Origin: Clostridia bacterium
GTDB lineage: Bacteria; Bacillota; Clostridia; Oscillospirales; CAG-272
Length of the DNA stretch: 64,000 bases
Direction of reading: 5' to 3'
Assembly: GCA_017631325.1 (NCBI GenBank)
Contig: JAGBTM010000045.1
Coordinates: forward strand, 6,037-70,036
Shown here: in pieces, positions 1-64,000 of the stretch
How positions within the stretch are numbered: the first letter of the stretch is position 1
Layout of the letters: each line of letters begins with the position of its first letter
Notes under the pieces: generated by a model
What the model was told of the DNA's origin: nothing
Databases searched by the model: none
The model's input: the letters and a program-made list of their open reading frames with translations, nothing else
Position numbers and translations under genes: made by a program

Positions 1-3
1 CTT

Positions 4-204
4 ATGTCTAGAAGCAAGGTTAACGTACCCGAGGCAAAGGCTGCACTTGATAAGTTCAAGATGGAAGCAGCAAACGAAGTTGGCGTAACTCTCAAGCAGG
101 GCTACAACGGTGATCTCACCTCTAAGCAGGCTGGTAGCATCGGTGGTCAGATGGTTAAGAAGATGGTTGAGTCCTACGAGAACTCGATCAAAACCAACGG
201 CTAA
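4..204 (+). CDS. alpha/beta-type small acid-soluble spore protein (SASP)
   Basis: 66 aa. KFKMEAANEVGV and SIGGQMVKKMVE match the two conserved blocks of alpha/beta SASPs. A strong terminator follows. Confidence 0.9.
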   Translation: MSRSKVNVPEAKAALDKFKMEAANEVGVTLKQGYNGDLTSKQAGSIGGQMVKKMVESYENSIKTNG

Positions 205-325
205 TTTGCATTTGATGATTGTCCTACGGGACAACCTATGAGAGCCAAGCATTATAATTTCTAGTGGAAATATAATGCCGGAAGGCACTAATATCTCATA
301 GAAACTTCCTTTCCGAAAATGAAAG

Positions 326-360
326 TCCTCCGTCGGTTGTATTCGACGGAGGATTTTTTT
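326..360. terminator. Rho-independent terminator between convergent genes
   Basis: 10 bp perfect stem tcctccgtcg / cgacggagga with an 8 nt loop, followed by T7 on the plus strand. An A-rich tract sits on the other side, so it may act in both directions. Confidence 0.8.
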
Positions 361-458
361 GTTGTTTTTAGGTGGTTTTCTTCCTTTTTCAGCGTTTTTC
401 TCAATTCTTGTGCATATTTATCCGATTCTTAATGACTTAGTCCCTATGCTATTTATAT

Positions 459-1187
459 TCACCACTTATCCTCAGGACAAATTTTAAACGCCTCTTCTAT
501 GTAATGAAGTGCATTATCTATCATGCACTTGAATACCTTTTCGCCCTTCTCACGAGTAGCGAGAGACGGCATTCCCCAAGCTCCCGTCTTGCTTATTTTA
601 GTCAGCGGGGCCTGGTTTAACATACTTTGGGGATATTCCGGATCGAAATCGTTTTGTAACATCAACTCCTTGTTTACAAGCTCGCCGTGAAGATATAGCA
701 TCAAAGACGTTTCACTCTCCCCTGCGTGTATTTCAATCTTCTTGTTTTCAAGGAATGCTTTTGTGTCGGCTACACCGCTTTCGGTTTGCACCAATACTAC
801 TTGCAAATCGTCATAAAGAGCATTAAGCTCACGAATGGCGGGGCCGGCAACGAATATTCCACCGTGTCCTAAGACTACAGCGACCTTTTTTATCCCCTGG
901 TCACGAAGACAGAGGACTATATCCTGAAGCATCTGATAAAAAGTGATCGGACGCATACAGACGCTTCCCTTAACGCCCTTGTGCTCATAACAGGTGGATA
1001 TAGGAATTGTGGGAAGCAGCAAAGCATCTATTCTTTCCGCTACCCCTTCAGCAATTGCTTCTGCAAGCATAACGTCCGTTCCTATCGGAAGATGCGAGCT
1101 ATGCTGCTCTACACTGCCGAGCGGAATTATAGCCATATCTATTCCGCTGTCGGCTATTTCCTTTGCCGTATTTTTATAGCTTATCAT
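459..1187 (-). CDS. creatininase-family amidohydrolase
   Basis: 242 aa. N-terminal IPLGSVEQHSSHLPIGTD and the later HGG and HAGESETS segments are typical of the creatininase/MftE family. Its ATG overlaps the upstream stop as ATGA. Confidence 0.75.
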   Translation of the reverse strand: MISYKNTAKEIADSGIDMAIIPLGSVEQHSSHLPIGTDVMLAEAIAEGVAERIDALLLPTIPISTCYEHKGVKGSVCMRPITFYQMLQDIVLCLRDQGIKKVAVVLGHGGIFVAGPAIRELNALYDDLQVVLVQTESGVADTKAFLENKKIEIHAGESETSLMLYLHGELVNKELMLQNDFDPEYPQSMLNQAPLTKISKTGAWGMPSLATREKGEKVFKCMIDNALHYIEEAFKICPEDKW

Positions 1188-1951
1188 TTTTTCACCGTCA
1201 ATCCGAATTCACTTTTCAGTATTTCGGAAAGCCTTTTGTCACTTATATTTTCTTTTATTAAGCTAAGCTTATTACCAACGAATTCCTTATATACGTTTCC
1301 GTCTATTGATTTTCTTCCCTCAGCTGTTTTTATTGCTACCATCAAGGATTTATTGAATTTCGAATCGGGATGCTTTTCACAATAGAACGAAGGCATAACG
1401 AAGTCGATCTCCTGCGCTTTATCCTCAGTAAATGAGAAGTATCGCCTCCATTCTCCGTGGCTCAATTCATAAAGCACCCAACCGAATTCCGAGTCACGTT
1501 CAAAACGGTAGGACTCACCGAAAAATTCCTGCACCGTCCCCTCTTCGAGAAGCAGGGGAATTCTCGGTGCGGGAGAGCCTATGCCGACGTCGACAATATA
1601 CGTCTCTCCTTCTATAAAAACCGCAATTACTCTGTGACGGCGCTGAGGTATTCCCGACTCACCTCGCCAAAATCTTGCAAAATAGCTTTCGGTCTTAAAT
1701 CCAAGCTCGCAAAGCAGCCACTCAAAAAGGCGGTTAAGCTCAAAGCAATATCCTCCCCTCCCGTCAGTGACGACCTTTTTATATAAGTCCTCTAATTCTA
1801 ACGAGAGCGCCTTTCCCGAAATTATATCAAGGTTTTCATACGGAACAGTGAGCACGTGGTTATATTGCAACATCTTTAACAGCTCATACCCGGGAGCGGG
1901 TATATTATCCCCGTCAACACCTATTCTCGATAAATACTTTTTCACTTCCAT
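1184..1951 (-). CDS. arylamine N-acetyltransferase (NAT family)
   Basis: PYENLDI and GRGGYCFELN (catalytic Cys context) are NAT hallmarks. Start placed at the ATG at 1951, which has GGAG 8 nt upstream. The ORF track begins at a TTG at 1975. Confidence 0.75.
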   Translation of the reverse strand: MEVKKYLSRIGVDGDNIPAPGYELLKMLQYNHVLTVPYENLDIISGKALSLELEDLYKKVVTDGRGGYCFELNRLFEWLLCELGFKTESYFARFWRGESGIPQRRHRVIAVFIEGETYIVDVGIGSPAPRIPLLLEEGTVQEFFGESYRFERDSEFGWVLYELSHGEWRRYFSFTEDKAQEIDFVMPSFYCEKHPDSKFNKSLMVAIKTAEGRKSIDGNVYKEFVGNKLSLIKENISDKRLSEILKSEFGLTVKK

Positions 1952-2162
1952 AACGCTAACTCCGATAGTCGTCAAACTAGTCTAATATTAAGTGTGTACA
2001 CACCTTCTACAGATGGAATTTGCATTTTTATTAAATTCATACGTAGAAGAATGGCAAAAAGGGTATACTTTCCCCTTAGCGAAAACACACCTAAAAATAA
2101 TATTAAACTAATTTGGCTTTTATATTATATCAAAATTTTATACAAAAGTAAATAGATTTGCA

Positions 2163-2204
2163 TAAAAAGAGTCGAAAACAAGTTTAGACCTGTAATCGAC
2201 TCTT
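2163..2204 (-). terminator. candidate terminator of the long minus-strand operon
   Basis: Stem aagagtcga / tcgactctt with a 20 nt loop, followed by a T-run on the minus strand. It is the first hairpin plus U-tract downstream of the stop at 2339. Confidence 0.5.
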
Positions 2205-2233
2205 AACTATTATTGCTATCTAACCTCTATTTA

Positions 2234-2268
2234 ACCTCTAATCAGGCCGGTAGCATCGGTGGTCAGAT
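2234..2268 (+). repeat. orphan 35 bp copy of an internal SASP gene segment
   Basis: 33 of 35 nt identical to 118..152 inside the SASP CDS (acctctaaKcaggcYggtagcatcggtggtcagat), same orientation, with no ORF context. Confidence 0.8.
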
Positions 2269-2338
2269 TTGGGCAAATACAAGGGCAAAGCTAATTGGTT
2301 ATTTTTTTGATAAATTCTAGGTATATTTCATTAGGCTT

Positions 2339-3511
2339 CTAAAAAAGGAGCGTGTCTACCTTGTCTATTAAAGCTGTAAGTTGCTTTGTATAGTGCTCTT
2401 TTCTCTCCTTGGCGCCCTGCTCGTCCGGTCTGCGTATCGTTCTGCGAAGGAGTCTGGTGTAGCCGATAATTCGCGCCTTGTTTTCGAGCTGGGCGATAGC
2501 TGTGGCGTCCTCGGTGCCAAGATATTTTCTAAGCGCCAAATTCCAAAATCTTCCTGAGGTTTCACGGTCGTAGCCCATAAATTTCTTGATTTCATCGTGG
2601 TTTAACTCCGAAAAGCCAAGAAAGGCGTTATACATAGAGCCAAACTCGAATATTGGATGTCCAACACACAAGGTATCTAGGTCTATGAGCAAAGGCTCTC
2701 CGTTCTGTATCATAACGTTATTCGTGTGATAATCGCCGTGTAAAAGATTATTGGTTTTAGGTATTTGCCGTATCATATCACAAAGCTTTGCGCCCTGTTC
2801 GGCAGGAATATGCTTTGAAATGAAATCAACCCAGCTAAGCGCCGTTTCTCGCATATCCGGAAAATCGCCCTCATCGGCCTCGACTGCGTGTATGCTCTTA
2901 AGCAGCTCAACGTAATATTCTGCGGGCTTCTCCAGATTTTCGGGGTTGTTTATTATAAGCCTTGTAACGTTCACCGCATCAAGAAGCTCGGTTACCGTAC
3001 CGTAGCCCTCACCGACACGCACGATGCCGTACGGAATTGCCGTATTAACACCAAGCACGAAGGCGCGTCTTGCGTTTTCTCTTTCCTGACGGATTTCAGG
3101 CAATGCGTCTTTCGAGTGATAGGTTTTGAGGATGGTTTCGGCATCGTAGCGATAGACGGCACCGTTAGCGCCTTTGGCGATAAACTCACATCCCTCAACG
3201 CTCATTCGTCTGTACGCCTTTTCAACCGTAAGCATATCGGTAAAACCGGTCATATCCAAAACATCGTACACTTCCGGTGCCACGTTAATAATTGCGAGCT
3301 TCGGTTCGTCCTTTCGGAGCTTAAGCAGCAAACGTAATCCCGCAGAGGATATGTACTTGAGTTTATCTGCGTCAATAACGGTGTGCTTATCCTTGTTTTC
3401 AGCCTTTATTTCAAAAAAACTTTTCTCTACATCCGATACGTTCGATGCGTCTATTCTGCCTTCCACAGCAATGTAAATAATATTTTTATCAGTACGGTAG
3501 GTGACGTTCAT
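2339..3511 (-). CDS. STAS domain fused to an APH/choline-kinase-like phosphotransferase domain
   Basis: The N-terminal ~110 aa are STAS-like (KYISSAGLRLLL, DMTGFTDML). The C-terminus has the kinase-fold motifs GANGAVY, HGDYHTNNV and IDLDT. Start set at the ATG at 3511, which has GGAGG upstream, 1 nt after the upstream stop. Confidence 0.75.
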   Translation of the reverse strand: MNVTYRTDKNIIYIAVEGRIDASNVSDVEKSFFEIKAENKDKHTVIDADKLKYISSAGLRLLLKLRKDEPKLAIINVAPEVYDVLDMTGFTDMLTVEKAYRRMSVEGCEFIAKGANGAVYRYDAETILKTYHSKDALPEIRQERENARRAFVLGVNTAIPYGIVRVGEGYGTVTELLDAVNVTRLIINNPENLEKPAEYYVELLKSIHAVEADEGDFPDMRETALSWVDFISKHIPAEQGAKLCDMIRQIPKTNNLLHGDYHTNNVMIQNGEPLLIDLDTLCVGHPIFEFGSMYNAFLGFSELNHDEIKKFMGYDRETSGRFWNLALRKYLGTEDATAIAQLENKARIIGYTRLLRRTIRRPDEQGAKERKEHYTKQLTALIDKVDTLLF

Positions 3512-3512
3512 T

Positions 3513-4079
3513 TTACTCCTCCAAACCAAATATTTTCTCAACGAGAGCCTTATATTCTTTGTAAGCGCTCGTGTCTGCAAGACGCTCGGTATATTTCATA
3601 ATACTGCGATAATACCAAGCCTGCGCACTCACGTCTGTCTGATTAAATTTCTGCCACACAGCGTCGCCTTCTACTGTAAAATCGCGATAAATCGCACGAA
3701 TGTTCGAGAGTTTGTCACCGAGCCAGAGTCTCAACACGTCGATATCATCGGTTTCTCTGAGCTTTTCAAGCGACTCCGACTTGCGAATTTGCCAGGTATC
3801 AGCCGGGGGCAAATCCTCGCGCTTATTTTCCGTCTCAGAGGCGACGAGCTCTCTTACGCGCGGGCCGAATTTTTCACCGATTTCGTCCATCGTAACGCCT
3901 GCGTCCTCTACAACGTCGTGCAGAAGCGCTGCGGCAATAACACTCTGGTCATCGGTCATAGTGCCTACGATGACACCGGCCTCCAACGGATGCAAAATGT
4001 AAGGGGCATCACTTTTTTTGCGTCGCATTCCGTCGTGCGCCCTTACGCAAAAGGCAGCAGCCTCACTTACAAGCTCCAT
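3513..4079 (-). CDS. Mesh1/SpoT-type HD-domain small alarmone hydrolase, predicted (p)ppGpp hydrolase
   Basis: 188 aa. It aligns by eye along its length with Mesh1-type hydrolases: AHDGMRRK..PYILHP, AALLHDVVED, FG.RV..LV and a trailing D.L.N block. Confidence 0.8.
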   Translation of the reverse strand: MELVSEAAAFCVRAHDGMRRKKSDAPYILHPLEAGVIVGTMTDDQSVIAAALLHDVVEDAGVTMDEIGEKFGPRVRELVASETENKREDLPPADTWQIRKSESLEKLRETDDIDVLRLWLGDKLSNIRAIYRDFTVEGDAVWQKFNQTDVSAQAWYYRSIMKYTERLADTSAYKEYKALVEKIFGLEE

Positions 4080-4369
4080 TATTCTATCACCAAAATATCA
4101 GCAAAGCCAGTCATCTCAAAAACTTCCATTACAAGCTCGCAAACGTTGATAAGCTTCAGAGCACCCTTTGATTTCTTCTGCGTGGAAAGTAGAACGCGCA
4201 AGCCTGCGGAAGAAATGTACGCAAGCTTTTCGCAGTCGATAACAAGCGAGCCCTCTCCACTGTAATTTTCATTAATAAAGCTATCAAGCTGGGGAGCGGT
4301 ATTGGTATCGAGGCGTCCCTCAAGTGCCACGTTAAGGGCACCGTTATTGTTATTGAAGGTTATATTCAT
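4079..4369 (-). CDS. STAS-domain protein (anti-sigma-factor-antagonist family)
   Basis: 96 aa. YISSAGLRVLL phosphorylatable-Ser motif and EMTGFADIL C-terminal block. The stop overlaps the next start by 1 nt. Confidence 0.85.
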   Translation of the reverse strand: MNITFNNNNGALNVALEGRLDTNTAPQLDSFINENYSGEGSLVIDCEKLAYISSAGLRVLLSTQKKSKGALKLINVCELVMEVFEMTGFADILVIE

Positions 4370-4380
4370 TTTTTATCTCC

Positions 4381-4980
4381 TTATGCAAATTTTTTGACTA
4401 TGATTATATCTGCCTGATTTCCCTTAACGCCAACTATAACGTCGTCGGCAACAGAAGCGATAACGGATTTTTCAAGCTCGTCCCAGGCCTCAGTCTGCTC
4501 TTTTTCCTTTACCGAGTTTCTGTACTGGTCAAGCGTCCAAAGATAAGAGTAATCCACGCCCTCGTTATACCCCGTTGCAAAATGGAAGGCTGCATAGGAC
4601 TGGTCAAAGGACAGGCTACTGTCCTCGCTCAAGAAGAAGTTTTCAATAGCGTTACGGATTTTACCTACTATTCCGACTGCCGCTGCGTTCTTCTTGCTTC
4701 TTGAAATGTTGATGAGCTCTTCCTTCTTACCCGTATTGAACTCGGGAATTTTTATAGATACGTTGACCTTACATACACCGTCCTCAAAATCAATCCAAAG
4801 CTCTCCGGAGAAGTCGTCGATAATATTGGGGAGCATACCGTCGATTTCCTCACAGAGAAGTCGCAGCTGCATAGCCTGTTTGTGAGTAAGAGAGTTGTAC
4901 TTTGCTACTCTTTCGCTTTCGTTCAGAATAGCGGCGAGATCCTTGGTTCCGTTGTCAATCTTGCATACGTTTGATTTCAT
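4381..4980 (-). CDS. hypothetical protein, no recognisable domain
   Basis: 199 aa ORF with AAGGAG RBS, embedded between two STAS genes. No TM segment or known motif seen. Confidence 0.6.
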   Translation of the reverse strand: MKSNVCKIDNGTKDLAAILNESERVAKYNSLTHKQAMQLRLLCEEIDGMLPNIIDDFSGELWIDFEDGVCKVNVSIKIPEFNTGKKEELINISRSKKNAAAVGIVGKIRNAIENFFLSEDSSLSFDQSYAAFHFATGYNEGVDYSYLWTLDQYRNSVKEKEQTEAWDELEKSVIASVADDVIVGVKGNQADIIIVKKFA

Positions 4981-5009
4981 GAGTAATTCTCCTTTGTTGG
5001 TATTTAACT

Positions 5010-5306
5010 TTATTCAATAGTGATAATATCGGCAAAGCCTGTCATCTCAAATACGTCCATAACCTGCTCGCAAACGTTAATAAGCTTCATCGCGCCATGC
5101 TTATTCATTTTCTTCTGCGTAGCGAGTAAAACGCGCAGTCCCGCACTGGATATGTACTCAAGACCTTTCATATCCAAAATAAGATTCTCGGTGCTTTCTA
5201 CGTTTTCGTTAACAGTATTTTCAAGAGCGGGGGCTGTGGTTGTATCAAGTCTGCCAACCACCTCAACTACGGTTTTATCTGAGCTTTTCTTGATTTCAAT
5301 AGTCAT
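5010..5306 (-). CDS. STAS-domain protein (anti-sigma-factor-antagonist family)
   Basis: 98 aa paralog of 4079..4369, with YISSAGLRVLL and EMTGFADII. Confidence 0.85.
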   Translation of the reverse strand: MTIEIKKSSDKTVVEVVGRLDTTTAPALENTVNENVESTENLILDMKGLEYISSAGLRVLLATQKKMNKHGAMKLINVCEQVMDVFEMTGFADIITIE

Positions 5307-5320
5307 AAATTACTGCTCCT

Positions 5321-8161
5321 TTATATCTTTTTAATCATAGTGAGAACGTTTTGCTCGTTTTCATAAGCGTAGGACACGGAGTCCATAGTCTTTTTGGTAA
5401 TGAAAATACCAAGACCGCCTATTTCACGCTCCTCAGCAGAGAGTGTAATATCGGGATCCGGTCTCTTCAGGGGGTCAAAGGGTACTCCACTGTCTGCCAT
5501 ACGGAAGGTGACGGTGCGTTCTTTCTCGTCAAAGCCAATACCGAGGCTAACCTCACCCTGCGAGCCCTCGTAAGCGTAGTGAGCTACGTTGACGAACACC
5601 TCTTCGATAGCCACGCATATTGCCGTTTGTATTCTCATTGGGCATTTATACGTCTCAAGCATTTCGTCAACGAAGCCAAGCACGTCAGAGACCGCATCAA
5701 GTTTCGCCTCGAAAATTCTATTCGTCATAAGCTCGCCTCCTTTTTTATTTTTGGGGTTATAGTCAAACATCAGCATCGTAATGTCGTCAAACTGAGGTGC
5801 CTCACCGACGAAGCTGTCAATATCAGCCTTAAGCGAGGGCAAAAGCGCCGTCGCATTCAAATCAGCGTTGCGGTTCATAAAGTTAATAAGCCTATCCTCG
5901 CCGTAAAGCTGATTATCCTTGTCCGTTGCCTCTGGAACACCGTCTGTATAAAGGAAGAGTCTGTCACCCGGAGAAAGCGTAAGCTCGCCTACACGGTAGC
6001 GTACGCCCTCCATACCCGCAAGAACGAATCCTGCGCGAGTTCTGAGATACTCAAAGCTTCCGTTTGCTCTCTTGACTAGAGGCGGATTATGGCCTGCGTT
6101 TGCAAACTGCATGGTTCCCGTAGTAAGGTCCAGTATACCCATCCATGCAGTAACGAACATACCTGACTCGTTATTCTCACAGAGCTTTTCGTTTGCTCTT
6201 GTGAAGATATCGTTTACAGCCATACCACCCTCAGCCAAATCCTTGATAATGGTTTTAGCAGTCATCATAAACATAGCAGCCGGTATTCCCTTGCCTGATA
6301 CGTCGGCGGCAAGAAATGCAACGGTCGTGTCGCTGAGCTTATAGAAATCGTAGAAGTCTCCTCCGACCTCCTTTGCTGCTATCATCTGCGCGTATATTTC
6401 GAACTGCTCGTCACTCGGGAAATTAGTAGGAAGAGCCGAGAGCTGTATTTGTTTTGCATACTCAAGCTCCTTGTCTATACGCGCGGCTGCTTCAGCAATG
6501 TAGCGCTTAAGAGTTGACACCGTAGAGTTAATATCGTCTGACAGGGACGAAAACTCCTGGCTTGAGCGCACGTCAACCGTTACGTTCAAATCGCCCTTTG
6601 TTATACGCCCGAGAGTGTCGTTTATTTTCTGCAGGTTGTTAATGATAACTCGTTTTATAAGCATGTAGATAAATACGAAGAGCGTGGCAAAAATGATTAC
6701 CTGCATGAATATGCTCGTGTAGAGCGAGGCGTCACGCATAAAGGTTGCCTCGGCCTCGGGAATAGCCGCAATAATGCAGTAACCCTCAACGAACTTGAAT
6801 ACGTACAAAAATTTTTCGCTAAGCTCACTTTTTCCGTCCACAATATTCGCGGAATAAAGCTTAGTAGCAGTCTTGCCGTCCTGCATTTCTCCCTCTGGAT
6901 TAATACCTATATGGGAAACAGAGGCTCCTGCATACTCGTTGTCGATTACGAGAGAAAGCGTTTCGTCAAGAACAGCAACGAAGCCCCTCGTACCGACGTG
7001 ACGGTTCTTAGTAAAGTCGATAACGTACTCATCGAGCTTCTCGTGGAACTGCTCTGCGTCATAGCCAACCTGAATGAAGCCGCCGTCCCGAAGATTTATA
7101 GCGGCGTACTTTCTCCACACCGAGCCGTCCTTCCCTCTCGGGCTGTATTTCTGTACGAAGCAATCCTGCTCTGCAAGGACATCGACGAACTCCTTGGACT
7201 GCTCCTTGGTTTTCATATCGTAGTTTATGCTGTCGGCCTCTGTGGATTTGTAAATTATTCCCGCAGAACTGACAACGTTAATTTCAATTATACCGTTCTC
7301 GCTTGCTAAGTCCGAAAGCGACGTGTCGGGGTTTAACTCGTATTCGCCCTTTACCTTATCGGCAATGGCAAGAAGCTGTGCGTCGGATTTTCCCTTAATG
7401 TCCGCTTCAATATCATTTATTGCGGTAGTAAACATCTCTACCGTTTCAATGTTCACCATTCCGTTCTGGAGAATGTAGGTAAACAAGCTTGTAACGAGGA
7501 ATGCGATAGCAATACATGCCAAAAGCCAGCGCTGGAAGGTGTTCGCTATTTTCTCGTTACCCTTTCTTACTATGAAACGCTCGCGACTCAGCAAGGATAC
7601 GATAAGGATAGCAGAGCCAACGGCCACCGCGTTGCCTACAATCATAGGAATGGTCGCGCCCTTGACAAATTCAAATGCCTCAGAGGAGTTACCCATATTT
7701 GTGATAAATATCAAAATCATATGGATAACCTCACACGCGACGGCGATGCAAACGCCGTATCCCCACGTGGGCTTCTTGTTGTCAAACATACGCTTTCTTA
7801 ATCCGGCGGCCATAAAGCCCGCGAGAATCGTTGCAATGCTGCACGCTATTCTGGTATAGGTGCCTGCGCCCCAATATACCGAGAACCATCGATAAAGACC
7901 ACCTATAAATCCTGAAATAATGCCTGCCGGCGCGCCAAATATAAGTCCTGCCGACAGAGGCGCTGCATCACGCACGTTTACGACTGCGCCAAGCCACTTA
8001 ACTCCGTAGCTTGAGGCAAAGGCCGACACGCCTCCGAAAAGAACGCCTATAATAATCTGCTTTTTCATATATGGCAGCTTGCCAAAGGACGTGTATTTAT
8101 CCGCAAGGTAAACGCCGACCACGAGCGCGCAGTTAAATAATATCGGAATAATCAGCTCCAT
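5321..8161 (-). CDS. multi-domain membrane sensor: 5TM LytS-type N-terminus, extracytoplasmic region, HAMP, SpoIIE/PP2C phosphatase and C-terminal RsbW-like HATPase kinase
   Basis: 946 aa. N-terminal TM bundle with NVRDAAPLSAGLIFG. HAMP-like segment after the TM at about aa 490. GGDFYDF..AADVSGKGIPAAMFM (SpoIIE). C-terminal EEVFVNVAHYAY..GGLGIF (GHKL anti-sigma kinase type). Confidence 0.85.
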   Translation of the reverse strand: MELIIPILFNCALVVGVYLADKYTSFGKLPYMKKQIIIGVLFGGVSAFASSYGVKWLGAVVNVRDAAPLSAGLIFGAPAGIISGFIGGLYRWFSVYWGAGTYTRIACSIATILAGFMAAGLRKRMFDNKKPTWGYGVCIAVACEVIHMILIFITNMGNSSEAFEFVKGATIPMIVGNAVAVGSAILIVSLLSRERFIVRKGNEKIANTFQRWLLACIAIAFLVTSLFTYILQNGMVNIETVEMFTTAINDIEADIKGKSDAQLLAIADKVKGEYELNPDTSLSDLASENGIIEINVVSSAGIIYKSTEADSINYDMKTKEQSKEFVDVLAEQDCFVQKYSPRGKDGSVWRKYAAINLRDGGFIQVGYDAEQFHEKLDEYVIDFTKNRHVGTRGFVAVLDETLSLVIDNEYAGASVSHIGINPEGEMQDGKTATKLYSANIVDGKSELSEKFLYVFKFVEGYCIIAAIPEAEATFMRDASLYTSIFMQVIIFATLFVFIYMLIKRVIINNLQKINDTLGRITKGDLNVTVDVRSSQEFSSLSDDINSTVSTLKRYIAEAAARIDKELEYAKQIQLSALPTNFPSDEQFEIYAQMIAAKEVGGDFYDFYKLSDTTVAFLAADVSGKGIPAAMFMMTAKTIIKDLAEGGMAVNDIFTRANEKLCENNESGMFVTAWMGILDLTTGTMQFANAGHNPPLVKRANGSFEYLRTRAGFVLAGMEGVRYRVGELTLSPGDRLFLYTDGVPEATDKDNQLYGEDRLINFMNRNADLNATALLPSLKADIDSFVGEAPQFDDITMLMFDYNPKNKKGGELMTNRIFEAKLDAVSDVLGFVDEMLETYKCPMRIQTAICVAIEEVFVNVAHYAYEGSQGEVSLGIGFDEKERTVTFRMADSGVPFDPLKRPDPDITLSAEEREIGGLGIFITKKTMDSVSYAYENEQNVLTMIKKI

Positions 8162-8171
8162 TTACACACCC

Positions 8172-9128
8172 TCATTGTAAGCCAAGCAAGGTCTTGGCGA
8201 AATCTCCAAGTATTTCACCGGCAACGGCAAGAAGCATAAGCAGTATCATATATACGGTCATGCTGGCTCCGTCCACCGCGTTTTTAGTAATATTATAGTA
8301 GAAGTTGAACTGTCCGTGCGAATTCGTTTCACGGTCCTGGTGCCATTGATAAGTGATAACGTCGTCGGTATCGTAGCTGTTGGGAATATAATTTTTATAC
8401 AGCTCCTGCTCTAAACGACGGATACGGTAACAGCCGTCGTCGTTGAGGTCGTAGTCCTCGCTTATGGAAATCGTGATGATAGCCTTTTTGAGCTTCTGGC
8501 GGTGGAATGAGCCAACGCGAGTGATTTGCTCGGGTAGAAGTCTTGGCTCGTTGATACGAACCGAATATCCGTGCTTCTCCGAAAGAACAGGCGAGGTAAC
8601 CAAATCTCTAAATCGGCTTAAAAGACTTCCCGCTCCCACACGCGACTTGAACAGCTTGTCAAGGGATCTATGGGGCATACGCCAGATGAAATACGCTTCG
8701 TCGTTATCGATAGACGGCTGAATTGACTTGAGGTCTATATCCATAAGAGTGCCATCTGCGAGTGACGAAAGGCTATAATCGAGCGTGCCGACATGTACGA
8801 TGTCCACGGTTTTGCCAAGATACGCAATTTCAGACGTGAAATCGTTCTTCTTATAATCTATAATGCATGCGGAGCCAAAGATGGCCTGCAATATTTTCGT
8901 ATCGTTAAAAAGCGTCGAAACGTCATTTATCTCCTCGCGAGAAATTGCAAACGGTATGTAAACACGCATACGTGTGGTGAGCTTCACACCGCGTATACGG
9001 ACTGCCAAATCGACGTAGCTGTCACCCTTGGGATTTAGCCAGTCGTGAAGATAAATGGTGCAGGTGTCATCACCGTCGGTCCATATAGCCCAGCCGTCGT
9101 CAACGAATTTTCTTTGCTTTTTTGCCAT
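8172..9128 (-). CDS. hypothetical protein with a C-terminal TM anchor
   Basis: 318 aa with AGGAG RBS. Only 18 nt separate it from the guaD stop and 10 nt from the next start. One hydrophobic helix at the extreme C-terminus. No known motif. Confidence 0.6.
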   Translation of the reverse strand: MAKKQRKFVDDGWAIWTDGDDTCTIYLHDWLNPKGDSYVDLAVRIRGVKLTTRMRVYIPFAISREEINDVSTLFNDTKILQAIFGSACIIDYKKNDFTSEIAYLGKTVDIVHVGTLDYSLSSLADGTLMDIDLKSIQPSIDNDEAYFIWRMPHRSLDKLFKSRVGAGSLLSRFRDLVTSPVLSEKHGYSVRINEPRLLPEQITRVGSFHRQKLKKAIITISISEDYDLNDDGCYRIRRLEQELYKNYIPNSYDTDDVITYQWHQDRETNSHGQFNFYYNITKNAVDGASMTVYMILLMLLAVAGEILGDFAKTLLGLQ

Positions 9129-9146
9129 TTTTACGTCTACTCCTAA

Positions 9147-10442
9147 TCAAAAAATCTTGTTTCCTGAAACGAATTTTGCAACGATGCCCTTCTCGTCAAG
9201 CCCAAGATACACCGCGCGCTCCATTCTTTCAGAGAGTGTTAGTGGCTGCGGGTGAGAAAGCATGCTGTCGTCCATTACAACAGCATCAAATTCGTATCCC
9301 TCATCAAAGCTTCCCACCTTGCCAAAGAAGGCACCTCCGCCCTTGGTGGCAAGATAAAAGGCCTCGGAGAATACAAGCGGCTTGTACGCTTCATCTACCA
9401 TTCTGAAGTACATCTTAGAGACCTGAATTGCGTCGGTTATTGCTCTGAACATAGATATGCTCTGACCTGCCGCAACGTCGGTGCCAAGTCCTATATTTAA
9501 TCCCAAGTCAAGATATTTGCGTATCGGTGCGATGCCTGAGGTGAGGTTCATATTAGATGAGGGACAATGCGCAATGAACACTCCGTTTTTACGCATAAGC
9601 TCCACCTCGGCGTCGCTCGACCAAACGCAATGCGCCATTACGGTCTTGACGTCGGTATTGATATCGTCGTTTTTTCCAAAAAGGTCGTATTCGTTATACA
9701 CGTCACCGTAAAAGAGATTATCAGGGCGCAGAGATTTTACAAATTCTATTTCCCCTTTACTCTCCGAAAGATGTGACTGTACGGGAATACCGTAGGCCAT
9801 CTGAATTTCACGAAGCTGCTCCATCAGTGCGTCCGTGCAGCACGGTATAAAGCGAGGCGTGAGTATAGGCCTTGTGTTCTTAAATTTATCCTTTGTGGCG
9901 TTTATCCAGCCAAAAGTGGTGTATGCGGATATATCCGCGCTCTTCTCAACGAGGCCCTCGCTCGCTTCCCTGTCCATATTAACCTTGCCTACGTAGCTGA
10001 CAAGTCCTGACTGCTCCATAAGCTCCATAAGAAGCTCGGTAGCATAGCGGTGACGGGTTGCGAAAATAGAGCATCTTGAAGTAGCGCTATGCTTAATGGC
10101 AGAGGCAAACATACCGTAAGCCAAATTGGCGTACTCGAGGCTCTCGTACTTTTCCTCCTCGGGAAAGGTATAACGGTTAAGCCACTCCATAAGCTCAAGG
10201 TCCATACACATTCCGCGAAAGGCGTACTGAGGTGCGTGAAGGTGCAAATCAACCATACCGGGAAAAATCAGAGCGTCACCGTAATCGTAAAGCGAGAGGC
10301 TCTTATATTCCTCGGGCAAAACGTCAAATACGCCCTTTGAAACACCCTCAACGCAAACGGCATAGCCATTCTCGTGAAGGTCAAGCGCACTCGGATTTTT
10401 CGTTTGACAAATATTGCCCTTTATTACAAAGCTATTATTCAT
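9147..10442 (-). CDS. guaD: guanine deaminase (amidohydrolase superfamily)
   Basis: 431 aa. PGMVDLHLHAPQY metal-binding HxH, SHLSES motif and a C-terminal GTD block, as in amidohydrolase-type guanine deaminases. Confidence 0.75.
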   Translation of the reverse strand: MNNSFVIKGNICQTKNPSALDLHENGYAVCVEGVSKGVFDVLPEEYKSLSLYDYGDALIFPGMVDLHLHAPQYAFRGMCMDLELMEWLNRYTFPEEEKYESLEYANLAYGMFASAIKHSATSRCSIFATRHRYATELLMELMEQSGLVSYVGKVNMDREASEGLVEKSADISAYTTFGWINATKDKFKNTRPILTPRFIPCCTDALMEQLREIQMAYGIPVQSHLSESKGEIEFVKSLRPDNLFYGDVYNEYDLFGKNDDINTDVKTVMAHCVWSSDAEVELMRKNGVFIAHCPSSNMNLTSGIAPIRKYLDLGLNIGLGTDVAAGQSISMFRAITDAIQVSKMYFRMVDEAYKPLVFSEAFYLATKGGGAFFGKVGSFDEGYEFDAVVMDDSMLSHPQPLTLSERMERAVYLGLDEKGIVAKFVSGNKIF

Positions 10443-10491
10443 AGCGTCCTCGTTTCAAATTAAGATAAATGTGATTTATACTATAAAGAGC

Positions 10492-10620
10492 CTATCGGCT
10501 TTATGCATTCAAAGATGCAGCGCTCTCTGTTAGACGATTATGCTAAGTGAGGCAGATATAAGTTTCTGCCTCGGTATAAGTCTGCTATGTAGCATTTTAT
10601 ATCACGCCTAAAGCCGATAG
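10492..10620 (-). promoter_or_regulatory. structured 5' element upstream of guaD (nested helices, class unknown)
   Basis: Outer 12 bp helix 10492-10503 / 10609-10620, extendable to 14 of 15. It encloses a hairpin at 10504-10519 and a helix 10540-45 / 10590-95, which in turn holds an 8 bp hairpin at 10549-10572. Strand assigned only from the downstream gene. Confidence 0.4.
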
Positions 10621-10686
10621 ACCAAATATAAAAACCAAGCTAGTGTTTATTTTTTATATACTGCTTATCTGGATTTTAACTAATTA

Positions 10687-10908
10687 TTAATAACGGAACG
10701 AGTTGAAGTATTGGCCGACGGCAATAAAATATTCCTGCCAGTCAAATTTGGGTTCGATGTCGTACTTGTCTAAAACGGTATTTAAATCTGCTACCTTCTG
10801 GAAGATTTCCTGGATCTGATCCTTTTCTTCCTGAGTGTATTTTTCGTAGTTATCTAACAAATCCTCGATTACTACCTTAAACTTTTTGATTAATTCCTTC
10901 TTTTCCAT
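10687..10908 (-). CDS. small acidic hypothetical protein
   Basis: 73 aa from the ATG at 10908, which has GGAGG 8 nt upstream. The ORF track starts 5 codons earlier without an RBS. Confidence 0.5.
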   Translation of the reverse strand: MEKKELIKKFKVVIEDLLDNYEKYTQEEKDQIQEIFQKVADLNTVLDKYDIEPKFDWQEYFIAVGQYFNSFRY

Positions 10909-10945
10909 TAGAATTACCTCCATTTATGTAACTTGGTTTTTATAT

Positions 10946-11509
10946 TTAAACGTTGCTGGTTGCGTCGCTAATGAACTGTGTAAGCTCATTTGCGGTCTGC
11001 TCTACACGAGAGACGAAACGCATTCTGTAGCTTCCGAAGTCCCCGAGGTCCAAATATATATCTCCGTATTCCTCGGAGAACAGATGAACGACGAAGGCTC
11101 GGATAAATTCCTTATGATAGAGATACGGAAGCTCAAAGTGAATGTAAGCCTCGGCAATCTCAGAAATCGGTACCTTTGCTTCCTTTGTAGTGTGGATATA
11201 GAGAAACTCGCCGTCAGTCTCCAGCTCAACATCGGGGAGCTTGCAGTACAGAATATAGGGACGAACAAAGCCAAAATAACCCACAGTACAAAAGAAAAGC
11301 ACGCCTACAATTACGACGCCAACAAGAGCCGGCTCGGCAAAAAGCGTAGCATCAACAAGCAAAATGCTAAGAGGCATAACGATTGCGGCGGCGGCCATAA
11401 TTATGGCACCCAAAATAAACTGGAGCTTCAAAATTCCGAAGCTCTTCATTTTTCTAACTAAAACTCTCATTAATTTATCCTTGCCTTTTCCAGTAATTTT
11501 AAAATTCAT
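10946..11509 (-). CDS. membrane protein with two TM helices and a PH-like (bPH/DUF304-like) C-terminal domain
   Basis: 187 aa. Two hydrophobic helices followed by a soluble domain. ATGA overlap with the upstream gene. Confidence 0.55.
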   Translation of the reverse strand: MNFKITGKGKDKLMRVLVRKMKSFGILKLQFILGAIIMAAAAIVMPLSILLVDATLFAEPALVGVVIVGVLFFCTVGYFGFVRPYILYCKLPDVELETDGEFLYIHTTKEAKVPISEIAEAYIHFELPYLYHKEFIRAFVVHLFSEEYGDIYLDLGDFGSYRMRFVSRVEQTANELTQFISDATSNV

Positions 11510-11844
11510 GCTTTCTTGTTTGAAAGAAACTTAAAAAGGAGCAAAACGACAAGCAAGACGAGAAAGAGTATAGCGCTTATTTTGTGAACGGTTGCAAGAG
11601 CTACAAGTCCACTAACGTTCATGATAATAATGCCTGTAATTAACGCTATGCCGTAAAAAGCTCTCATAATAATTTCAAGAGCGGGTATTTTCCACTCCTT
11701 TTTCGTAGCCACGGTGTATGCCATAAGCACCACAACTCCCAAAACGGAAATCGCAATATGCACGGGCATTCCCGTAAGCTTAAGCAAGCATAATGACGCT
11801 CCTATGACCAGGAGTATAGGTGCAAAAATTAAATCTTTTTTCAT
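11506..11844 (-). CDS. small integral membrane protein
   Basis: About 112 aa from the ATG at 11844, with four predicted hydrophobic helices. Confidence 0.5.
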   Translation of the reverse strand: MKKDLIFAPILLVIGASLCLLKLTGMPVHIAISVLGVVVLMAYTVATKKEWKIPALEIIMRAFYGIALITGIIIMNVSGLVALATVHKISAILFLVLLVVLLLFKFLSNKKA

Positions 11845-11869
11845 ATTGATTATCCTTATCGTTAAGTCA

Positions 11870-12553
11870 TTAATTTTTAGTACGGCGGTTGTTGATTTTA
11901 TCAAGTCCAAAAAACATAAATCCTGCCGCAACGAACGCTGCCGAAATGATGGCTATCCACATAAGTACACCCGGCAGGCCCTGAGTTTCGAGATTTACAA
12001 AGAAATAAGGGTAAATCAGGGGTGTTTTAGCTCCTGTGGGGGTGAGAATCGTAGAATCAAAGCCTAGGATTATCGCCTGTATAAGAAGAAAAATCACGTA
12101 AGCAAGAGGAAAAGATATCGATGCGATAGGATAATACCACTTGCACGTCTTACGCTCGTAGAAAAGGAACCAGTCCGCTATGTACATAATGGGAAGCAGC
12201 ACGTGAAAAAGAACGCTTCCGACACGGAAGTTCGCCTGTGGGTCACGACCTGCAGCACCTGCGAGCAAGAGATTAAACACAAGGAACGTCAAAAGAATAC
12301 CGAGCATTCCGATAAACTTCAAAAGCGGTGCCGTTCTGACGTATCCTTCGTCCTTTCGCTTGGCTGTGCTGATAAGAGATGCGAGCATTACACCAAGGCA
12401 AAGAAAATTGCTGATATTAGTGAAATACACGTAGAAATCCCATCTGAACGTATTGACGTCGTCAAAAATTCCAAGACATGCAACACAGCCTACAATTCCA
12501 AGCGTGCAATAAACCGTCTGGTAAATCAACTGTACCGTTCTGTTTTTAATCAT
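11870..12553 (-). CDS. polytopic membrane protein (possibly Pr6Pr-family-like)
   Basis: About 227 aa from the ATG at 12553, which has GGAGG upstream. Six hydrophobic segments. Family assignment is tentative. Confidence 0.5.
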   Translation of the reverse strand: MIKNRTVQLIYQTVYCTLGIVGCVACLGIFDDVNTFRWDFYVYFTNISNFLCLGVMLASLISTAKRKDEGYVRTAPLLKFIGMLGILLTFLVFNLLLAGAAGRDPQANFRVGSVLFHVLLPIMYIADWFLFYERKTCKWYYPIASISFPLAYVIFLLIQAIILGFDSTILTPTGAKTPLIYPYFFVNLETQGLPGVLMWIAIISAAFVAAGFMFFGLDKINNRRTKN

Positions 12554-12602
12554 AAAATACCTCCATTTATCAGTAGATGTAGGCAAAAATAAACGCGCTA
12601 CA

Positions 12603-12631
12603 AATATATAATAACAAACCGCGCGTTACAA
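12603..12631 (-). promoter_or_regulatory. candidate sigma-A promoter for the 12553 membrane-gene block
   Basis: On the minus strand: TTGTAA (12631-12626), 17 nt spacer, TATATT (12608-12603). The -35 lies inside repeat motif site 1. Confidence 0.45.
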
Positions 12632-12641
12632 ATGTGTTACA
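12619..12641. promoter_or_regulatory. direct-repeat motif site 1 (CGCGCGTTACAAATGTGTTACA)
   Basis: GTTACA hexamers 11 bp apart start to start. A near-identical copy lies at 12852..12874. Confidence 0.5.
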
Positions 12642-12851
12642 CAACCAAAAATTTGACATTTTTTCGACACTTGAGCAAGGGGCAGCCTTTTTGTAGATAT
12701 TCCGTATGAAGCATCCCAAATCGCCCCTTGTACGTTACGCTAATTTTATCGTACGGTTAATTTTTTCGCTTCGTCCATATAAATTCCCTATGCAAGAGGT
12801 TTCGCTTAAATATCACAAGCTTATCGCTCGTACTAAATATATTATAAATGC

Positions 12852-12874
12852 TCGCGCGTTACAAAGGTGTTACA
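12852..12874. promoter_or_regulatory. direct-repeat motif site 2 (CGCGCGTTACAAAGGTGTTACA)
   Basis: 21 of 22 nt identical to site 1. Located about 45 nt downstream of the response-regulator stop. Confidence 0.5.
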
Positions 12875-12917
12875 GAAACGAAGGCGGCAGAAAAAATTCT
12901 GACGCCCGGGAAAATTT

Positions 12918-13685
12918 TTATTTTAGCATAGCGCAGGTTTCCTCTGCCCAGCTGTACTGTGTCATATATTCACCGTGAAACTCCGGCTTTCCATTAGCAA
13001 GATAGCTGATATAATCACACTGTATAAGTCCCGTGTCTATACGGTAGCAAGGCGTTTCGTGACGCAATACGTTCTCTGCCCCTACCGACCTGAGCGTGTT
13101 TTTCAGGTCCAAAACGAGCTGTCTTAGGTAGGTCGCGTTCTTCGTATCGTCGGTATCGTCGGGAAACATAACGGCGCATATCTGCTTTGCCGTCATACCG
13201 GCTCCGTTTCTGTCTACGAGAAAGGCAAATAGCTCCTTGGTTTTCAGTCGCTTGAAGACTAGCTTCTCTTCCCCTGCGTAGACCTCAAAATTGCCAAAGC
13301 ATTTTACCGTTAAGGGCTTTGACTTTTGATGCGTTCCCTTAATGTTGTCGATTTCGGTCTGAACGTCCTCTGCCGATATGGGCTTCATCAGATATCCCGA
13401 GGCATGCAGCTTGAAGGCGGGAATAGCGTACTCCTCGTAGCCCGTGCAAAAAACTATTTTACAGCTTGGGCGCAGGTTAATGATCTTCTCTGCCAGCGCA
13501 AGACCGCCCATACCTCGCATGTTTATATCCAGAAATGCAACGTCAACGGGATTTTTTTGCACGAAGTCAAGCGCCTTCTCGCAGTCCGAGAACTTTGCGA
13601 CCTCGGTTATATCCCGAGAGGCCTTGATGGCTGCCGTCAAGGCGCCAAGCATTAACACTTCGTCATCAACTGCTATTGCAATCAT
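12918..13685 (-). CDS. response regulator: receiver domain plus SARP/OmpR-type winged-helix DNA-binding domain
   Basis: The receiver shows DDE.., FLDINMRG and MKP. The C-terminal half shows the FGNFEV..G..L.F...K..ELFAFL pattern of SARP-type wHTH domains. Confidence 0.8.
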   Translation of the reverse strand: MIAIAVDDEVLMLGALTAAIKASRDITEVAKFSDCEKALDFVQKNPVDVAFLDINMRGMGGLALAEKIINLRPSCKIVFCTGYEEYAIPAFKLHASGYLMKPISAEDVQTEIDNIKGTHQKSKPLTVKCFGNFEVYAGEEKLVFKRLKTKELFAFLVDRNGAGMTAKQICAVMFPDDTDDTKNATYLRQLVLDLKNTLRSVGAENVLRHETPCYRIDTGLIQCDYISYLANGKPEFHGEYMTQYSWAEETCAMLK

Positions 13686-15532
13686 TTCTGTGCCTCCTTA
13701 GGAATTTTTATGAGAACCCTTGTTCCGACACCTATCGCACTTTCGATTTCGAGAGTACCGGAAACCATAACCTTAAGCCTTTCTCGAATGTTTCTGAGGC
13801 CTAGGTGCTTTCTGTCGTCGACGTGGGACTCCGTATCAAAGCCGACGCCGTCGTCAACAACCGAAATACAATAGTGGGTATCGGTTTCGTAAGAAATTAC
13901 GTTGATAGTACCTCCACTTGGAAGCTTCATAAGTCCGTGCTTTATCGCGTTTTCAACAATGGGCTGAACGGTAAGGGCGGGTATATGGAAATCCGATGAA
14001 TTCATCTGGAAGGTAAAGGTCATATCGGGAAAACGCACGTTTTCTATACTGACGTAGTGATGGACGTGCTCCATCTCCTGCGACATCAAAATGGGCTTGG
14101 GGTTGTCAAGCTCACCGAAATTTCCTCGCAGGTATTTGGCAAAGCTATGCACAAGCTCTCCTGCTTTTTGCGGGTCGAGCTTACACAGCTGCTCTATACT
14201 GCCGAGTGTGTTATAAACAAAGTGGGGACGGATTTGGCTCATCATCGTGGATATACGGCTTTCGGCAAGCTCGGCATTAAGCACGATTTTCTCCATTTCC
14301 AATTCCTTGGCCTTTGTTGCAACGTTGATGTTGTGGGGAATAAGCTTAAGTATCATAACCGTTGCAACGGCAATCAAAATCATAAAGACGTGCTGAGATA
14401 CGATACCGCCCTCCCATGCGCCAAGACCCGTTGCCAAGGCGTCTATTCCAAATGAAACGAAGGACGAAAGGACACCGAGATATATCCATTTTACGCTCGT
14501 TTTCTTTTCCGAAAATTCCTTTATAAGACAAGCTGAAAGCACGGTATTTGCGACAGCCTGCACCAAAACCCACCAAATCCAGCTGTCATAGAAGAATAAG
14601 TCTGTGATGATGGGCAGAATAAATAATACAGCGTCCACGAGCAGTAAGACCAGAACCATAGCGTTGGCATAAAACCTCGTAGATTTTACAAAGCAGGCCG
14701 TTATCATTGAAACGAATAGCATATAGAGCATCATTGAGAGTCCTAAAACCGTGGTATTTGTAATAATAGACTCGCTCCAGAACGAAATACCGTGGGCGCT
14801 ATACACAACGTACAGACCTGCAAACAGAACCACAAGGCCTATAAGCCAGATAATTCTGCTGCTTTTAACGTGAATTAAGCTTGAAAAAAGCGCGATACCA
14901 AGAAAGACGATGGATAAAAGCATTAAGATAATTCCGGTATTTCTCTGCCCCTCGCCTGCGAGAAGTACGTTTTTTTCAAAATCAATTCCAGTCCAAAGAG
15001 TAATACCAGATAGCATTTCGTCAATGGCGTTTTCGTTACCGTATGCGTGGGGATTATGTACGACGATTTCAATTGTCTGGTCGCTTTCGCTGAAGAAGGA
15101 GTGAGCAGTCCAGCTCACACCGCAGGCGGAGCTACCGTACAAGCGATTTTCCATTTCAATGGAAACGGGCGAGCCTGAGCCCTCGTAAAACGTAAGATTA
15201 ATGTGGTTGGTATAGAACGCGATAGGCAAATCGCCTCTGTAAATGCCTATATATTCACCGTCGGGTGCAAGCATGTGAAAATTGCCTCGCAGGGTAACGT
15301 CACCTTTCGTGGACGAAATATGCTCGCCCTCCACTATATCATGCCACTCACCGTCCTCGATACGATATTCACCGTCAAAATAGACCTGTGCCACCAGTGC
15401 GGGAATGGCCTGACTGCTGGTGCTGTTGCCAAACCACAAAAGGCCGATAGCAAGGGCAAACAAGAGCAGAATAGATACGGCCTGAAAATACGGCTTTTTT
15501 AATATGGAAAATTTGTCTTTGATATCCGACAT
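13682..15532 (-). CDS. sensor histidine kinase, LytS/YehU type, with a large extracytoplasmic domain and a multi-TM module
   Basis: 616 aa. QIRPHFVYNTL (His_kinase PF06580-type H box), HATPase N and G boxes, about 7 TM helices after a ~170 aa outside domain. Overlaps the RR start by 4 nt. Confidence 0.85.
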   Translation of the reverse strand: MSDIKDKFSILKKPYFQAVSILLLFALAIGLLWFGNSTSSQAIPALVAQVYFDGEYRIEDGEWHDIVEGEHISSTKGDVTLRGNFHMLAPDGEYIGIYRGDLPIAFYTNHINLTFYEGSGSPVSIEMENRLYGSSACGVSWTAHSFFSESDQTIEIVVHNPHAYGNENAIDEMLSGITLWTGIDFEKNVLLAGEGQRNTGIILMLLSIVFLGIALFSSLIHVKSSRIIWLIGLVVLFAGLYVVYSAHGISFWSESIITNTTVLGLSMMLYMLFVSMITACFVKSTRFYANAMVLVLLLVDAVLFILPIITDLFFYDSWIWWVLVQAVANTVLSACLIKEFSEKKTSVKWIYLGVLSSFVSFGIDALATGLGAWEGGIVSQHVFMILIAVATVMILKLIPHNINVATKAKELEMEKIVLNAELAESRISTMMSQIRPHFVYNTLGSIEQLCKLDPQKAGELVHSFAKYLRGNFGELDNPKPILMSQEMEHVHHYVSIENVRFPDMTFTFQMNSSDFHIPALTVQPIVENAIKHGLMKLPSGGTINVISYETDTHYCISVVDDGVGFDTESHVDDRKHLGLRNIRERLKVMVSGTLEIESAIGVGTRVLIKIPKEAQK

Positions 15533-15841
15533 TTATATTTCCTCCGAAAATACGGGCTTACACGTCAAAACTTAGTTTCATTATACCACAACGCATCAAA
15601 TCTTTCAAGACAATTGGCAATATTATTTATTTTAATATAACTTTGAAAGTATTTTGCCTTCTCCTTTCGTATTTTAACTTGCAAATGCAAATAAAGTGGC
15701 GTCCCAAGGCATTTATGCCCCCGCAAGCAGTACAAAAAATCCTCCGTTCAGCGTAACCGACGGAGGTTTTTCGTATTCGGAATTTTTTGTAGTGTGGTGG
15801 AGTAATATTTGCAACAGACTTGAAAGACGTTTACAGAGAAA

Positions 15842-15956
15842 TGAAATTCGTAGTCAAACCGCAATGATATTTACAGTTGAACGTTAATGATATTTATAAT
15901 TGAACGTTAATGATATTTACAGTTGAACCGTAACGATATTCGTAGTGAAATGGAGC
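15842..15956. repeat. five tandem 23 bp repeats (TGATATTTACAGTTGAACGTTAA consensus)
   Basis: Units at 15842, 15865, 15888, 15911 and 15934. The central three are nearly identical and the outer two are degenerate. Confidence 0.85.
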
Positions 15957-15979
15957 AACATAAGCTACAATTTAGCCTG

Positions 15980-17425
15980 TCAAATCAGGGCTACAATTAA
16001 AGTGGCAAGAAATGAGGTTGAAATCGAGCATATAAGGTTTACCGCACCGTTGGTAACACCCTTGACACGAGAGGCGATGGAGATATCAGAGCCGTAGTGC
16101 TCTACACCGTCGGTGATTTTACCTGAGGGTGAGCGCCTGCGCCTTTCTTGAAGTAATGCACCAAGAAGGCTATCAAGAAGCATACCAAAAAAGGCAAAGA
16201 CGGTCGAAGGGACGACGAGGCCTAAGGAGATGACACCAAAAATGCACGCAAGGGATGATAGTATCAATGCAAAGACGAGCGAGGCGAACGTACCGGCAAA
16301 AGACACACCTCCGTCAACTCCTCTGTCGCACCTCTTAAATCCAATAATAAAATAGGTCCTATCCGCAAGCGAACCTATGCCGGATGCTGCTGTATCAGCA
16401 AGCGATTCGGCAAGCGATACGACAAATCCAAAAGCAAAAATCTCCGATGGAGAAACGATATTTAAAATCGCAAAAGCAAAGGGTGAAATACCGTTTTCAA
16501 GCACCTGAGACAACCCTCTTGGAGTTTTCGTTTCTTGCGTGTATGATGTATTCTGCCCTGTTTTTTGTGCTTTATTTTTGATTTTATCCGTAACGGTTGC
16601 CAAGGAAAAATAGATTAGTAGGATTACTGCTCCTGCGTTGCCAAGCGACGCTGTGCTTACCAACGCGAGCAATGCCGCACCGACGGCGGCAGGTGGTGTC
16701 AAGGCTTCGCCATTGCATATTAGAGCGAGGGTAAGAGGTAGTATTGCAAGAGTTAAGGCATAGCTCTCGATAACGGGAAAAAGGTAGATAAGATATGTGA
16801 ATACAGCCGTGGATAACGGAACTGCCAGGTTATCCGTTCCCCTTTTTGACACAAGCTCAGCCGAGGCGCAAAGCAGCGAGATTTCGAGAATTGCAAGGGG
16901 CGATATCGGATACCCGTAGGCCTTTGAAAAAATGAAAATACTCACGAGCGAGCTTAAAAATACCGTTAGCGTTCCAAGGGCAGTTTTGGTGCCATAGAGG
17001 GCTCTATTTCCCTTTTTGACAGCGCCGCCTACAACACCTCCAAGGCCATCGCCTACCGAGGTGCAAAGTACAGCTACACCGAACGGATAAATCAATTCGG
17101 GTACGAATGCGCACGCAAGCGCGAGCATGCTCATAGCCACACCGTAATACACGGTGCCCGGGGCGTTATCTTCTGAGGAGCTGATAGCAGTCAACAGGCC
17201 CATCTTATATTCAATTATAAGCGCTGCCGTAAACATAAGGCAAATTAAGAAAAAATGGATGCCACAGCCCACGGTATGATATAAAACGAACCACTCTCCG
17301 CCTATGAGAATATGCACGAGCTTTCGGGTGTATTTTTTATCCAAACCAAGCTTATAAAACAACCCACCGACCAAAACGGCCGCAGCACCGTATAAAATGC
17401 TGAGTATATACCCTAAAGCTATCAT
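15980..17425 (-). CDS. fusion membrane protein: polyprenol/phytol-kinase-like (CTP-dependent kinase family) N-terminal half plus DUF92/TMEM19-like C-terminal half
   Basis: 481 aa and entirely hydrophobic. The N-terminal half has KLVHI and SVGDGLGGVVG..K..YGTKT.LGT, as in the dolichol/phytol kinase family. The C-terminal half resembles DUF92 integral membrane proteins. Confidence 0.55.
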   Translation of the reverse strand: MIALGYILSILYGAAAVLVGGLFYKLGLDKKYTRKLVHILIGGEWFVLYHTVGCGIHFFLICLMFTAALIIEYKMGLLTAISSSEDNAPGTVYYGVAMSMLALACAFVPELIYPFGVAVLCTSVGDGLGGVVGGAVKKGNRALYGTKTALGTLTVFLSSLVSIFIFSKAYGYPISPLAILEISLLCASAELVSKRGTDNLAVPLSTAVFTYLIYLFPVIESYALTLAILPLTLALICNGEALTPPAAVGAALLALVSTASLGNAGAVILLIYFSLATVTDKIKNKAQKTGQNTSYTQETKTPRGLSQVLENGISPFAFAILNIVSPSEIFAFGFVVSLAESLADTAASGIGSLADRTYFIIGFKRCDRGVDGGVSFAGTFASLVFALILSSLACIFGVISLGLVVPSTVFAFFGMLLDSLLGALLQERRRRSPSGKITDGVEHYGSDISIASRVKGVTNGAVNLICSISTSFLATLIVALI

Positions 17426-17581
17426 ACCTATCCTCCCTCTTTTTCATTTTTGCCTTTGAATATTTTTTTAATTTTGGATTTTATTCGTTTGATTTATTTT
17501 AGTTACTTACTTTATTTTTTGGGGTTACTTGTTTGGTCTATTGCATTTTGGCGATTTCGCTTATTTATACCATTTTATTTT

Positions 17582-17610
17582 ATTATATATTATTGACGTC
17601 GCTAAGTCAA
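17582..17610 (-). promoter_or_regulatory. sigma-A type promoter
   Basis: On the minus strand: TTGACT (17610-17605), 17 nt spacer, TATAAT (17587-17582). It sits immediately after the upstream terminator. Confidence 0.6.
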
Positions 17611-17630
17611 TATAATACCGAAATAAATGC

Positions 17631-17665
17631 GAGAGGACTGTATCTACGTACGATACAGTCCTCTC
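17631..17665 (-). terminator. terminator hairpin after the 17688..18032 gene
   Basis: 14 bp perfect stem gagaggactgtatc / gatacagtcctctc with a 7 nt loop. The minus-strand downstream sequence is moderately U-rich. Confidence 0.6.
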
Positions 17666-17687
17666 GGGCGTTTGATTTGAGGAATAC

Positions 17688-18032
17688 TTACAGAGTTTCC
17701 TCGTGCTCGGTGCTTCTGGATTCCTCCTCGTCGCCCTCGGGATTAACGTTTTCCTTACCCGGAATAACTATACCCTTGAGCATCGAGTGAACGTTCTCGG
17801 CATGCTTCTTGTCTATGATACGCTGTTTTGCGAGCTTAGACGAATTGAGGTCGCTAAGTATCTCGTCGCTTACAGAGCCGTCCTCGAGAGTTAAAAATCT
17901 CTCGAATGCATCGGGATAAACGAACACCTTCTCTGTTGTATCAAATTTTACAGTCAAATACTGTCCTTTAGTTAAAATTACCGTTCCGACACCAAACGTC
18001 TTGTGTCTTACCTTCAGATTATCGAAAACCAT
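17688..18032 (-). CDS. hypothetical protein with an acidic C-terminus
   Basis: 114 aa ORF, with a terminator directly downstream. No motif recognised. Confidence 0.5.
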   Translation of the reverse strand: MVFDNLKVRHKTFGVGTVILTKGQYLTVKFDTTEKVFVYPDAFERFLTLEDGSVSDEILSDLNSSKLAKQRIIDKKHAENVHSMLKGIVIPGKENVNPEGDEEESRSTEHEETL

Positions 18033-18298
18033 AATGCCCTCCGATTTCTTATTATGCCGTACGAGCTAAAACTTATAACCTATAATAATATATGTAACGA
18101 ATTAATTTTTGATATCAAGCTTTTTTATAATTATAATGTAAAGTTTAGTTCATATTGAGCGTCGGTTATTATAGCAGATAAATGTTTCTAAAGTATGAAC
18201 AAATGATATGTTTTTTAGATATTTTTCACTTTTTTCAAAAAAAGCTGTGATAAAAAACAAAAGCGTTTTATTTTTTGTAAAAAAAACAACATTTTTAT

Positions 18299-18350
18299 AA
18301 AAAAACGAGCGAGCCGTTCCTTACCGCAAGATAAGTCAAATGCTCGCTCG
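18299..18350 (-). terminator. candidate terminator of gpmI
   Basis: Stem cgagcgagc / gctcgctcg with a 27 nt loop, followed by T7 on the minus strand. Confidence 0.5.
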
Positions 18351-18391
18351 AATATTTGTTTGAATAATTTTTAAGCCTTTGGACGTAAGAA

Positions 18392-20047
18392 TTACTTAAG
18401 CTCTACCATCGACTCGTCCCAGATTTCAGGCGCTTCGTAGCCAAGAAGATTTACGGTAGTGGCTGCAACGCTCGAAAGTCCGAAGTCGCGTCTACCAAGC
18501 TTAATTTCGTATTCACCTGCCGTGGTGTTATCATAGATAATAAAAGGAACGGGATTTAAGGTGTGGCTGGTCTTTGCTTTAAAGGAGCCGTCCTTATTTG
18601 CCTTGGGCGCGCCACTCTTCTTATCAATCTCGTACATTTCGTCGGCATTTCCGTGGTCAGCAGTTATAAGCGCTACGCCCGAAAGCTCGTCAACCACCTT
18701 GAGAAGTCTCGCAAGCTGAAGGTCAAGCGCCTCCATCGAGCATTCGGTGGCGAGAAATGAGCCGGTGTGTCCTACCATATCACCGTTGGGGAAATTGACA
18801 CGGAGATACTTATACTTACCTGAACGAAGGCACTCGATAAGCTTATCGGTAATCTCTGCGCACTTCATCCACGGACGCTCCTCAAAAGGAACGACGTCAG
18901 AGGGGATTTCAATATAGGTTTCGAGCTCCTCGGAGAACTTACCCGACTTGTTGCCGTTCCAGAAATAAGTTACGTGGCCGTACTTCTGGGTCTCGGAAAT
19001 AGCGAGCTCGGATATGCCTGCCGATACTAGATACTCGGTCATAGTACCCGTGATTTCAGGGGGAGATACGAGATAGCGCGAGGGGATATGAAGGTCACCG
19101 TCGTACTCGAGCATACCTGCATAAAGAACAGTGGGAACTCTCTTTCTGTCAAACTTATCAAAGTCGGCTCCGGATTCAAACGCCTTGGAAATTTCTATGG
19201 AACGGTCACCGCGGAAGTTAAAGAATATTACGCTGTCGCCGTCCTCGATGGTACCTACGGGCGCACCGTCCTTTGCAATAACAAAAGGGGGGAGGTCCTG
19301 GTCGATAACCTTGTACTCGCTTCTGTAAGCGTTGATAGCCTCCTCTGCCGAAGCAAAGGCTCTTCCCTCTCCGAGAACATGTGTCTGCCAGCCGCGCTCA
19401 ACCATAGTCCAGTTAGCCTCGTATCTGTCCATGGTTATCTGCATTCTGCCACCGCCCGATGCGATAGCAATATCAAAATCAGCCGAGCGAAGAGTGTTAA
19501 GATACTCCTCAAAAGGAAGAACGTAGTCAAGAGCGCTGGTTTCGCCAACGTCACGGCCGTCGAGAAGAATATGAACTCTTACTCTCGATACGCCCTCACG
19601 CTTTGCCTGGTTAATAAGGGCTTTGAGGTGATCGATGTGAGAGTGAACGTTGCCGTCGGAAAAAAGACCTAGGAAATGAAGGGTTGACTTGTTATTCTTT
19701 ACACCGGAGATAAGCGTCTGCCAGGTGTCAGAGGCGAAAATCTTTCCACTCTCGATAGACTGAGAAACGAGCTTTGCGCCCTGAGCGAAAACCTGTCCCG
19801 AGCCAAGCGCGTTATGTCCTACCTCTGAGTTACCCATATCGTCATCACCGGGAAGACCTACTGCTGTACCGTGAGCCTTTATCGCAAGGGTGGGATACTT
19901 CGCCATAAGCATATCGAGTGTGGGGGTGTGCGCCTTTGCGATAGCGTTAGCGCCGTTGTCGGGTGCTATGCCGACACCGTCCATTACTATGGTGAGAAGC
20001 GGTCCCTTGACGCCCTCAAATTTAGTTGATTTTTTAAGCTGTGCCAT
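18392..20047 (-). CDS. gpmI: 2,3-bisphosphoglycerate-independent phosphoglycerate mutase
   Basis: 551 aa. DGVGI, MGNSEVGHNALG, and the ADHGNAD metal-site block. Confidence 0.9.
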   Translation of the reverse strand: MAQLKKSTKFEGVKGPLLTIVMDGVGIAPDNGANAIAKAHTPTLDMLMAKYPTLAIKAHGTAVGLPGDDDMGNSEVGHNALGSGQVFAQGAKLVSQSIESGKIFASDTWQTLISGVKNNKSTLHFLGLFSDGNVHSHIDHLKALINQAKREGVSRVRVHILLDGRDVGETSALDYVLPFEEYLNTLRSADFDIAIASGGGRMQITMDRYEANWTMVERGWQTHVLGEGRAFASAEEAINAYRSEYKVIDQDLPPFVIAKDGAPVGTIEDGDSVIFFNFRGDRSIEISKAFESGADFDKFDRKRVPTVLYAGMLEYDGDLHIPSRYLVSPPEITGTMTEYLVSAGISELAISETQKYGHVTYFWNGNKSGKFSEELETYIEIPSDVVPFEERPWMKCAEITDKLIECLRSGKYKYLRVNFPNGDMVGHTGSFLATECSMEALDLQLARLLKVVDELSGVALITADHGNADEMYEIDKKSGAPKANKDGSFKAKTSHTLNPVPFIIYDNTTAGEYEIKLGRRDFGLSSVAATTVNLLGYEAPEIWDESMVELK

Positions 20048-20221
20048 GTTCTTTGCCTTTCAGTTATTTATCTTAAATTTATCTTTTTGTTTTTAATCGT
20101 TGCGTTTGTCTTTGCGCTCTTTTACCATTTGTCTTTGCGTTGTCTTGGCGTGTTTTTTCGTTTGCTATGCCTACACTAACAAATCTGTCGGCCACATCGA
20201 GCTTTTATCGGCTTTAAGTTA

Positions 20222-22219
20222 TTAAATATCCGCGTCCTTGATATAAAGATGTCCAAAGTCGGTAATAAACTTCTTTCTGTCTTGGAGTGCATCGCCAAGC
20301 AAGACGTCGAACATCTTGGCGGTGGCTTCTGCGTCCGCCGGCGTTACCGCTATAAGACGGCGCGTCTGAGGGCACATAGTCGTGCGCCACATCATTTCGG
20401 GCTCGTTCTCACCAAGTCCCTTTGAGCGCTGAAGAATATATTTTTTACTGCCGAGCTTCGAGATAATATCGCTCTTCTCCTGCTCGTTGTAGGCAAAATA
20501 GGTTTCGCCTCCTGCCGTAATCTCAAAAAGAGGCGACTCGGCGATATAGATTTTGCCCCTCTCGATAAGAGTGGGAAGCAGACGGTAAAACATTGTGAGA
20601 AGCAGGGTTCGTATCTGGAAGCCGTCCTCGTCCGCATCGGTACATATTATAATCTTATTCCATTTTAAGAGATTATAGTCAAAGGTCGCTATATCGCTCT
20701 TCTTTCCCGTTTTAACCTCAACTCCACAGCCGATAACCTTGAGCAAGTCAACGATAATATCGCTCGCGAATATTTTGTCATAGGTGCTCTTCATACAGTT
20801 GAGCGTTTTACCTCTGACGGGAATTATAGCCTGAAATTCAGCGTTTCTACCAAGCTTACAGCTTGACATAGCAGAGTCACCCTCTACTATATAAATTTCG
20901 CGAATCTTGGGGTCCTTTGAGCCACAGGGGATAAACTTCTCTACTCTGTTGGAAACGTCCATCGTGCCTGTGAGCTTCTTTTTGATATCTACCTTGGTTT
21001 TTTCGGCAGTTTCCCTCGCGCGCTTGTTTACAAGCACCTGATTTACTATCGTGGTCGCCTCGGTCTTATTCTCGGTAAGATATATTTCAAGCTTGGTTTT
21101 GATAAACTCGGTGAGAGCCTTCTGGATAAATGCGTTGGTTATCGCCTTCTTGGTCTGGTTCTCGTATGAGGTCTGGGTCGAGGCCGAGTTGACAATAATC
21201 GAAAGGTTGTCCGCAATATCGGAGAATGAAATCTTAGCCTCGTTTTTGGTGTACTTATTCTGCGCTTTGATAAACTTATCTATGGCGTAGGTGAATGCCG
21301 CCTTTACAGCCTTATCGGGCGCACCTCCGTACTCGAGAAATGACGAGTTATGATAATACTCGGTAAGACCCGACTTAGTAAAGCAGAATGTTATCTCAGC
21401 CTTGAGCTTGTAGTCGGCCATATCCTCTCTGTCACGGCCCTTGGTTTCAAGGCTCCAAAGCACAGGCTGTGTCAAGGCTATACCGTCGGTTATCTCCGCA
21501 ATATAGTCGGCAACACCGCGCTCGTAGTAAAACTCGCTCTTTTCAAACTTGCCCTTGTCGTTCTCAACCTCGAGAATAAATTTAATTCCCGCATTTACAA
21601 AGGCCTGGCGGCGAAGTGTCGCGCTGAGAAATTCGACGGGTATGTCTATTTCCTTAAAGACCTTAATATCGGGTCGCCAGCGAATAACCGTGCCTCGACG
21701 CTTCATTCCCGCAACCACGTCATCTATGGTGAGCGTGCCGACGGGATTACCCGCCTTGAAGCTCATTGAGGAAACGGTCTTGCCGTTATAGGACTTGACG
21801 GTCATAAACTCCGAGGAATACTGCGTAGCAGTAGCACCAAGACCGTTAAGGCCGAGTGAGAACTCGTAAGCCGAGTTTCCGTCGTTGTTATCGTACTTGC
21901 CTCCTGCGTAAAGCTCGCAGAAAACGAGCTCCCAGTTATACCTCTTCTCCTTCTCGTTGTAGCCAAGAGGAACGCCACGGCCGAAGTCCTCTACCTCTAT
22001 TGATAAATCCCTGTATTTTTTGACGATAATTTTGTCGCCATAGCCCTCGCGAGCCTCGTCCACCGAGTTTGCGAGTATCTCTATAAACGAGTGCTGACAG
22101 CCAATAAGGTCGTCGGAGCCGAAAATAACCGCGGGTCTTTTTCTGACACGGTCGGCACCCTTCAGACTTTTTATGCTCTGGTCACCGTATGCTTTCTTTG
22201 CAGTCGTACTAGTAGCCAC
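20222..22219 (-). CDS. type IIA DNA topoisomerase subunit B (GyrB/ParE family)
   Basis: 665 aa. GHKL ATPase N-terminus (EILANSVDEA), a Toprim EGDSA block and PL(R/K)GK-like RGKTLN. No A subunit is adjacent in this window. Confidence 0.85.
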   Translation of the reverse strand: MATSTTAKKAYGDQSIKSLKGADRVRKRPAVIFGSDDLIGCQHSFIEILANSVDEAREGYGDKIIVKKYRDLSIEVEDFGRGVPLGYNEKEKRYNWELVFCELYAGGKYDNNDGNSAYEFSLGLNGLGATATQYSSEFMTVKSYNGKTVSSMSFKAGNPVGTLTIDDVVAGMKRRGTVIRWRPDIKVFKEIDIPVEFLSATLRRQAFVNAGIKFILEVENDKGKFEKSEFYYERGVADYIAEITDGIALTQPVLWSLETKGRDREDMADYKLKAEITFCFTKSGLTEYYHNSSFLEYGGAPDKAVKAAFTYAIDKFIKAQNKYTKNEAKISFSDIADNLSIIVNSASTQTSYENQTKKAITNAFIQKALTEFIKTKLEIYLTENKTEATTIVNQVLVNKRARETAEKTKVDIKKKLTGTMDVSNRVEKFIPCGSKDPKIREIYIVEGDSAMSSCKLGRNAEFQAIIPVRGKTLNCMKSTYDKIFASDIIVDLLKVIGCGVEVKTGKKSDIATFDYNLLKWNKIIICTDADEDGFQIRTLLLTMFYRLLPTLIERGKIYIAESPLFEITAGGETYFAYNEQEKSDIISKLGSKKYILQRSKGLGENEPEMMWRTTMCPQTRRLIAVTPADAEATAKMFDVLLGDALQDRKKFITDFGHLYIKDADI

Positions 22220-22352
22220 AAAACCCCTCCAAAATAATAATCTAAATAATATTTTATCATATTAAAATAAAAATGTCAAGTTTTATTGACGGTGATATCT
22301 TCATATATTTGGGATTTTTTTCTACTTTTTCTATGAAATAGGTAAAGTATGG

Positions 22353-22381
22353 TTGACGGCAAGAGCGAAATAGTGTATAAT
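22353..22381 (+). promoter_or_regulatory. sigma-A type promoter
   Basis: TTGACG, 17 nt spacer, TATAAT, about 40 nt upstream of the GTG start at 22423. Confidence 0.6.
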
Positions 22382-22422
22382 CTTATTGCCGTATCAATTC
22401 TAGGCAAAAGGAGAGCTACACC

Positions 22423-23247
22423 GTGCAAAGACAAAAAATAGTAGTAAAGGGCGCGCCACACGGAATGACGGTTAAGGATTTTCTAAGGCGTGAGGGATAC
22501 TCCGTTACTCTGATTAAGCGCATTAAATACGGCGGTATTCTGCTTTCGGGCGTTCCCGTAACGGTGAGGGCCACGGTAAAGGACGGCGACGAAATCGAGC
22601 TCGTGCTCAAAGGTGGTGCTTGCTCGGATATTGCCCCTATGAATATCGATATAAGGGTGCTTTATGAGGACGAATATCTGGTAGCCCTCGACAAGCCGAC
22701 GAATATGCCGACTCACCCATCGCGAGGTAACAGTCTTCCAACGCTTGCAAACGCAGTTATGGGAATGTACGGAGAGGATTTCACCTTTCGGGCAGTAAAC
22801 CGACTTGACAGAGATACCTCGGGTATAGTTATTATAGCAAAGGACCAGCACACCGCTTCTCTTCTCTCTAAGGATATGCAGGCAGGAAAATTCAAGAAAA
22901 AGTATAGCTGTCGCGTTGAAGGCGTACCTCTACAGCGTGAGGGTCTGATAGACGCGCCTATCGAAAGAGAGTGCGAGGGCTCGATTAAGCGTGTGGTCCG
23001 AGAGGACGGAAAACGCTCTATAACAGAATACAAAGTCATAGATTACGACGGCGAGACGTCGCTGTGCGAGATAATTCTGCACACTGGCAGAACACACCAG
23101 ATACGAGTACACATGGCATATATCGGCACTCCTCTTCTTGGAGATTTTCTCTACGGCACACCGTCGGAGGGGAAATATTTTTTGCGATGTACGGAGATTA
23201 GGCTGCCTCATCCCGTAACAAAGGAAGAGCTTGTTATAAAGGCGTGA
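22423..23247 (+). CDS. RluA-family pseudouridine synthase
   Basis: N-terminal S4-like domain, then LDKP..M.THPS, NRLDRDTSG (catalytic Asp) and HQIRVH. GTG start with AAAGGAGAG RBS. Confidence 0.85.
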   Translation: MQRQKIVVKGAPHGMTVKDFLRREGYSVTLIKRIKYGGILLSGVPVTVRATVKDGDEIELVLKGGACSDIAPMNIDIRVLYEDEYLVALDKPTNMPTHPSRGNSLPTLANAVMGMYGEDFTFRAVNRLDRDTSGIVIIAKDQHTASLLSKDMQAGKFKKKYSCRVEGVPLQREGLIDAPIERECEGSIKRVVREDGKRSITEYKVIDYDGETSLCEIILHTGRTHQIRVHMAYIGTPLLGDFLYGTPSEGKYFLRCTEIRLPHPVTKEELVIKA

Positions 23248-23514
23248 TTTCTGCGCCGGGAAAATTAAAGTGCGAAAGGCATGATTTTTTGCGCTGAAGA
23301 TTTTAAAACCGCATCAGTTTGATGTGCATAAGCCAAAATTTTATAATAAAAAAACAACGAAATTGCAATCAACTTCGAGCATTCTGCCCGAAATTTTCTA
23401 GCATTTTCGTTGTTTTTTGCGTTTTATAATGGATTTGATAGATTTTTTGAGAGAGACCTGTTCGATTTAAAAAGGTCTTAATTAAAGCCTGAATGAAGCG
23501 TACGAAAAGCCGTA

Positions 23515-25551
<2,037 letters not shown>

Positions 25552-25676
25552 CTATTATTCTACCACTTTATATGTTTTTTGTCAAGGTTAACTATGCTTT
25601 TAGTGCTTTCTCAAAAGTCTGTTTTTATTGTTAAACCGCTATAACAGAATATTTCTATAAAAGTTCAAAAATACTA

Positions 25677-25704
25677 TTGACATTTTATCTGTCTTATGTA
25701 TAAT
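25677..25704 (+). promoter_or_regulatory. sigma-A type promoter
   Basis: TTGACA, 16 nt spacer, TATAAT. Confidence 0.6.
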
Positions 25705-25754
25705 ATAATTGTACATTGTTTAGTACATCATACACAAATCTTCGGAGAAAACAG

Positions 25755-26651
25755 ATGGAACAGATGAAAAGAAAAATAGGCGGCGAGAATTTAAAAAGAT
25801 TTGCCTTCTTAAACTTTGGAATACTGCTTATGGCGGTTGGTATATACTTTTTCAAAGCGCCAAACGGCTTTGCTACAGGAGGCGTGAGCGGTCTTTCCAT
25901 AATACTTTCAAATGTTCTGCCGGTTATGTCACAAGCAACTTATATGCTTATTATAAACGTTTTGCTTCTTATTATTGGCATTTTTGTTCTTGGACGTGAG
26001 TGCGGTGGACTTACGATATACTCATCTCTTGCAATGTCGCTGGAAAATCAGCTTTTTGAGTGGATTTTCCCGATGAGCGAGCCGCTTACCGCTTATCCCC
26101 TGCTTGAGCTTGTATACGCTGTGCTGCTTACAGGCGTAGGCTCAGCAATAATTTTTAAATGCAAATCTTCCTCCGGCGGTACGGATATCGTAGCGCTCGT
26201 ATTGAAAAAATACACCGATATGAACGTTGGAACGGCACTGCTGTTCACCGATTTTCTGATAGTTCTTGCTACATTTGTGGGATTCGAAAACGGTGTTGCA
26301 TATTTTGCGGCAACAACGGGACTTTTCTCTCTGCTTGGACTGTTTGCCAAGGTGTTTGTGGTAGATGACATAATCGACTCAATAAATATGTGTAAGTCCT
26401 TTACTATTATTACCGCAAAGCCGCGTGAAATATCGGAGTATATAATAGCAAAGCTTCACCACGGCGCCACGCTCCTTGAAGGGTACGGCGCGTTTACGAG
26501 CGATGACAAAAGCGTTATTCTGACCGTGTGCCGCAGAAGTGAGGCAATACGTTTAAGACGCGCCGTAAACGAAATAGACTCTCACGCATTTATCATTATA
26601 ACGAAAACGAGCGAAATTCTTGGAAAGGGATTCCGCGATAACGTCAATTAA
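25755..26651 (+). CDS. YitT-family membrane protein (with C-terminal DUF2179)
   Basis: F.KAPNGFATGGVSGLSII motif, five TM segments and a soluble C-terminal domain. Start at the ATG at 25755, which has a GGAG RBS. Confidence 0.8.
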   Translation: MEQMKRKIGGENLKRFAFLNFGILLMAVGIYFFKAPNGFATGGVSGLSIILSNVLPVMSQATYMLIINVLLLIIGIFVLGRECGGLTIYSSLAMSLENQLFEWIFPMSEPLTAYPLLELVYAVLLTGVGSAIIFKCKSSSGGTDIVALVLKKYTDMNVGTALLFTDFLIVLATFVGFENGVAYFAATTGLFSLLGLFAKVFVVDDIIDSINMCKSFTIITAKPREISEYIIAKLHHGATLLEGYGAFTSDDKSVILTVCRRSEAIRLRRAVNEIDSHAFIIITKTSEILGKGFRDNVN

Positions 26652-26685
26652 AATACAAAAAAATTAAAACCTAGCAAAAAAGCAA

Positions 26686-26740
26686 AGCAGAACTGCATAT
26701 CGGCTATCTACCCCCGAGTGCAGTCCTGCTTTTTATTTTA
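26686..26740 (+). terminator. Rho-independent terminator
   Basis: 12 bp stem (11 of 12 paired), agcagaactgca / tgcagtcctgct, followed by a T-run. Confidence 0.6.
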
Positions 26741-26818
26741 CTTTTTATTTTATTTATTTCGGTGAAATATTTGTGTTTTTTCTTACTAGAGTTTTATAAA
26801 GAAGCTTTTCTTCCCGAA

Positions 26819-28093
26819 TTATTTTAGAAGCTTTTCAAGTGCCGCAAGGCGTACTGCGAGAGTAAGAATAGCCGTTGCTACCTTAAGCTCGTCGTTTGTG
26901 GGATAGGTGGGTGCTATGCGCAGGTTCTCGTCCCTCGGGTCAATGCCGTAGGGGAAGGTTGCGCCAACAGAGGTAAGAGTAACTCCAGCCTCCTTCATAA
27001 GCTCAAATACACGTTTTGCGCAGCCAGGCATAACGTTAAGAGAAACGAAATATCCCCCGCGAGGCTTCGTCCACTCTGCGATACCGAGTCCGTCGAGTTC
27101 ATCAAGAGCCGAAAGGGTAATATCAAACTTCTCGCCTATAAGCTCGGCAAGGAGCATCATGTGCTTGTGAACTGCCTCGCCGTCGCTGAAATAAGAGGTG
27201 TGCCTTAGCTGATTGAGCTTGTCGTAGCCGATAGTCTGAACACCCATATAAGTGAGGATTTGCTTAAGGTTCTTAGGGGACGCCGCCATCATGGCAACGC
27301 CTGCGCCCGGAAAGGTGATTTTTGAGGTAGACGTAAAGTAGAATATTCTGTCGAGTGTGCCGTACTTCTCTGCCTCGTCGAAAATGTTGAGAAGCTTGTC
27401 GCCCTCCTCACCGAGATCGTGCACTGCGTAGGCGTTATCCCACATTATGCGAAAATCGGGAGCGGCACATTCCATTTTTGCAAGTCGGCGTACAGTTTCG
27501 TCGGAATAGGTATTACCCGTCGGGTTAGAATACTTAGGAACACACCAGATGCCCTTTACCTTAGGGTCACAGACGAGCTGCTCAACCATATCCATATCGG
27601 GACCGTCCGACGTCATAGGCACTGAAAGAAGCTCAAATCCGAGCGTCTCGGTAATTTTAAAGTGTCTGTCGTAGCCGGGGGTTACGCAAATCCACTTAAG
27701 CCCCTCCTCCTTGCACCAAGGACGCTCGGAGCCAACCACACCGAAGAGCATCGCTCTGGCGAGGGCGTCGTACATAAGCTGAAGCGAGGAGTTGCCTCCT
27801 ACCGCGATATATTCCTCCTTGATGCCAAGCATATCGGCAAAAAGCTTCTTCATCTCGGGAATACCGTCAAGCACACCGTAGTTACGACAGTCAAATCCGC
27901 TAACTGAGAAGCACTTCTCTCTCGGACGGGACTCTGCGAGCAGAGGAAGGCTGATATCGAGCTGGTCTGAGTTAGGCTTACCGCGCGAGAGGTCAAGCTT
28001 AAGGCCCTGCGCTTTATATTTTTCGTACTCACTCTTTACGAGAGAATACTCATTCTGTAGCTCCTGTTTTGTTAAGAGATTATAGTTTTTCAT
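26819..28093 (-). CDS. PLP-dependent aminotransferase (class I/II fold)
   Basis: 424 aa. SKPN-like NPTG block, SKITFPGAG (PLP-Lys context), and overall aspartate-aminotransferase-fold length. Confidence 0.7.
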   Translation of the reverse strand: MKNYNLLTKQELQNEYSLVKSEYEKYKAQGLKLDLSRGKPNSDQLDISLPLLAESRPREKCFSVSGFDCRNYGVLDGIPEMKKLFADMLGIKEEYIAVGGNSSLQLMYDALARAMLFGVVGSERPWCKEEGLKWICVTPGYDRHFKITETLGFELLSVPMTSDGPDMDMVEQLVCDPKVKGIWCVPKYSNPTGNTYSDETVRRLAKMECAAPDFRIMWDNAYAVHDLGEEGDKLLNIFDEAEKYGTLDRIFYFTSTSKITFPGAGVAMMAASPKNLKQILTYMGVQTIGYDKLNQLRHTSYFSDGEAVHKHMMLLAELIGEKFDITLSALDELDGLGIAEWTKPRGGYFVSLNVMPGCAKRVFELMKEAGVTLTSVGATFPYGIDPRDENLRIAPTYPTNDELKVATAILTLAVRLAALEKLLK

Positions 28094-28369
28094 CTTTTAT
28101 TCCTTTTTGTTGCGTTTTTTGAATGAAAAAAAGCGTGAAAATTCATTTTTTCAAGTTTTTATTTATAATTATAGTATATTTTGCATTATTTTTCAAGTGT
28201 TTTTGCAAAAAATATATTTTTTTGATGTTTTTCTTTCATTTTTTGCCTTTTGCCTAAATTGCGGATTAAAAAACGGACGTTCTGTGAGCGCGGAGTGTCC
28301 AAACACTTAAAAATAAGCGCGAAAACAAGCTGGTAAATTAAGCTTTTTTAACCTTTTTGTCGCTTTTAC

Positions 28370-28398
28370 TTGACAAAACGGTCAAGTTAAGATATAAT
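28370..28398 (+). promoter_or_regulatory. sigma-A type promoter of proS
   Basis: Perfect TTGACA, 17 nt spacer, TATAAT. No T-box-like leader follows. Confidence 0.7.
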
Positions 28399-28439
28399 TT
28401 ATCTGTTAAGTTATATCTTTGAAAGGATTTTATATATTT

Positions 28440-29885
28440 ATGGCAGGAAAAGACAACAAAAAGCTGGTAGCCGAGATAACCTCGATGGACGAGGACTTTG
28501 CTCGTTGGTACACCGATATCGTTAAAAAGGCCGACCTTATCGACTACTCCAGCGTAAAGGGCTGTATGATTATCCGTCCCTACGGCTATGCTATTTGGGA
28601 GAACATTCAGAAAATTCTTGACGCAAGATTCAAGGAAACGGGCGTTGAGAACGTTTATATGCCTATGTTCATTCCCGAGTCGCTTCTCAAAAAGGAGAAG
28701 GACCACGTTGAAGGATTTGCTCCCGAGGTTGCGTGGGTAACACACGGCGGTAACGAGAGACTAGCCGAGCGCCTTTGCGTTCGTCCTACGTCCGAAACTC
28801 TTTTCTGCGAGCATTACGCGAATATTATAAAGTCGTATAGAGATTTGCCCAAGGTTTACAACCAGTGGTGCTCGGTCGTTCGTTGGGAAAAGACTACCCG
28901 TCCTTTCCTCCGCTCGCGCGAGTTTCTTTGGCAGGAGGGCCACACCATGCACAGAACCGCAAAAGAGGCCGAGGAGCGCACCGTACAGATGCTCAACGTC
29001 TATGCGGACTTCTTCGAAAACGATCTCGGAATTCCCGTCGTAAAGGGACGCAAAACCGACAAGGAGAAGTTTGCAGGCGCTGAAGCTACCTACACCGTAG
29101 AGGCTCTTATGCACGACGGTAAGGCTCTTCAGGGCGGAACCTCTCATAACTTTGGCAACGGCTTTGCAAAGGCCTTTGACATTCAGTTCCTCGACAACGA
29201 CAACACACTTAAATACGCTTATGAAACCTCGTGGGGCGTTTCCACCCGTATTATCGGCGGTATCATTATGACACACGGAGATGACTCGGGTCTTGTGCTT
29301 CCTCCGAGCGTAGCGCCTATTCAGGTTGTGGTTATCCCCGTTCAGCAGCACAAGGATGGCGTTCTTGAGGCGGCAGAGGGTATCGCAGACACGCTCAAGG
29401 CTGCCGGATACAGAGTTAAGCTTGACGACTCCGACCAATCACCCGGCTGGAAATTCTCCGAGTACGAGATGCGCGGTGTACCGCTCAGAATTGAGATAGG
29501 TCCTCGCGATATGGCAGAGGGTAAGTGCGTTATAGTCCGCAGAGACAACAGAGAAAAAACCTTCGTTTCTCTCGAAAACCTTACAAATTCCGTAGCAGAA
29601 GGCCTTAGCAACCTTCGCGATGCTCTCTACGAGAAGGCGCTTAACAACAGAAATGCTCGCACCTTCGTAGCAAAGAGCTTTGATGAGCTTAAGGATATCG
29701 CAGAGAAAGAGAGTGGCTATATCAAGGCTATGTGGTGTGGCGAGCTCGAATGCGAGCTTAAGCTCAAGGAGGAGGCCGACGTAAGCTCGCGCTGTATTCC
29801 CTTTGAGGGCGAGGCAGTTTCGGACACCTGCGTTTGCTGTGGCAAGCCTGCAAAGAAGCTCGTTTATTGGGGCAAGGCATATTAA
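28440..29885 (+). CDS. proS: proline--tRNA ligase (archaeal/eukaryote-like type)
   Basis: About 481 aa. FARWYTDIV, class II motifs, and a C-terminal zinc-binding ..C.C.GKPAK..VYWGKAY tail. Confidence 0.9.
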
Positions 29886-30146
29886 TTCCTATCTCTAATT
29901 GGGTGTAATCTTTCATCTGAAAGCACCCCACAGACCTCGTTTTGAGTGAAAGTAAAAAAAGCCGAGATAAAATACAATTCAATCGGTGCGTATACGCTCA
30001 CTTATGCATAAAGCAAAATTGCGTTGACGTCAAAATCCAACAGTATAAAGCATAAACAAAAAATCAAAAGAGCCTATTATATAATATAACGGAAAATAAA
30101 ATTTGCCCGTAGCGGTATATAAAAACGCAGAAAGGGGGTAAACGCC

Positions 30147-30941
30147 GTGAGCCAGGAGCCACAGGTCACCTCAATCCGCGCCTCCGACGGAAGCACGGTT
30201 AAAATTGAATACCACAAGTCCCTCCCTTCTACGTCGGCTCTGGCGCGTGAATATGCGCTTGCGGGTTATCCTGACAGATACGTTGTGTTTACAGATGCTC
30301 AGTCATGCTCGCAAATAACCGGAACGCGGCTGTCCGAGGGCGAGTATGAAAACGGCATTTTCATGTCCTGTATTCTAAGGCCCTCGTTCTTTCCCTCTCA
30401 AGCGGGACTTCTAGGTCACATAAGTACAGTAGCACTCGTCAGCGCGCTCGACGAGCATACGACGAAAAATCTCGGCATCGGCTGGGTTAGTGACGTTTAC
30501 TGCGACGGTGTAAGGCTTGGCGGCTGCGCCGTTGAGGGAAAGCTCAATTCTCACTTTTCGTACGAGTATCTTATCGTAACGCTGGCAGTGGCTCTTAACA
30601 AGAGAGATTTTCCTCCTCGTCTTACCGATATGATTAAAAAGGTTTTTGAGAGCGAAAGCGCCCCTCTTTCAATGCTTATCGCCAAAAATATCCTTAACAA
30701 ATTTTTCACTGCATATTCAAGCATTAGAAATCCCGGAAAGTACATGGACGCCTACCGCAGAAGATTTATTCTGCGCGACAAGAAAATCAAATATTTGAGC
30801 GGTGACAAGAAGATAAGGTGCCGAATAGTAGACGTAGATAAGGAAAACGGACTTCTCATCGTTGAGGGTCGACGCGGTGAGAAAATTGAAATTCGCTCAC
30901 CCTCACTCGTCGTAATGCCCAAAAGAGTGAAAATAAAGTAA
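30147..30941 (+). CDS. BirA-like biotin/lipoate protein ligase family protein lacking the GRGRxGR loop
   Basis: 264 aa. IGWVSDVYCDGVRLGGCAVEG aligns with the KWPND.....KLAGIL block. The position of GRGRRGR reads TGTRLSEG. GTG start with AGGGGG RBS. Confidence 0.5.
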   Translation: MSQEPQVTSIRASDGSTVKIEYHKSLPSTSALAREYALAGYPDRYVVFTDAQSCSQITGTRLSEGEYENGIFMSCILRPSFFPSQAGLLGHISTVALVSALDEHTTKNLGIGWVSDVYCDGVRLGGCAVEGKLNSHFSYEYLIVTLAVALNKRDFPPRLTDMIKKVFESESAPLSMLIAKNILNKFFTAYSSIRNPGKYMDAYRRRFILRDKKIKYLSGDKKIRCRIVDVDKENGLLIVEGRRGEKIEIRSPSLVVMPKRVKIK

Positions 30942-30964
30942 TCAACCACTCACTGTATAACAAA

Positions 30965-31024
30965 AAGCAAGAGCACAAGGTGTGACAAACTCTGTCAGCG
31001 TCCTTGTGCTCTTGCTTTTATTTT
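30965..31024 (+). terminator. Rho-independent terminator
   Basis: 16 bp perfect stem aagcaagagcacaagg / ccttgtgctcttgctt, then TTTTATTTT. Confidence 0.8.
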
Positions 31025-31206
31025 AGCTACCGTTATCGGTGCTTATTTTATGCTCAGGTTACCTCTATCTGTCTTGTTTTTAGCCACCTTTATCGGCACT
31101 TCCCGTTTGGGCTTAGCCACCGTTATCAGCACTTATGCCAATGTTTTTGGTTTATCTCGGTTATGAGTGCTTTTACCCATATCTTAAGTACCGTTATTAT
31201 AATTAG
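31021..31206. repeat. four dispersed direct copies of a ~25 bp motif (TTAGCYACCGTTATCRGCACTTAT)
   Basis: Copies at 31021-46, 31077-102, 31111-36 and a degenerate one at 31182-206. Spacings are 56, 34 and 71 bp. Confidence 0.7.
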
Positions 31207-31955
31207 GTGTTAATGCTTTTCTTAGACCTGTGCCATATTTTATCCGACTCGGTCTTGATACGTGAGATATTAAGAGAGCGTCTGGATATTGCGCGTGCGA
31301 ACTTCTTATACGCCAGCTTATCTCTGCCGTGAATATCCGTGCCGAGTGCAACTACCTTACCCTCCGAAATCCACGAGCGGATATGCTTCTTAAGAAAAAT
31401 GCAGTTGAGCGACGAAACGTTAAGCTGCAGGCGTGCTCCGACCTCTAAAAGCTGATGTATATTCTCGGGGTCGTATCTGTCTGCGTGAGCTATTATGACG
31501 TCAATGCCTGCGCGGGTCATCTGCTCAACAGACTCGGTATACTTATAGCTGAAGGTGTTCATGGGAAGCTCCAAAAGAAGCGTTCTGGTTCCCTCTATAA
31601 AAAGGCTATCAAGCTCGGGCATTTCCTCAATACCGTCGCAAATAAGGACCTCTGCGCCAAGGGTGATGGCGGGCATATCGGGTGTGAGGTGTGAGCGAAG
31701 CTGCCCGTATGCAGAATTTCTCTTCGAGATAAACGTTGACACATGGTGCTTGTGAGGATAAAAATGAGGTGCTGCTATAATACGGCTTACGCCCTGTGCC
31801 GATGCCGAGTTAAGCTGGAAAAGCGCATCGTCAACCGAGATGCAGCCGTGGTCTGCTCCTGGTAAAATATGTGCGTGAAAATCTACAATGTCAAATTTAG
31901 TCGTCGTCTTCATAATTTTTGTCGCTATACCTGGAAGAATACCTGCCGTAGCCAT
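31203..31955 (-). CDS. PHP-family protein-tyrosine phosphatase (CpsB/YwqE type)
   Basis: DFHAHILPGADHG and APHFY motifs. An alternative start at 31913 (MKTTTKF) is possible. Overlaps the BY-kinase gene end. Confidence 0.8.
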   Translation of the reverse strand: MATAGILPGIATKIMKTTTKFDIVDFHAHILPGADHGCISVDDALFQLNSASAQGVSRIIAAPHFYPHKHHVSTFISKRNSAYGQLRSHLTPDMPAITLGAEVLICDGIEEMPELDSLFIEGTRTLLLELPMNTFSYKYTESVEQMTRAGIDVIIAHADRYDPENIHQLLEVGARLQLNVSSLNCIFLKKHIRSWISEGKVVALGTDIHGRDKLAYKKFARAISRRSLNISRIKTESDKIWHRSKKSINT

Positions 31956-32670
31956 ATCCGTATTTTCCGGAGCCGTTCTTCATCTTGACACCCGAAATAA
32001 CAAAGCCGAATACAACTGCGTTAATCTGCTGAAGCTGCTCTACGCACTGCTTGACACCCTTGACGTCGGAGCGGTCGGCAAGGACCGAAAGAACGTATCC
32101 GTTGACGTAGTTTGAGAACAGAAGAGCGTCCGCAACTACGTTTACGGGCAAAGTATCTATTATTACGTAATCGAACCTCTCCTCACAGATATCCATAAGC
32201 TGCTTCATTCTGGGTGAGGATAAGAGCTGAGTTGGGTTAATCGGGCGTGTACCCGAGGTCATTATCGTCAGGTTCTTGTCCTTGATTTCAATGAAGCTAG
32301 GTTCCTTATCAACGCCGGCAAGGTACTCACTTAAACCGTGACCCTTTGGATTTAATCCGAACATTCTGGCAATTCTCGGTGCTCTCATGTCTGCGTCGAT
32401 TAGAAGTATTCTTTTATCCTTGGAGTTGTGCGAAATGGTATAAGCGAGGTTGGCCGACACCGTGGATTTGCCCTCGGAGGGAACCGCGCTGGTAACTGCT
32501 ATCTTACGGCACTTATCGTTAAGTCCCATATAGACGATATTCGTATACAGAGTTTTATAGGCCTCGCGCATCGCAAATGGCGACTTGTCATCTATAAGTC
32601 CGACGTTTCGTCTTGGATGCTTCGCCTTGACCTTAGGCTTAAACAGTCCTAGCATCGAAAATAATTTCAT
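31897..32670 (-). CDS. BY-kinase (CpsD/CapB-type tyrosine autokinase)
   Basis: Walker A SAVPSEGKST, Walker A' LLIDADMR, Walker B VIIDT, and a C-terminal Tyr cluster GKYGYGYGRYSSRY. Confidence 0.85.
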   Translation of the reverse strand: MKLFSMLGLFKPKVKAKHPRRNVGLIDDKSPFAMREAYKTLYTNIVYMGLNDKCRKIAVTSAVPSEGKSTVSANLAYTISHNSKDKRILLIDADMRAPRIARMFGLNPKGHGLSEYLAGVDKEPSFIEIKDKNLTIMTSGTRPINPTQLLSSPRMKQLMDICEERFDYVIIDTLPVNVVADALLFSNYVNGYVLSVLADRSDVKGVKQCVEQLQQINAVVFGFVISGVKMKNGSGKYGYGYGRYSSRYSDKNYEDDD

Positions 32671-32696
32671 AATAATTCCTTCATAAAATTATATAA

Positions 32697-33461
32697 TTAT
32701 TCTTCTGTTTCAGGCTTAGGAATAACACCGAGAATGGGAATATCAAAGCTGTCCTCGAGCTTTTCCTTGGAATGTACCACGATATCAGCTCTGGAAATAA
32801 TGTAAATTGCGAGCATAGAAATTACAAGTCCTGCGGCAAAGCCGATTACCGAATTTCTAAGAACGTTTTTGCCATCGGGAGATGCGGGGAGTATGGGGGT
32901 ATCTATCTCTACGACCTTAACGGCGTAGCCCATTCCCTCGAATTTATCAAGAAGAATGTTTCCGCCTACCGTAGCGATATCCTTAGAAAGCTCAGGGTCG
33001 CTTGTGGTAACGTCGAAGTAATAGCAGGTTGTCTCCGCGTTAGCAAGAGTAACCGAGGTCATGCCGGTAAGCGCAGCCGTTGTAAGCTTGCCAACGTATT
33101 TGTCGCCGTATACCTCTTCGTTCTCGAGTTGGTTTATAACGTCCTGGCAGAAATTGTTTGTGTTGATTATCTCGCGTATGTTAGCAATCATACCCTGCAT
33201 AGCGAGAATTTCGCCCGAGTTAAGACCCGAGGTCTCCGACGTGGAGTTGGTATAAGGAACCTTAAGAACCATATACTTACCCGATGCGGTATACTTGTCG
33301 CTCTGCAAAAACTGAGAATAAACTCCGAGTGCGGCAGAAAGAAGCACCGACACGAGAGCTATTATCCAAATCTTTGGCAGAAAGATTTCAGCCAAGCTTT
33401 TGATAGTTATTTCTTCTCTTTTTACGTTGTTTTTGTTTTCGTTCATATTAGCCTCGTCCAA
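32697..33461 (-). CDS. Wzz/CpsC-type chain-length determinant / BY-kinase transmembrane activator
   Basis: 254 aa with N- and C-terminal TM helices flanking a periplasmic-type domain. It lies immediately upstream of the BY-kinase. Confidence 0.7.
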   Translation of the reverse strand: MDEANMNENKNNVKREEITIKSLAEIFLPKIWIIALVSVLLSAALGVYSQFLQSDKYTASGKYMVLKVPYTNSTSETSGLNSGEILAMQGMIANIREIINTNNFCQDVINQLENEEVYGDKYVGKLTTAALTGMTSVTLANAETTCYYFDVTTSDPELSKDIATVGGNILLDKFEGMGYAVKVVEIDTPILPASPDGKNVLRNSVIGFAAGLVISMLAIYIISRADIVVHSKEKLEDSFDIPILGVIPKPETEE

Positions 33462-33645
33462 CTGATATTTGTTAATAAAATGCGTGGGATATTTTCGAGA
33501 AAATACTCAGACAGCTTGCATATTTGCAAAAACGTCGAATATGTCGAATAAAAACTCTATTGCTTCTTAGTAAAGCAGTGGAGTGTCACAAAAAAAGTAA
33601 CACTCCGCTGTCTTGCTTGAAAATTTATGCCTGCCAACTTACTTA

Positions 33646-34863
33646 CTAAACTACGGTTGTGGCCGCGTTCTGCTTTTTGCCACTCTCCTTAAGCTGTGCG
33701 TTCCACTTGTACCAGCCTGCGTCCTCGCAGTACTTGGCAATGAAAACGTCGCCGGTGTATTCAAGGTTCATCTTGTATACGCTGTCCTCCGACACCTCGG
33801 CGTTGTTGGTTTTGTGAACGACAGTGTCATTAACTACATAGTAGTTGGTGTACTCGATACCGTACTGAAGAAGGTTTCTAAGCTCGCTCTCGGTATTGAT
33901 AGCACAGATTATCTCAAGAGCCGACTGAACGTAGGTCCTGTACTTAACATTCTCCTCCGCGGTGCCCTCGTAGTACGCCTGAGTATCATTAACTATGGGG
34001 TCCTTGAGGATTGCAAATCCTGCCTTTGCAGCCTCCTCTTCGGTGATTGCGGGAGCTCTCATTACGTTGCAGTAATATCCATCGGCAACATGCTCGGCAG
34101 CCTTGTAATAGGGCTCGCCCGTCTTAACCTGAACTGCATCAGCCCAGTTAACTCCCTCAAGATATCCCTTGCTCTGAGCTTCAGTGAACTTGCTGTAAAG
34201 CTCGGAGGTAGAGCTAATCTGCTCAATCGAGGTAATTTCGCTTATTGCCTCTGCACTGTAAAGAAGAGTTCCTGCAACGCTCTTGTCGATGATTATGTAG
34301 TCGTACGAGCCGATAACGTGGTTGTTGGGCACGAAGTAAAGCGCAGTCTCGGTGCCGTCAGCTACGGTTATCTCCTGTCTTGCAACGTCAAGCAGATTCT
34401 TGCCTATGGTTGCGTTAAGCTTTGCAAACTTAAAGGTGTTATCCTCATGGATAAGGTACTTGCTCTCGAGGTTGGCAACTCTGTTCTCGGAAACGAGCCA
34501 ATCAAGAGTGCTCTTGCCGTTAATGAGAACTATACCGTTATTCTTACCTGCTATACCTGCAGTATACTCGTCCTCGGTGAGATAGTGAATATTGAGCTTG
34601 GTGTCAAACTTCTTATTCTTTCTATCCTTGAGATACTGGTTGATTTTATCGTTAACCGTCTTCTTTGCATTGTCGGTGGTTGACTCGTCAGTGATTATGT
34701 ACATATCGAGAGTCACCTTCTCGAGCGGCTTGGTGTTGTCAAAGCCGATAACCTTAGAAAGCTCGTCTGCAAGCTCCCCAAGTATGTCCTCCTCGCAGGA
34801 CACGAGGGTCATTACCGACATAATTACGCACAGTAACAAACAAATAATTCTTTTGATTTTCAT
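33646..34863 (-). CDS. lipoprotein of unknown function
   Basis: Signal peptide with lipobox LVSC. 405 aa, soluble and acidic. Confidence 0.6.
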   Translation of the reverse strand: MKIKRIICLLLCVIMSVMTLVSCEEDILGELADELSKVIGFDNTKPLEKVTLDMYIITDESTTDNAKKTVNDKINQYLKDRKNKKFDTKLNIHYLTEDEYTAGIAGKNNGIVLINGKSTLDWLVSENRVANLESKYLIHEDNTFKFAKLNATIGKNLLDVARQEITVADGTETALYFVPNNHVIGSYDYIIIDKSVAGTLLYSAEAISEITSIEQISSTSELYSKFTEAQSKGYLEGVNWADAVQVKTGEPYYKAAEHVADGYYCNVMRAPAITEEEAAKAGFAILKDPIVNDTQAYYEGTAEENVKYRTYVQSALEIICAINTESELRNLLQYGIEYTNYYVVNDTVVHKTNNAEVSEDSVYKMNLEYTGDVFIAKYCEDAGWYKWNAQLKESGKKQNAATTVV

Positions 34864-35064
34864 TGCTCCTAGAGCACCTCCGGGATAATATTTACCTATT
34901 TAGTTTACTATATTAAATAAAAAAAGTCAAGATATTTTTTATTAAATATTGCCCACGAAAAATATATGGTGCAATTTTAACAAAATAATCTTGACTTTTT
35001 TGTGGATATTTACTACTGAAATGTGACTAAAGTGTCGATGCTTGTCCGCTTTTAGGGAGTATTA

Positions 35065-36120
35065 TCAATTGGACAAATAATCCTTAAGCGTTTTTGATCG
35101 TGAGGGGTGACGAAGCTTACGAAGAGCCTTTGCCTCTATCTGACGGATACGCTCTCTTGTGATTTCAAACTTCTTGCCTACCTCCTCAAGCGTTCTGGGT
35201 CTGCCGTCCTCAAGTCCGAATCTGAGCTTGATTACCTGCTCTTCTCTCGGAGTGAGAGTGTGGAGTATGTTACAAAGCTGCTCGCGAAGAAGCGAGTAGG
35301 AAGCGCTGTCCGAGGGCGCAGGGGAGTCGTTATCCTCCACAAAGTCACCAAGGTGGCTGTCCTCCTCCTCGCCGATAGGCGTTTCGAGAGAAACGGGGTC
35401 CTGAGCTATCTTCATTATCTCACGAACCTTGTCTGCCGTGATGCCGAGCGACTCTGCAATCTCATCGGTGGTAGGCTCTCTGCCAAGCTCCTGAAGAAGC
35501 TGGCGAGCAGTTCTTGAAACCTTGTGTATCGTTTCAACCATGTGGACGGGTATTCTTATAGTTCTCGCCTGGTCTGCGATAGCTCTGGTAATCGCCTGAC
35601 GTATCCACCAGGTAGCATAGGTCGAGAACTTGTAGCCCTTGCTGTAATCAAACTTCTCTACTGCCTTGATAAGACCGAGGTTGCCCTCTTGGATAAGATC
35701 TAGGAAGTACATACCCTTTCCTACGTGGCGCTTTGCGATGCTGACGACAAGACGGAGGTTGGCCTCGATAAGCTCGTCCTTGGCTGCCTTATTACCTATG
35801 GTAATCTGCTCTGCAAGATAGGTCTCGCGCTCGGGTGTAAGAAGCGGAATTTTACCTATTTCCTTTAAGTACATACGAACGGGGTCGTCAATTGCGAGAC
35901 CCTCTTGGAGAAACATTTTGTCAATGCTCTCTGTGGATTCGTAGGCTCTGGCGTCCTGCTCTATTTCCTTAAATTCGTCAGAGTCGATTTCGTCGGGGTT
36001 TGCGCTGTCAAGGTCGGACTGGGAAATATCGTAGTCGATATCCTCAAGCGCCTTCATAATGTCCGAGCCGCCTATGCCCTCGTGTCTGGAATCAATAAAA
36101 TCGTTAATGTCCTTGTTCAT
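35065..36120 (-). CDS. sigA: primary RNA polymerase sigma factor
   Basis: Regions 1.2 to 4.2, with [14 protein letters not shown] and LREQL...L..RE..V...RFGL. Sits downstream of dnaG as in the classic operon. Confidence 0.95.
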
Positions 36121-36144
36121 TTTTTAACCTTCCTTTATTGGCTC

Positions 36145-37914
36145 TTAATCGCCGCGCTTACGCATAAGCAGCTGATTAAGCCCTTCGTACGTATTGGTTT
36201 TCTGAGATGCCTTCTTGTCTACTGATTTTTTAAGAGCGGCTATTGCCGAGGTGAGAACCTCTCTGCCGTTTTCGGTAAGCTGCATTCTGCTGATTTTCAT
36301 ACGGGTGATGCGTCCAAGCTCGTCCTCGCTAAAGACCTCGCCAATACCGAGATGCGCGTCGTCGCCCTCGCTGTAAGCCGTCTTAAGATATTCAAAAATT
36401 CTCTTTCCAAGAGATGTGAAAAAATCGTCCGGGGTGAGCGTATCTCCCTCAAAAACGTATTTTCTGTGTTCGGGATAAAGAAGCAGAAGTCCGAGCACTG
36501 CCTCCTCGTTCTTTGCCGCGGCAGGTGCTTTAATAAAATCAGGATTAACTCTGTCGGAATATCCGATAGCGTCCTGACGCATCTTGCCGGCTGCTTCCTT
36601 CTTGTACTGAGAGGTCGCCTTGGCAATAATTCTGTCGACGTCCGCCTTGACGCTTTTGGGGTCAACCTCAAATTTTTTGGCCGTGCTCCTAATGTAAATA
36701 TCTCGTTCTGCCGATGAATAAGTCTCGGAAATAAGCTTTTCCATCTCGTGCAGGGCTTTGATTTTATCATGAGGCAAATTCAAATCATGCCTTGAAAGTA
36801 TGTTCTCGGAGTTGTATTCGAACCTCGTTTTCGAGCTTTCAAGAAGGCTTCTAAACTTGTCCGCGCCGTAGGTTTTGATGTACTCGTCCGGGTCCTTTGC
36901 GCCGGGGACCTTGAGTATTGTTACGTCAAGGCCAACCTCGGACAGCATACCAATTGCTCGCATGGCCGCCTTTTGCCCTGCCTCGTCTGCGTCGTAGGAA
37001 ATGATAACCTTCTTAGTATATCGGCTCATCATTCTCGCCTGCTCCGAGGTTATCGCTGTGCCGAGGGTTGCTACGGCGTTGGTAAAGCCTGCCGAGTGCA
37101 TGGCTATAACGTCCATATATCCCTCGCACAGTATCATTGTTTCTGCGCAGGAAAGTCTGGCAAAATTAAGCGCAAAAAGGTTCCTTGACTTCTTAAAAAC
37201 AGGGGTATCAGACGAGTTCTTGTACTTTGGCTTTGAGTCGTCCATTACTCTGCCCCCGAATGCAATAACGTTGCCCGACACGTCTATTATCGGGAACATA
37301 ACGCGGTTGCGGAATGCGTCGTAATATCCACCCTTATCGCTTCTGCCAACGAGAAATCCCGCTACCAGCTCGTCGTAGGTATAGCCCTTTGAGGTCATAT
37401 ACTTTGAAAACTCGTCGAAGCTATCGGGAGCAAAGCCGAGACCGAAGTGCTTGATTACTGCCAGAGAAAGACCGCGTGACTTAGTGAAATACTCAAGAGC
37501 TGCGGCTGATTTCGGTGTGTTGTCAAAAAGACGGGCGTGGAAATACTTGGCTGCGTCAGCGTTCATTCGGAACATTTTTGCTCTGTCAAACTTAGGTGTG
37601 GGTGAATATGAAGAGCCGCGCTCGTCTCTGACTATCGTTATACCTGCTCGGTCTGCCAAAAACTCTACTGCGTCTGGATAATCGAGGTTTTCTCTCTTTC
37701 TGATAAAGTTTATAACGTCACCGCCTGCGCCGCAGCCGAAGCAATAAAAGCTGTTGTCCTGCGGATATACCGTAAACGAGGGCGTTTTTTCGCTATGAAA
37801 CGGGCAAAGTCCCTTTAAATTAGAGCCTGCGCGCTTTAATGACACGTAGCCACCTATGACGGTTTCTACGTCGTTACGCAAGAGGACCTGCTCTATCGTT
37901 TCCTTGCTTATCAT
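36145..37914 (-). CDS. dnaG: DNA primase
   Basis: Zinc-finger CPFHSEKTPSF..FYCFGCG and a Toprim EGYMD block. ATG at 37914 preferred over the GTG at 37935. Confidence 0.95.
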   Translation of the reverse strand: MISKETIEQVLLRNDVETVIGGYVSLKRAGSNLKGLCPFHSEKTPSFTVYPQDNSFYCFGCGAGGDVINFIRKRENLDYPDAVEFLADRAGITIVRDERGSSYSPTPKFDRAKMFRMNADAAKYFHARLFDNTPKSAAALEYFTKSRGLSLAVIKHFGLGFAPDSFDEFSKYMTSKGYTYDELVAGFLVGRSDKGGYYDAFRNRVMFPIIDVSGNVIAFGGRVMDDSKPKYKNSSDTPVFKKSRNLFALNFARLSCAETMILCEGYMDVIAMHSAGFTNAVATLGTAITSEQARMMSRYTKKVIISYDADEAGQKAAMRAIGMLSEVGLDVTILKVPGAKDPDEYIKTYGADKFRSLLESSKTRFEYNSENILSRHDLNLPHDKIKALHEMEKLISETYSSAERDIYIRSTAKKFEVDPKSVKADVDRIIAKATSQYKKEAAGKMRQDAIGYSDRVNPDFIKAPAAAKNEEAVLGLLLLYPEHRKYVFEGDTLTPDDFFTSLGKRIFEYLKTAYSEGDDAHLGIGEVFSEDELGRITRMKISRMQLTENGREVLTSAIAALKKSVDKKASQKTNTYEGLNQLLMRKRGD

Positions 37915-37995
37915 ATTCTCTCCCTTCTCTGCCACACTTAGCCGTGGCAGTTTTTATTTCACTTTAATATACGAGAATTTTTACAAAAACACTTT

Positions 37996-38613
37996 TTAAA
38001 AATCAAATTTTTCCGATAAAACCGTAATTTTTGCTCTATTTGAGGTAATGTCTGCGATATTTTTCTCTAAACCTTCAAAATTCGCCTTAGGAAGCCTGCC
38101 TAAGAGAGTTACGTTATCAGCAAAGACTGTGTCGTCGGTTCTGAAGCCCGAGCTCTCTGTAAGCTGGGTGATTTTACCGTAATCGGAATAGCTTAGAAGT
38201 ATTGAAAGTTCGGTATAAATATCGTATTTTATAACCATAGCCTCCTCAATTGCGCCCTGAGCTGCTGCCGTATAAGCTCGCACCAGTCCACCCGTACCGA
38301 GAAGCGTTCCACCGAAATATCTCGTAACTACCACCGCAGTATCGGTACAGCCCCTCTTACGTATAGCGTCGAGGGTAGGCATACCTGCGCTTCCCTGCGG
38401 CTCTCGGTCGTCGGTAAAGCGCATTATTGAATTTTCTCTGAGCACGTAGGCGTATACGTGATGGCGCGCATCGGGATATTTTTTCTTAACCGACTCGATA
38501 AAGGCAAGGGCTTCGGCCTCGGTCGTTACGGGCATAGCCTCGCCTATGAACACTGATTTTCTGTCCTCGTATTTAAACTGGCCATGCTGTTTTATAGTTA
38601 TATAGCTCTGCAT
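37996..38613 (-). CDS. YigZ/IMPACT-family protein
   Basis: 205 aa. KKS.F....PV, A.HH.YAY and DD.EP.G.AG.P motifs. Confidence 0.8.
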   Translation of the reverse strand: MQSYITIKQHGQFKYEDRKSVFIGEAMPVTTEAEALAFIESVKKKYPDARHHVYAYVLRENSIMRFTDDREPQGSAGMPTLDAIRKRGCTDTAVVVTRYFGGTLLGTGGLVRAYTAAAQGAIEEAMVIKYDIYTELSILLSYSDYGKITQLTESSGFRTDDTVFADNVTLLGRLPKANFEGLEKNIADITSNRAKITVLSEKFDF

Positions 38614-38616
38614 ATA

Positions 38617-39879
38617 TTATATCCCTTGAACGATATATTTACCGTAAAGACCCCGTCCTCGCTCGTCAAGAACGGCAAAGAGAGATACTCCCGCATCGGT
38701 ATACTCTATATCCTCGGCGCTATAAGTGTTACATATAGCGCTGAAGGCTGACTGCGCTGCGTACGGTATGAAAAGCTTGTATTTTTTTCTGAATTTTGAT
38801 ATTTGTGCCTCTATAAGCGCAACAAGACGCTCTATTCCCTCGCCTGTTCTGGCCGAGATGGCAACGGCACTGTCGCGCTCGTCAAGCTCAAGACGTTCGT
38901 CTAACATATCGCACTTGTTATATACGAACAAAGTGGGCTTTCCCGAAGCGCCAAGCTCCTCTATAACCTCCTCGGTAACCTTTAGATGCTCGGACAGCTC
39001 GCTGTCGGTTGCATCGGATACTATCATAAGAACGTCTGCAAATACGACCTCGTCAAGAGTTGATTTAAAGGCCTTGACAAGATGGTGAGGGAGCTTACGT
39101 ATAAATCCTACCGTGTCGGTAAGAAGCACGTGCTCGCCAGAGGGAAGCTCGAGCTTTCTCGTTGTAGGGTCGAGGGTTGCAAACAGCTTGTCCTCGGAAA
39201 GCACACCTGCGTCGGTCAGGGCGTTGAGAAGCGTGGACTTGCCTGCGTTGGTGTAGCCCACTATGGCAATTTTCGGCAGTCCGCTACGGTCTCTGCTCGC
39301 TCGCATTACCGAACGGTTATGCTCCATTTCTTCAAGACGTCTCTCAAGTGCTACTACCTTCTCCTTCAGGTGACGGCGGTCGCTCTCGAGCTTGGTTTCA
39401 CCGGGTCCGCGCGTACCTATTCCACCGCCAAGACGCGACATATCCTTGCCCTTACCCATAAGTCTCGGCGCAGAATATCTGAGCTGAGCCAATTCAACCT
39501 GGAGCTTGCCCTCACCCGATACGGCGTGCAAGGCGAATATATCGAGAATTAGCATGCTGCGGTCGATAACGGTAATATCACCGCCTATATCTCCCTCAAG
39601 ATTTCTTATCTGCGCGGGAGTTAATTCAAAATCGAATACCACAAGATTTGCAGAAAGCGAAGTGCAAAGCTCACTGACCTCCTTAACCTTGCCACTTCCT
39701 ATGCAGGTTCTGGGGTCAAAGCTTTCCTTTACTTGTATAACGCGGGCGCACACGCTGCCCCCTGCCGTATCCAAAAGGCGTGTAAGCTCGTCCAAGGAGC
39801 GCTCGCACTCCTCCAGCTCAGAGCCACGCTCTGCAATTCCGACTATAACGGCTGTATTTTGTGTTTTATCACTGGTCAT
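38617..39879 (-). CDS. hflX: GTPase HflX
   Basis: N-terminal HflX domain, G1 GYTNAGKST, G3 DTVGF, G4 NKCD. ATG at 39879 with GGGGGAGGTG RBS. Confidence 0.9.
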   Translation of the reverse strand: MTSDKTQNTAVIVGIAERGSELEECERSLDELTRLLDTAGGSVCARVIQVKESFDPRTCIGSGKVKEVSELCTSLSANLVVFDFELTPAQIRNLEGDIGGDITVIDRSMLILDIFALHAVSGEGKLQVELAQLRYSAPRLMGKGKDMSRLGGGIGTRGPGETKLESDRRHLKEKVVALERRLEEMEHNRSVMRASRDRSGLPKIAIVGYTNAGKSTLLNALTDAGVLSEDKLFATLDPTTRKLELPSGEHVLLTDTVGFIRKLPHHLVKAFKSTLDEVVFADVLMIVSDATDSELSEHLKVTEEVIEELGASGKPTLFVYNKCDMLDERLELDERDSAVAISARTGEGIERLVALIEAQISKFRKKYKLFIPYAAQSAFSAICNTYSAEDIEYTDAGVSLFAVLDERGRGLYGKYIVQGI

Positions 39880-39950
39880 AACGCACCTCCCCCTCTGCGG
39901 AAACGGCAAAATACAAGGATTTCTTAATTATCCCACACCTGCCGTAATGA

Positions 39951-39984
39951 AAGAAAAAGAGCGAGGGATATTATCCAACGCTCT
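39951..39984 (-). terminator. terminator after rpmE
   Basis: Stem agagcg / cgctct with a 15 nt loop, then TTTTCTT on the minus strand. Confidence 0.5.
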
Positions 39985-39998
39985 TTATGATACAAAGA

Positions 39999-40208
39999 TT
40001 ACTTGTTGTTTGCTGCTGCAAGACGCTTCTTGAACTTGTCAAGACGACCGCCTGCATCAACGAATTTCTGCTTACCTGTATAGAAGGGGTGGCACTTGGA
40101 GCAGATTTCTACGTTCATATCGCCCTTAACAGAGTGAGTCTGAACGGTAGCACCACATGCGCACTTGATGGTAGCTTCTTTGTATTCGGGATGTAATCCT
40201 GCCTTCAT
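39999..40208 (-). CDS. rpmE: 50S ribosomal protein L31
   Basis: 69 aa. MKAGLHPEY.., and the [10 protein letters not shown] zinc-ribbon form. Confidence 0.95.
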
Positions 40209-40555
40209 TTTAACACCTCTTAACGTTTAATCATTTTTATTACGCCCTATTATAACATATAAAAAATGCTTTTTCAATACTTTTTTAAAAAAAATCAAAG
40301 TTTTTTCACAAAAGTCAACTCTTCCCGCTCTTTTTACCGAAGGACGTCTTTGTAATGCGGCCTTTTTTACTACTTAATCGTAAATTATCCCTTTTTGCCC
40401 CTGCTGTCAGTTTGCTGCGAGAGCTTTCATTAATTAACCGTTAATTAATTCACGTGTATAATCCCATCTGTCACCCTGTCTTTTCGCGAGAGCCTTTTTT
40501 CCTAATCGCGCGAAATTAACTCCTCCTACCTCGCTTTTGGCTTTACTCCATTTTC

Positions 40556-41272
40556 CTATATTTTTTCCTCTATCTTTTTTCTAAGGTAGCTCATAATCTT
40601 TTTTTCGAGCCTTGAAATGTAGCTTTGGGATATACCGAGAGTATCGGCAACCTCCTTTTGCGTAAGCTCCCTCTGGCCCGAAAGTCCGTAGCGCATTTCT
40701 ACGATTATTTTCTCTCTTGGGCTGAGAGTCAAGACGGCCTCTCTTAGTATTCTGCGCTCCTCGTCCTCCTCCATCTCCTTTGAGACCACGTCGCTTTCGC
40801 TGCCTAAAACGTCCGAGAGAAGAAGCTCGTTTCCGTCAAAATCGACGTTTAAGGGCTCGTCAATGGAGACCTCTCGCTTTCTTGAGGAGCGCTTGCGAAT
40901 ATACATAAGAATTTCATTTTCTATACATCTTGAGGCGTAGGTTGCGAGCTTAATCTTCTTATCTGCATTAAAGGTTGATACGGCCTTCATAAGTCCTACC
41001 GTGCCTATCGATATAAGCTCCTCTATATTTGCGCCTGTATTCTCAAATCTTTTAGCTATGTAGGCGACGAGCCTGAGATTATGCTCTATCAGAGCATCTC
41101 TTGACTCCTTGTCGTCTATGTGGCGTATCATTTCGTCCTCATCGGTATCCGAAAGAGGAGGCGGGAGGGTATCGGTGCCGTTTATATAGTATACCTTATT
41201 TTTAAAAAACCGTAAAAGAAAAAAGGTCTTTACTTTTTCAAAAAACAATCTTATGCCCTTAAATTTCAACAT
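40556..41272 (-). CDS. sigE: sporulation sigma factor SigE (pro-sigma-E)
   Basis: VYYI.G...LPPPL after a ~25 aa pro-sequence, and [17 protein letters not shown]. Sits directly downstream of spoIIGA. The start at 41272 was chosen by pro-sequence length and is uncertain. Confidence 0.9.
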
Positions 41273-42119
41273 CGCAAAGCGCAGCGGACGGAACCAAAAG
41301 CTCGTATCCGCCAAAGTCACCACCTTCCTTATCTATTGCGAGGGTTGCTACGATTTCTGCGCACCCGCTATCAGATATCACTCTCACCTTATCTACACGC
41401 ACTCCCGTAAGGACACGTGTTTTGCCTCCCATCGACACGGGAATAAGCCTTATTCTCTTACGCATATCGCGCGTCAGCTTGTCGGGATCGGACAAATCCG
41501 TCACCTCATTTGGCAAAAGCTCGCTTGCAAGCCTTTTCTTTATGAGCATCACAGGGCTCATATCCATAGGGTCTATCGCAAGATTTCCGCTGTCAACAAA
41601 GGCCTCGGCTCTGATGCTTTTACCCGAAATTTCTATCTCCAGCTCGCGACTTTGAGAGGAGGTATTACCTGAAAAAATTGCTACTATCATTTTAAATGCT
41701 CCTATGCAAAAAAGAACGCCGAGAGCGATAAGCAAAAGAGGCCTGTTCACCTCTCTGCCCTCTTCGAGCCTATCGCCAAGGTATGTACCGAGAATATCAA
41801 ATAAGAAGCTCACAGCTCCCCCAAGAAGCGCTGAAAATATCAGAAATGCCGACAAAAACCTCACGCGCCTTGTCACACAAGCTCCCCGAGGCCCGACTGC
41901 TCCAATAGTCAAAAGGCCGAGTACAGCGCAGACGAGCTTCGGTATGACCCTCTCGGGCATAAGCAATATTACAACCGCAAAAAGCGCCCCCAAAAGCGAG
42001 GATACGAGAAGCCGTAACTTAGTAATCTTCACCCTTGAAAAAACAGCGGCGAAATATATAGCTAAGGTATCCGCAGTAAAATTTATAAGAAAATAAACGT
42101 CGATATAAACCGTTCTCAT
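41259..42119 (-). CDS. spoIIGA: sigma-E processing peptidase SpoIIGA
   Basis: Five N-terminal TM helices and the FVDSGN aspartic protease motif. ATG at 42119 with GGAGGG RBS. Confidence 0.9.
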
Positions 42120-42544
42120 ATAATTCCCTCCGCTCACACAGTATTTTAGCACAATAAAAATAAATATGTTGTCGCATATTGGGGAAACAAAATTTTTGGA
42201 TAATTATTTTTTCACCGTAAGGTAGAGAGCGTCCGCTTTTCGTTTATCGGTACATTTATCTTGTGTTTTTATACTGCGCGTTTTCGCTGGCGCTTTTGCT
42301 TCGTGCTTGCGCTTAGTTTCTTTTCTGTGTTTTCATTCTGCATTTTTGCTTTGGGCTTTCGCTGTGCGCTTTTGTTTTACGTTATATCATGGTTAAGAGA
42401 ATTCATCTGTATATATCAGAAAAACGCTCGCTGAGTGTCAAGTTCCAAAGCCGAGTACGGTGGCCGTAACCTAAAAAAAGCATATACTGATATGGGGTAA
42501 TGCCCCAAAACGATATAACTATACTATAAAGTAAAGGAAAACAA

Positions 42545-43408
42545 ATGGCAACCTTTTACAACCAGGCAACGCTTTCGTATAACGGCGGCGTTACCAACTC
42601 AAACGTTACCGAAGGCGAGGTTATAGCCGGCCTTACCTTGACAAAAACGGCAGCCACGAGCGACTACGGACCGGGTGATAGCATCACCTACGTAGTTAGC
42701 CTTGTGAACAGCTCGGATACCGACTACACGGACATCACTCTCAGAGACGACCTCGGCGCCTATATTCCTGCAGGCAGCACAACGGCCGTATTACCATTAA
42801 GCTACGTTGACGGCTCTATTCTGTATTACAGAAACGGCTCGCTCGCGACAGCTCCTACCGTTACCACCGAAGACGGACTTGTAATAACCGGAATAGTCGT
42901 TCCCGCGGGCGGAAACGCAACGGTAATATACGAGGTCAGAGCTAATGAGTTCGCGCCTCTCAGCGCCGACTCGCAAATCCTGAATACCGTATCAGCAAGC
43001 GGTGGCTGTATAGGTGAGGAAGGCCTTAGCGACAGCGCAACCGTTCCCACAAGAGACGAAGCTAATCTTACGATAGCTAAGGCTGTATGCCCCGACGTTA
43101 TAAGCTGTGGCGATGCCGTAACCTACACTCTCATAATTCAGAATACGGGTAATACGGCAACCGTTGCTACCGACAACGTAGTAGTGAGTGACGTATTCAA
43201 CCCCGTGCTTACAAACATCTCGGTAACCCTTGACGGCGTAGCTCTTGCCGAGGGCACGGGATACACCTACGATGCAGTAAGCGGCGCGTTCGCAACTCTT
43301 TCCGGCGTAATTACCGTACCTGCCGCAACGTATAGCACCGACCCTGTTACAGGCGCGGTTACTACAAGCCCGGGCGTAGCCGTTCTCACCGTTACGGGTA
43401 CTGTTTAG
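42545..43408 (+). CDS. DUF11-type repeat (conserved repeat domain) protein with no signal peptide
   Basis: 287 aa, rich in T, V, G and A. Two tandem ~130 aa modules each contain L...K......PGD..TY...V.N.G-like strands. No N-terminal hydrophobic segment. Confidence 0.6.
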   Translation: MATFYNQATLSYNGGVTNSNVTEGEVIAGLTLTKTAATSDYGPGDSITYVVSLVNSSDTDYTDITLRDDLGAYIPAGSTTAVLPLSYVDGSILYYRNGSLATAPTVTTEDGLVITGIVVPAGGNATVIYEVRANEFAPLSADSQILNTVSASGGCIGEEGLSDSATVPTRDEANLTIAKAVCPDVISCGDAVTYTLIIQNTGNTATVATDNVVVSDVFNPVLTNISVTLDGVALAEGTGYTYDAVSGAFATLSGVITVPAATYSTDPVTGAVTTSPGVAVLTVTGTV

Positions 43409-43474
43409 TTCTATATTATTGCGCTCTAGTTCGGTACTGTTACGGTCTGGTTCTGTATTATTTCGCTTTAGCTC
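43397..43474 (+). repeat. degenerate tandem duplication (36 + 42 bp) that includes the last 12 nt of the CDS
   Basis: Unit A at 43397-43432 and unit B at 43433-43474 both begin ggtactgtt and share gttctRtattattKcgctYtagYtc. Confidence 0.7.
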
Positions 43475-43528
43475 TTAATGTTAGTATAAGAACAAAACGG
43501 AATATAATACCCTAATGGATAAAAAAGG

Positions 43529-43566
43529 AGAGTGCCTCATCTTGAGGCACTCTTCGATTTTTTATC
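43529..43566 (+). terminator. Rho-independent terminator
   Basis: 11 bp stem agagtgcctca / tgaggcactct with a 3 nt loop. A T-run follows after 3 nt. Confidence 0.75.
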
Positions 43567-43626
43567 AGCTCATTTCATTAGCTCAATTTTTGTTATCCGT
43601 TTTTTAAATGCAGAAAAGAACGTACT

Positions 43627-44883
43627 CTATTTTTTGTACGTTTGCTTGTCAGAGGGGCGCTCGGGACGGGGCTTAGGCTCGTAAATTCCAAGGTCGGTAT
43701 CTATGATAGCTCCGTTTATGATAGAGTCGTCTCCATATTTCTGCCGTATTTTATCTATCGTTTCTTCCATTTTCTTGTTTTTTTCACGTGCTTGCTCCTT
43801 GTCCTCTCCAAACATATCTATCTGTGTAGCAAGCATATTGGAATGCACGAGATTTGAGGCTGTAACCGTCAGCATTCTGATAGGCTTTCGTTCGGGCCAC
43901 TCGTCAGTCAAAATCGACATAGCAATGTCTGAGATTTCCTTTGCCAAATCGGTTTCGGGCGAAGCAGGACGCTGACGCTGTATCGTGCGAAGATACTCGT
44001 CCTTTATACCAAGCTGAACCGTTGCGCACTTCATTCCCTGCGCTCTGAGTCTTCTGGCGACCTCCTCGGACAGATGTGAGATGCCTATTTTGCACTCCTC
44101 ACGTCCTACGAGATTATGACGGAACGTAAGACCTGAGCCGACGCTCTTTGCATCGGCATGCTCACCGAGGTGGGCAACCGGTGAGTCGTCAAGACCGTTT
44201 GCGTATTTATGAAGCATAGCACCTGCCTTGCCGAATTTTGACGTAAGAATTTCAGGGCTTGTTGCCGCAAGCGCACCTATGGTGCGTATTCCCATAAGAC
44301 GTAGCTCCTTTTCGGTTTTAGCACCTATAAAAAGCAGGTCCTGGACAGGCAGGGGAAAGACTATTTCTCTGAAATTTTCCTCGCTGATTACGGTTACGGC
44401 ATCAGGCTTCTTGTAGTCGCTTCCAAGCTTTGCAAAAATTTTGTTAAACGACACTCCGACCGATACCGTAATACCTATTTCACGCTTGACGTCCTCGCGT
44501 ATTAGGTTGGCGATTTGCTCACCGTCGCCAAAGAGTTTTCGGCTTGCGGTAACGTCGAGCCAGCTTTCGTCAATTCCAAACGGCTCTATCATATCGGTGT
44601 AGCGCGAATAAATCTCGTTTACTCTTTTTGAGTATTCTGCATAAAGCTCGTGGTGGGGCGGACCTATAACGAGGTCCTTGCATTTTTGTTTTGCGCTGTA
44701 AACCGTTTCGGCAGTTTTTATGCCGTAGCTTTTGGCTATATAGTTCTTTGCGAGCACTATTCCGCGCCTGTCGGCAGCACTTCCGCAGACGGCAAAGGGG
44801 ACGTCGCGGTATGCGGGATTTAACGCTGCCTCAACAGATGCAAAAAAGTTATTACAGTCGCAATGAAGAATAACTCTCTTCAC
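43627..44883 (-). CDS. dinB: DNA polymerase IV (Y-family)
   Basis: ILHCDCNNFFASVE, and SIDE-like GIDESWLDVT. GTG at 44883 is preceded by GGAGGAGG. The ORF track starts at a TTG at 44907. Confidence 0.9.
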   Translation of the reverse strand: MKRVILHCDCNNFFASVEAALNPAYRDVPFAVCGSAADRRGIVLAKNYIAKSYGIKTAETVYSAKQKCKDLVIGPPHHELYAEYSKRVNEIYSRYTDMIEPFGIDESWLDVTASRKLFGDGEQIANLIREDVKREIGITVSVGVSFNKIFAKLGSDYKKPDAVTVISEENFREIVFPLPVQDLLFIGAKTEKELRLMGIRTIGALAATSPEILTSKFGKAGAMLHKYANGLDDSPVAHLGEHADAKSVGSGLTFRHNLVGREECKIGISHLSEEVARRLRAQGMKCATVQLGIKDEYLRTIQRQRPASPETDLAKEISDIAMSILTDEWPERKPIRMLTVTASNLVHSNMLATQIDMFGEDKEQAREKNKKMEETIDKIRQKYGDDSIINGAIIDTDLGIYEPKPRPERPSDKQTYKK

Positions 44884-44977
44884 GCCCCTCCTCCTCTCTG
44901 ACGGCAAGATGCATTTTCTGCCTTATATTTTGTCCCTTTTTTCGTTTTTATCGTTCTTGATGTTTTTCGTTTTTATT

Positions 44978-45053
44978 GTTTTTGCCGTTTTGACATTTTG
45001 CTGTTTTGGCGTTTTGCCGTTTTGCCGTTTTGCCGTTTTGTGCTGTTTTGAAC
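44978..45053. repeat. about nine tandem 8 bp units (GTTTTGCC consensus)
   Basis: gtttttgcc gttttgac attttgct gttttggc gttttgcc x3 gttttgtgct gttttgaac. Confidence 0.85.
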
Positions 45054-45098
45054 TTCTTTGTTGTTATTCGATGTTCTTGGGAGCTCTTTGTATTTGTA

Positions 45099-46655
45099 TT
45101 ACTTTTCTTCAGTGTAAATAAGCTCGGGCTCGCCAAGGTAACGGCGCTTTTGCATCTGGGCGCCCTCCTTGAGCGTGAAGATAAATTCTGCTCCTACTCC
45201 GTCCGAGGACGTTGCCCATATTTTCTCACCGTGAGCCTCGACTATGGTCTTGGAAATGTAAAGTCCCAGTCCTACTCCACTCTTATCGAGTCCGCGGCTC
45301 TTATCGGTCTTGTAAAATCTGTCAAAGACGAGCTTGAGGTCCTCCTCGGAGATGGTCTGTCCCTCGTCGAATACCGAAACGCGAATTTTCTTTGGAGCCT
45401 CTCTCACAATTCTGATGGCGAATTTTCCGCCGTCGTGCGAGAACTTAATCGCGTTGTGGCAAAGGTTATAAAGCACCTGATAAATTGCGTCCTTGTCGGC
45501 GTTTACCGTCATTTCATCGGAGTCTGCCTCAAATTCAACCTCGAGGCGCTTTGCCTCTATCTTCTGCTCGAAGGAAATGAGAATAACTCTCGCCATCTCG
45601 GCAATATCGAAGTCGACGAAGTTGAATTTGCGCTCGCCCGACTCCAGCCTTGACACGTCGAGTATCTCGGAAACGAGGCGCGACAGACGGTGTATCTCCG
45701 ACTGGATTACGTTGAGATAATATCCGTGCTTTTCGGGTGGAATAGCGCCAGAGGTTATGCCGTCTATAAATCCCGAGACGGTTGTCATAGGTGTGCGCAG
45801 GTCGTGGGAAACGTTAGCTAAAAACGAGTTACGCATTTTCTCAAGGCTATCAAGCGACTCTGCCATATTGTTGAAGGCTCGGCCAAGCTCGGATACCTCG
45901 TCGTCGCCCGAGACCACAACGCGCGCTGAGAAATCACCCTTACCGAAGCTCTTGGCGGCGCCTGTCATCGTGCGAAGCGGGTGAACTATGCGCTCGGTGA
46001 TAAAGTACGCCGCTATTACTGCCGCGAGCATTACCCAAATCGAGCTGTTTATTACGGCCTGTCTTGCTATTGCAACAAGTCCGTCCTCTCTTGTGGTTGA
46101 GGAAAGAGTAAGCACGTATCCACGCACCTCACCCATAACCACGACGTCGTTTGCGTAGACGACGCACTGCTCGTCAAGAATACCGCCGAGCGTTCCCTTG
46201 TGAACATAGTTTACGTTCATATCATCGTCGGTCGTTTCGGTAAAATGCTTCTCGAAATTTACCACTCCAAAGCCGTCGTCAACGTCAAAAACGGGCTCCT
46301 TACTGCCGTCGGGGCCTATCGCTCCCTTTGCTACGGTGGACAGAAGTATTTTTCCCGTCGGGTCGGTTACCATAACGTCGAAGCTCTTGTCAAAATTAAC
46401 CATAGGCGTTATGACCTTAGAGAGCTGCTCGTGGTATATATAATTCGTTACGTTCTCTACGTTCTCGCGCTCTATATCCTTTACTATAACGTTTCCTGAA
46501 AGAGCAAGCTTCTCTTCCTTTTCCTCGAGAGCGTGTGTCTGTATCATTGACGTTATTATACCCGAAAGTATAAGAAAGCTCACGAGAATTATTATAACGA
46601 ACGCGGTAATGTATTTAGAAAAAGACGTCTTAAACAAAATATCACTCCTTTTCAT
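45099..46655 (-). CDS. sensor histidine kinase (2 TM, HAMP, HisKA, HATPase_c) with no adjacent response regulator
   Basis: 518 aa. H box SHDLRTPMT, and N, G1 and G2 boxes. Confidence 0.85.
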   Translation of the reverse strand: MKRSDILFKTSFSKYITAFVIIILVSFLILSGIITSMIQTHALEEKEEKLALSGNVIVKDIERENVENVTNYIYHEQLSKVITPMVNFDKSFDVMVTDPTGKILLSTVAKGAIGPDGSKEPVFDVDDGFGVVNFEKHFTETTDDDMNVNYVHKGTLGGILDEQCVVYANDVVVMGEVRGYVLTLSSTTREDGLVAIARQAVINSSIWVMLAAVIAAYFITERIVHPLRTMTGAAKSFGKGDFSARVVVSGDDEVSELGRAFNNMAESLDSLEKMRNSFLANVSHDLRTPMTTVSGFIDGITSGAIPPEKHGYYLNVIQSEIHRLSRLVSEILDVSRLESGERKFNFVDFDIAEMARVILISFEQKIEAKRLEVEFEADSDEMTVNADKDAIYQVLYNLCHNAIKFSHDGGKFAIRIVREAPKKIRVSVFDEGQTISEEDLKLVFDRFYKTDKSRGLDKSGVGLGLYISKTIVEAHGEKIWATSSDGVGAEFIFTLKEGAQMQKRRYLGEPELIYTEEK

Positions 46656-46726
46656 TCTCTAAGCTACATTGTAACATATTTTAGTATAATCTGTCAAATA
46701 TTTTTACATATTTGGATTGACTAAAT

Positions 46727-46755
46727 TTTAATTTTGTGTTAAAATGTATTCTGTA
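46727..46755 (+). promoter_or_regulatory. sigma-A type promoter of gltX
   Basis: TTGACT, 17 nt spacer ending in TGT (extended -10), TAAAAT. Confidence 0.6.
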
Positions 46756-46850
46756 CCTTAAGGCGCGGGCGTTTTAGTGCCAAAAAATGACGAAATCGTC
46801 CCTTTTATATTCTGCCCGCTAAATAAAACGAAAACACGGAAGGAAAAAAC

Positions 46851-48293
46851 ATGACTGTCACAAGATTTGCTCCAAGCCCTACGGGCTATATGCACATAGG
46901 TAACCTCAGAACAGCTCTCTACTCCTATCTTATCGCCAAGCACGACGGCGGTAAATTTATACTTAGAATAGAGGATACCGACCGCGAGAGGCTTGTTGAG
47001 GGTGCTACCGATATTATCAAATCCACTCTTGCTATAACCGGCCTTAACTACGACGAGGGACCCGACATTGGCGGTGAGCACGGCCCCTACGTTCAGAGCG
47101 AGCGCAAGGAAATATATATGGAGTACGCAAAGAAGCTCGTGGATATGGGTTACGCGTACTACTGCTTCTGCTCAAAGGACCGTCTTGAGAAGCTTCACGA
47201 GGAGGACTCGGTAGGCGGATACGACAGGCATTGCAGAAATCTCTCAAAGGAAGAGGCTCTAAAAAATCTTAAGGCAGGTATTCCCTTCGTTATCAGACAG
47301 AAGATGCCCCTTGAGGGCACTACCTCGTACGTAGACTCGGTTTACGGCGAGATTTCGATGGACAACTCCGAGCTTCAGGACCAAATACTTATAAAGGCTG
47401 ACGGATACCCGACCTACAACTTCTGCCACGTCGTTGACGACTATCTTATGGGTATAACTCACGTTGTGCGCGGCTCCGAGTATCTCACCAGCACTCCTAA
47501 ATACGTTCTCCTATACGACGCGTTCGGCTGGGAGCGTCCCGTGTACGTGCATCTGCCTCTTCTTATGGGCAAGAACGAGGACGGAAGCGTATCAAAGCTC
47601 TCTAAAAGACACGGCGCCGTATCGTTCCAGGACCTTGTACGCGACGGATATCTGCCCGAGGCCATAATCAACTATATCGCACTTCTCGGCTGGTGTCCGA
47701 AGAATAGCGAGAGCGAGTTCTTTGACCTCGACGGGCTCAAGGCGGCGTTCACTATTGACGGAGTATCAAAGTCACCTGCTGTGTTCGATTTTGACAAGCT
47801 CCTTTGGTTTAACGGTGAGTATATACACAAGATGGACGAGGATGAGTTCAACTCGGTTATCTATAAATTTATAGATAAGGAAATTCCCGAGAACATCAAG
47901 CGCGACAAAATGCTTTCTCTTCTCAGAACGAGAATTTCCACCTTTAAGGAAATAAACGATAAGATGGACTTCTTTATCACACTTCCCGAGTATGATAAGG
48001 AGCTGTTCCTCAACAAGAAGAACAAAATTTCGGATTACGATATTGTAAGGTCGGTTCTCGAAGAGGCAAGGCTCACCCTTTCGTCTCTCGACGCCTTCGA
48101 TAACGACACGCTCTTTGCCTCTCTTATGCCTATCGCAGAGAAGCTTGCTATAAAGACGGGCACGCTGATGTGGTGCATAAGAATTGCCGTTTCGGGTATG
48201 GCGGCAACTCCGGGAGGCGCTACCGAGATTATGGAGGTAATAGGCAAGGAGGAAAGCCTTAAGAGAATAGACAAGGCTCTCTCCATGCTTTAA
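46851..48293 (+). CDS. gltX: glutamate--tRNA ligase
   Basis: RFAPSPTGYMHIGN (HIGH) and KLSKRHG (KMSKS). Confidence 0.95.
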   Translation: MTVTRFAPSPTGYMHIGNLRTALYSYLIAKHDGGKFILRIEDTDRERLVEGATDIIKSTLAITGLNYDEGPDIGGEHGPYVQSERKEIYMEYAKKLVDMGYAYYCFCSKDRLEKLHEEDSVGGYDRHCRNLSKEEALKNLKAGIPFVIRQKMPLEGTTSYVDSVYGEISMDNSELQDQILIKADGYPTYNFCHVVDDYLMGITHVVRGSEYLTSTPKYVLLYDAFGWERPVYVHLPLLMGKNEDGSVSKLSKRHGAVSFQDLVRDGYLPEAIINYIALLGWCPKNSESEFFDLDGLKAAFTIDGVSKSPAVFDFDKLLWFNGEYIHKMDEDEFNSVIYKFIDKEIPENIKRDKMLSLLRTRISTFKEINDKMDFFITLPEYDKELFLNKKNKISDYDIVRSVLEEARLTLSSLDAFDNDTLFASLMPIAEKLAIKTGTLMWCIRIAVSGMAATPGGATEIMEVIGKEESLKRIDKALSML

Positions 48294-48309
48294 TTAAAAC
48301 TTAATTTAA

Positions 48310-48342
48310 AAGAGCGTCGGCAGCTTGACTGCCGGCGCTCTT
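48310..48342 (+). terminator. GC-rich hairpin after gltX
   Basis: 14 bp stem (one G-U pair) with a 5 nt loop. The U-tract is weak. Confidence 0.45.
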
Positions 48343-48363
48343 AATTATAGGACTAATAAAGAT

Positions 48364-48393
48364 AAAAAATCCGCCGTGGGTTAAGCGGCGGAT
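48364..48393 (-). terminator. Rho-independent terminator of rpsT
   Basis: Stem atccgccg / cggcggat, followed by T6 on the minus strand. Confidence 0.7.
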
Positions 48394-48399
48394 TTTATA

Positions 48400-48663
48400 T
48401 TATGCCATTGCGTTGAACTTCTTGGTGAACTCGGATTTCTTGTGAGCTGCGTTGTTCTTGTGAAGAATGCCGTGAGCAACTGCCTGGTCAACCTTCTTAA
48501 CAGCAACCTTGTAAAGCTCGGAAGCCTGTGCCTTGTCACCTGCCTCAACTGCTGCGTTGTACTTCTTGATAGCAGTCTTGAGCTGGCTCTTGACCATCTG
48601 ATTCTGAAGTGCCTTTGCCTGGTTAACAAGTATACGCTTCTTTGCGGATTTGATATTAGCCAT
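48400..48663 (-). CDS. rpsT: 30S ribosomal protein S20
   Basis: 87 aa. MANIKSAKKR start, basic and helical. Confidence 0.95.
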   Translation of the reverse strand: MANIKSAKKRILVNQAKALQNQMVKSQLKTAIKKYNAAVEAGDKAQASELYKVAVKKVDQAVAHGILHKNNAAHKKSEFTKKFNAMA

Positions 48664-48980
48664 TTCGCTTCTCCTTATTTTTTTACGTAATCGTGCTCCG
48701 CTTCATATACAGCTGAGAGGGTCTGTAAAAGGTTACTTCGCAACCTGATTACTTTTTATTACCGATATATTCTAGCATACTTTTTATGTAAAATCAAGTG
48801 TTTTTTTAATTTTTTTCGGGCTTTTTTATTTTTTTTGATTTTTCGGCCGGTTTTTCGGATTTGCGCTGTATTTTTTCTGACTTTTTAGCTTTGTGGGTTG
48901 AATTTTTTCTGATTTTATTGTACAATAAATAAGTGATATTGAAATTCAAAACGAACTGCCAAAGAAAAAGAGGTTATGCT

Positions 48981-49526
48981 ATGAAGCTTTTAATTTGCTC
49001 TGATATACACGGTGATTTAAGCTCTGCCGAGTTTATAATCAACCTGTTTCACACAAAAGGCTGTGATAAGCTCCTTTTACTCGGTGACGTGCTCTACCAC
49101 GGCCCAAGAAACGACCTGCCCGACGGCTACAACCCCAAGGGAGTAATCGAGCTTTTAAATAAGGAAAAGGACAACATACTTGCCGTGCGAGGCAACTGTG
49201 ACACCGAGGTTGACCAGATGGTCTTGGATTTCCCTATTCTTGCGGATTACGCATATCTTTCTCTTGACGGGATTTCGGTCCTTGCAACGCACGGGCACAA
49301 GTATTCACTATCCTCGCCCCCACCTATGAAAAAAGGTGAAATTCTCCTGTGCGGCCACACTCACGTCGTCAGGTGCGAGAGCTTTGGAGAGGACAACGTC
49401 TACCTTAATCCGGGCTCGGTTTCTATACCTAAGGAGAATACGAAAAAGAGCTATATCGTATACGAGAACAGAGCTTTCACTGCATACGGCTTTGACGGTG
49501 AAATAATCTTCAAAAAGGCGTTTTAA
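48981..49526 (+). CDS. YfcE/MJ0936-family metallophosphoesterase
   Basis: SDIHGD, LGDVLYHGPRN, RGNCD and GHTH motifs. ATG at 48981 with AAGAGG RBS. Confidence 0.8.
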   Translation: MKLLICSDIHGDLSSAEFIINLFHTKGCDKLLLLGDVLYHGPRNDLPDGYNPKGVIELLNKEKDNILAVRGNCDTEVDQMVLDFPILADYAYLSLDGISVLATHGHKYSLSSPPPMKKGEILLCGHTHVVRCESFGEDNVYLNPGSVSIPKENTKKSYIVYENRAFTAYGFDGEIIFKKAF

Positions 49527-49620
49527 GCGTCTAGAATCGAACGACGCCTCACCCCTAAAAACTCGTTTTTTTCTCGTTTTTTCCTCGCTTCCTTCCCACA
49601 TTCTTCTGGATTTTTTCCTA

Positions 49621-49706
49621 TTTTTGCTCGTTTTTTTCGCAATTTTTGCTCGCTTTTTTCGCAATTTTGCTCGTTTTTTCGCAATTTTTGCTCACTTTTT
49701 TCGCAC
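49621..49706. repeat. four tandem 20-22 bp units with T-tracts phased about every 10-11 bp
   Basis: tttttgctcgtttttttcgcaa / tttttgctcgcttttttcgcaa / ttttgctcgttttttcgcaa / tttttgctcacttttttcgcac. Confidence 0.85.
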
Positions 49707-49937
49707 TGTTTTAAGCAAAAAAATGGTTGTCCAAAAGGCTTATTCAAGCCGAAATCAATGCAAAAAAGCCAAACGAAATATACCGATTTTAAGGCCCGCT
49801 AAGAGCTGTTATATTCAGCTTTCAGAGGGCCTTTTTGCTTTGCTGTAAACTTTTTCGACTGCTATGCATAAAATGTATAATATTTCAAAAAAACGAGGTT
49901 TGTTTTAAGGCAGAAACGAATTTGTGAGGTGGTATTT

Positions 49938-50780
49938 ATGTCTGCATACGCATACTACAACGGACACTTTATGAAGAAAGAGGACGTCAAAATTCCCCTT
50001 ACTGACAGGACGGTATATTTCGGTGACGCAATATATGACGTGGTAATCGGAGCTGGGGGCAGGCTTCATCTTGGCGACGAGCATATACGAAGGTTGCTTT
50101 CGGGGGCTAAGGCTCTCGGCTATAACCACGGATATACACACGATTTTATTCTTGAAATTGCTGAGGAATGTATACGGCGCACAGGTGCTGAAAGCTATCT
50201 TGTCTACATGCAGATGTCAAGGAGTGCTCCGATACGCTCACACGGTGCGGGAGTGTGCGACGGAGTAAATCTGTTGGTTACGGTCGAACAGGCACCCTTG
50301 CCAAAAAAATCCGGGGGCATCAGGCTTCTTAGCAAGGAGGACAAAAGGTATGGCTTTTGCAACATAAAGACCGTTAATCTTTTACCTGCTGTTATCTACT
50401 CTACAGAGGCCGAGGCACTCGGGTATGACGAAACGGTATTGGTAAGAGGCGGATACGTCACCGAGTGCGCTCATTCAAACATTTCTATACTGAAGGATAA
50501 GCTATTATACACTCACCCTCTTAACAACAGAATACTTCCCGGAATTACACGCGCCGAGCTTATAAACGTCTGCCATAGTCTCGGTATAGAGTGTCGCGAG
50601 TTACCCTTCACTCTGCCCGATTTACTCCTTGCCGACGACGTTATAGTTACCAGCACGACAAAGCTTGTGCGCAGGGCAACCGAGCTTGACGGGGTGAAGC
50701 TCAAGGAGGGTAGCTCTCTGTTTTCAAAAATAGAAGAGGTAATGTTTGAGCGGCTTTTGTGCCAGCTTTATAAGGGCTGA
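49938..50780 (+). CDS. class IV aminotransferase (D-amino-acid / branched-chain type)
   Basis: DR...FGDAIYD, and the CNIKT.NLL catalytic Lys context. About 280 aa. Confidence 0.7.
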   Translation: MSAYAYYNGHFMKKEDVKIPLTDRTVYFGDAIYDVVIGAGGRLHLGDEHIRRLLSGAKALGYNHGYTHDFILEIAEECIRRTGAESYLVYMQMSRSAPIRSHGAGVCDGVNLLVTVEQAPLPKKSGGIRLLSKEDKRYGFCNIKTVNLLPAVIYSTEAEALGYDETVLVRGGYVTECAHSNISILKDKLLYTHPLNNRILPGITRAELINVCHSLGIECRELPFTLPDLLLADDVIVTSTTKLVRRATELDGVKLKEGSSLFSKIEEVMFERLLCQLYKG

Positions 50781-50879
50781 TTTTTGGTAATAATATGCAA
50801 TAGTGGGCGAGTATGGAAATAACGGCTGTTTTTTGCATCAAAAAAGTGCAAAAACAAGCAAAAAATATTAAAAAATCCC

Positions 50880-50908
50880 TTGAAAATCTTTTATGCGCGT
50901 GTTATAAT
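50880..50908 (+). promoter_or_regulatory. sigma-A type promoter of the hydrogenase cluster
   Basis: TTGAAA, 17 nt spacer with TGT (extended -10), TATAAT. Confidence 0.65.
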
Positions 50909-50921
50909 AATTGATGGCGAA

Positions 50922-50937
50922 TGTTAATATTTTCACA
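50922..50937 (+). promoter_or_regulatory. candidate Rex operator
   Basis: TGTTAAtattTTCACA compared with the Rex consensus TTGTGAAnnnnTTCACAA. It lies between the -10 element and the RBS of hydC. Confidence 0.45.
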
Positions 50938-50962
50938 TTCAATAGTTTCAGGAGGAAAAATT

Positions 50963-51460
50963 ATGCTGAAAAAGTTTTCAACTCTCCCCTTTGCCGGTAC
51001 GGCTGAGCAGGAGGCAAAGCTTAATGCAGTTATCAACGCAAACAAGCACGACAAGAGTCGTCTTATGGGCGTAATGCAGGAAGCACAAGAAATTTACGGT
51101 TATCTGCCCATTGAGGTGCAGTCCAAAATCGCTGAGGGTATGGATATTCCGCTCGAGAAGGTTTACGGAGTTTCCACCTTCTACGCTCAGTTCTCGCTGT
51201 CTCCCAAGGGTGAGTACAACATTTCTGTTTGTCTTGGTACTGCGTGCTACGTTAAGGGCTCGGGTGATATCTACAACAGACTTCAGGAAATTCTCGGCAT
51301 CGGTACCGACGAGTGTACCCCCGACAGAAAGTTCTCTCTCACCGCTTGCCGTTGCATCGGTGCTTGCGGTCTTGCTCCCGTTCTCACTGTCAACGAAGAT
51401 GTTTACGGACGTCTTGGAGTTGACGACGTTGACGGCATAGTAGCAAAATATAAAAACTAA
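50963..51460 (+). CDS. hydC: NuoE-like [2Fe-2S] subunit of a HydABC-type hydrogenase
   Basis: Thioredoxin-like 2Fe-2S pattern: C.GTACYVKG ... C.C.GACGLAP. Confidence 0.85.
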   Translation: MLKKFSTLPFAGTAEQEAKLNAVINANKHDKSRLMGVMQEAQEIYGYLPIEVQSKIAEGMDIPLEKVYGVSTFYAQFSLSPKGEYNISVCLGTACYVKGSGDIYNRLQEILGIGTDECTPDRKFSLTACRCIGACGLAPVLTVNEDVYGRLGVDDVDGIVAKYKN

Positions 51461-51495
51461 TTTTCCATGCTAATTGCATAAAGGAAGATAACAAG

Positions 51496-51849
51496 ATGAA
51501 AATCAATGAAATTCAGAAATTACTGGATGCCAAGCTCTACTGCGGAGAGGACGGTCTTTCCCGCGACGTAAAGTCGGTATGCGGCTCTGATCTCATGAGT
51601 GACGTGCTTGCCTACAATAAGGACCAGTCTATGCTTCTTACAGGGCTTGTTAATCCCCAGGTTATTCGTACTGCTGTAATGATGGATATGTTATGCATCG
51701 TTTTCGTGCGCTCGAAGACCCCGAGTGATGAGATGCTCGAGCTTGCTAAGGACAGCGGCATCGTGGTTATGGGAACAGATATGACTATGTTCACCGCGTG
51801 CGGCAAGCTTTACGCAGGCGGCATAGTAAACGATTTTCGCGTTAAATAA
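51496..51849 (+). CDS. DRTGG-domain protein
   Basis: 117 aa. GSDLMSDVL ... LLTGL ... the typical DRTGG-type small regulatory domain. Confidence 0.6.
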   Translation: MKINEIQKLLDAKLYCGEDGLSRDVKSVCGSDLMSDVLAYNKDQSMLLTGLVNPQVIRTAVMMDMLCIVFVRSKTPSDEMLELAKDSGIVVMGTDMTMFTACGKLYAGGIVNDFRVK

Positions 51850-52271
51850 TGAGCGAGGAATTGGTTTTCCGTTTTAAAGTTGACGGGGACGATTTTACGT
51901 CCGCCGGTCAAGCCTCCGTACAGGTTAAGAAAAATCTTCGCCAGCTGGGTCTGTCGGCAGAGGTTATAAAGCGAGTTTCGGTCGCTATGTACGAGGGAGA
52001 AATAAATATGGTCATTCACGCGGGCGGAGGCGACGCTGAGGTGCGTGTGAGTGAGGATTATATTGAAATTGTGCTTGATGACAAGGGGCCCGGTATCAAG
52101 AACATAGATCTTGCGATGCAGGAGGGCTATTCCACAGCGTCCGACACTATCCGTTCACTCGGATTTGGCGCGGGAATGGGTCTGCCTAACATGCGCAAGT
52201 ACACCGATTATATGGACATACAGTCCGAAATCGGTGTGGGCACCAAAATTGTAATGAGAGTAAATTGTTAG
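51849..52271 (+). CDS. GHKL ATPase / anti-sigma-factor-type Ser kinase-like protein
   Basis: 140 aa. E...N...H, DDKGPGI and GFGAGMGL boxes. TAATG overlap with the upstream gene. Confidence 0.7.
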   Translation: MSEELVFRFKVDGDDFTSAGQASVQVKKNLRQLGLSAEVIKRVSVAMYEGEINMVIHAGGGDAEVRVSEDYIEIVLDDKGPGIKNIDLAMQEGYSTASDTIRSLGFGAGMGLPNMRKYTDYMDIQSEIGVGTKIVMRVNC

Positions 52272-53564
52272 GTGAATGTAATGTATACTTACGAGCACTC
52301 AGTTCTTTTAGATGAGAGCAAGTGTACCGGATGTACGACATGTCTTAAGCATTGCCCGACAGAGGCAATCAGAATAAGAGACGGTCACGCAATCATCAAC
52401 CCTAATAGATGTATTGACTGCGGTGAATGCATCAGAGTCTGTCCGCACAAAGCGAAAAAAGCTGTATGCTCAAAGCTTCCAGACATGGACAGATTTAAGT
52501 GGAAGATTGCTCTTCCCGCCCCTACTCTGTACGGTCAGTTTGATAATCTTGACGATATTGATTACGTTCTCGACGGACTTTTAAAAATCGGCTTTGACGA
52601 CGTTTACGAGGTTGCAAAGGCAGCCGAGCTTGTCACGGCTTACACACGTATTCATCTAAAAGATGAAAACGTCAAAAAGCCTGCTATCAGTTCAGCCTGC
52701 CCCGTAGTGCTTCGACTGATAAGCCTGCGTTTTCCCTCTCTCGCGGACCACATTCTGCACATGCTTCCGCCTATGGAGGTTGCCGCAAGGCTTGCAAAGG
52801 AGAGGGCTCTTGCCGAGCACCCCGAGTTTAATAGCGAGGACGTTGGAGTTTGCTTTATATCTCCGTGTCCTGCCAAGGCGAGCTACGTCAAAAACGGCTT
52901 TGCCTCGTACAAGAGCTACGTTGACGAGGTCGTGTCCATCAGCGACATTTATTTTCTTCTCATTTCCAAGATGCGAAAGGACAAAAATATACGTCCTATT
53001 TCCGAATCGGGCAGAATCGGTCTCGGTTGGGCCAGAAGCGGCGGCGAGGCTACCGCTATTCTCAACGAGGACTATCTTGCAGCCGACGGTATAGTAAACG
53101 TTATTCACGTTCTCGACCAGATGGAAAACGACAATATGCCGCCTCTTGAATTTATCGAGCTTAACGCTTGTACCGGTGGCTGTGTCGGTGGCGTTCTGAC
53201 CATACAGAATCCCTTTATAGCAAAGGCGCGTCTTCAGACGCTTCGCAGATATTTACCCGTCTCGCACAACCAGATAGATAAATCCGAGATCTCTGTTCCC
53301 GAGAATTATCTATTCTCCGACCTACCCGAATATCAACCTATATCGCGTCTTAGCGACAGCCTCTCGGAATCTATGAAGATGATGGGTGAGATACATAGGA
53401 TACGAGATATTCTGCCGGGTATCGACTGTGGCTCGTGCGGCGCTCCAACCTGTCGCGCGTTTGCCGAGGATATTGTCAGGGGTACGTCCTGTATCGGCGA
53501 GTGTCCTATCAAGGCTATTGCCGAAATCCGTGAGCGCGGAGGCTTGTCTGATGACTGTAAATGA
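52272..53564 (+). CDS. [FeFe]-hydrogenase-like (HydS-like, putative sensory) protein with two ferredoxin-type clusters and a C-terminal RnfB-type Fe-S domain
   Basis: CTGCTTCLKHCP and CIDCGECIRVCP. H-domain motif equivalents are SSACPVV, ISPCPAKASY and ELNACTGGCVGG. C-terminal DCGSCGAPTCRAFAEDIV...C..EC. Confidence 0.7.
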   Translation: MNVMYTYEHSVLLDESKCTGCTTCLKHCPTEAIRIRDGHAIINPNRCIDCGECIRVCPHKAKKAVCSKLPDMDRFKWKIALPAPTLYGQFDNLDDIDYVLDGLLKIGFDDVYEVAKAAELVTAYTRIHLKDENVKKPAISSACPVVLRLISLRFPSLADHILHMLPPMEVAARLAKERALAEHPEFNSEDVGVCFISPCPAKASYVKNGFASYKSYVDEVVSISDIYFLLISKMRKDKNIRPISESGRIGLGWARSGGEATAILNEDYLAADGIVNVIHVLDQMENDNMPPLEFIELNACTGGCVGGVLTIQNPFIAKARLQTLRRYLPVSHNQIDKSEISVPENYLFSDLPEYQPISRLSDSLSESMKMMGEIHRIRDILPGIDCGSCGAPTCRAFAEDIVRGTSCIGECPIKAIAEIRERGGLSDDCK

Positions 53565-53877
53565 GCTTATTAGTACGGGTTATTTCAAGCCCGTCTCTCT
53601 TCCCTCTCCCAACAGAGAAATCGTCGGCGCATACGTTGGCGACCTTCTTAGCTGGGTAATGGGCAGAGCCGAGGCGGATAACGCTTGGATAACCATTATG
53701 AGCAACGTAAACGTTATTGCGGTTGCAACCCTTACCGACGTCAGTTGCGTTATACTTGCCGAGGGCGTAAGCCTTGACGGCGAGGTGCTTTCAGTAGCTC
53801 TCGAAAAGGGTGTAAACGTGCTTAGTTGTGAGCTGCCGTTATACGAGGCGGCTATAAAGCTCGGCGGTATGATATAA
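53551..53877 (+). CDS. DRTGG-domain protein (second copy)
   Basis: 108 aa from the ATG at 53551 (VGDLLSWVM ... VAVATL). Overlaps the upstream gene by 14 nt. Confidence 0.55.
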   Translation: MTVNELISTGYFKPVSLPSPNREIVGAYVGDLLSWVMGRAEADNAWITIMSNVNVIAVATLTDVSCVILAEGVSLDGEVLSVALEKGVNVLSCELPLYEAAIKLGGMI

Positions 53878-54611
53878 TGAAAAGGTTTTATTACGACCTG
53901 CACGTTCATTCATGTCTGTCGCCCTGCGGTGACATGGATAACACGCCTGCGAATATTGCGGGCATGGCGTCGCTATGCGAAGTTGATATAGTTGCTCTTA
54001 CAGACCACAATACGTCAAAGAACTGTCCTGCTTTTTTTGAGGCAGCGTCAAGATACGGCATAATTCCCGTTGCAGGAATGGAGCTGACGACCTCGGAGGA
54101 AATACACGTCGTATGTCTTTTTGAGACACTCGAGGACGCTCTTGACTTTGACGCTTACATAAGCACAAAACGTATTCTTATAAAAAATCGCGCGGATATT
54201 TTCGGCGAGCAGCTAATCCTTAACGGAAACGACGAGCCCATCGGCCAAGAGGAGCATCTTCTGACGGTGGCAACGACGGTTTCGATAGAGGACGTGCCGA
54301 GCCTTGTGGAAAAATACCGCGGCGTATGCTACCCTGCCCACATAGACCGTCAGAGCTACGGAATAGTTGCGGTGCTAGGTACGGTACCGAAAACTCCCCA
54401 CTTTCCGGCAGTTGAATTCAGCCGCGACGAGATTATTGAGGAGTATAGGCAAAAATACTGCATCGGTGATAAAATCACGGTTCGCTCCTCGGACGCTCAC
54501 ACGCTCGGCGATATACCCGACCGTCGATATTTCTTTGAGCTGCCCGTGGACAACTCCTCTCCAAGCGAGGTGCGTCGCGCCCTGATAAATCACCTTAGAG
54601 GTAAAAAATGA
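53877..54611 (+). CDS. PHP-domain phosphoesterase
   Basis: YDLHVHS..SPCG, ALTDHNT and an ..AH.D.. pattern. TAATG overlap with the upstream gene. Confidence 0.75.
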   Translation: MKRFYYDLHVHSCLSPCGDMDNTPANIAGMASLCEVDIVALTDHNTSKNCPAFFEAASRYGIIPVAGMELTTSEEIHVVCLFETLEDALDFDAYISTKRILIKNRADIFGEQLILNGNDEPIGQEEHLLTVATTVSIEDVPSLVEKYRGVCYPAHIDRQSYGIVAVLGTVPKTPHFPAVEFSRDEIIEEYRQKYCIGDKITVRSSDAHTLGDIPDRRYFFELPVDNSSPSEVRRALINHLRGKK

Positions 54612-55165
54612 AGGAGCTATCGCTGAATATTCTCGACGTTGCCGAAAATTCGGTAAAGGCCGGAGCCGACTTGACCGAGATAATCATTGACGAGACGGCA
54701 CAAGAGCTTACGTTGACTATAAGGGACAACGGCTGTGGCATGAGTGACGAGGTAGAAAGAGCTGTTACAAATCCGTTCTACACCACCCGCACGACAAGAA
54801 AGGTGGGACTTGGAGTTCCTCTTTTAAAGCTTGCGGCCGAGCAGTGCGGCGGCTCGCTGACGATAGAGTCAAAAACCTCGCTTGAAAGTCCCACGAAGCA
54901 CGGCACAACGCTTGTTGCGACATTCAACAAGGAGCATATTGATTTCACACCGCTGGGTGACGTCGTATCAACTATTCAAACTCTGATACAGGGACACCCC
55001 GAGATCGATTTTCTATTCGTTCACAGCATCGGCACAGAGCGGGTCACGCTAGATACAAGAGAGATGCGAGAGGTCCTCGGAGACCTTCCGCTTAACTCGT
55101 ACGAGGTTATCCTCTGGGTACGCGAGGCGCTTTTGGAGCAGTACGCACAAATCGGCAAATCATAG
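54608..55165 (+). CDS. GHKL-type ATPase (histidine-kinase-like ATPase domain only)
   Basis: NILDVAENSV.AGA (N box), RDNGCGM (G1) and GLGVPLL (G2). No H box or HisKA domain. ATGA overlap with the upstream gene. Confidence 0.7.
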   Translation: MKELSLNILDVAENSVKAGADLTEIIIDETAQELTLTIRDNGCGMSDEVERAVTNPFYTTRTTRKVGLGVPLLKLAAEQCGGSLTIESKTSLESPTKHGTTLVATFNKEHIDFTPLGDVVSTIQTLIQGHPEIDFLFVHSIGTERVTLDTREMREVLGDLPLNSYEVILWVREALLEQYAQIGKS

Positions 55166-55182
55166 GGCGAAATTTTGTAGCT

Positions 55183-55242
55183 CGTATATTTTACCGTTCG
55201 TATTTTACCGTTCGCATATTTTAACGTTCATAATTTTCGTTC
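55183..55242 (+). repeat. four tandem 13-17 bp repeats (TATTTTACCGTTC core) upstream of hydD-hydB-hydA
   Basis: cgtatattttaccgttc / gtattttaccgttc / gcatattttaacgttc / ataattttcgttc. Confidence 0.8.
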
Positions 55243-55287
55243 ATATTTAAATAAATATAAAATGTAGCAAAAGGAAAGGAAAAGACT

Positions 55288-55656
55288 ATGAAATCTTTGG
55301 CTGAACTTAAAGCAATCAAAGACAGAATGAAGGACAAGGTTGTTCTTCGTGAGGGTACGGGCAACGTTCGTGTTGTCGTAGGTATGGCTACCTGCGGTAT
55401 TGCGGCCGGCGCGCGTCCCGTTCTCAACGCTTTCGTTGAGGCAGTAAACAAAGAGGGCCTTACCGACAAGGTCACCGTTACTCAGACAGGCTGTGTAGGA
55501 CTTTGCCAGCTTGAGCCCCTCGTTGAAATCTACGAGGCAGGCAAGGAAAAGGTTACCTACATCAAAATGACTGCAGAAAAGGCGCAGACCGTTGTTGAAA
55601 AGCACCTTAAAGGCGGCAATATAGTAACCGAGTTTACGGTTGCTGAGGCTAAGTAA
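55288..55656 (+). CDS. thioredoxin-like [2Fe-2S] ferredoxin (HydD-like small subunit)
   Basis: 122 aa. Cys pattern: C.IAAGA ... TGCVGLC. Confidence 0.75.
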   Translation: MKSLAELKAIKDRMKDKVVLREGTGNVRVVVGMATCGIAAGARPVLNAFVEAVNKEGLTDKVTVTQTGCVGLCQLEPLVEIYEAGKEKVTYIKMTAEKAQTVVEKHLKGGNIVTEFTVAEAK

Positions 55657-55673
55657 TTAGGAGGTAAGACAAA

Positions 55674-57494
55674 ATGATTCGTACACATGTTCTGGTTTGT
55701 GGCGGTACAGGCTGTACCTCCTCAGGCAGTCAGGCAGTTCAGGCGGCCTTCACCGAGAATATCGAGGCTTACGGCCTTAGCGAAGAGGTTAAGCTCGTTC
55801 AGACGGGTTGCTTCGGTCTTTGCGCACTCGGTCCTGTCGTTATTATCTATCCCGAGGGCACCTTTTACAGCCGTGTAACCCCCGAGGACGTAAAGGAAAT
55901 CGTTGAGGAGCATCTTCTCAAGGGTAGAATTGTTGAGCGTCTCGTTTACGCTGACACCGGTGCTGAGGAAATAGTTGACAAAGCAAGCGTTTCCCTTGGT
56001 GATACCGCATTCTACAAGACCCAGAAGCGTATAGTTCTTCGTAACTGCGGTGTTATCGACCCCGACAGCATCGATGAGTATATTGCTATGGACGGCTACG
56101 CAGCGCTCGGTAAGGTTCTCACCGAGATGACTCCCGAGGACGTTATCAAGGTAGTTACAGATTCCGGTCTTCGCGGCAGAGGAGGCGGCGGCTTCCCCAC
56201 CGGACGCAAGTGGGCTCTCTGTGCACCTAACAAGGCGCCTCAGAAGTACGTAGTATGTAACGCCGACGAGGGCGACCCCGGTGCTTTCATGGACCGTTCT
56301 ATTCTCGAGGGTGACCCCCACTCCATTATCGAGGCTATGACCATCTGCGGTTACGCTATCGGCGCAACCAAGGGCTACGTTTACGTAAGAGCCGAGTATC
56401 CTATCGCAGTAAGACGTCTTCAGAAGGCTATCGACGACGCTAACGCATACGGCCTTCTCGGCAAGAACATATTCAACTCGGGCTTTGATTTCGACCTTGA
56501 AATCAGACTTGGCGCAGGCGCATTCGTCTGCGGTGAGGAAACCGCTCTTATGACCTCTATCGAGGGTAACCGCGGTGAGCCCAGACCCCGTCCTCCCTAT
56601 CCTGCAGTAAAGGGACTTTACAACTCTCCCACCGTTGAAAACAACGTTGAGACCTTTGCTAATATTCCCCAGATTATACTTAACGGCGTTGAATGGTTCA
56701 CCTCTATGGGTACCGAAAAATCCAAGGGTACTAAGGTATTCGCACTCGGCGGTAAGATTGAGCACACGGGTCTTGTTGAAATTCCTATGGGTACTACCCT
56801 TCGTGAGATTGTTTATGACATCGGTGGCGGTATTCCCGACGGAAAGCAGTTCAAGGCGGCTCAGACCGGAGGTCCTTCCGGCGGTTGTATCCCTGCAAGC
56901 CTTATCGACACAGAGGTTGACTACGATAACCTCACTGCTATCGGCTGTATGATGGGCTCGGGTGGTCTTATCGTCATGGACGAGGACACCTGTATGGTTG
57001 ATATGGCTAAGTTCTTCCTTGAGTTCACGGTTGACGAGTCCTGTGGTAAGTGTACTCCCTGCCGCGTAGGTACTAAGCGTCTTCTTGAGCTTCTTGATAA
57101 GATTACCGACGGTAAGGGAACGCTTGAGGATATAGACAAGCTTGAAAACCTTTGTAACTATATCAAGGCTAACTCGCTTTGCGGTCTTGGACAGACGGCT
57201 CCTAACCCCGTGCTTGCAACTCTAAAGTTCTTCCGCGAGGAGTATATCGCTCACGTTGTGGACAAGAAGTGCCCTGCCGGCGTATGTAAGAACCTTCTTT
57301 CCTTCACCATTGACAAGGACAAGTGTATCGGCTGTGGCAAGTGCGCTAAGAACTGCCCTGTTGATACTATCGTCAAGACCGATTACGTTGCTCCCGGACA
57401 CAAGCTTGCTTCTTACTCTATCGAGCAGGCTAAGTGCATTAAGTGCGGCGCTTGTATGAGCGGCTGTAAGTTCGGCGCAATAATCAAGAAGTAA
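55674..57494 (+). CDS. hydB: NuoF-like FMN/NAD(H)-binding subunit of the bifurcating hydrogenase
   Basis: GRGGGGFPTG.KW, CNADEGDPGAF, ESCGKCTPCR and two C-terminal ferredoxin motifs. Confidence 0.9.
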   Translation: MIRTHVLVCGGTGCTSSGSQAVQAAFTENIEAYGLSEEVKLVQTGCFGLCALGPVVIIYPEGTFYSRVTPEDVKEIVEEHLLKGRIVERLVYADTGAEEIVDKASVSLGDTAFYKTQKRIVLRNCGVIDPDSIDEYIAMDGYAALGKVLTEMTPEDVIKVVTDSGLRGRGGGGFPTGRKWALCAPNKAPQKYVVCNADEGDPGAFMDRSILEGDPHSIIEAMTICGYAIGATKGYVYVRAEYPIAVRRLQKAIDDANAYGLLGKNIFNSGFDFDLEIRLGAGAFVCGEETALMTSIEGNRGEPRPRPPYPAVKGLYNSPTVENNVETFANIPQIILNGVEWFTSMGTEKSKGTKVFALGGKIEHTGLVEIPMGTTLREIVYDIGGGIPDGKQFKAAQTGGPSGGCIPASLIDTEVDYDNLTAIGCMMGSGGLIVMDEDTCMVDMAKFFLEFTVDESCGKCTPCRVGTKRLLELLDKITDGKGTLEDIDKLENLCNYIKANSLCGLGQTAPNPVLATLKFFREEYIAHVVDKKCPAGVCKNLLSFTIDKDKCIGCGKCAKNCPVDTIVKTDYVAPGHKLASYSIEQAKCIKCGACMSGCKFGAIIKK

Positions 57495-57512
57495 TGAAAG
57501 GAGCATAAACTG

Positions 57513-59264
57513 ATGGAAATGTTAAACGTAACAGTTAACGGTATCGCAGTTAGCGTACCTAAGGGCTCCACTATTCTGGAAGCTGCCCGCGCTGCAGGTG
57601 TGGAAATTCCCACTCTCTGCTTTATGAAAGAAAAGAACGAGATCGGCGCTTGCCGTATCTGCGTTGTTGAGGCTACCGGCGCAAGAGGTCTTGTTACCGC
57701 CTGCGTATACCCTGTAACCGAGGGTATGGAAATCAAAACCAACACTGACAAGGTAAGAGAGGCAAGACGCACTACTCTTGAGCTTATCCTCTCTACTCAC
57801 GATAAGAGCTGTCTTTCCTGCTCTCGCTCTACCAACTGCGAGCTTCAGAAGCTCTGCCTTGAGTACGGTGTAGACGACAAGGCGTTCGACGGCTTCAAGC
57901 CCACCTATGAGCTTGACTACTCTACTCCTCACCTCGTAAGAGATAACAACAAGTGCGTTCTCTGCCGTAGATGCGTTGCAGTTTGCCAGGAGCAGCACGT
58001 TGCAGTTATCGGCGCAAACAACAGAGGTATCGACACCTGCATCGGTCAGGCGTTTGATCTTCCCCTTGCCGAGACACCCTGTATCTCCTGCGGTCAGTGT
58101 ACTGCCGTATGTCCTACCGGCGCTCTCGTTGAGCGTGACGATACCGACAAGGTATGGGCAGCTCTCGCTGACCCCACAAAGCACGTAGTAGTTCAGACTG
58201 CTCCCTCTATCAGAGCAACTCTCGGTGAGTGCTTCGATATGCCTATCGGCACTAACGTTGAGGGCAAGATGGTTGCAGCTCTCAGAAGACTTGGCTTCGA
58301 GAAGGTATTCGACACCAACACCGCGGCTGACTTTACTATCGTAGAGGAAGCAACCGAGCTTCTTGAGAGAGTTAAGAATGGCGGCACTCTCCCCATGATT
58401 ACCTCCTGCTCGCCCGGTTGGGTTAAGTTCTGCGAGTACTACTATCCCGATATGATTAACCACCTCTCCTCCTGCAAGTCTCCTCAGCAGATGGGCGGCG
58501 CTCTCATCAAGTCCTACTGGGCTGATAAGATGGGCTATGATCCCAAGGACGTATTCGTAGTTTCGATTATGCCCTGTACTGCTAAGAAGTTCGAGGTAGG
58601 AAGAGACGATATGTGTGGCGCAGGCGAGGGTATCGTTGACGTTGACGTAGCTCTCACCACACGTGAGCTTGCTAAGATGATAGGCAGAGCGGGAATTAAG
58701 TTCACCTCTCTTCCCGACGAGGAGTTTGACACAGCTCTCGGCATCGACACCGGCGCTGCAGTTATCTTCGGCGCAACCGGAGGCGTTATGGAGGCGGCTC
58801 TCAGAACCGCAAACGACGTTCTCACCGGTAAGGACAACAAGAAGCTCGATTTCACCGAGGTACGCGGTACCGAGGGTCTCAAGGAGGCTACCTACAATAT
58901 TGCAGGTTTGGAAATCAAGGTTTGCGTTGCTTCCGGCGCAAAGAATGCAAAGGTCGTTATGGACAAGATTGCAAAGGGCGAGGCAGACTGGACCTTCGTT
59001 GAGATTATGGGTTGCCCCGGCGGTTGCGTAAACGGTGGCGGTCAGCCTATCCAGCCTCAGTACGTAAGAGACACCGTTGACCTCAAGTCCGTGCGCGCAA
59101 AGGCTCTCTACGACCAGGACGCTAAGATGGAAATGAGAAAATCTCACCAGAACCCCATCATTAAGGAAGTTTACGACAACTACTTCAAGGGTGGCTACGG
59201 CTGTCACAAGGCTCACCATCTTCTCCACACCTCTTACGTTGCGCGTAAGAAGTACAATATTTGA
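57513..59264 (+). CDS. hydA: [FeFe] hydrogenase catalytic subunit (HydA, multi-cluster M3-type N-terminus)
   Basis: N-terminal 2Fe-2S and 4Fe-4S Cys motifs. H-cluster motifs read TSCSPGW, MPCTAKKFE and EIMGCPGGCVNGGGQP. Confidence 0.9.
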   Translation: MEMLNVTVNGIAVSVPKGSTILEAARAAGVEIPTLCFMKEKNEIGACRICVVEATGARGLVTACVYPVTEGMEIKTNTDKVREARRTTLELILSTHDKSCLSCSRSTNCELQKLCLEYGVDDKAFDGFKPTYELDYSTPHLVRDNNKCVLCRRCVAVCQEQHVAVIGANNRGIDTCIGQAFDLPLAETPCISCGQCTAVCPTGALVERDDTDKVWAALADPTKHVVVQTAPSIRATLGECFDMPIGTNVEGKMVAALRRLGFEKVFDTNTAADFTIVEEATELLERVKNGGTLPMITSCSPGWVKFCEYYYPDMINHLSSCKSPQQMGGALIKSYWADKMGYDPKDVFVVSIMPCTAKKFEVGRDDMCGAGEGIVDVDVALTTRELAKMIGRAGIKFTSLPDEEFDTALGIDTGAAVIFGATGGVMEAALRTANDVLTGKDNKKLDFTEVRGTEGLKEATYNIAGLEIKVCVASGAKNAKVVMDKIAKGEADWTFVEIMGCPGGCVNGGGQPIQPQYVRDTVDLKSVRAKALYDQDAKMEMRKSHQNPIIKEVYDNYFKGGYGCHKAHHLLHTSYVARKKYNI

Positions 59265-59310
59265 TTTATTAATTCGTGAGTGCATTTTGCACAGCGAAAA
59301 TAAGGCAAAA

Positions 59311-59345
59311 AAGACTGTCCTCACTTGAGGGCAGTCTTTTGATTT
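59311..59345 (+). terminator. Rho-independent terminator of the hyd operon
   Basis: 12 bp stem (one G-U pair), aagactgtcctc / gagggcagtctt, with a 4 nt loop and then a T-run. Confidence 0.8.
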
Positions 59346-59350
59346 ACTAA

Positions 59351-59495
59351 TATTTTAGGTAGTATTAAGTCGATTTAACTACTTACTATTTTAGGTAGTA
59401 TTAAGTCGATTTAACTACTTAATATTTCGGGTAGGATTTAACAGAATTTAAGTACTTAATATTCTAGATAGAATTAAGAGGATTTAACCACTCCC
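59351..59495. repeat. four tandem ~36 bp repeats decaying toward, and including, the 3' end of the radical SAM gene
   Basis: Units at 59351-86 and 59387-422 are identical except for the last base. Units at 59423-59 and 59460-95 become progressively degenerate. The last covers the final codons and stop at 59474. Confidence 0.85.
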
Positions 59496-60397
59496 GTACC
59501 GTCAAACGCGGGTACGTAGCTATCTGTTGCTGAGGCGCTATCCTGAATAAAGGCGTGTGTTACGCCAATTTTATCGGCATATTCCACAAGCTCGCGATAT
59601 TCTTCTCTGGTCACCTTGCGTGATAGCGGCTTTGCCATATCGGGCATCGGGGTATACTGCGACATAAGGCTCAGGTAAATATCATCACCGTACCTTTCGT
59701 AGAGATATTTGACGGTCAGCTTCGCCTCGGCTACATGAGATGGCAAAAGAAGAATTCTAACAACAACTCCACGACGGATAGTACCGTCCTCACCAATAGC
59801 GGCCTTGCCCGTCTGAGAAACCATCTCATCTATGATTTCTCTTATATTCTCGGGATATTTCGGGGCAGACGCGTATTTCTCGGCTGTTTTTGAGGTATAG
59901 AATTTGAAGTCGGGAAGATAAACGTCTACTGTACCCGAGAGTGAGCGAACAGTTTTGAAAGTATCATAGCCACCCGTATTATAAACTATCGGCAGAGTCA
60001 GTCCCCTCTCTTTTGCGAGAGAGGTGGCTTCCTTTACCGAGGGGGCGTAGTGTGTAGGTGTAACGAAATTAATATTATGTGCACCGCTATCTTGAAGCTC
60101 CAACATAATTTCGCAAAGGCGATGGACGTCAACCTTTGCTCCAAACGGACCTCGTGATATTTCCCTGTTCTGACAAAAAGCGCAACCGAGCGAGCAGCCG
60201 GAAAAGAATATAGTTCCCGAACCGCGAGTGCCGGATATAATAGGCTCCTCCCATAAATGAAGCGCGGCTCGCGCAATATAAATATCGCTTGGCATTTTGC
60301 AAAAACCGACACTTTTTTCTCTGTCAGCTTTACATTCTCTTTTACAAAGAGTGCATTTTCTGTAAATATCCTTACTCACCGTTGCTCCTTTCTTCAT
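59474..60397 (-). CDS. radical SAM protein (PflX / activating-enzyme-like)
   Basis: CSLGCAFCQN (CxxxCxxC) preceded by an N-terminal Cys cluster. 307 aa. Confidence 0.8.
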   Translation of the reverse strand: MKKGATVSKDIYRKCTLCKRECKADREKSVGFCKMPSDIYIARAALHLWEEPIISGTRGSGTIFFSGCSLGCAFCQNREISRGPFGAKVDVHRLCEIMLELQDSGAHNINFVTPTHYAPSVKEATSLAKERGLTLPIVYNTGGYDTFKTVRSLSGTVDVYLPDFKFYTSKTAEKYASAPKYPENIREIIDEMVSQTGKAAIGEDGTIRRGVVVRILLLPSHVAEAKLTVKYLYERYGDDIYLSLMSQYTPMPDMAKPLSRKVTREEYRELVEYADKIGVTHAFIQDSASATDSYVPAFDGTGVVKSS

Positions 60398-60528
60398 TCA
60401 AATGCAATTTTCTGCCTTGGTTTTTGATTTGATTTTAGGTTTTTATGGTTTTTGCTATTTGTTTTGGTACTTTGAAGCTTTGAAATTTCAAAGTCTTTCG
60501 GATGCTTTTTCTACTTTAGAAAGAGCAG

Positions 60529-60557
60529 TTGACAAAACGTTTATATTGTGATAAAAT
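60529..60557 (+). promoter_or_regulatory. sigma-A type promoter
   Basis: TTGACA, 17 nt spacer ending in TGA (extended -10), TAAAAT. Confidence 0.65.
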
Positions 60558-60605
60558 TAAATAGTAAATTTCTAAAACAGTAAATTTTCACTCTCGAGGT
60601 GCATT

Positions 60606-61091
60606 ATGGATAAAAGACAAGACTACATATCCTGGGACGAATACTTTATGGGTGTTGCCCTGCTTGCAGCGCAGAGGTCCAAGGACCCCAGCACGCAGGT
60701 TGGCGCGTGTATAGTTGACGCTGATAAAAGAATACTCTCGACAGGCTACAACGGTTTCCCTAAGGGCTGCTCCGACGACGAGTTCCCTTGGAACAGAGAT
60801 GAGTCCGTCGGCGAGACGAAATATCCCTTCGTCGTACACGCTGAGCTCAACGCCATACTCAATGCAAGTGGAAAGAAGCTTTCGGGCTCTGTCGTTTACG
60901 TTGCTCTGTTCCCCTGCCACGAGTGTGCAAAGGCAATAATACAGTCGGGCATCAAGGAGGTTGTATATCTATCGGATAAATACCACGACACTCCCTCCAC
61001 TGAGGCCTCGCGCAGAATGTTATCCTCTGCGGGCGTAAAGCTGACACACTTCAAGCCAACCAAGGCACAAATCGTCCTTGGCTTTAACTGA
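60606..61091 (+). CDS. deoxycytidylate (dCMP) deaminase
   Basis: VHAELNAI and PCHECAK zinc motifs. 161 aa. Confidence 0.85.
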   Translation: MDKRQDYISWDEYFMGVALLAAQRSKDPSTQVGACIVDADKRILSTGYNGFPKGCSDDEFPWNRDESVGETKYPFVVHAELNAILNASGKKLSGSVVYVALFPCHECAKAIIQSGIKEVVYLSDKYHDTPSTEASRRMLSSAGVKLTHFKPTKAQIVLGFN

Positions 61092-61115
61092 CGTACTAAA
61101 TTTTAGCATAAGGCA

Positions 61116-61150
61116 AGCCGCTTGTCAAGTGACGGGCGGCTCCTTTTTTC
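61116..61150 (+). terminator. candidate terminator
   Basis: Stem agccgc / gcggct with a 14 nt loop, then cc and T6. Confidence 0.5.
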
Positions 61151-61289
61151 GTTCTTTTTTGTACTTTTTATATGCTTTTTGTACGCCGTATGTGTTTTTT
61201 TGCTTGCTAAATATTATCCTTTGTCTAATTGTCGATTTCTGTTGTTGCTATTATGCGCTTATTACGGTTTTCTTTTTATATATTTTGGG

Positions 61290-61318
61290 TTGACTTTATT
61301 TTGGCAAAGTGATATAAT
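61290..61318 (+). promoter_or_regulatory. sigma-A type promoter
   Basis: TTGACT, 17 nt spacer, TATAAT. Confidence 0.65.
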
Positions 61319-61375
61319 AAACTCATAGCGAAAATTTTAAAATAAATATATTTGCGCTTATAAAGGAGTTTTAAA

Positions 61376-63811
61376 ATGAAAAAGAGGATTTTATCTTTAA
61401 TTTTATGCTTGTTTACCATTTTTTCATTACTTCCCCTTTCCGCTTGTAGCTTTGGTGGCGAAGGCGGTGGTGGCGGTGCTGACGGCGATGATGACGAGAG
61501 CATAAAGAACGTATATGCGGCCTACGTAAGCTACGCTTCGCAAAACGGTGACGAGGTGCTTTCCTACGAAAGCTGGCTTGCAAGCATCAAGGGTGAAAAG
61601 GGTGAGCCCGGCTCAAACGGCGCAAACGGCCTTAACGGTGAGGACGGTAAAGACGGCAAAGACGGTAAAGACGGCGTCGGAATAAAGGATATAACCTCAG
61701 AGCTTGTCGTCCGCGACGGAAAATCCTATATCGTATTCACATACTATATGACTGATAATACTACCAAAACCAGCGAGGTGTGTCTCGGTGATATTTCAAC
61801 CACTCCCCCTGTGGATACAGACGATCCCTGCGAATCCGGACACAGCTTTTCAGAAGGAAAGTGTATGGTCTGCGGTGAAGAGGACCCCGACTATATTCCG
61901 GAACAGACTCCAGACGAGCCCGCAGGCGTTAAGGCAACTATCGCACAGATAATAGCCGGTGATATCGGTTGCACCTATTTGACTCAGGGAGTTGTCGTTG
62001 CGACTAACGCGCAAAGCTTCCTTATCGTTGATGAAACGGGCCTTATTCTCGTTTATATGGGTCCGAGCTGGACGCCCGACGTTGAGGTTGGCGACGTTCT
62101 CTCGGTTGTAGCCACCTCCTCGCTCTACGGCTATGCAGTTCAGCTGAGCGGCTTACCCGTCTATAAAAAGATTGGCAGCACCTCGGTTGATTTTGACGGC
62201 GAATATCCGCTGCCTCTCACACCTGAATATATCAACAGCATAGCAAATCTTGGCTCTATCGTGCCGACCTACGTAGAAATCACGGGTCAGCTTGCTATTT
62301 CGGGCAGCTACTATAACTTAATAGTTGAGGGAACTGATATAAAGGGCAGTATTGCTACGCCTATCCACGAGATTGCCGAGGCGCTTAACGAAGTAAACGG
62401 TGAGAAAATAACCGTCGTAGGCTTCCTTACCGGCATCACGGGTGGTGGAAGATACCTCAGCATTATGTTAACCGACGCGTGGCTTGATAACGATGAGCCC
62501 GAGCCCGAGCCTGATACTCCAAATGAACCCGACGACGGCAAAATACATATCACCTTCTATCACACAATGAACGCTTATGCGCGTACCATTCTTGATAAAT
62601 ACGTAGCTGAGTTTGAGGCTATGTACCCTCAGTATGACGTTGAACACGTGCAGGTAGGCGGCTATGACGACCTGCGTGAAACTATTTTAATTGACGCTGT
62701 TTCGGGCGCAAGGCTTCCTAATATTGCATACTGCTACTCCGACCACGTTGCGCTCTACAATACTCTCGGCATAGTCAAGACGCTTGATGAGTTTATGGAA
62801 AGCGAGATAACCGTTACCAGAGCCGACGGGGTGACCGAGACGGTAGGTCTCACCGAGGCGCAGAAGGCAGACTTTATAAGCGCGTTTCTTAACGAGGGAC
62901 GCGTATTCGGTGACGGTCTGACCTATATGATGCCCTTCTCCAAGTCCACCGAGCTTATGTACTACAACAAGACGTTCTTTGAGGCAAACGGCCTCGAGGT
63001 CCCTACTAATTGGGAAGAGTTTGAGGTGCTGCTCAGAGAAATCAAGAGAATAGACCCCAACTGTATACCCTTTGGCTACGATTCCGAGGCAAACTGGTTT
63101 ATTACACTGTGCCAGCAGTTTGGATATGAGTACACGAGCGCTACCGGTGAGCATTACCTCTTTAACAACGAGGATAACAAGGCGTTTGTAAAGATTTTGC
63201 GCTATTGGTACGAGGAGGGACTTGTAACCACTTCAAACATCATGGGCTCGTACTGCTCTAACGCATTCACAAGCTCTAATATTTACTTCTACATAGGCTC
63301 CTCCGCGGGCGCGCACTACAACGTTCCCTCGGACAACGGCTTTGAGGTAGGTATAGCTTCCATTCCTCAGGCGGACGCGTACAGCTCTGCCGTTATCTCC
63401 CAGGGTCCCTCTCTTTGCGTATTTGAGGGCAGCGAGGAAGAAATGCTCGGTTCGTGGCTGTTCATTAAGTTTATCAGCACAAGCGTAGAGCTTCAGGCTG
63501 AATTTTCTATGTCATCGGGCTATCTTCCCGTAATTAAGTCGGTTATGGAAAACGAGATTTACAAAGTCTTCCTCAAGTCTGCAGACGGATATAGCGGCGT
63601 TACGGCGCTTGCTATCAAGGCTGCCCTCGAGCAGTCCTCCTCCTTCTTCGTGTCTGACGCCTTCGTTGGCTCTGCCACGGCTCGTGAGGAGGTTGGAAGA
63701 ATCGTCTACGAGGCTATGTGCGGTCTTACCCAGGGTGCCGAGAGCGTAGATGAAATGATAGACCGCCTGTTCGAGTCGGCAATTAAGAATTGCAAGGCTG
63801 TGAACAAATAA
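61376..63811 (+). CDS. lipoprotein fusion: collagen-like GXY tract, Cys-rich knuckle, two OB-like beta modules and a family-1 ABC solute-binding domain
   Basis: Lipobox LSAC. GEKGEPGSNGANGLNGEDGKDGKDGKDG. CESGHS...CMVCG. The C-terminal ~420 aa follow the typical sugar-type SBP pattern (ITFYHTM ... GGYDD ... ELMYYNK ... PSLCVF). Confidence 0.75.
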   Translation: MKKRILSLILCLFTIFSLLPLSACSFGGEGGGGGADGDDDESIKNVYAAYVSYASQNGDEVLSYESWLASIKGEKGEPGSNGANGLNGEDGKDGKDGKDGVGIKDITSELVVRDGKSYIVFTYYMTDNTTKTSEVCLGDISTTPPVDTDDPCESGHSFSEGKCMVCGEEDPDYIPEQTPDEPAGVKATIAQIIAGDIGCTYLTQGVVVATNAQSFLIVDETGLILVYMGPSWTPDVEVGDVLSVVATSSLYGYAVQLSGLPVYKKIGSTSVDFDGEYPLPLTPEYINSIANLGSIVPTYVEITGQLAISGSYYNLIVEGTDIKGSIATPIHEIAEALNEVNGEKITVVGFLTGITGGGRYLSIMLTDAWLDNDEPEPEPDTPNEPDDGKIHITFYHTMNAYARTILDKYVAEFEAMYPQYDVEHVQVGGYDDLRETILIDAVSGARLPNIAYCYSDHVALYNTLGIVKTLDEFMESEITVTRADGVTETVGLTEAQKADFISAFLNEGRVFGDGLTYMMPFSKSTELMYYNKTFFEANGLEVPTNWEEFEVLLREIKRIDPNCIPFGYDSEANWFITLCQQFGYEYTSATGEHYLFNNEDNKAFVKILRYWYEEGLVTTSNIMGSYCSNAFTSSNIYFYIGSSAGAHYNVPSDNGFEVGIASIPQADAYSSAVISQGPSLCVFEGSEEEMLGSWLFIKFISTSVELQAEFSMSSGYLPVIKSVMENEIYKVFLKSADGYSGVTALAIKAALEQSSSFFVSDAFVGSATAREEVGRIVYEAMCGLTQGAESVDEMIDRLFESAIKNCKAVNK

Positions 63812-63855
63812 TCGTAATTTTTGAGCGTTTGTTTTTAAAAATCTCAAAAAAGTGC

Positions 63856-63884
63856 TTGACAAATAGACAAAACGCTGATATAAT
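63856..63884 (+). promoter_or_regulatory. sigma-A type promoter
   Basis: Perfect TTGACA, 17 nt spacer, TATAAT. Confidence 0.7.
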
Positions 63885-63934
63885 TTACATATAGTTATTT
63901 TTGAGAGCTCAAAGCAACTCAATTTAAAGTTTTT

Positions 63935-64000
63935 TGCTATGACGCGGAAGAAGTAGCGCATTTTCCTCATTTACAGAGAATGGGCGGTTGGTGCAAGCCC
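63935..64000 (+). promoter_or_regulatory. 5' part of a T-box leader (Stem I), truncated by the window end
   Basis: ATGA..GAAGAAGTAGC (K-turn / AG-box-like region), then CAGAGAA and GGTTGGTGCAAGCCC, matching the AGAGA bulge and GGUGNRA distal-loop elements of Stem I. Confidence 0.55.

Follow-up and report, generated by a model that had tools for sequence, protein, structure and literature searches.

A sigma-less partner switch predicted to act on a STAS-APH kinase, together with an alarmone hydrolase, in a Clostridia operon

Partner switches with outputs other than a sigma factor are documented in SypE/SypA, BtrUVW and RbaV (PMC8256260), and in SiaABCD, where the switch controls a diguanylate cyclase (PMC8457831). 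The premise of a first-pass annotation of the operon described here, namely that such switches usually lead to an anti-sigma and sigma factor pair, is therefore outdated. The operon (genes g1 to g8) lies in a window of 64,000 nucleotides from a Clostridia bacterium. Its g3 to g8 cassette appears to be a further partner switch without a sigma factor, with a STAS-APH kinase as its proposed target. Profile searches detected no sigma factor within ~8 kb of the operon, which had been described as lacking one, and the only sigma genes of the window are rpoD (35065-36120) and spoIIGA-sigE (40556-42152). The surroundings of related cassettes were compared in 80 species loci, chosen as the top tblastn matches to a single peptide pattern rather than at random, with counts that ignore kinship; a sigma-70 domain was absent among the families matched by at least 2 of the 88 flanking ORFs. 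We found no paper on a STAS-APH fusion or on its link to an alarmone hydrolase, in keeping with the first-pass annotation, whose author knew of no described system with such wiring.

The eight ORFs all lie on the minus strand, and their coordinates reproduce the spacings first reported: gaps of 18, 10, 14, 29 and 11 nt are followed by an overlap of 1 nt and a last gap of 1 nt. These values require that g8 start at the ATG at 3511. The mechanical ORF begins at a TTG at 3580, and the start at 3511 is supported by an identical database protein of 390 aa (P0001) and by 390 aa homologues. Shine-Dalgarno sequences were indeed present at all eight starts (GAGGA, AGGAG, GAGGGTG, three times AAGGAG, GGAGGAG and GGTGA), the last one, that of g7, being weaker. 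The hairpin and U-tract noticed downstream, at 2163-2204 on the minus strand (a 9 bp stem AAGAGTCGA/TCGACTCTT, then TTTTTATG), was found again, with a fold energy of -20.5 kcal/mol for the stretch 2150-2215, and is the probable intrinsic terminator of the operon. A search for internal signals that would split the cluster gave 10 terminator-like matches for 8.6 expected, and 22 promoter-like matches for 14.6 +/- 3.7 expected, both near background. The eight genes are thus predicted to share one transcript. Ahead of g1 is a gap of 244 nt, and we infer a promoter role for the intergenic leader at 10443-10690 (minus strand); it contains a block, CTTGGTTTTTATATTT.GTCT, common to the relative L004, and gave no match in an Rfam search even at E<=1.

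Profile searches confirmed the domain calls of the first-pass annotation, with matches to Amidohydro_1 in g1, to 5TMR_LYT, HAMP, SpoIIE and HATPase_c_2 in g3, to STAS in g4 and g6 and N-terminally in g8, to HD_4 in g7 and to APH in g8. The 946 aa product of g3 (5321-8161, minus strand) is a predicted membrane sensor that unites a STAS phosphatase and a STAS kinase. According to Pfam it contains 5TM-5TMR_LYT (aa 31-188), HAMP (502-552), SpoIIE/PP2C (611-800) and HATPase_c_2 (817-944). The PP2C phosphatase domain (5762-6331, minus strand; PF07228, E 9e-49) has its metal-binding motifs GGDFYD, DVSGKG, TDGV and DDIT legible in the translation, as does the RsbW/SpoIIAB-type serine kinase domain (5330-5713, minus strand; PF13581, E 5e-24) its N-box EEVFVN, G1 DSG and G2 GGLG. 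Full-length homologues of g3 occur at L009, L013, L019, L069, L089 and L092. Two single-domain STAS proteins accompany the sensor: g4 (5010-5306, minus strand, 98 aa; STAS E 1e-18, TIGR00377 80 bits, above the cut-off) and its paralogue g6 (4079-4369, minus strand, 96 aa; STAS E 1e-12, TIGR00377 66 bits). Both carry YISSAGLRVLL, with Ser54 as the predicted phospho-site of each, and the motif YISSAGLR(V/L)LL was verified in all three STAS domains, including that of g8.

The last gene, g8 (2339-3511, minus strand, 390 aa), joins a STAS domain (Pfam, aa 4-98) to an APH domain (aa 109-296). Its AlphaFold2 model (pLDDT 95.8, pTM 0.86) matched APH, choline kinase, FN3K and MTR kinases in Foldseek; matches to the PDB and in Foldseek were generic for the APH fold, at 12-18% identity. 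Residues S56, G114, K129, H258, D260, N265 and D277 were invariant in an alignment of 47 sequences (A1), and the APH-fold kinase is predicted to be catalytically intact. The codon of Ser56, the predicted STAS phospho-site, is at 3344-3346 on the minus strand; from the motif alignment, we take this residue to be the equivalent of Ser56 of RsbV and of SypA. In related loci, the SS[AS]G phospho-site motif was found in 146 of 146 STAS domains, and the Brenner motif of the kinase in 80 of 82.

The STAS-APH family comprises 649 clusters at 50% identity (E<=1e-30), and among the best 150 of these listed, nearly all cover both domains, with a length of ~390 aa or more; relatives were present in at least 597 species genomes. 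Comparison with more than 90 related loci shows a conserved core of four parts: a PP2C phosphatase, a kinase of RsbW type, at least one free STAS protein and the STAS-APH-like kinase fusion; in the present operon, the phosphatase and the kinase are fused within g3. Among the 80 species loci, HATPase_c_2 was found in 64, being fused to the C-terminus of STAS-APH in 38, a free STAS in 59 and PP2C in at least 39. Four-gene minimal operons (sensor, HD_4, STAS-APH and STAS) exist with unrelated flanks. The partner-switch parts, the alarmone hydrolase and the STAS-APH kinase can therefore be regarded as one genuine, conserved functional unit that has no sigma factor next to it: the neighbourhood check proposed earlier recovers the core in the comparison with more than 90 loci, and in 21 of the 42 species loci of the unfused type a same-strand HD_4 gene lies no more than 6 kb from STAS-APH.

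In most of these 21 loci HD_4 is directly upstream of STAS-APH, the two being spaced by -23 to +52 nt, and the pairing recurs in several Bacillota lineages with different or unrelated flanks. All 6 sampled members of the HD_4 subfamily that is 49-60% identical to g7 have STAS-APH immediately downstream. In the cassette subtype of g8, a hydrolase gene of RelH type directly precedes the fusion gene, and the two reading frames abut or overlap. Correlated divergence of HD_4 and STAS-APH was not significant (Spearman 0.09). The product of g7 itself (3513-4079, minus strand, 188 aa) is a single HD_4 domain (E 2e-19) in which R20, H30, H54, D55, E58, D59, D122 and N126 are invariant among 24 cassette-linked homologues. 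It had been called a Mesh1-type small alarmone hydrolase; the enzyme class was right, and the type was rejected, as the closest relatives are of the RelH/MixSpo type (PDB matches 7QOE, E 1e-24; 4YF1, 5e-22; 7QOC, 7e-19; PMC10434055). About half of the unfused cassettes have no HD_4, and those of the fused type seldom carry it, so that the hydrolase is an accessory. The invariant predicted effector of the cassette family is the STAS-APH kinase and not the hydrolase, which other cassettes lack or exchange for a PHP phosphoesterase.

A role can also be proposed for g5 (4381-4980, minus strand, 199 aa), first listed as an unknown protein. It matched no family in Pfam or NCBIfam, and profile-profile support for an RsbW-like identity was weak (E 0.026). 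Its AlphaFold2 model was of medium confidence (pLDDT 69, pTM 0.69), and the top 13 Foldseek hits were all SpoIIAB, UsfX or RsbW (E 6e-4 to 7e-2, TMt 0.56-0.66). Neither DxGxG nor a G2 box was seen in the translation. The protein is probably a degenerate pseudokinase of RsbW/SpoIIAB-like GHKL fold, and homologues lie beside STAS-APH cassettes at L010 and L033. A partner from outside the operon, perhaps even a sigma factor, is conceivable.

We estimate at roughly 0.55 the probability that this operon elaborates on a partner-switching cassette, sigma-less, unstudied and widespread among Bacillota of gut and rumen, with an enzymatic output. This would mean that a phosphorylation switch of the kind normally used in sigma control is wired instead to a kinase and an enzyme that degrades alarmones. 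A signal from the membrane or from outside the cell, perceived by the N-terminal half of g3, would shift its kinase/phosphatase balance, and thereby how far the SSAG serine is phosphorylated in the STAS domains of g4, g6 and g8. The state of the g8 STAS domain would turn the attached kinase on or off, and may also govern the co-produced hydrolase g7. The degenerate g5, which lacks ATP-binding motifs, would bind unphosphorylated g4 or g6, and form a second, non-catalytic branch. The output would be enzymatic rather than transcriptional, namely small-molecule phosphorylation, tied to the hydrolysis of (p)ppGpp-type 3'-phosphorylated nucleotides.

The model first put forward, in which the device gates alarmone and guanine pools, a STAS-held or released hydrolase being the main output and guanine deaminase lowering GTP precursors, is now doubtful. 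Control of GTP pools by (p)ppGpp is established in Firmicutes, and g1 and g7 would both act in guanine nucleotide metabolism. All catalytic motifs of verified (p)ppGpp hydrolases are present in g7 (PMC9293644). The g1 product (9147-10442, minus strand, 431 aa), encoded 18 nt from g2, is probably a guanine deaminase of the amidohydrolase superfamily, as first proposed: Amidohydro_1 was matched with E 3e-44, and 2I9U of C. acetobutylicum, deposited as 'cytosine/guanine deaminase related protein', with E 1e-114, but the score for TIGR02967, the NCBIfam guanine deaminase, was 302 bits, below the cut-off of 375. However, g1 was found in the operon only in the close relatives L004 and L006 (~74-78% identical); it was absent from the sister lineage L089 and adjoined the cassette in none of the 80 species loci. 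The predicted deaminase is thus a clade-specific addition, outside the conserved device of which it had been thought a part, and the guanine pool idea rests on one clade. Moreover, many cassettes have no HD_4, or have PHP in its place, whereas the STAS-APH kinase is always there, and the model leaves this kinase without a role. What survives is the link between hydrolase and cassette.

It is unlikely that the kinase and its neighbour write and erase the same mark, the APH-fold kinase phosphorylating a ribose hydroxyl of a nucleotide-like molecule, the phosphohydrolase stripping it, and the switch setting which one dominates. Sugar hydroxyls are typical targets of APH-fold enzymes; we know of no APH-fold nucleotide 3'-kinase, which counts against this scheme. 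In 17 loci a PHP-family phosphoesterase takes the place of HD_4, the two were never found in one cassette, and in 40 of the 80 loci the kinase gene has one or the other as its immediate neighbour; the other half has no phosphoesterase neighbour. HD_4 enzymes remove the 3'-diphosphate from (pp)pGpp (PMC10434055), and the best models for the PHP proteins were 3',5'-nucleoside bisphosphate phosphatase and RNase RNM, with 3E0F and 2YB1 as best PDB matches, so that both partner families would act on nucleotide 3'-phosphates, although the PHP proteins score 100-116 bits, well short of the 400 set as family cut-off. One lineage has additional His_Phos_1 phosphatase genes. Fusion proteins also occur, as HD-CE-STAS-APH and perhaps as HD_4-STAS-APH and STAS-APH-PHP, but 2 of these 3 types are singletons, and at least one fusion keeps an internal Shine-Dalgarno and ATG, and may therefore result from read-through or a sequencing error.

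Less probable still is a response to envelope stress or xenobiotics, in which the kinase would either modify a precursor of the envelope or inactivate a compound resembling an antibiotic, and the partner switch would restrain it until the LytS-like membrane sensor detects damage. The 5TMR-LYT membrane domain of g3 fits such a role, antibiotic kinases are the closest structures to g8, MATE transporter-HATPase_c_2 fusions occur in 7 to 9 related loci, and DUF218, VanZ, D-Ala-D-Ala carboxypeptidase or dipeptidase, and beta-lactamase-like genes neighbour related cassettes. However, the resemblance of g8 to resistance kinases is generic, each envelope-related neighbour is found in few loci only, and the tight coupling to nucleotide phosphoesterases is left unexplained. 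Finally, a conventional anti-sigma role, where a sigma factor from another locus is captured by g5 or by the kinase domain of g3 and the enzymes are co-transcribed members of its regulon, agrees with the predicted fold of g5, with a spore-forming host that has several sigma factors and with the database label of g4, g6 and g8 (anti-sigma factor antagonist), but is improbable given the lack of sigma genes within ~8 kb of this operon or recurring beside its relatives in the 80 species loci, and the covalent STAS-enzyme fusion, which argues for the enzyme as the controlled partner.

The remaining gene, g2 (8172-9128, minus strand, 318 aa), encodes a protein with one C-terminal hydrophobic segment and gave no match in Pfam, NCBIfam, PADLOC or the PDB. 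A homologue, 54% identical, is directly upstream of a g3-like sensor at L089, where g5, like g1, is absent. The gene accompanies the g3-type sensor, and was seen in no lineage but its own clade and the sister lineage L089.

The eight ORFs of the cluster lie on the minus strand, at the coordinates assigned to them in the first-pass annotation. In order of transcription, they encode a probable guanine deaminase (g1, 9147-10442, 431 aa), a protein of 318 aa (g2, 8172-9128), a membrane sensor with phosphatase and kinase domains (g3, 5321-8161, 946 aa), a STAS protein (g4, 5010-5306, 98 aa), a protein of 199 aa (g5, 4381-4980), a second STAS protein (g6, 4079-4369, 96 aa), an HD_4 hydrolase (g7, 3513-4079, 188 aa) and a STAS-APH fusion (g8, 2339-3511, 390 aa). 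The spacing from g1 to g8 was recovered as reported, with gaps of 18, 10, 14, 29 and 11 nt, then a 1 nt overlap and a 1 nt gap. The start of g8 is the ATG at 3511 and not an upstream TTG, a choice backed by an identical database protein of 390 aa and by homologues of 390 aa. A Shine-Dalgarno sequence precedes all eight starts, in a weaker form (GGTGA) at g7, and the hairpin and U-tract proposed at 2163-2204, downstream of g8, fold at -20.5 kcal/mol. Terminator-like and promoter-like matches inside the cluster are about as numerous as expected from shuffled sequence. Judged from this layout, expression of g1-g8 as a single transcript is plausible.

Profile searches of the ORFs returned the STAS, SpoIIE, HATPase_c_2, APH, HD_4 and amidohydrolase domains that had been predicted. 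Sensor g3 combines 5TMR-LYT and HAMP domains with a SpoIIE/PP2C phosphatase (aa 611-800, E 9e-49), whose metal-binding motifs are readable in the translation, and with an RsbW/SpoIIAB-type GHKL serine kinase domain (HATPase_c_2, aa 817-944, E 5e-24), whose N, G1 and G2 boxes read EEVFVN, DSG and GGLG. The motif YISSAGLR(V/L)LL is indeed shared by three STAS domains, those of g4, g6 and the g8 N-terminus. Serine 56 of g8, the predicted site of phosphorylation, is invariant among 47 aligned sequences, and SS[AS]G occurs in all 146 STAS domains of the related loci. The parts for phosphorylating and dephosphorylating the STAS serines all appear to be present and, by the look of their motifs, catalytically competent.

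The two remaining proteins of the module are less conventional. For g5, a family match is absent. Its AlphaFold2 model is of medium confidence (pLDDT 69), and the top 13 Foldseek matches of this model are all SpoIIAB, UsfX or RsbW, SiaB appearing further down the list. None of the ATP-binding boxes is found in g5: the position of the N-box Asn is taken by Met49, there is no DxGxG/GxGxG, and HATPase_c_2 does not match. The alignment of g5 with the RsbW domain by hhalign is limited to 45 residues (E 0.026, probability 1.9%), and for this reason the assignment leans on the predicted fold. With moderate confidence, we propose that g5 is a degenerate RsbW-like pseudokinase. As for g2, searches of Pfam, NCBIfam, PADLOC and PDB profiles gave no match.

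The claim that no sigma factor accompanies the module was borne out, as no sigma-70 domain was found in the operon or within ~8 kb of it. The only sigma genes of the window, rpoD and sigE, lie at least 25 kb from the cluster. Nor was a sigma-70 domain recurrent beside the related cassettes, in the flanking ORFs of 80 species loci.

The hydrolase g7 is made of a single HD_4 domain; HD_4 and HD were its only matches, without synthetase or regulatory domains. It had been labelled Mesh1-type, a name that we correct to RelH/MixSpo on the basis of PDB E-values (family names as in PMC10434055). Its nearest structure is 7QOE, the RelH of Leptospira levettii (E 1e-24), followed by 4YF1 (Lmo0812, E 5e-22) and 7QOC, the RelH of Corynebacterium glutamicum (E 7e-19), whereas the Mesh1 structures 3NR1 and 5VXA match more weakly (~4e-13 to 4e-12). 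The relatives represented by 7QOE, 4YF1 and 7QOC belong to the MixSpo/RelH hydrolase family and not to Mesh1 (PMC10434055), and (p)ppGpp hydrolysis was shown for both RelH enzymes (PMC9293644). Like these three best structural relatives, g7 consists of one HD_4 domain in ~190 aa and has the complete set of hydrolase motifs; 24 cassette-linked homologues show no variation at R20, H30, H54, D55, E58, D59, D122 and N126. By domain, motifs and nearest structures, g7 is thus a predicted RelH/MixSpo-type small alarmone hydrolase. The small alarmone hydrolases described so far occur as orphan enzymes or as antitoxins that counter toxic alarmone synthetases, and they are reported to be devoid of regulatory domains (PMC9293644). 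The subfamily of g7 differs from them in being embedded in a partner-switching operon.

The C-terminal part of g8 matches APH (PF01636, E 1e-18), and its AlphaFold2 model is of high quality (pLDDT 95.8, pTM 0.86). Residues G114, K129, H258, D260, N265 and D277, which make up the glycine loop, the beta-3 lysine, the HxDxxxxN motif and the metal-binding Asp, are invariant, and 80 of 82 STAS-APH sequences retain the catalytic motif. Concerning the substrate, the PDB profile search and Foldseek returned generic APH-fold kinases only (aminoglycoside, choline, fructosamine-3 and methylthioribose kinases, 12-18% identity); likeness to antibiotic resistance kinases is of this same generic kind. The protein also scores below TIGR02172, an uncharacterised APH-like paralogue family (103 bits vs a cut-off of 228). 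The amidohydrolase g1 is closest to 2I9U, a C. acetobutylicum chain that bears the deposited name 'cytosine/guanine deaminase related protein' (E 1e-114, aa 5-431). Matches of g1 to the guanine deaminases of human, yeast and E. coli are at E 1e-51 to 1e-63, and its scores are below the NCBIfam guanine deaminase cut-offs (TIGR02967, 302 vs 375; NF006679, 253 vs 351).

To what extent is this gene set conserved? In relatives that are 74-78% identical, all eight genes are kept and the flanks are different. The related locus L004 has an extra gene of 529 aa (2753-4342), with no family assigned, between g1 and g2, and a Metallophos/5'-nucleotidase C-terminal domain gene (12875-14338) two genes downstream of g8. 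A sister lineage (L089) has g2 (54% identical), sensor, STAS, HD_4 (60% identical) and STAS-APH, and its cassette lacks g1 and g5. Further away, the STAS-APH fusions fall into 649 clusters when grouped at 50% identity (E<=1e-30); nearly all of the best 150 of these span both domains, with ~390 aa or more, and a STAS-APH relative is encoded in at least 597 species-representative genomes. Carriers among MAGs are labelled Oscillospiraceae, Lachnospiraceae, Erysipelotrichaceae, Anaerovoracaceae/Mogibacterium, Candidatus Limiplasma and one genome labelled Coriobacteriales; cultured carriers are Coprococcus catus and Flavonifractor sp. An82.

We mapped the domains of the window onto the ORFs of the 80 best species loci (47-54% identical to g8), a sample that is not random and whose counts ignore phylogeny. 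HATPase_c_2 is present in 64 of the 80 loci, free STAS in 59 and PP2C in at least 39. In 38 loci, HATPase_c_2 is fused to the STAS-APH C-terminus (Pfam-confirmed), which gives triple-fusion proteins of ~520-540 aa (for instance L008:5880-7472 and L014:10276-11880). The conserved unit, as its domains define it, is a sigma-less partner switch with a STAS-fused kinase as its predicted effector. Since fusions joining STAS, APH and the RsbW kinase exist, they suggest that the APH domain holds the place of the sigma factor in classical systems. Other arrangements were seen: P0245, a database protein related to g8, has the RsbW-type kinase domain at the N-terminus instead of the C-terminus, and STAS-APH is divided between two ORFs in L042:10007-11176 and L076:10007-11176 (horse-gut and other Clostridia MAGs), perhaps because of a frameshift or because it is a pseudogene.

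Contrary to what had been proposed, the guanine deaminase does not belong to this conserved device and is rather a local addition: a g1-like amidohydrolase is adjacent in none of the 80 loci, nor is one found in the sister lineage. Distant g1-like ORFs occur 3-8 kb upstream in a Mogibacterium/Anaerovoracaceae lineage and also in L010, and we rejected them as a part of the system because unrelated genes (U32 peptidase, NUDIX, rhomboid, DHH) separate them from the cassette. In turn, g2 is confined to this clade and the one sister lineage. With the deaminase so local, the idea that guanine pools are controlled is weak.

The link with the hydrolase fared differently. Of the 42 unfused loci, 21 have an HD_4 gene in the same orientation as STAS-APH and no more than 6 kb from it, vs only 2 of the 38 triple-fusion loci. 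In most cases HD_4 directly precedes STAS-APH, at a distance of -23 to +52 nt, and compact four-gene operons (sensor, HD_4, STAS-APH, STAS) are found between unrelated flanks. These cassette HD_4 proteins share 43-55% identity with g7, and every catalytic residue is conserved in them. In the reverse test, a profile search was made with the HD_4 alignment and the contigs of six matches (49-60% identical) were inspected. In all six, STAS-APH lay directly downstream and a free STAS was also present; a PP2C-HATPase_c_2 gene stood upstream in five. Given this adjacency in the unfused loci and in the reverse contigs, the conserved link between partner-switch parts, small alarmone hydrolase and STAS-kinase fusion, as first proposed, therefore holds. 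Correlated divergence of the HD_4/STAS-APH pairs was not significant (Spearman 0.09), the Pearson value of 0.44 being driven by close relatives, and it was dropped as a support for coupling. We conclude from gene order that the predicted alarmone hydrolase is a frequent and tightly coupled accessory of the cassette.

Clustering of all neighbouring ORFs of the related loci revealed other phosphohydrolases. In 17 loci (such as L008:7493-8365, L038:11551-12471 and L079:11178-12146), 15 of which are of the triple-fusion type, the gene that directly follows STAS-APH encodes a PHP-domain protein of ~290 aa. This protein scores best with the models of 3',5'-nucleoside bisphosphate phosphatase and RNase RNM, though far below the cut-offs, and it matches 3E0F and 2YB1 in the PDB. 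HMM searches of all loci found PHP and HD_4 together in none of them; the hypergeometric probability of zero overlap, which ignores kinship, is 0.0014. In one lineage, two His_Phos_1 genes (one of 241 aa, the other of 415 aa with tandem domains and scoring as alpha-ribazole phosphatase) stand immediately upstream of the PP2C-HATPase_c_2 gene (L087:3116-5121; also L088, L091, L046, L056 and L081), and the hydrolase of this variant was found in more than 150 data blocks. Together, these neighbours suggest that the STAS-APH kinase is functionally paired with a phosphohydrolase of families acting on nucleotide 3'-phosphates.

The relatives of g8 also include the fusion proteins HD-CE-STAS-APH, HD_4-STAS-APH, STAS-APH-PHP and HATPase_c_2-STAS-APH. 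We did not retain fusions as proof of coupling: the four that were checked, HATPase_c_2-STAS-APH not being among them, are all singletons at 90% clustering, and only one looks genuine, HD-CE-STAS-APH (L094:1938-3944, 668 aa), encoded after a MatE-HATPase_c_2 gene. The HD_4-STAS-APH fusion (L093:4096-5913, 605 aa) may be a read-through or a sequencing error, because an internal ribosome-binding site (GGAGGA) and an ATG remain at the junction.

Transporters are recurrent neighbours as well. A MATE-family domain with a C-terminal RsbW-like HATPase_c_2, in proteins of ~580-610 aa, is found in 7 to 9 STAS-APH cassettes (L057:4487-6235, L061:7002-8741 and L094:125-1957 among them), and we know of no description of this architecture. 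In 7 loci, STAS-APH is adjoined, mostly directly upstream, by a member of the sodium:dicarboxylate symporter family whose N-terminus is extended by ~140 aa (for instance L013:8358-10004 and L038:8325-9971).

In the mechanism that we propose, the sensor g3 would set the phosphorylation state of g4, of g6 and of the STAS domain of g8. The state of the latter would switch the attached kinase, and perhaps also the co-produced hydrolase g7, while g5 would bind a free STAS and so form a second, non-catalytic branch. In a bolder version, which we regard as rather improbable, a 3'-phosphorylated nucleotide or ribose signal would be written by the STAS-fused APH-fold kinase and erased by the adjoining phosphohydrolase (RelH-type HD_4 here, PHP 3'-phosphatase-like or another HD elsewhere). 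This alarmone-like messenger would come from a kinase-fold enzyme and not from a RelA/SpoT-type synthetase, and its level would be set by the partner switch in response to a membrane signal.

The cassette can be compared with known systems. It shares the PP2C, STAS and GHKL serine kinase families, and a conserved phospho-serine motif, with RsbU/RsbV/RsbW-sigma B and SpoIIE/SpoIIAA/SpoIIAB-sigma F of Bacillus. It differs from them in having no sigma factor, its kinase and phosphatase in one membrane protein, and three STAS domains, one of which is fused to an enzyme. Partner-switch parts are commonly fused: Rv1364c of Mycobacterium tuberculosis, linked to sigma F regulation, carries PP2C, RsbW-like kinase and STAS in one polypeptide, and differs from the present case by having neither APH-fold kinase nor HD_4 partner. 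The premise that partner switches normally end in a sigma factor was too strong, since non-sigma outputs are established for SypE/SypA, BtrUVW, RbaV (PMC8256260) and SiaABCD (PMC8457831). SypE of Vibrio fischeri is a dual kinase/phosphatase acting on Ser56 of SypA, and no sigma factor is known as the output of this system (PMC8256260). As in g3, an RsbW-like kinase and a PP2C are found in one protein, in the case of SypE acting on a single-domain STAS protein; however, SypE is a cytoplasmic protein under the control of a receiver domain, whereas g3 is a 5TMR-LYT/HAMP membrane sensor, and the Syp system has no STAS-enzyme fusion, alarmone hydrolase or pseudokinase. In SiaABCD of Pseudomonas aeruginosa, a small switch protein directly activates the diguanylate cyclase SiaD (PMC8457831). 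The likeness lies in a PP2C phosphatase/kinase pair that sets the phosphorylation of a switch protein, with a nucleotide second-messenger enzyme as output; g3 itself matches the SiaA family weakly (65 bits, cut-off 700). There, the output is c-di-GMP synthesis, whereas here it would be an APH-fold kinase with a (p)ppGpp-type hydrolase, and the switch domain is covalently fused to its effector.

What sets the cassette apart is the covalent STAS-APH fusion, the dedicated RelH-type subfamily, PHP as a hydrolase substitute and, in this clade, the pseudokinase and the duplicated STAS. Our literature search found no relevant paper that links a small alarmone hydrolase to partner switching or STAS, deals with TIGR02172 or describes STAS-APH fusions, in agreement with the initial remark that no such wiring was known to have been described. 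Overall, the first-pass interpretation stands for the conserved association of partner switch, hydrolase and STAS-kinase, is weak for guanine-pool gating and was too strong in its sigma-factor premise. The control of small alarmone hydrolases is poorly understood (PMC9293644), and a hydrolase subfamily found inside a partner-switching operon in 6 of 6 sampled contigs offers a concrete and testable route to post-translational control of alarmone breakdown. An enzyme-fused STAS effector would be a new class of output, after sigma factors, secretion, biofilm regulators and diguanylate cyclase, and the substrate of the kinase may reveal an unrecognised small-molecule signal. The cassette is widespread in gut and rumen Bacillota (at least 597 species-level genomes) and uncharacterised; experiments are feasible, because cultured Coprococcus catus and Flavonifractor strains carry it.

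Two other roles were considered for the region. Anti-phage defence was dropped, as PADLOC gave no match for any of the eight proteins. The 244 nt leader of g1 (window 10443-10690) is predicted to fold stably (-62 kcal/mol), with a hairpin formed by GAGGCAGA...UCUGCCUC. A riboswitch or known RNA was rejected on the absence of an Rfam match (window at gathering thresholds, leader at E<=1) and on the lack of conservation of the leader in relatives beyond a short promoter-like block, common to L004.

Upstream of the cluster, four small ORFs that look membrane-like and match no family (10687-12586) are followed by a two-component pair on the same strand, ~2.5 kb away (12918-15532), with a His_kinase/HATPase_c sensor of 616 aa and a response regulator of 255 aa. 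The window also contains markers of a spore-former, namely an alpha/beta-type SASP gene (4-204), dnaG-rpoD (35065-37935) and spoIIGA-sigE (40556-42152), and, on the minus strand at 31203-33461, capsule-type genes for a CpsB/CapC phosphatase-like protein, a ParA/AAA_31 tyrosine-kinase-like ATPase and a Wzz chain-length determinant.

Follow-up and report, generated by a model that had tools for sequence, protein, structure and literature searches.

The closest described counterpart of the hydrogenase homologue considered here is TamHydS of Thermoanaerobacter mathranii, which catalyses reversible H+/H2 interconversion with a low turnover and a high affinity for H2 (Land et al. 2020, PMC8163306), and whose interaction partners are still to be identified according to a 2026 paper (PMC13104023). 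M2e/group D hydrogenases lying upstream of bifurcating hydrogenases, with "histidine/serine kinases" in between, have been in the literature since 2010-2012, and HydDB lists sensory [FeFe] hydrogenases linked to histidine kinases. The kind of HydS found at this locus and its hydrogenase and kinase neighbourhood are already known, and the novelty implied by a preliminary description of the locus does not hold in this respect; its view that no mechanism has been worked out still stands, as the 2026 TamHydS paper continues to ask for interaction partners. Published descriptions of TamHydS contain neither the DRTGG and PHP genes nor any partner protein. What is new here is the recurrence of natural HydS fusions, a 14-nt gene overlap kept in two phyla and the constant adjacency of a GHKL gene to hydD.

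Four other systems can be compared with the locus. The group C (M2f) systems (TmHydS, R. albus HydS and hfsABCD of T. saccharolyticum) share with it a HydS of the sensory type that carries its last [4Fe-4S] domain at the C-terminus and a link to GHKL-type Ser/Thr kinases, phosphatases and the control of hydrogenase or fermentation; however, group C has fused PAS domains and PP2C/SpoIIE phosphatases, whereas here a separate (sometimes fused) DRTGG protein replaces PAS and a PHP-type enzyme serves as the phosphoesterase. The SpoIIAA-SpoIIAB-SpoIIE and RsbV-RsbW-RsbU systems share a small GHKL protein whose ATP-binding motifs are intact, a translationally coupled small partner gene directly upstream and a phosphoesterase gene nearby, but in our case STAS, sigma factor and PP2C are missing, the small partner has the DRTGG fold, the kinase activity of the GHKL protein is putative and the third gene encodes a hydrogenase homologue. 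In the operon of the Caldanaerobacter NADH-dependent [FeFe] hydrogenase a GHKL gene (Tte0891), only a "hypothetical protein" in published work, also lies directly upstream of hydD, whereas a five-gene HydS set stands between hydC and the corresponding gene here. HoxBC with HoxJ/HoxA of Ralstonia eutropha follows a similar logic, a slow hydrogenase with high H2 affinity acting as the H2 sensor that controls a GHKL-type kinase; yet the metal centres of the regulatory [NiFe] HoxBC and of HydS are unrelated, and none of the domains of HoxJ, a complete histidine kinase with PAS, or of HoxA, a DNA-binding response regulator, occurs in the present module.

The window (the whole stretch of DNA analysed, 64,000 nucleotides) carries at 51496-55165 six abutting or overlapping genes, all on the + strand like every feature named below, in the order DRTGG1, GHKL1, HydS, DRTGG2, PHP and GHKL2, between hydC and hydD-hydB-hydA. 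All six open reading frames were recovered where the preliminary description had placed them, its domain calls were borne out by Pfam and profile evidence, and its junctions of -1, 0, -14, -1 and -4 nt were reproduced, the abutment of GHKL1 and HydS requiring the GTG start at 52272 (the ATG at 52281 in the database copy, P0001, 427 aa, leaves a 9-nt gap). Upstream, hydC (50963-51460; Pfam 2Fe-2S_thioredx, 160 bits) encodes the NuoE-like [2Fe-2S] subunit of a bifurcating hydrogenase, with a ribosome-binding site AGGAGG ahead of its ATG at 50963. Downstream, Pfam and NCBIfam identify hydD (55288-55656, in which the conserved Cys are down to just three), hydB (55674-57494) and hydA (57513-59264) as structural genes of an NADH/ferredoxin-dependent (bifurcating-type) [FeFe] hydrogenase, hydA matching the NCBIfam "NADH-dependent [FeFe] hydrogenase, group A6" at 870 bits (cut-off 765). 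The 122-nt spacer between GHKL2 and hydD (55166-55287) holds a 14-16-nt unit (ATTTTACCGTTCG) present in 3-5 tandem copies and is not conserved, the median among relatives being about 33 nt; it matched no Rfam family and gave no stable RNA fold, and a promoter and terminator scan found neither a strong promoter nor a terminator in it. The promoter scan also returned a probable operon promoter at 50880-50938, TTGAAA-17-TATAAT with an upstream TG (11/12 match); it is followed at 50921-50938 by an inverted repeat ATGTTAATATTTTCACAT that differs from the Rex consensus by 2-3 mismatches and alone is not significant. Rex-like boxes with at most two mismatches occur upstream of 17 of the 68 Oscillospirales operons and 19 of the 64 Bacteroidota-type operons, against 18/680 controls that were not composition-matched. 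The best explanation of this layout is that hydC, the six genes and hydD-hydB-hydA form one predicted ten-gene operon under a sigma-70-type promoter with a Rex-like box.

Conservation of the six genes with HydABC, a check named beforehand, was found in both sets of loci: among those with room for the six-gene set, 61/62 from Oscillospirales species genomes and 37/40 metagenome loci of the Bacteroidota type keep it in unbroken order, and because of this the arrangement is far beyond chance. Both sets repeatedly show junctions that are tight or overlap, the overlaps of -1, -4 and -14 nt among them. The sole mobile piece is hydC: Oscillospirales have it at the head of the operon, Bacteroidota at its end, and other Clostridia between PHP and GHKL2. 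Judging by locus-tag spans and loci L083/L084, it stands after PHP in Thermoanaerobacter-type loci, whereas here it precedes the module. The conserved core is DRTGG1-GHKL1-HydS-DRTGG2-PHP-GHKL2-hydD-hydB-hydA, and the earlier picture of an island inserted in a hydrogenase operon has to be turned around. Mangrovibacterium and Sunxiuqinia are named Bacteroidota that possess the module; in 30-33 Bacteroidota loci genes for a PAS protein and for a PP2C phosphatase of the SpoIIE type lie divergently upstream, which links the module to Ser/Thr phospho-signalling. Some lineages lack DRTGG1, PHP or GHKL2 (L081/82, L168, L170), so not all six genes are needed, and at L169 a hydD-like gene accompanies the module without hydB and hydA. 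The six genes are best explained as the standard accessory set that goes with a putative H2-sensing [FeFe] hydrogenase of group D (M2e).

HydS (52272-53564, or from the alternative start at 52281) matches Pfam Fer4 twice, Fe_hyd_lg_C and FeS. Its cluster cysteines are all invariant, the proton-relay Cys gives way to Ala in L1 (ISSACP) and Met353 to Ser in L2 (SPCPAK), and the C-terminal motif Cx2Cx4Cx16C is present (C383, C386, C391, C408); sequence and domain analysis found no PAS domain in it. TamHydS likewise has two N-terminal [4Fe-4S] motifs, the H-domain and the same C-terminal motif, lacks PAS and the proton-relay Cys and carries Ser for Met353, but it has been studied experimentally, whereas the present protein is known here from its sequence. 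Because these features fit the definition of Land et al. 2020 (PMC8163306), HydS is assigned to the group D / M2e putative sensory hydrogenases of the TamHydS type, with all sequence hallmarks present, and the earlier classification as sensory-type is confirmed.

DRTGG1 (51496-51849, 117 aa) is a single-domain protein (Pfam DRTGG, 28.6 bits, cut-off 25.2) with the conserved motifs SDxMSDVL and TGLxNxQxIRTAEMxD, whose profile matches the DRTGG domain of the CBS-pyrophosphatase 3l2b; the variant loci L168 and L170 do not have it. DRTGG2 (53551-53877, 108 aa) scores just below the Pfam cut-off (22.4 bits) and is a clear paralogue of DRTGG1 in profile-profile comparison (hhalign 99.7%, E 4.5e-27). 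Its start overlaps the end of HydS by 14 nt, with the Shine-Dalgarno sequence within the HydS tail, an arrangement repeated in 71 loci of two phyla. The conserved Ser of both proteins presumably lies within a motif common to the whole DRTGG family, as in the Pfam consensus, and so does not specifically mark a phospho-site. Natural fusions were found as HydS::DRTGG (five separate 50%-identity clusters), as DRTGG::HydS and as GHKL1::HydS (several distinct near-identical sequences from independent assemblies), all three kinds in several independent assemblies and in the expected genomic context. Since these fusions recur, we nominate DRTGG and GHKL1 as candidate physical partners of HydS, with DRTGG occupying the position held by PAS in group C sensors.

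GHKL1 (51849-52271, 140 aa; Pfam HATPase_c_2 and HATPase_c) aligns over nearly its full length with the anti-sigma F factor SpoIIAB in a profile search of the PDB (E 1e-11), followed by RsbW (3e-5) and, much more weakly, by histidine kinases. The N-box YExExN..H, G1 DxGPGI and G2 GFGAGMG are invariant, and we regard the protein as a SpoIIAB/RsbW-class GHKL ATPase, a putative Ser kinase or switch protein. Pfam and NCBIfam searches of the six window proteins found no DNA-binding, receiver or HisKA domain, and this part of the preliminary description stood; its conclusion that the output can follow neither classical two-component nor Rex-only logic overlooked anti-sigma and partner-switching schemes. 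Because GHKL1 is SpoIIAB/RsbW-like, the output could conceivably be transcriptional and run through a factor whose gene lies elsewhere: GHKL1 would be a true anti-sigma factor or anti-regulator sequestering that factor, DRTGG1 and DRTGG2 would be anti-anti-factors, HydS would pick the partner of GHKL1, and H2 would control the transcription of fermentation and hydrogenase genes, not enzyme activity. The nearest solved relatives of GHKL1 are indeed anti-sigma factors, and its best NCBIfam family is spIIAB; but the score of 58.8 bits is far below the cut-off of 135. In spoIIAA-spoIIAB-sigF the order is small partner, kinase, target, which the module mimics; however, across about 165 loci neither the module nor its surroundings show a conserved gene for a sigma factor, a STAS protein or a DNA-binding protein, the GHKL1-HydS fusion speaks for a permanent complex and not for an exchange of partners, and the promoter of the operon is of the ordinary sigma-70 type. 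Deletions in hfsABCD change adhE transcript levels and the L169 module does not adjoin hydB/hydA, both of which favour this alternative, and on balance we consider it unlikely.

PHP (53877-54611) consists of only the catalytic core of the Pfam PHP metal-dependent phosphoesterase family, in which D7, H9, H11, D43, H44, E69, H77, H155, D206 and H208, plus C17, are invariant, and the predicted metal site is intact. In a PDB profile search its whole length aligned with the catalytic PHP domain of EndoQ, the endonuclease Q of P. furiosus (E 2e-16), and with TrpH-like phosphoesterases, while no protein phosphatase appeared at E <= 1. These relatives would suit a role in metabolite or nucleotide sensing, in which PHP breaks down a nucleotide signal, DRTGG binds a small ligand (such as NADH or an adenine nucleotide), both GHKL proteins are ATP-sensing clamps and HydS gives the redox or H2 input, so that the module would integrate energy charge with H2. 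HPr kinase and CBS-pyrophosphatases have DRTGG-like domains in their regulatory parts, PHP aligns best with phosphodiesterase- and nucleotidase-type enzymes that also include a 5'-3' exoribonuclease, and among its NCBIfam matches are RNase RNM and 3',5'-nucleoside bisphosphate phosphatase. On the other hand, a second-messenger cyclase or synthetase is absent from the module, ligand binding by DRTGG is not established, PHP lacks the DNA-binding domains of EndoQ and some otherwise complete modules, such as L168, have no PHP; we give this reading somewhat less credit still.

GHKL2 (54608-55165, 185 aa; Pfam HATPase_c) is a stand-alone histidine-kinase-type CA domain followed by a conserved tail of about 75 aa. 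Its match to the CA domain of KinB in the PDB profile search (1.7e-14) is confined to residues ~3-108; conservation covers the N, G1, F and G2 boxes and, in the tail, H110, D112, PLGD and H139. In all three operon arrangements it lies directly upstream of hydD, and it corresponds to Caldanaerobacter Tte0891 by position and domain content, not by sequence alignment. A structural or catalytic accessory role, with HydS as a subunit for electron input or for catalysis at low activity, or with the module as an ATP-dependent device for assembly, protection or repair of HydABC, would suit the reversible catalysis of TamHydS, the translational coupling of the module genes within a structural operon and the presence of chaperones such as Hsp90 among GHKL ATPases, but it is improbable, as active HydABC(D) has been purified and heterologously produced without module proteins, HydS lacks proton-transfer residues and turns over slowly, and the GHKL proteins here are of the kinase/anti-sigma type, not of the Hsp90/MutL type.

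The preliminary interpretation is thus partly supported, and post-translational tuning of HydABC is a reasonable inference. The reading we prefer, tentatively and at somewhat under even odds, is that the module works as an ATP-dependent switch that responds to H2, much in the manner of partner switching, and acts on proteins rather than DNA. The adjacency of GHKL2 and hydD in every arrangement and the invariant motifs of GHKL1, GHKL2 and PHP count for it, together with the class features of HydS, the conserved gene order and coupling, the HydS fusions, the SpoIIAB and RsbW matches of GHKL1, the absence of DNA-binding, receiver and HisKA domains and the divergent phosphatase and PAS genes of Bacteroidota; the altered transcript levels after sensor deletion in group C systems count against a protein-level output, and the nucleic-acid and nucleotide phosphoesterases nearest to PHP against its acting as a protein-level reset. 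H2 binding by HydS would lead to a conformational change, and DRTGG2 would dock on the C-terminal [4Fe-4S] domain and act as the transducer. On the N-terminal side GHKL1 with its upstream partner DRTGG1 would form the ATP-dependent switch, analogous to SpoIIAB/SpoIIAA with DRTGG in the STAS role, and PHP might reset it by phospho-ester hydrolysis. GHKL2 would pass the state to HydD, a subunit of the purified enzyme, and hence to HydABCD; Tte0891 does not figure among the proteins reported to co-purify with HydABCD, so any contact between GHKL2 and the enzyme would be transient. In this way the module may adjust the activity or assembly of the hydrogenase to H2 pressure at the level of proteins, and the NADH/NAD+ input at the promoter would fall to Rex.

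The hydrogenase locus consists of ten genes, all in the same direction (50963-59264, plus strand), whose products were annotated with Pfam and NCBIfam. The first gene, hydC (50963-51460), encodes a NuoE-like protein and is followed by DRTGG1 (51496-51849, a DRTGG protein), GHKL1 (51849-52271, a small HATPase_c_2 protein), HydS (52272-53564, two Fer4 domains, Fe_hyd_lg_C and a C-terminal 'FeS' domain), DRTGG2 (53551-53877, a second DRTGG protein), PHP (53877-54611, a PHP phosphoesterase) and GHKL2 (54608-55165, a HATPase_c protein), and then by hydD (55288-55656, thioredoxin-like ferredoxin fold), hydB (55674-57494, NuoF-like) and hydA (57513-59264), which scores 870 bits with NCBIfam NF040763 ('NADH-dependent [FeFe] hydrogenase, group A6'; cut-off 765). 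HydA has the Fer2/NuoG-like N-terminus which, with a NuoF-like HydB and a NuoE-like HydC, characterizes HydABC in Pfam and NCBIfam, and the enzyme is a predicted electron-bifurcating-type [FeFe] hydrogenase. The preliminary description had reported very tight junctions among the six genes from DRTGG1 to GHKL2 and the absence of DNA-binding, receiver and HisKA domains from their products. The junctions are indeed -1, 0, -14, -1 and -4 nt, and searches of the six proteins against Pfam and NCBIfam also detected no such domain. The 0-nt gap between GHKL1 and HydS requires a GTG start of HydS, and the database copy of HydS begins 9 nt further on.

A strong sigma-70-type promoter (TTGAAA-17-TATAAT) is located at 50880-50908, and a promoter and terminator scan found no strong internal consensus of either kind in the operon. 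A split of the operon by an internal promoter or terminator was rejected, in the absence of a strong consensus site, and a single ten-gene operon is therefore the simplest reading. Directly 3' of the -10 box lies a Rex-like inverted repeat, ATGTTAATATTTTCACAT (50921-50938), which taken alone in the window is not significant. Rex regulons including hydrogenase genes have been described in the literature, and about 25-30% of the related operons in both phyla (Bacillota and Bacteroidota) are preceded by a Rex-like box with at most two mismatches, versus about 3% of control segments of unmatched composition; this enrichment is suggestive of a Rex site. The spacer between GHKL2 and hydD (55166-55287) is unusually long, 122 nt, and within it a unit of 14-16 nt, ATTTTACCGTTCG, is repeated in tandem 3-5 times. 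An RNA element was considered there and rejected, since an Rfam search gave no match, the fold is not stable above shuffled sequences (z +1.4) and neither spacer nor repeats are conserved, the corresponding spacers of relatives measuring about 20-50 nt and holding no element other than a ribosome-binding site. A 518-aa ORF (45099-46655, minus strand), located 4 kb upstream on the far side of gltX and rpsT, matches the GHKL2 profile weakly; it probably encodes a sensor histidine kinase of the ordinary type, and no counterpart is conserved beside the operon in relatives. Directly downstream of hydA, a convergent gene (59474-60397, minus strand) encodes a 307-aa radical-SAM protein with Radical_SAM and Fer4_12 domains only, which is not obviously a HydE or HydG maturase.

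The class of HydS can be read from its conserved residues. All cluster cysteines are invariant in 25-91 homologues, namely eight in the N-terminal clusters and four in the H-cluster (C15, C18, C21, C25, C44, C47, C50, C54, C140, C196, C297, C301) and four in a C-terminal motif which is exactly Cx2Cx4Cx16C (C383, C386, C391, C408). Motif L1 is ISSACP, with Ala at the site of the proton-relay Cys of catalytic enzymes (CpI C299), and L2 is FISPCPAK, with Ser at the Met353 site, where the class has Ser or Thr; Pfam detected the C-terminal FeS domain and no PAS domain. The same features define the M2e / group D class, typified by TamHydS, the putative sensory hydrogenase of Thermoanaerobacter mathranii (Land et al., PMC8163306), and HydS is, on these residues, assigned to this class. 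TamHydS turns over slowly, binds H2 with high affinity and tolerates CO, and it is the only group D / M2e member for which H-cluster binding, low turnover and high affinity are known (PMC8163306). Its gene lies upstream of a bifurcating HydABC and adjoins a 'histidine kinase-like ATPase' (PMC8163306), and histidine-kinase-linked sensory [FeFe] hydrogenases are listed in HydDB; the association of HydS with bifurcating hydrogenases was thus already known.

The HydS family is large, with more than 8000 clusters at 90% identity among the matches listed and 401 clusters at 50% identity at E <= 1e-30. A genome scan based on an alignment of 25 HydS sequences recovered Oscillospirales only; the wider range comes from a distant-clade scan and context look-ups. 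In 80 species-level genomes of Oscillospirales, Acutalibacteraceae and Ruminococcaceae (HydS identity 56-80%), the order hydC-DRTGG1-GHKL1-HydS-DRTGG2-PHP-GHKL2-hydD-hydB-hydA is found wherever the contig extends. The six-gene order is complete in 61 of the 62 Oscillospirales loci with room for it. Other Clostridia, among which the source names only Petroclostridium, have DRTGG-GHKL1-HydS-DRTGG-PHP followed by hydC-(GHKL2)-hydD-hydB-hydA, and the published Thermoanaerobacter locus tags also imply hydC after PHP. A further search started from a HydS clade only about 31% identical to the HydS of the window. This clade belongs to Bacteroidota (Mangrovibacterium diazotrophicum, Sunxiuqinia sp. and Bacteroidales MAGs among others), and its gene order is DRTGG1-GHKL1-HydS-DRTGG2-PHP-GHKL2-hydD-hydB-hydA-hydC, with hydC at the end; here the six genes are complete in 37 of 40 loci with room. 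From these three arrangements, the conserved core is the six genes plus hydD-hydB-hydA, and the mobile gene is hydC. The idea of an 'island' inserted in the operon, as the six genes had been described, is consequently not sustained by the comparison.

Intergenic junctions are tight in both phyla. The 14-nt overlap between HydS and DRTGG2, ATGNNNNNNNNTGA (53551-53564), is found in 71 loci of Bacillota and Bacteroidota (e.g. the related loci L119-L163); the last HydS codons encode the Shine-Dalgarno sequence of DRTGG2 (a GGAG ribosome-binding site), and the HydS stop codon falls within DRTGG2 codons 4-5. Because DRTGG2 is in the +1 frame, a frameshift would reproduce the HydS::DRTGG fusion that occurs in nature.

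Such fusions exist. Among the 50%-identity HydS representatives, several of which are longer than usual, Pfam revealed HydS::DRTGG proteins in five separate clusters (P0134, P0151, P0245, P0261, P0204), DRTGG::HydS proteins in P0139 and P0179, and a GHKL1::HydS protein in P0147. For most of them independent assemblies supply several non-identical sequences, the clusters of P0245 and P0179 having one member each, and one recurrent fusion comes from the record 'bacterium 210820-DFI.6.37'; they are therefore not assembly artefacts. The HydS::DRTGG genes are followed by PHP-GHKL2-hydD-hydB, while GHKL1::HydS precedes a DRTGG2-sized gene, hydC, GHKL2, hydD, hydB and hydA, with DRTGG1 and PHP absent. 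A permuted module, GHKL1-DRTGG-PHP-GHKL2-DRTGG::HydS-hydD-like, occurs in GCA_020558355.1 ('bacterium 210820-DFI.6.37', L169:5941-9955) with hydB and hydA not adjacent; a V-type ATPase operon and glycogen genes flank it. GHKL2 is missing in one Clostridiales lineage. These contexts define a recurrent core of GHKL1, HydS, DRTGG2 and hydD, usually with GHKL2. In HydS::DRTGG proteins DRTGG is C-terminal to the [4Fe-4S] domain, the place occupied by PAS in group C sensors (PMC8163306). In 30-33 of the Bacteroidota-type loci (of L085-L164) a divergent pair encoding a PAS protein of about 310 aa and a SpoIIE/PP2C phosphatase of about 395 aa stands upstream of DRTGG1 (for example L165:5794-7904, minus strand); the pair is absent from the clade of the window, and group C systems have PAS and phosphatase components of the same kinds.

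Other loci depart from the common layout in ways of their own. In L084 (10579-14593), whose HydS is labelled Petroclostridium by the source, a 4.4-kb sugar-catabolism cassette (DeoR, FBP aldolase, PfkB, DUF4432) splits the module between HydS and DRTGG2, and in a metagenomic locus (L157:230-8866) HydS-DRTGG-PHP-GHKL2 is tandemly duplicated. In the GHKL1::HydS lineage (L168:11928-14960) a NuoF-like and a GltD-like (Pyr_redox_2) part are fused in a HydB of 1010 aa, which suggests a different pyridine-nucleotide module. In one HydS::DRTGG locus (L170:13603-17327) hydB is followed, where hydA would stand, by genes for a 418-aa protein without Pfam match, a membrane protein whose sole hit, to Nitrate_red_gam, is faint, an Fe-S protein with a CCG domain that recalls modules of the DsrMK/Hdr type, and a cytochrome c3-like protein.

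It is very probable that the six genes form a sensory and regulatory module of HydS, with DRTGG2 and GHKL1 among its direct partners. We propose a mechanism in which HydS would sense H2 and DRTGG2 would act as its transducer; GHKL1 and DRTGG1 would form an ATP-dependent switch of the SpoIIAB/SpoIIAA kind, opposed by PHP as phosphoesterase, and GHKL2 would pass the state on to HydD. The output would be post-translational, and Rex would add transcriptional control by NADH/NAD+. The class of HydS, the deep co-conservation, the translational coupling, the fusions, the intact catalytic motifs and the lack of DNA-binding domains support this model, whereas the dispensability of several components in some lineages and the finding that the C-terminal cluster of TamHydS is unresponsive to H2 (2026 study, PMC13104023) speak against it; as a whole we consider it plausible, at slightly short of an even chance.

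The switch is the part for which a transcriptional output comes to mind. GHKL1 has the small HATPase_c_2 fold with invariant N, G1 and G2 boxes, and its family profile matches SpoIIAB, the anti-sigma F factor, with E 1e-11 along nearly the whole length (residues 20-137) and RsbW at 3e-5, histidine kinases being much weaker. Fold and boxes are thus those of the anti-sigma Ser kinases; however, the score against TIGR01925 (spIIAB equivalog) is 58.8 bits, far under the cut-off of 135, and GHKL1 is accompanied by no STAS or sigma gene, either here or at the roughly 165 related loci. We regard an anti-sigma-type output as unlikely.

A second alternative is that the module senses a metabolite or nucleotide. 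DRTGG1 matches PF07085 with 28.6 bits (cut-off 25.2) and DRTGG2 with 22.4 bits, under the cut-off, although hhalign joins the latter to the DRTGG1 family at 99.7%; the two are, on these profiles, paralogues, related to the DRTGG domain of CBS-pyrophosphatases and the N-terminal domain of HPr kinase. Their conserved Ser probably lies within a motif general to the DRTGG family, and a specific phospho-acceptor Ser was for this reason rejected as evidence. In PHP (244 aa) the metal ligands H9, H11, H44, E69, H77, H155, D206 and H208 (HxH with the downstream E/H/H/DxH pattern) and one Cys are invariant. The full length matches the PHP catalytic core of EndoQ (Endonuclease Q; residues 5-231, 2e-16), as well as TrpH-type phosphoesterases, but the Zn finger and C-terminal helical DNA-binding domain of the ~400-aa EndoQ are absent. 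By sequence PHP is closer to esterases acting on nucleotides or nucleic acids than to protein phosphatases, which counts against the post-translational model. Metabolite or nucleotide sensing as the function of the module seems to us rather improbable. A literature search for DRTGG or PHP proteins paired with a hydrogenase found nothing relevant.

The last step of the post-translational model concerns GHKL2, whose residues are those of a histidine-kinase-type CA domain (HATPase_c; KinB 1.7e-14; N, G1, F and G2 boxes) followed by a tail, about 75 residues long, in which H110, D112, PLGD and H139 are conserved. In a PDB profile search matches were confined to the CA part, with none for the tail, and a single-sequence AlphaFold2 model was unusable (pLDDT 39.6). 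The CA domain is shared with two-component sensor kinases, but the HisKA/DHp His and a partner response regulator are absent, Pfam and NCBIfam giving no HisKA/DHp or REC match with GHKL2. GHKL2 is directly upstream of hydD in all three hydC arrangements (first, after PHP, last). HydD is a bona fide enzyme subunit by published purification; it keeps only three conserved Cys (MATCG, QTGCxGxC), where thioredoxin-like [2Fe-2S] ferredoxins have four, and has a conserved N-terminal KSLAxL motif. In published work on the operon of Tte0891, which by position and domain content corresponds to GHKL2 in Caldanaerobacter, HydA-D co-purify and Tte0891 is not listed as part of the complex. That it is no stable subunit is a further point against the model. 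A role of the module as an accessory in assembly or catalysis is quite improbable.

Should the post-translational model hold in full, it would amount to an H2-responsive partner switching of a novel type, with DRTGG for STAS/PAS, PHP for PP2C and a SpoIIAB-like GHKL wired to a sensory hydrogenase, acting on the bifurcating hydrogenase through GHKL2 and HydD without a transcription factor; this we put forward as possible but doubtful. The locus itself is an ordinary member of a widespread operon type noticed before, and would not surprise a hydrogenase specialist. What is new is the set of partner candidates, DRTGG2 and GHKL1 from natural fusions and GHKL2-HydD from invariant adjacency, together with the delimitation of a conserved core, the shifting position of hydC and the persistence of the arrangement in two phyla. 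How group C and D enzymes transmit the H2 signal is an acknowledged question, and the 2026 TamHydS study calls for finding interaction partners (PMC13104023); our predictions open it to direct test, with GHKL1, HydS, DRTGG2, GHKL2 and HydD as the minimal core for further work. Among the matches listed, nearly all rumen and gut Oscillospirales carry the module, which occurs also in Bacteroidota, and the hydrogenase to which it belongs is the main H2 producer of fermenters that supply methanogens. If its mechanism is post-translational, it would represent a new mode of governing electron bifurcation, and could offer a way to influence how much H2 and methane is released, or the yields of biofuels.
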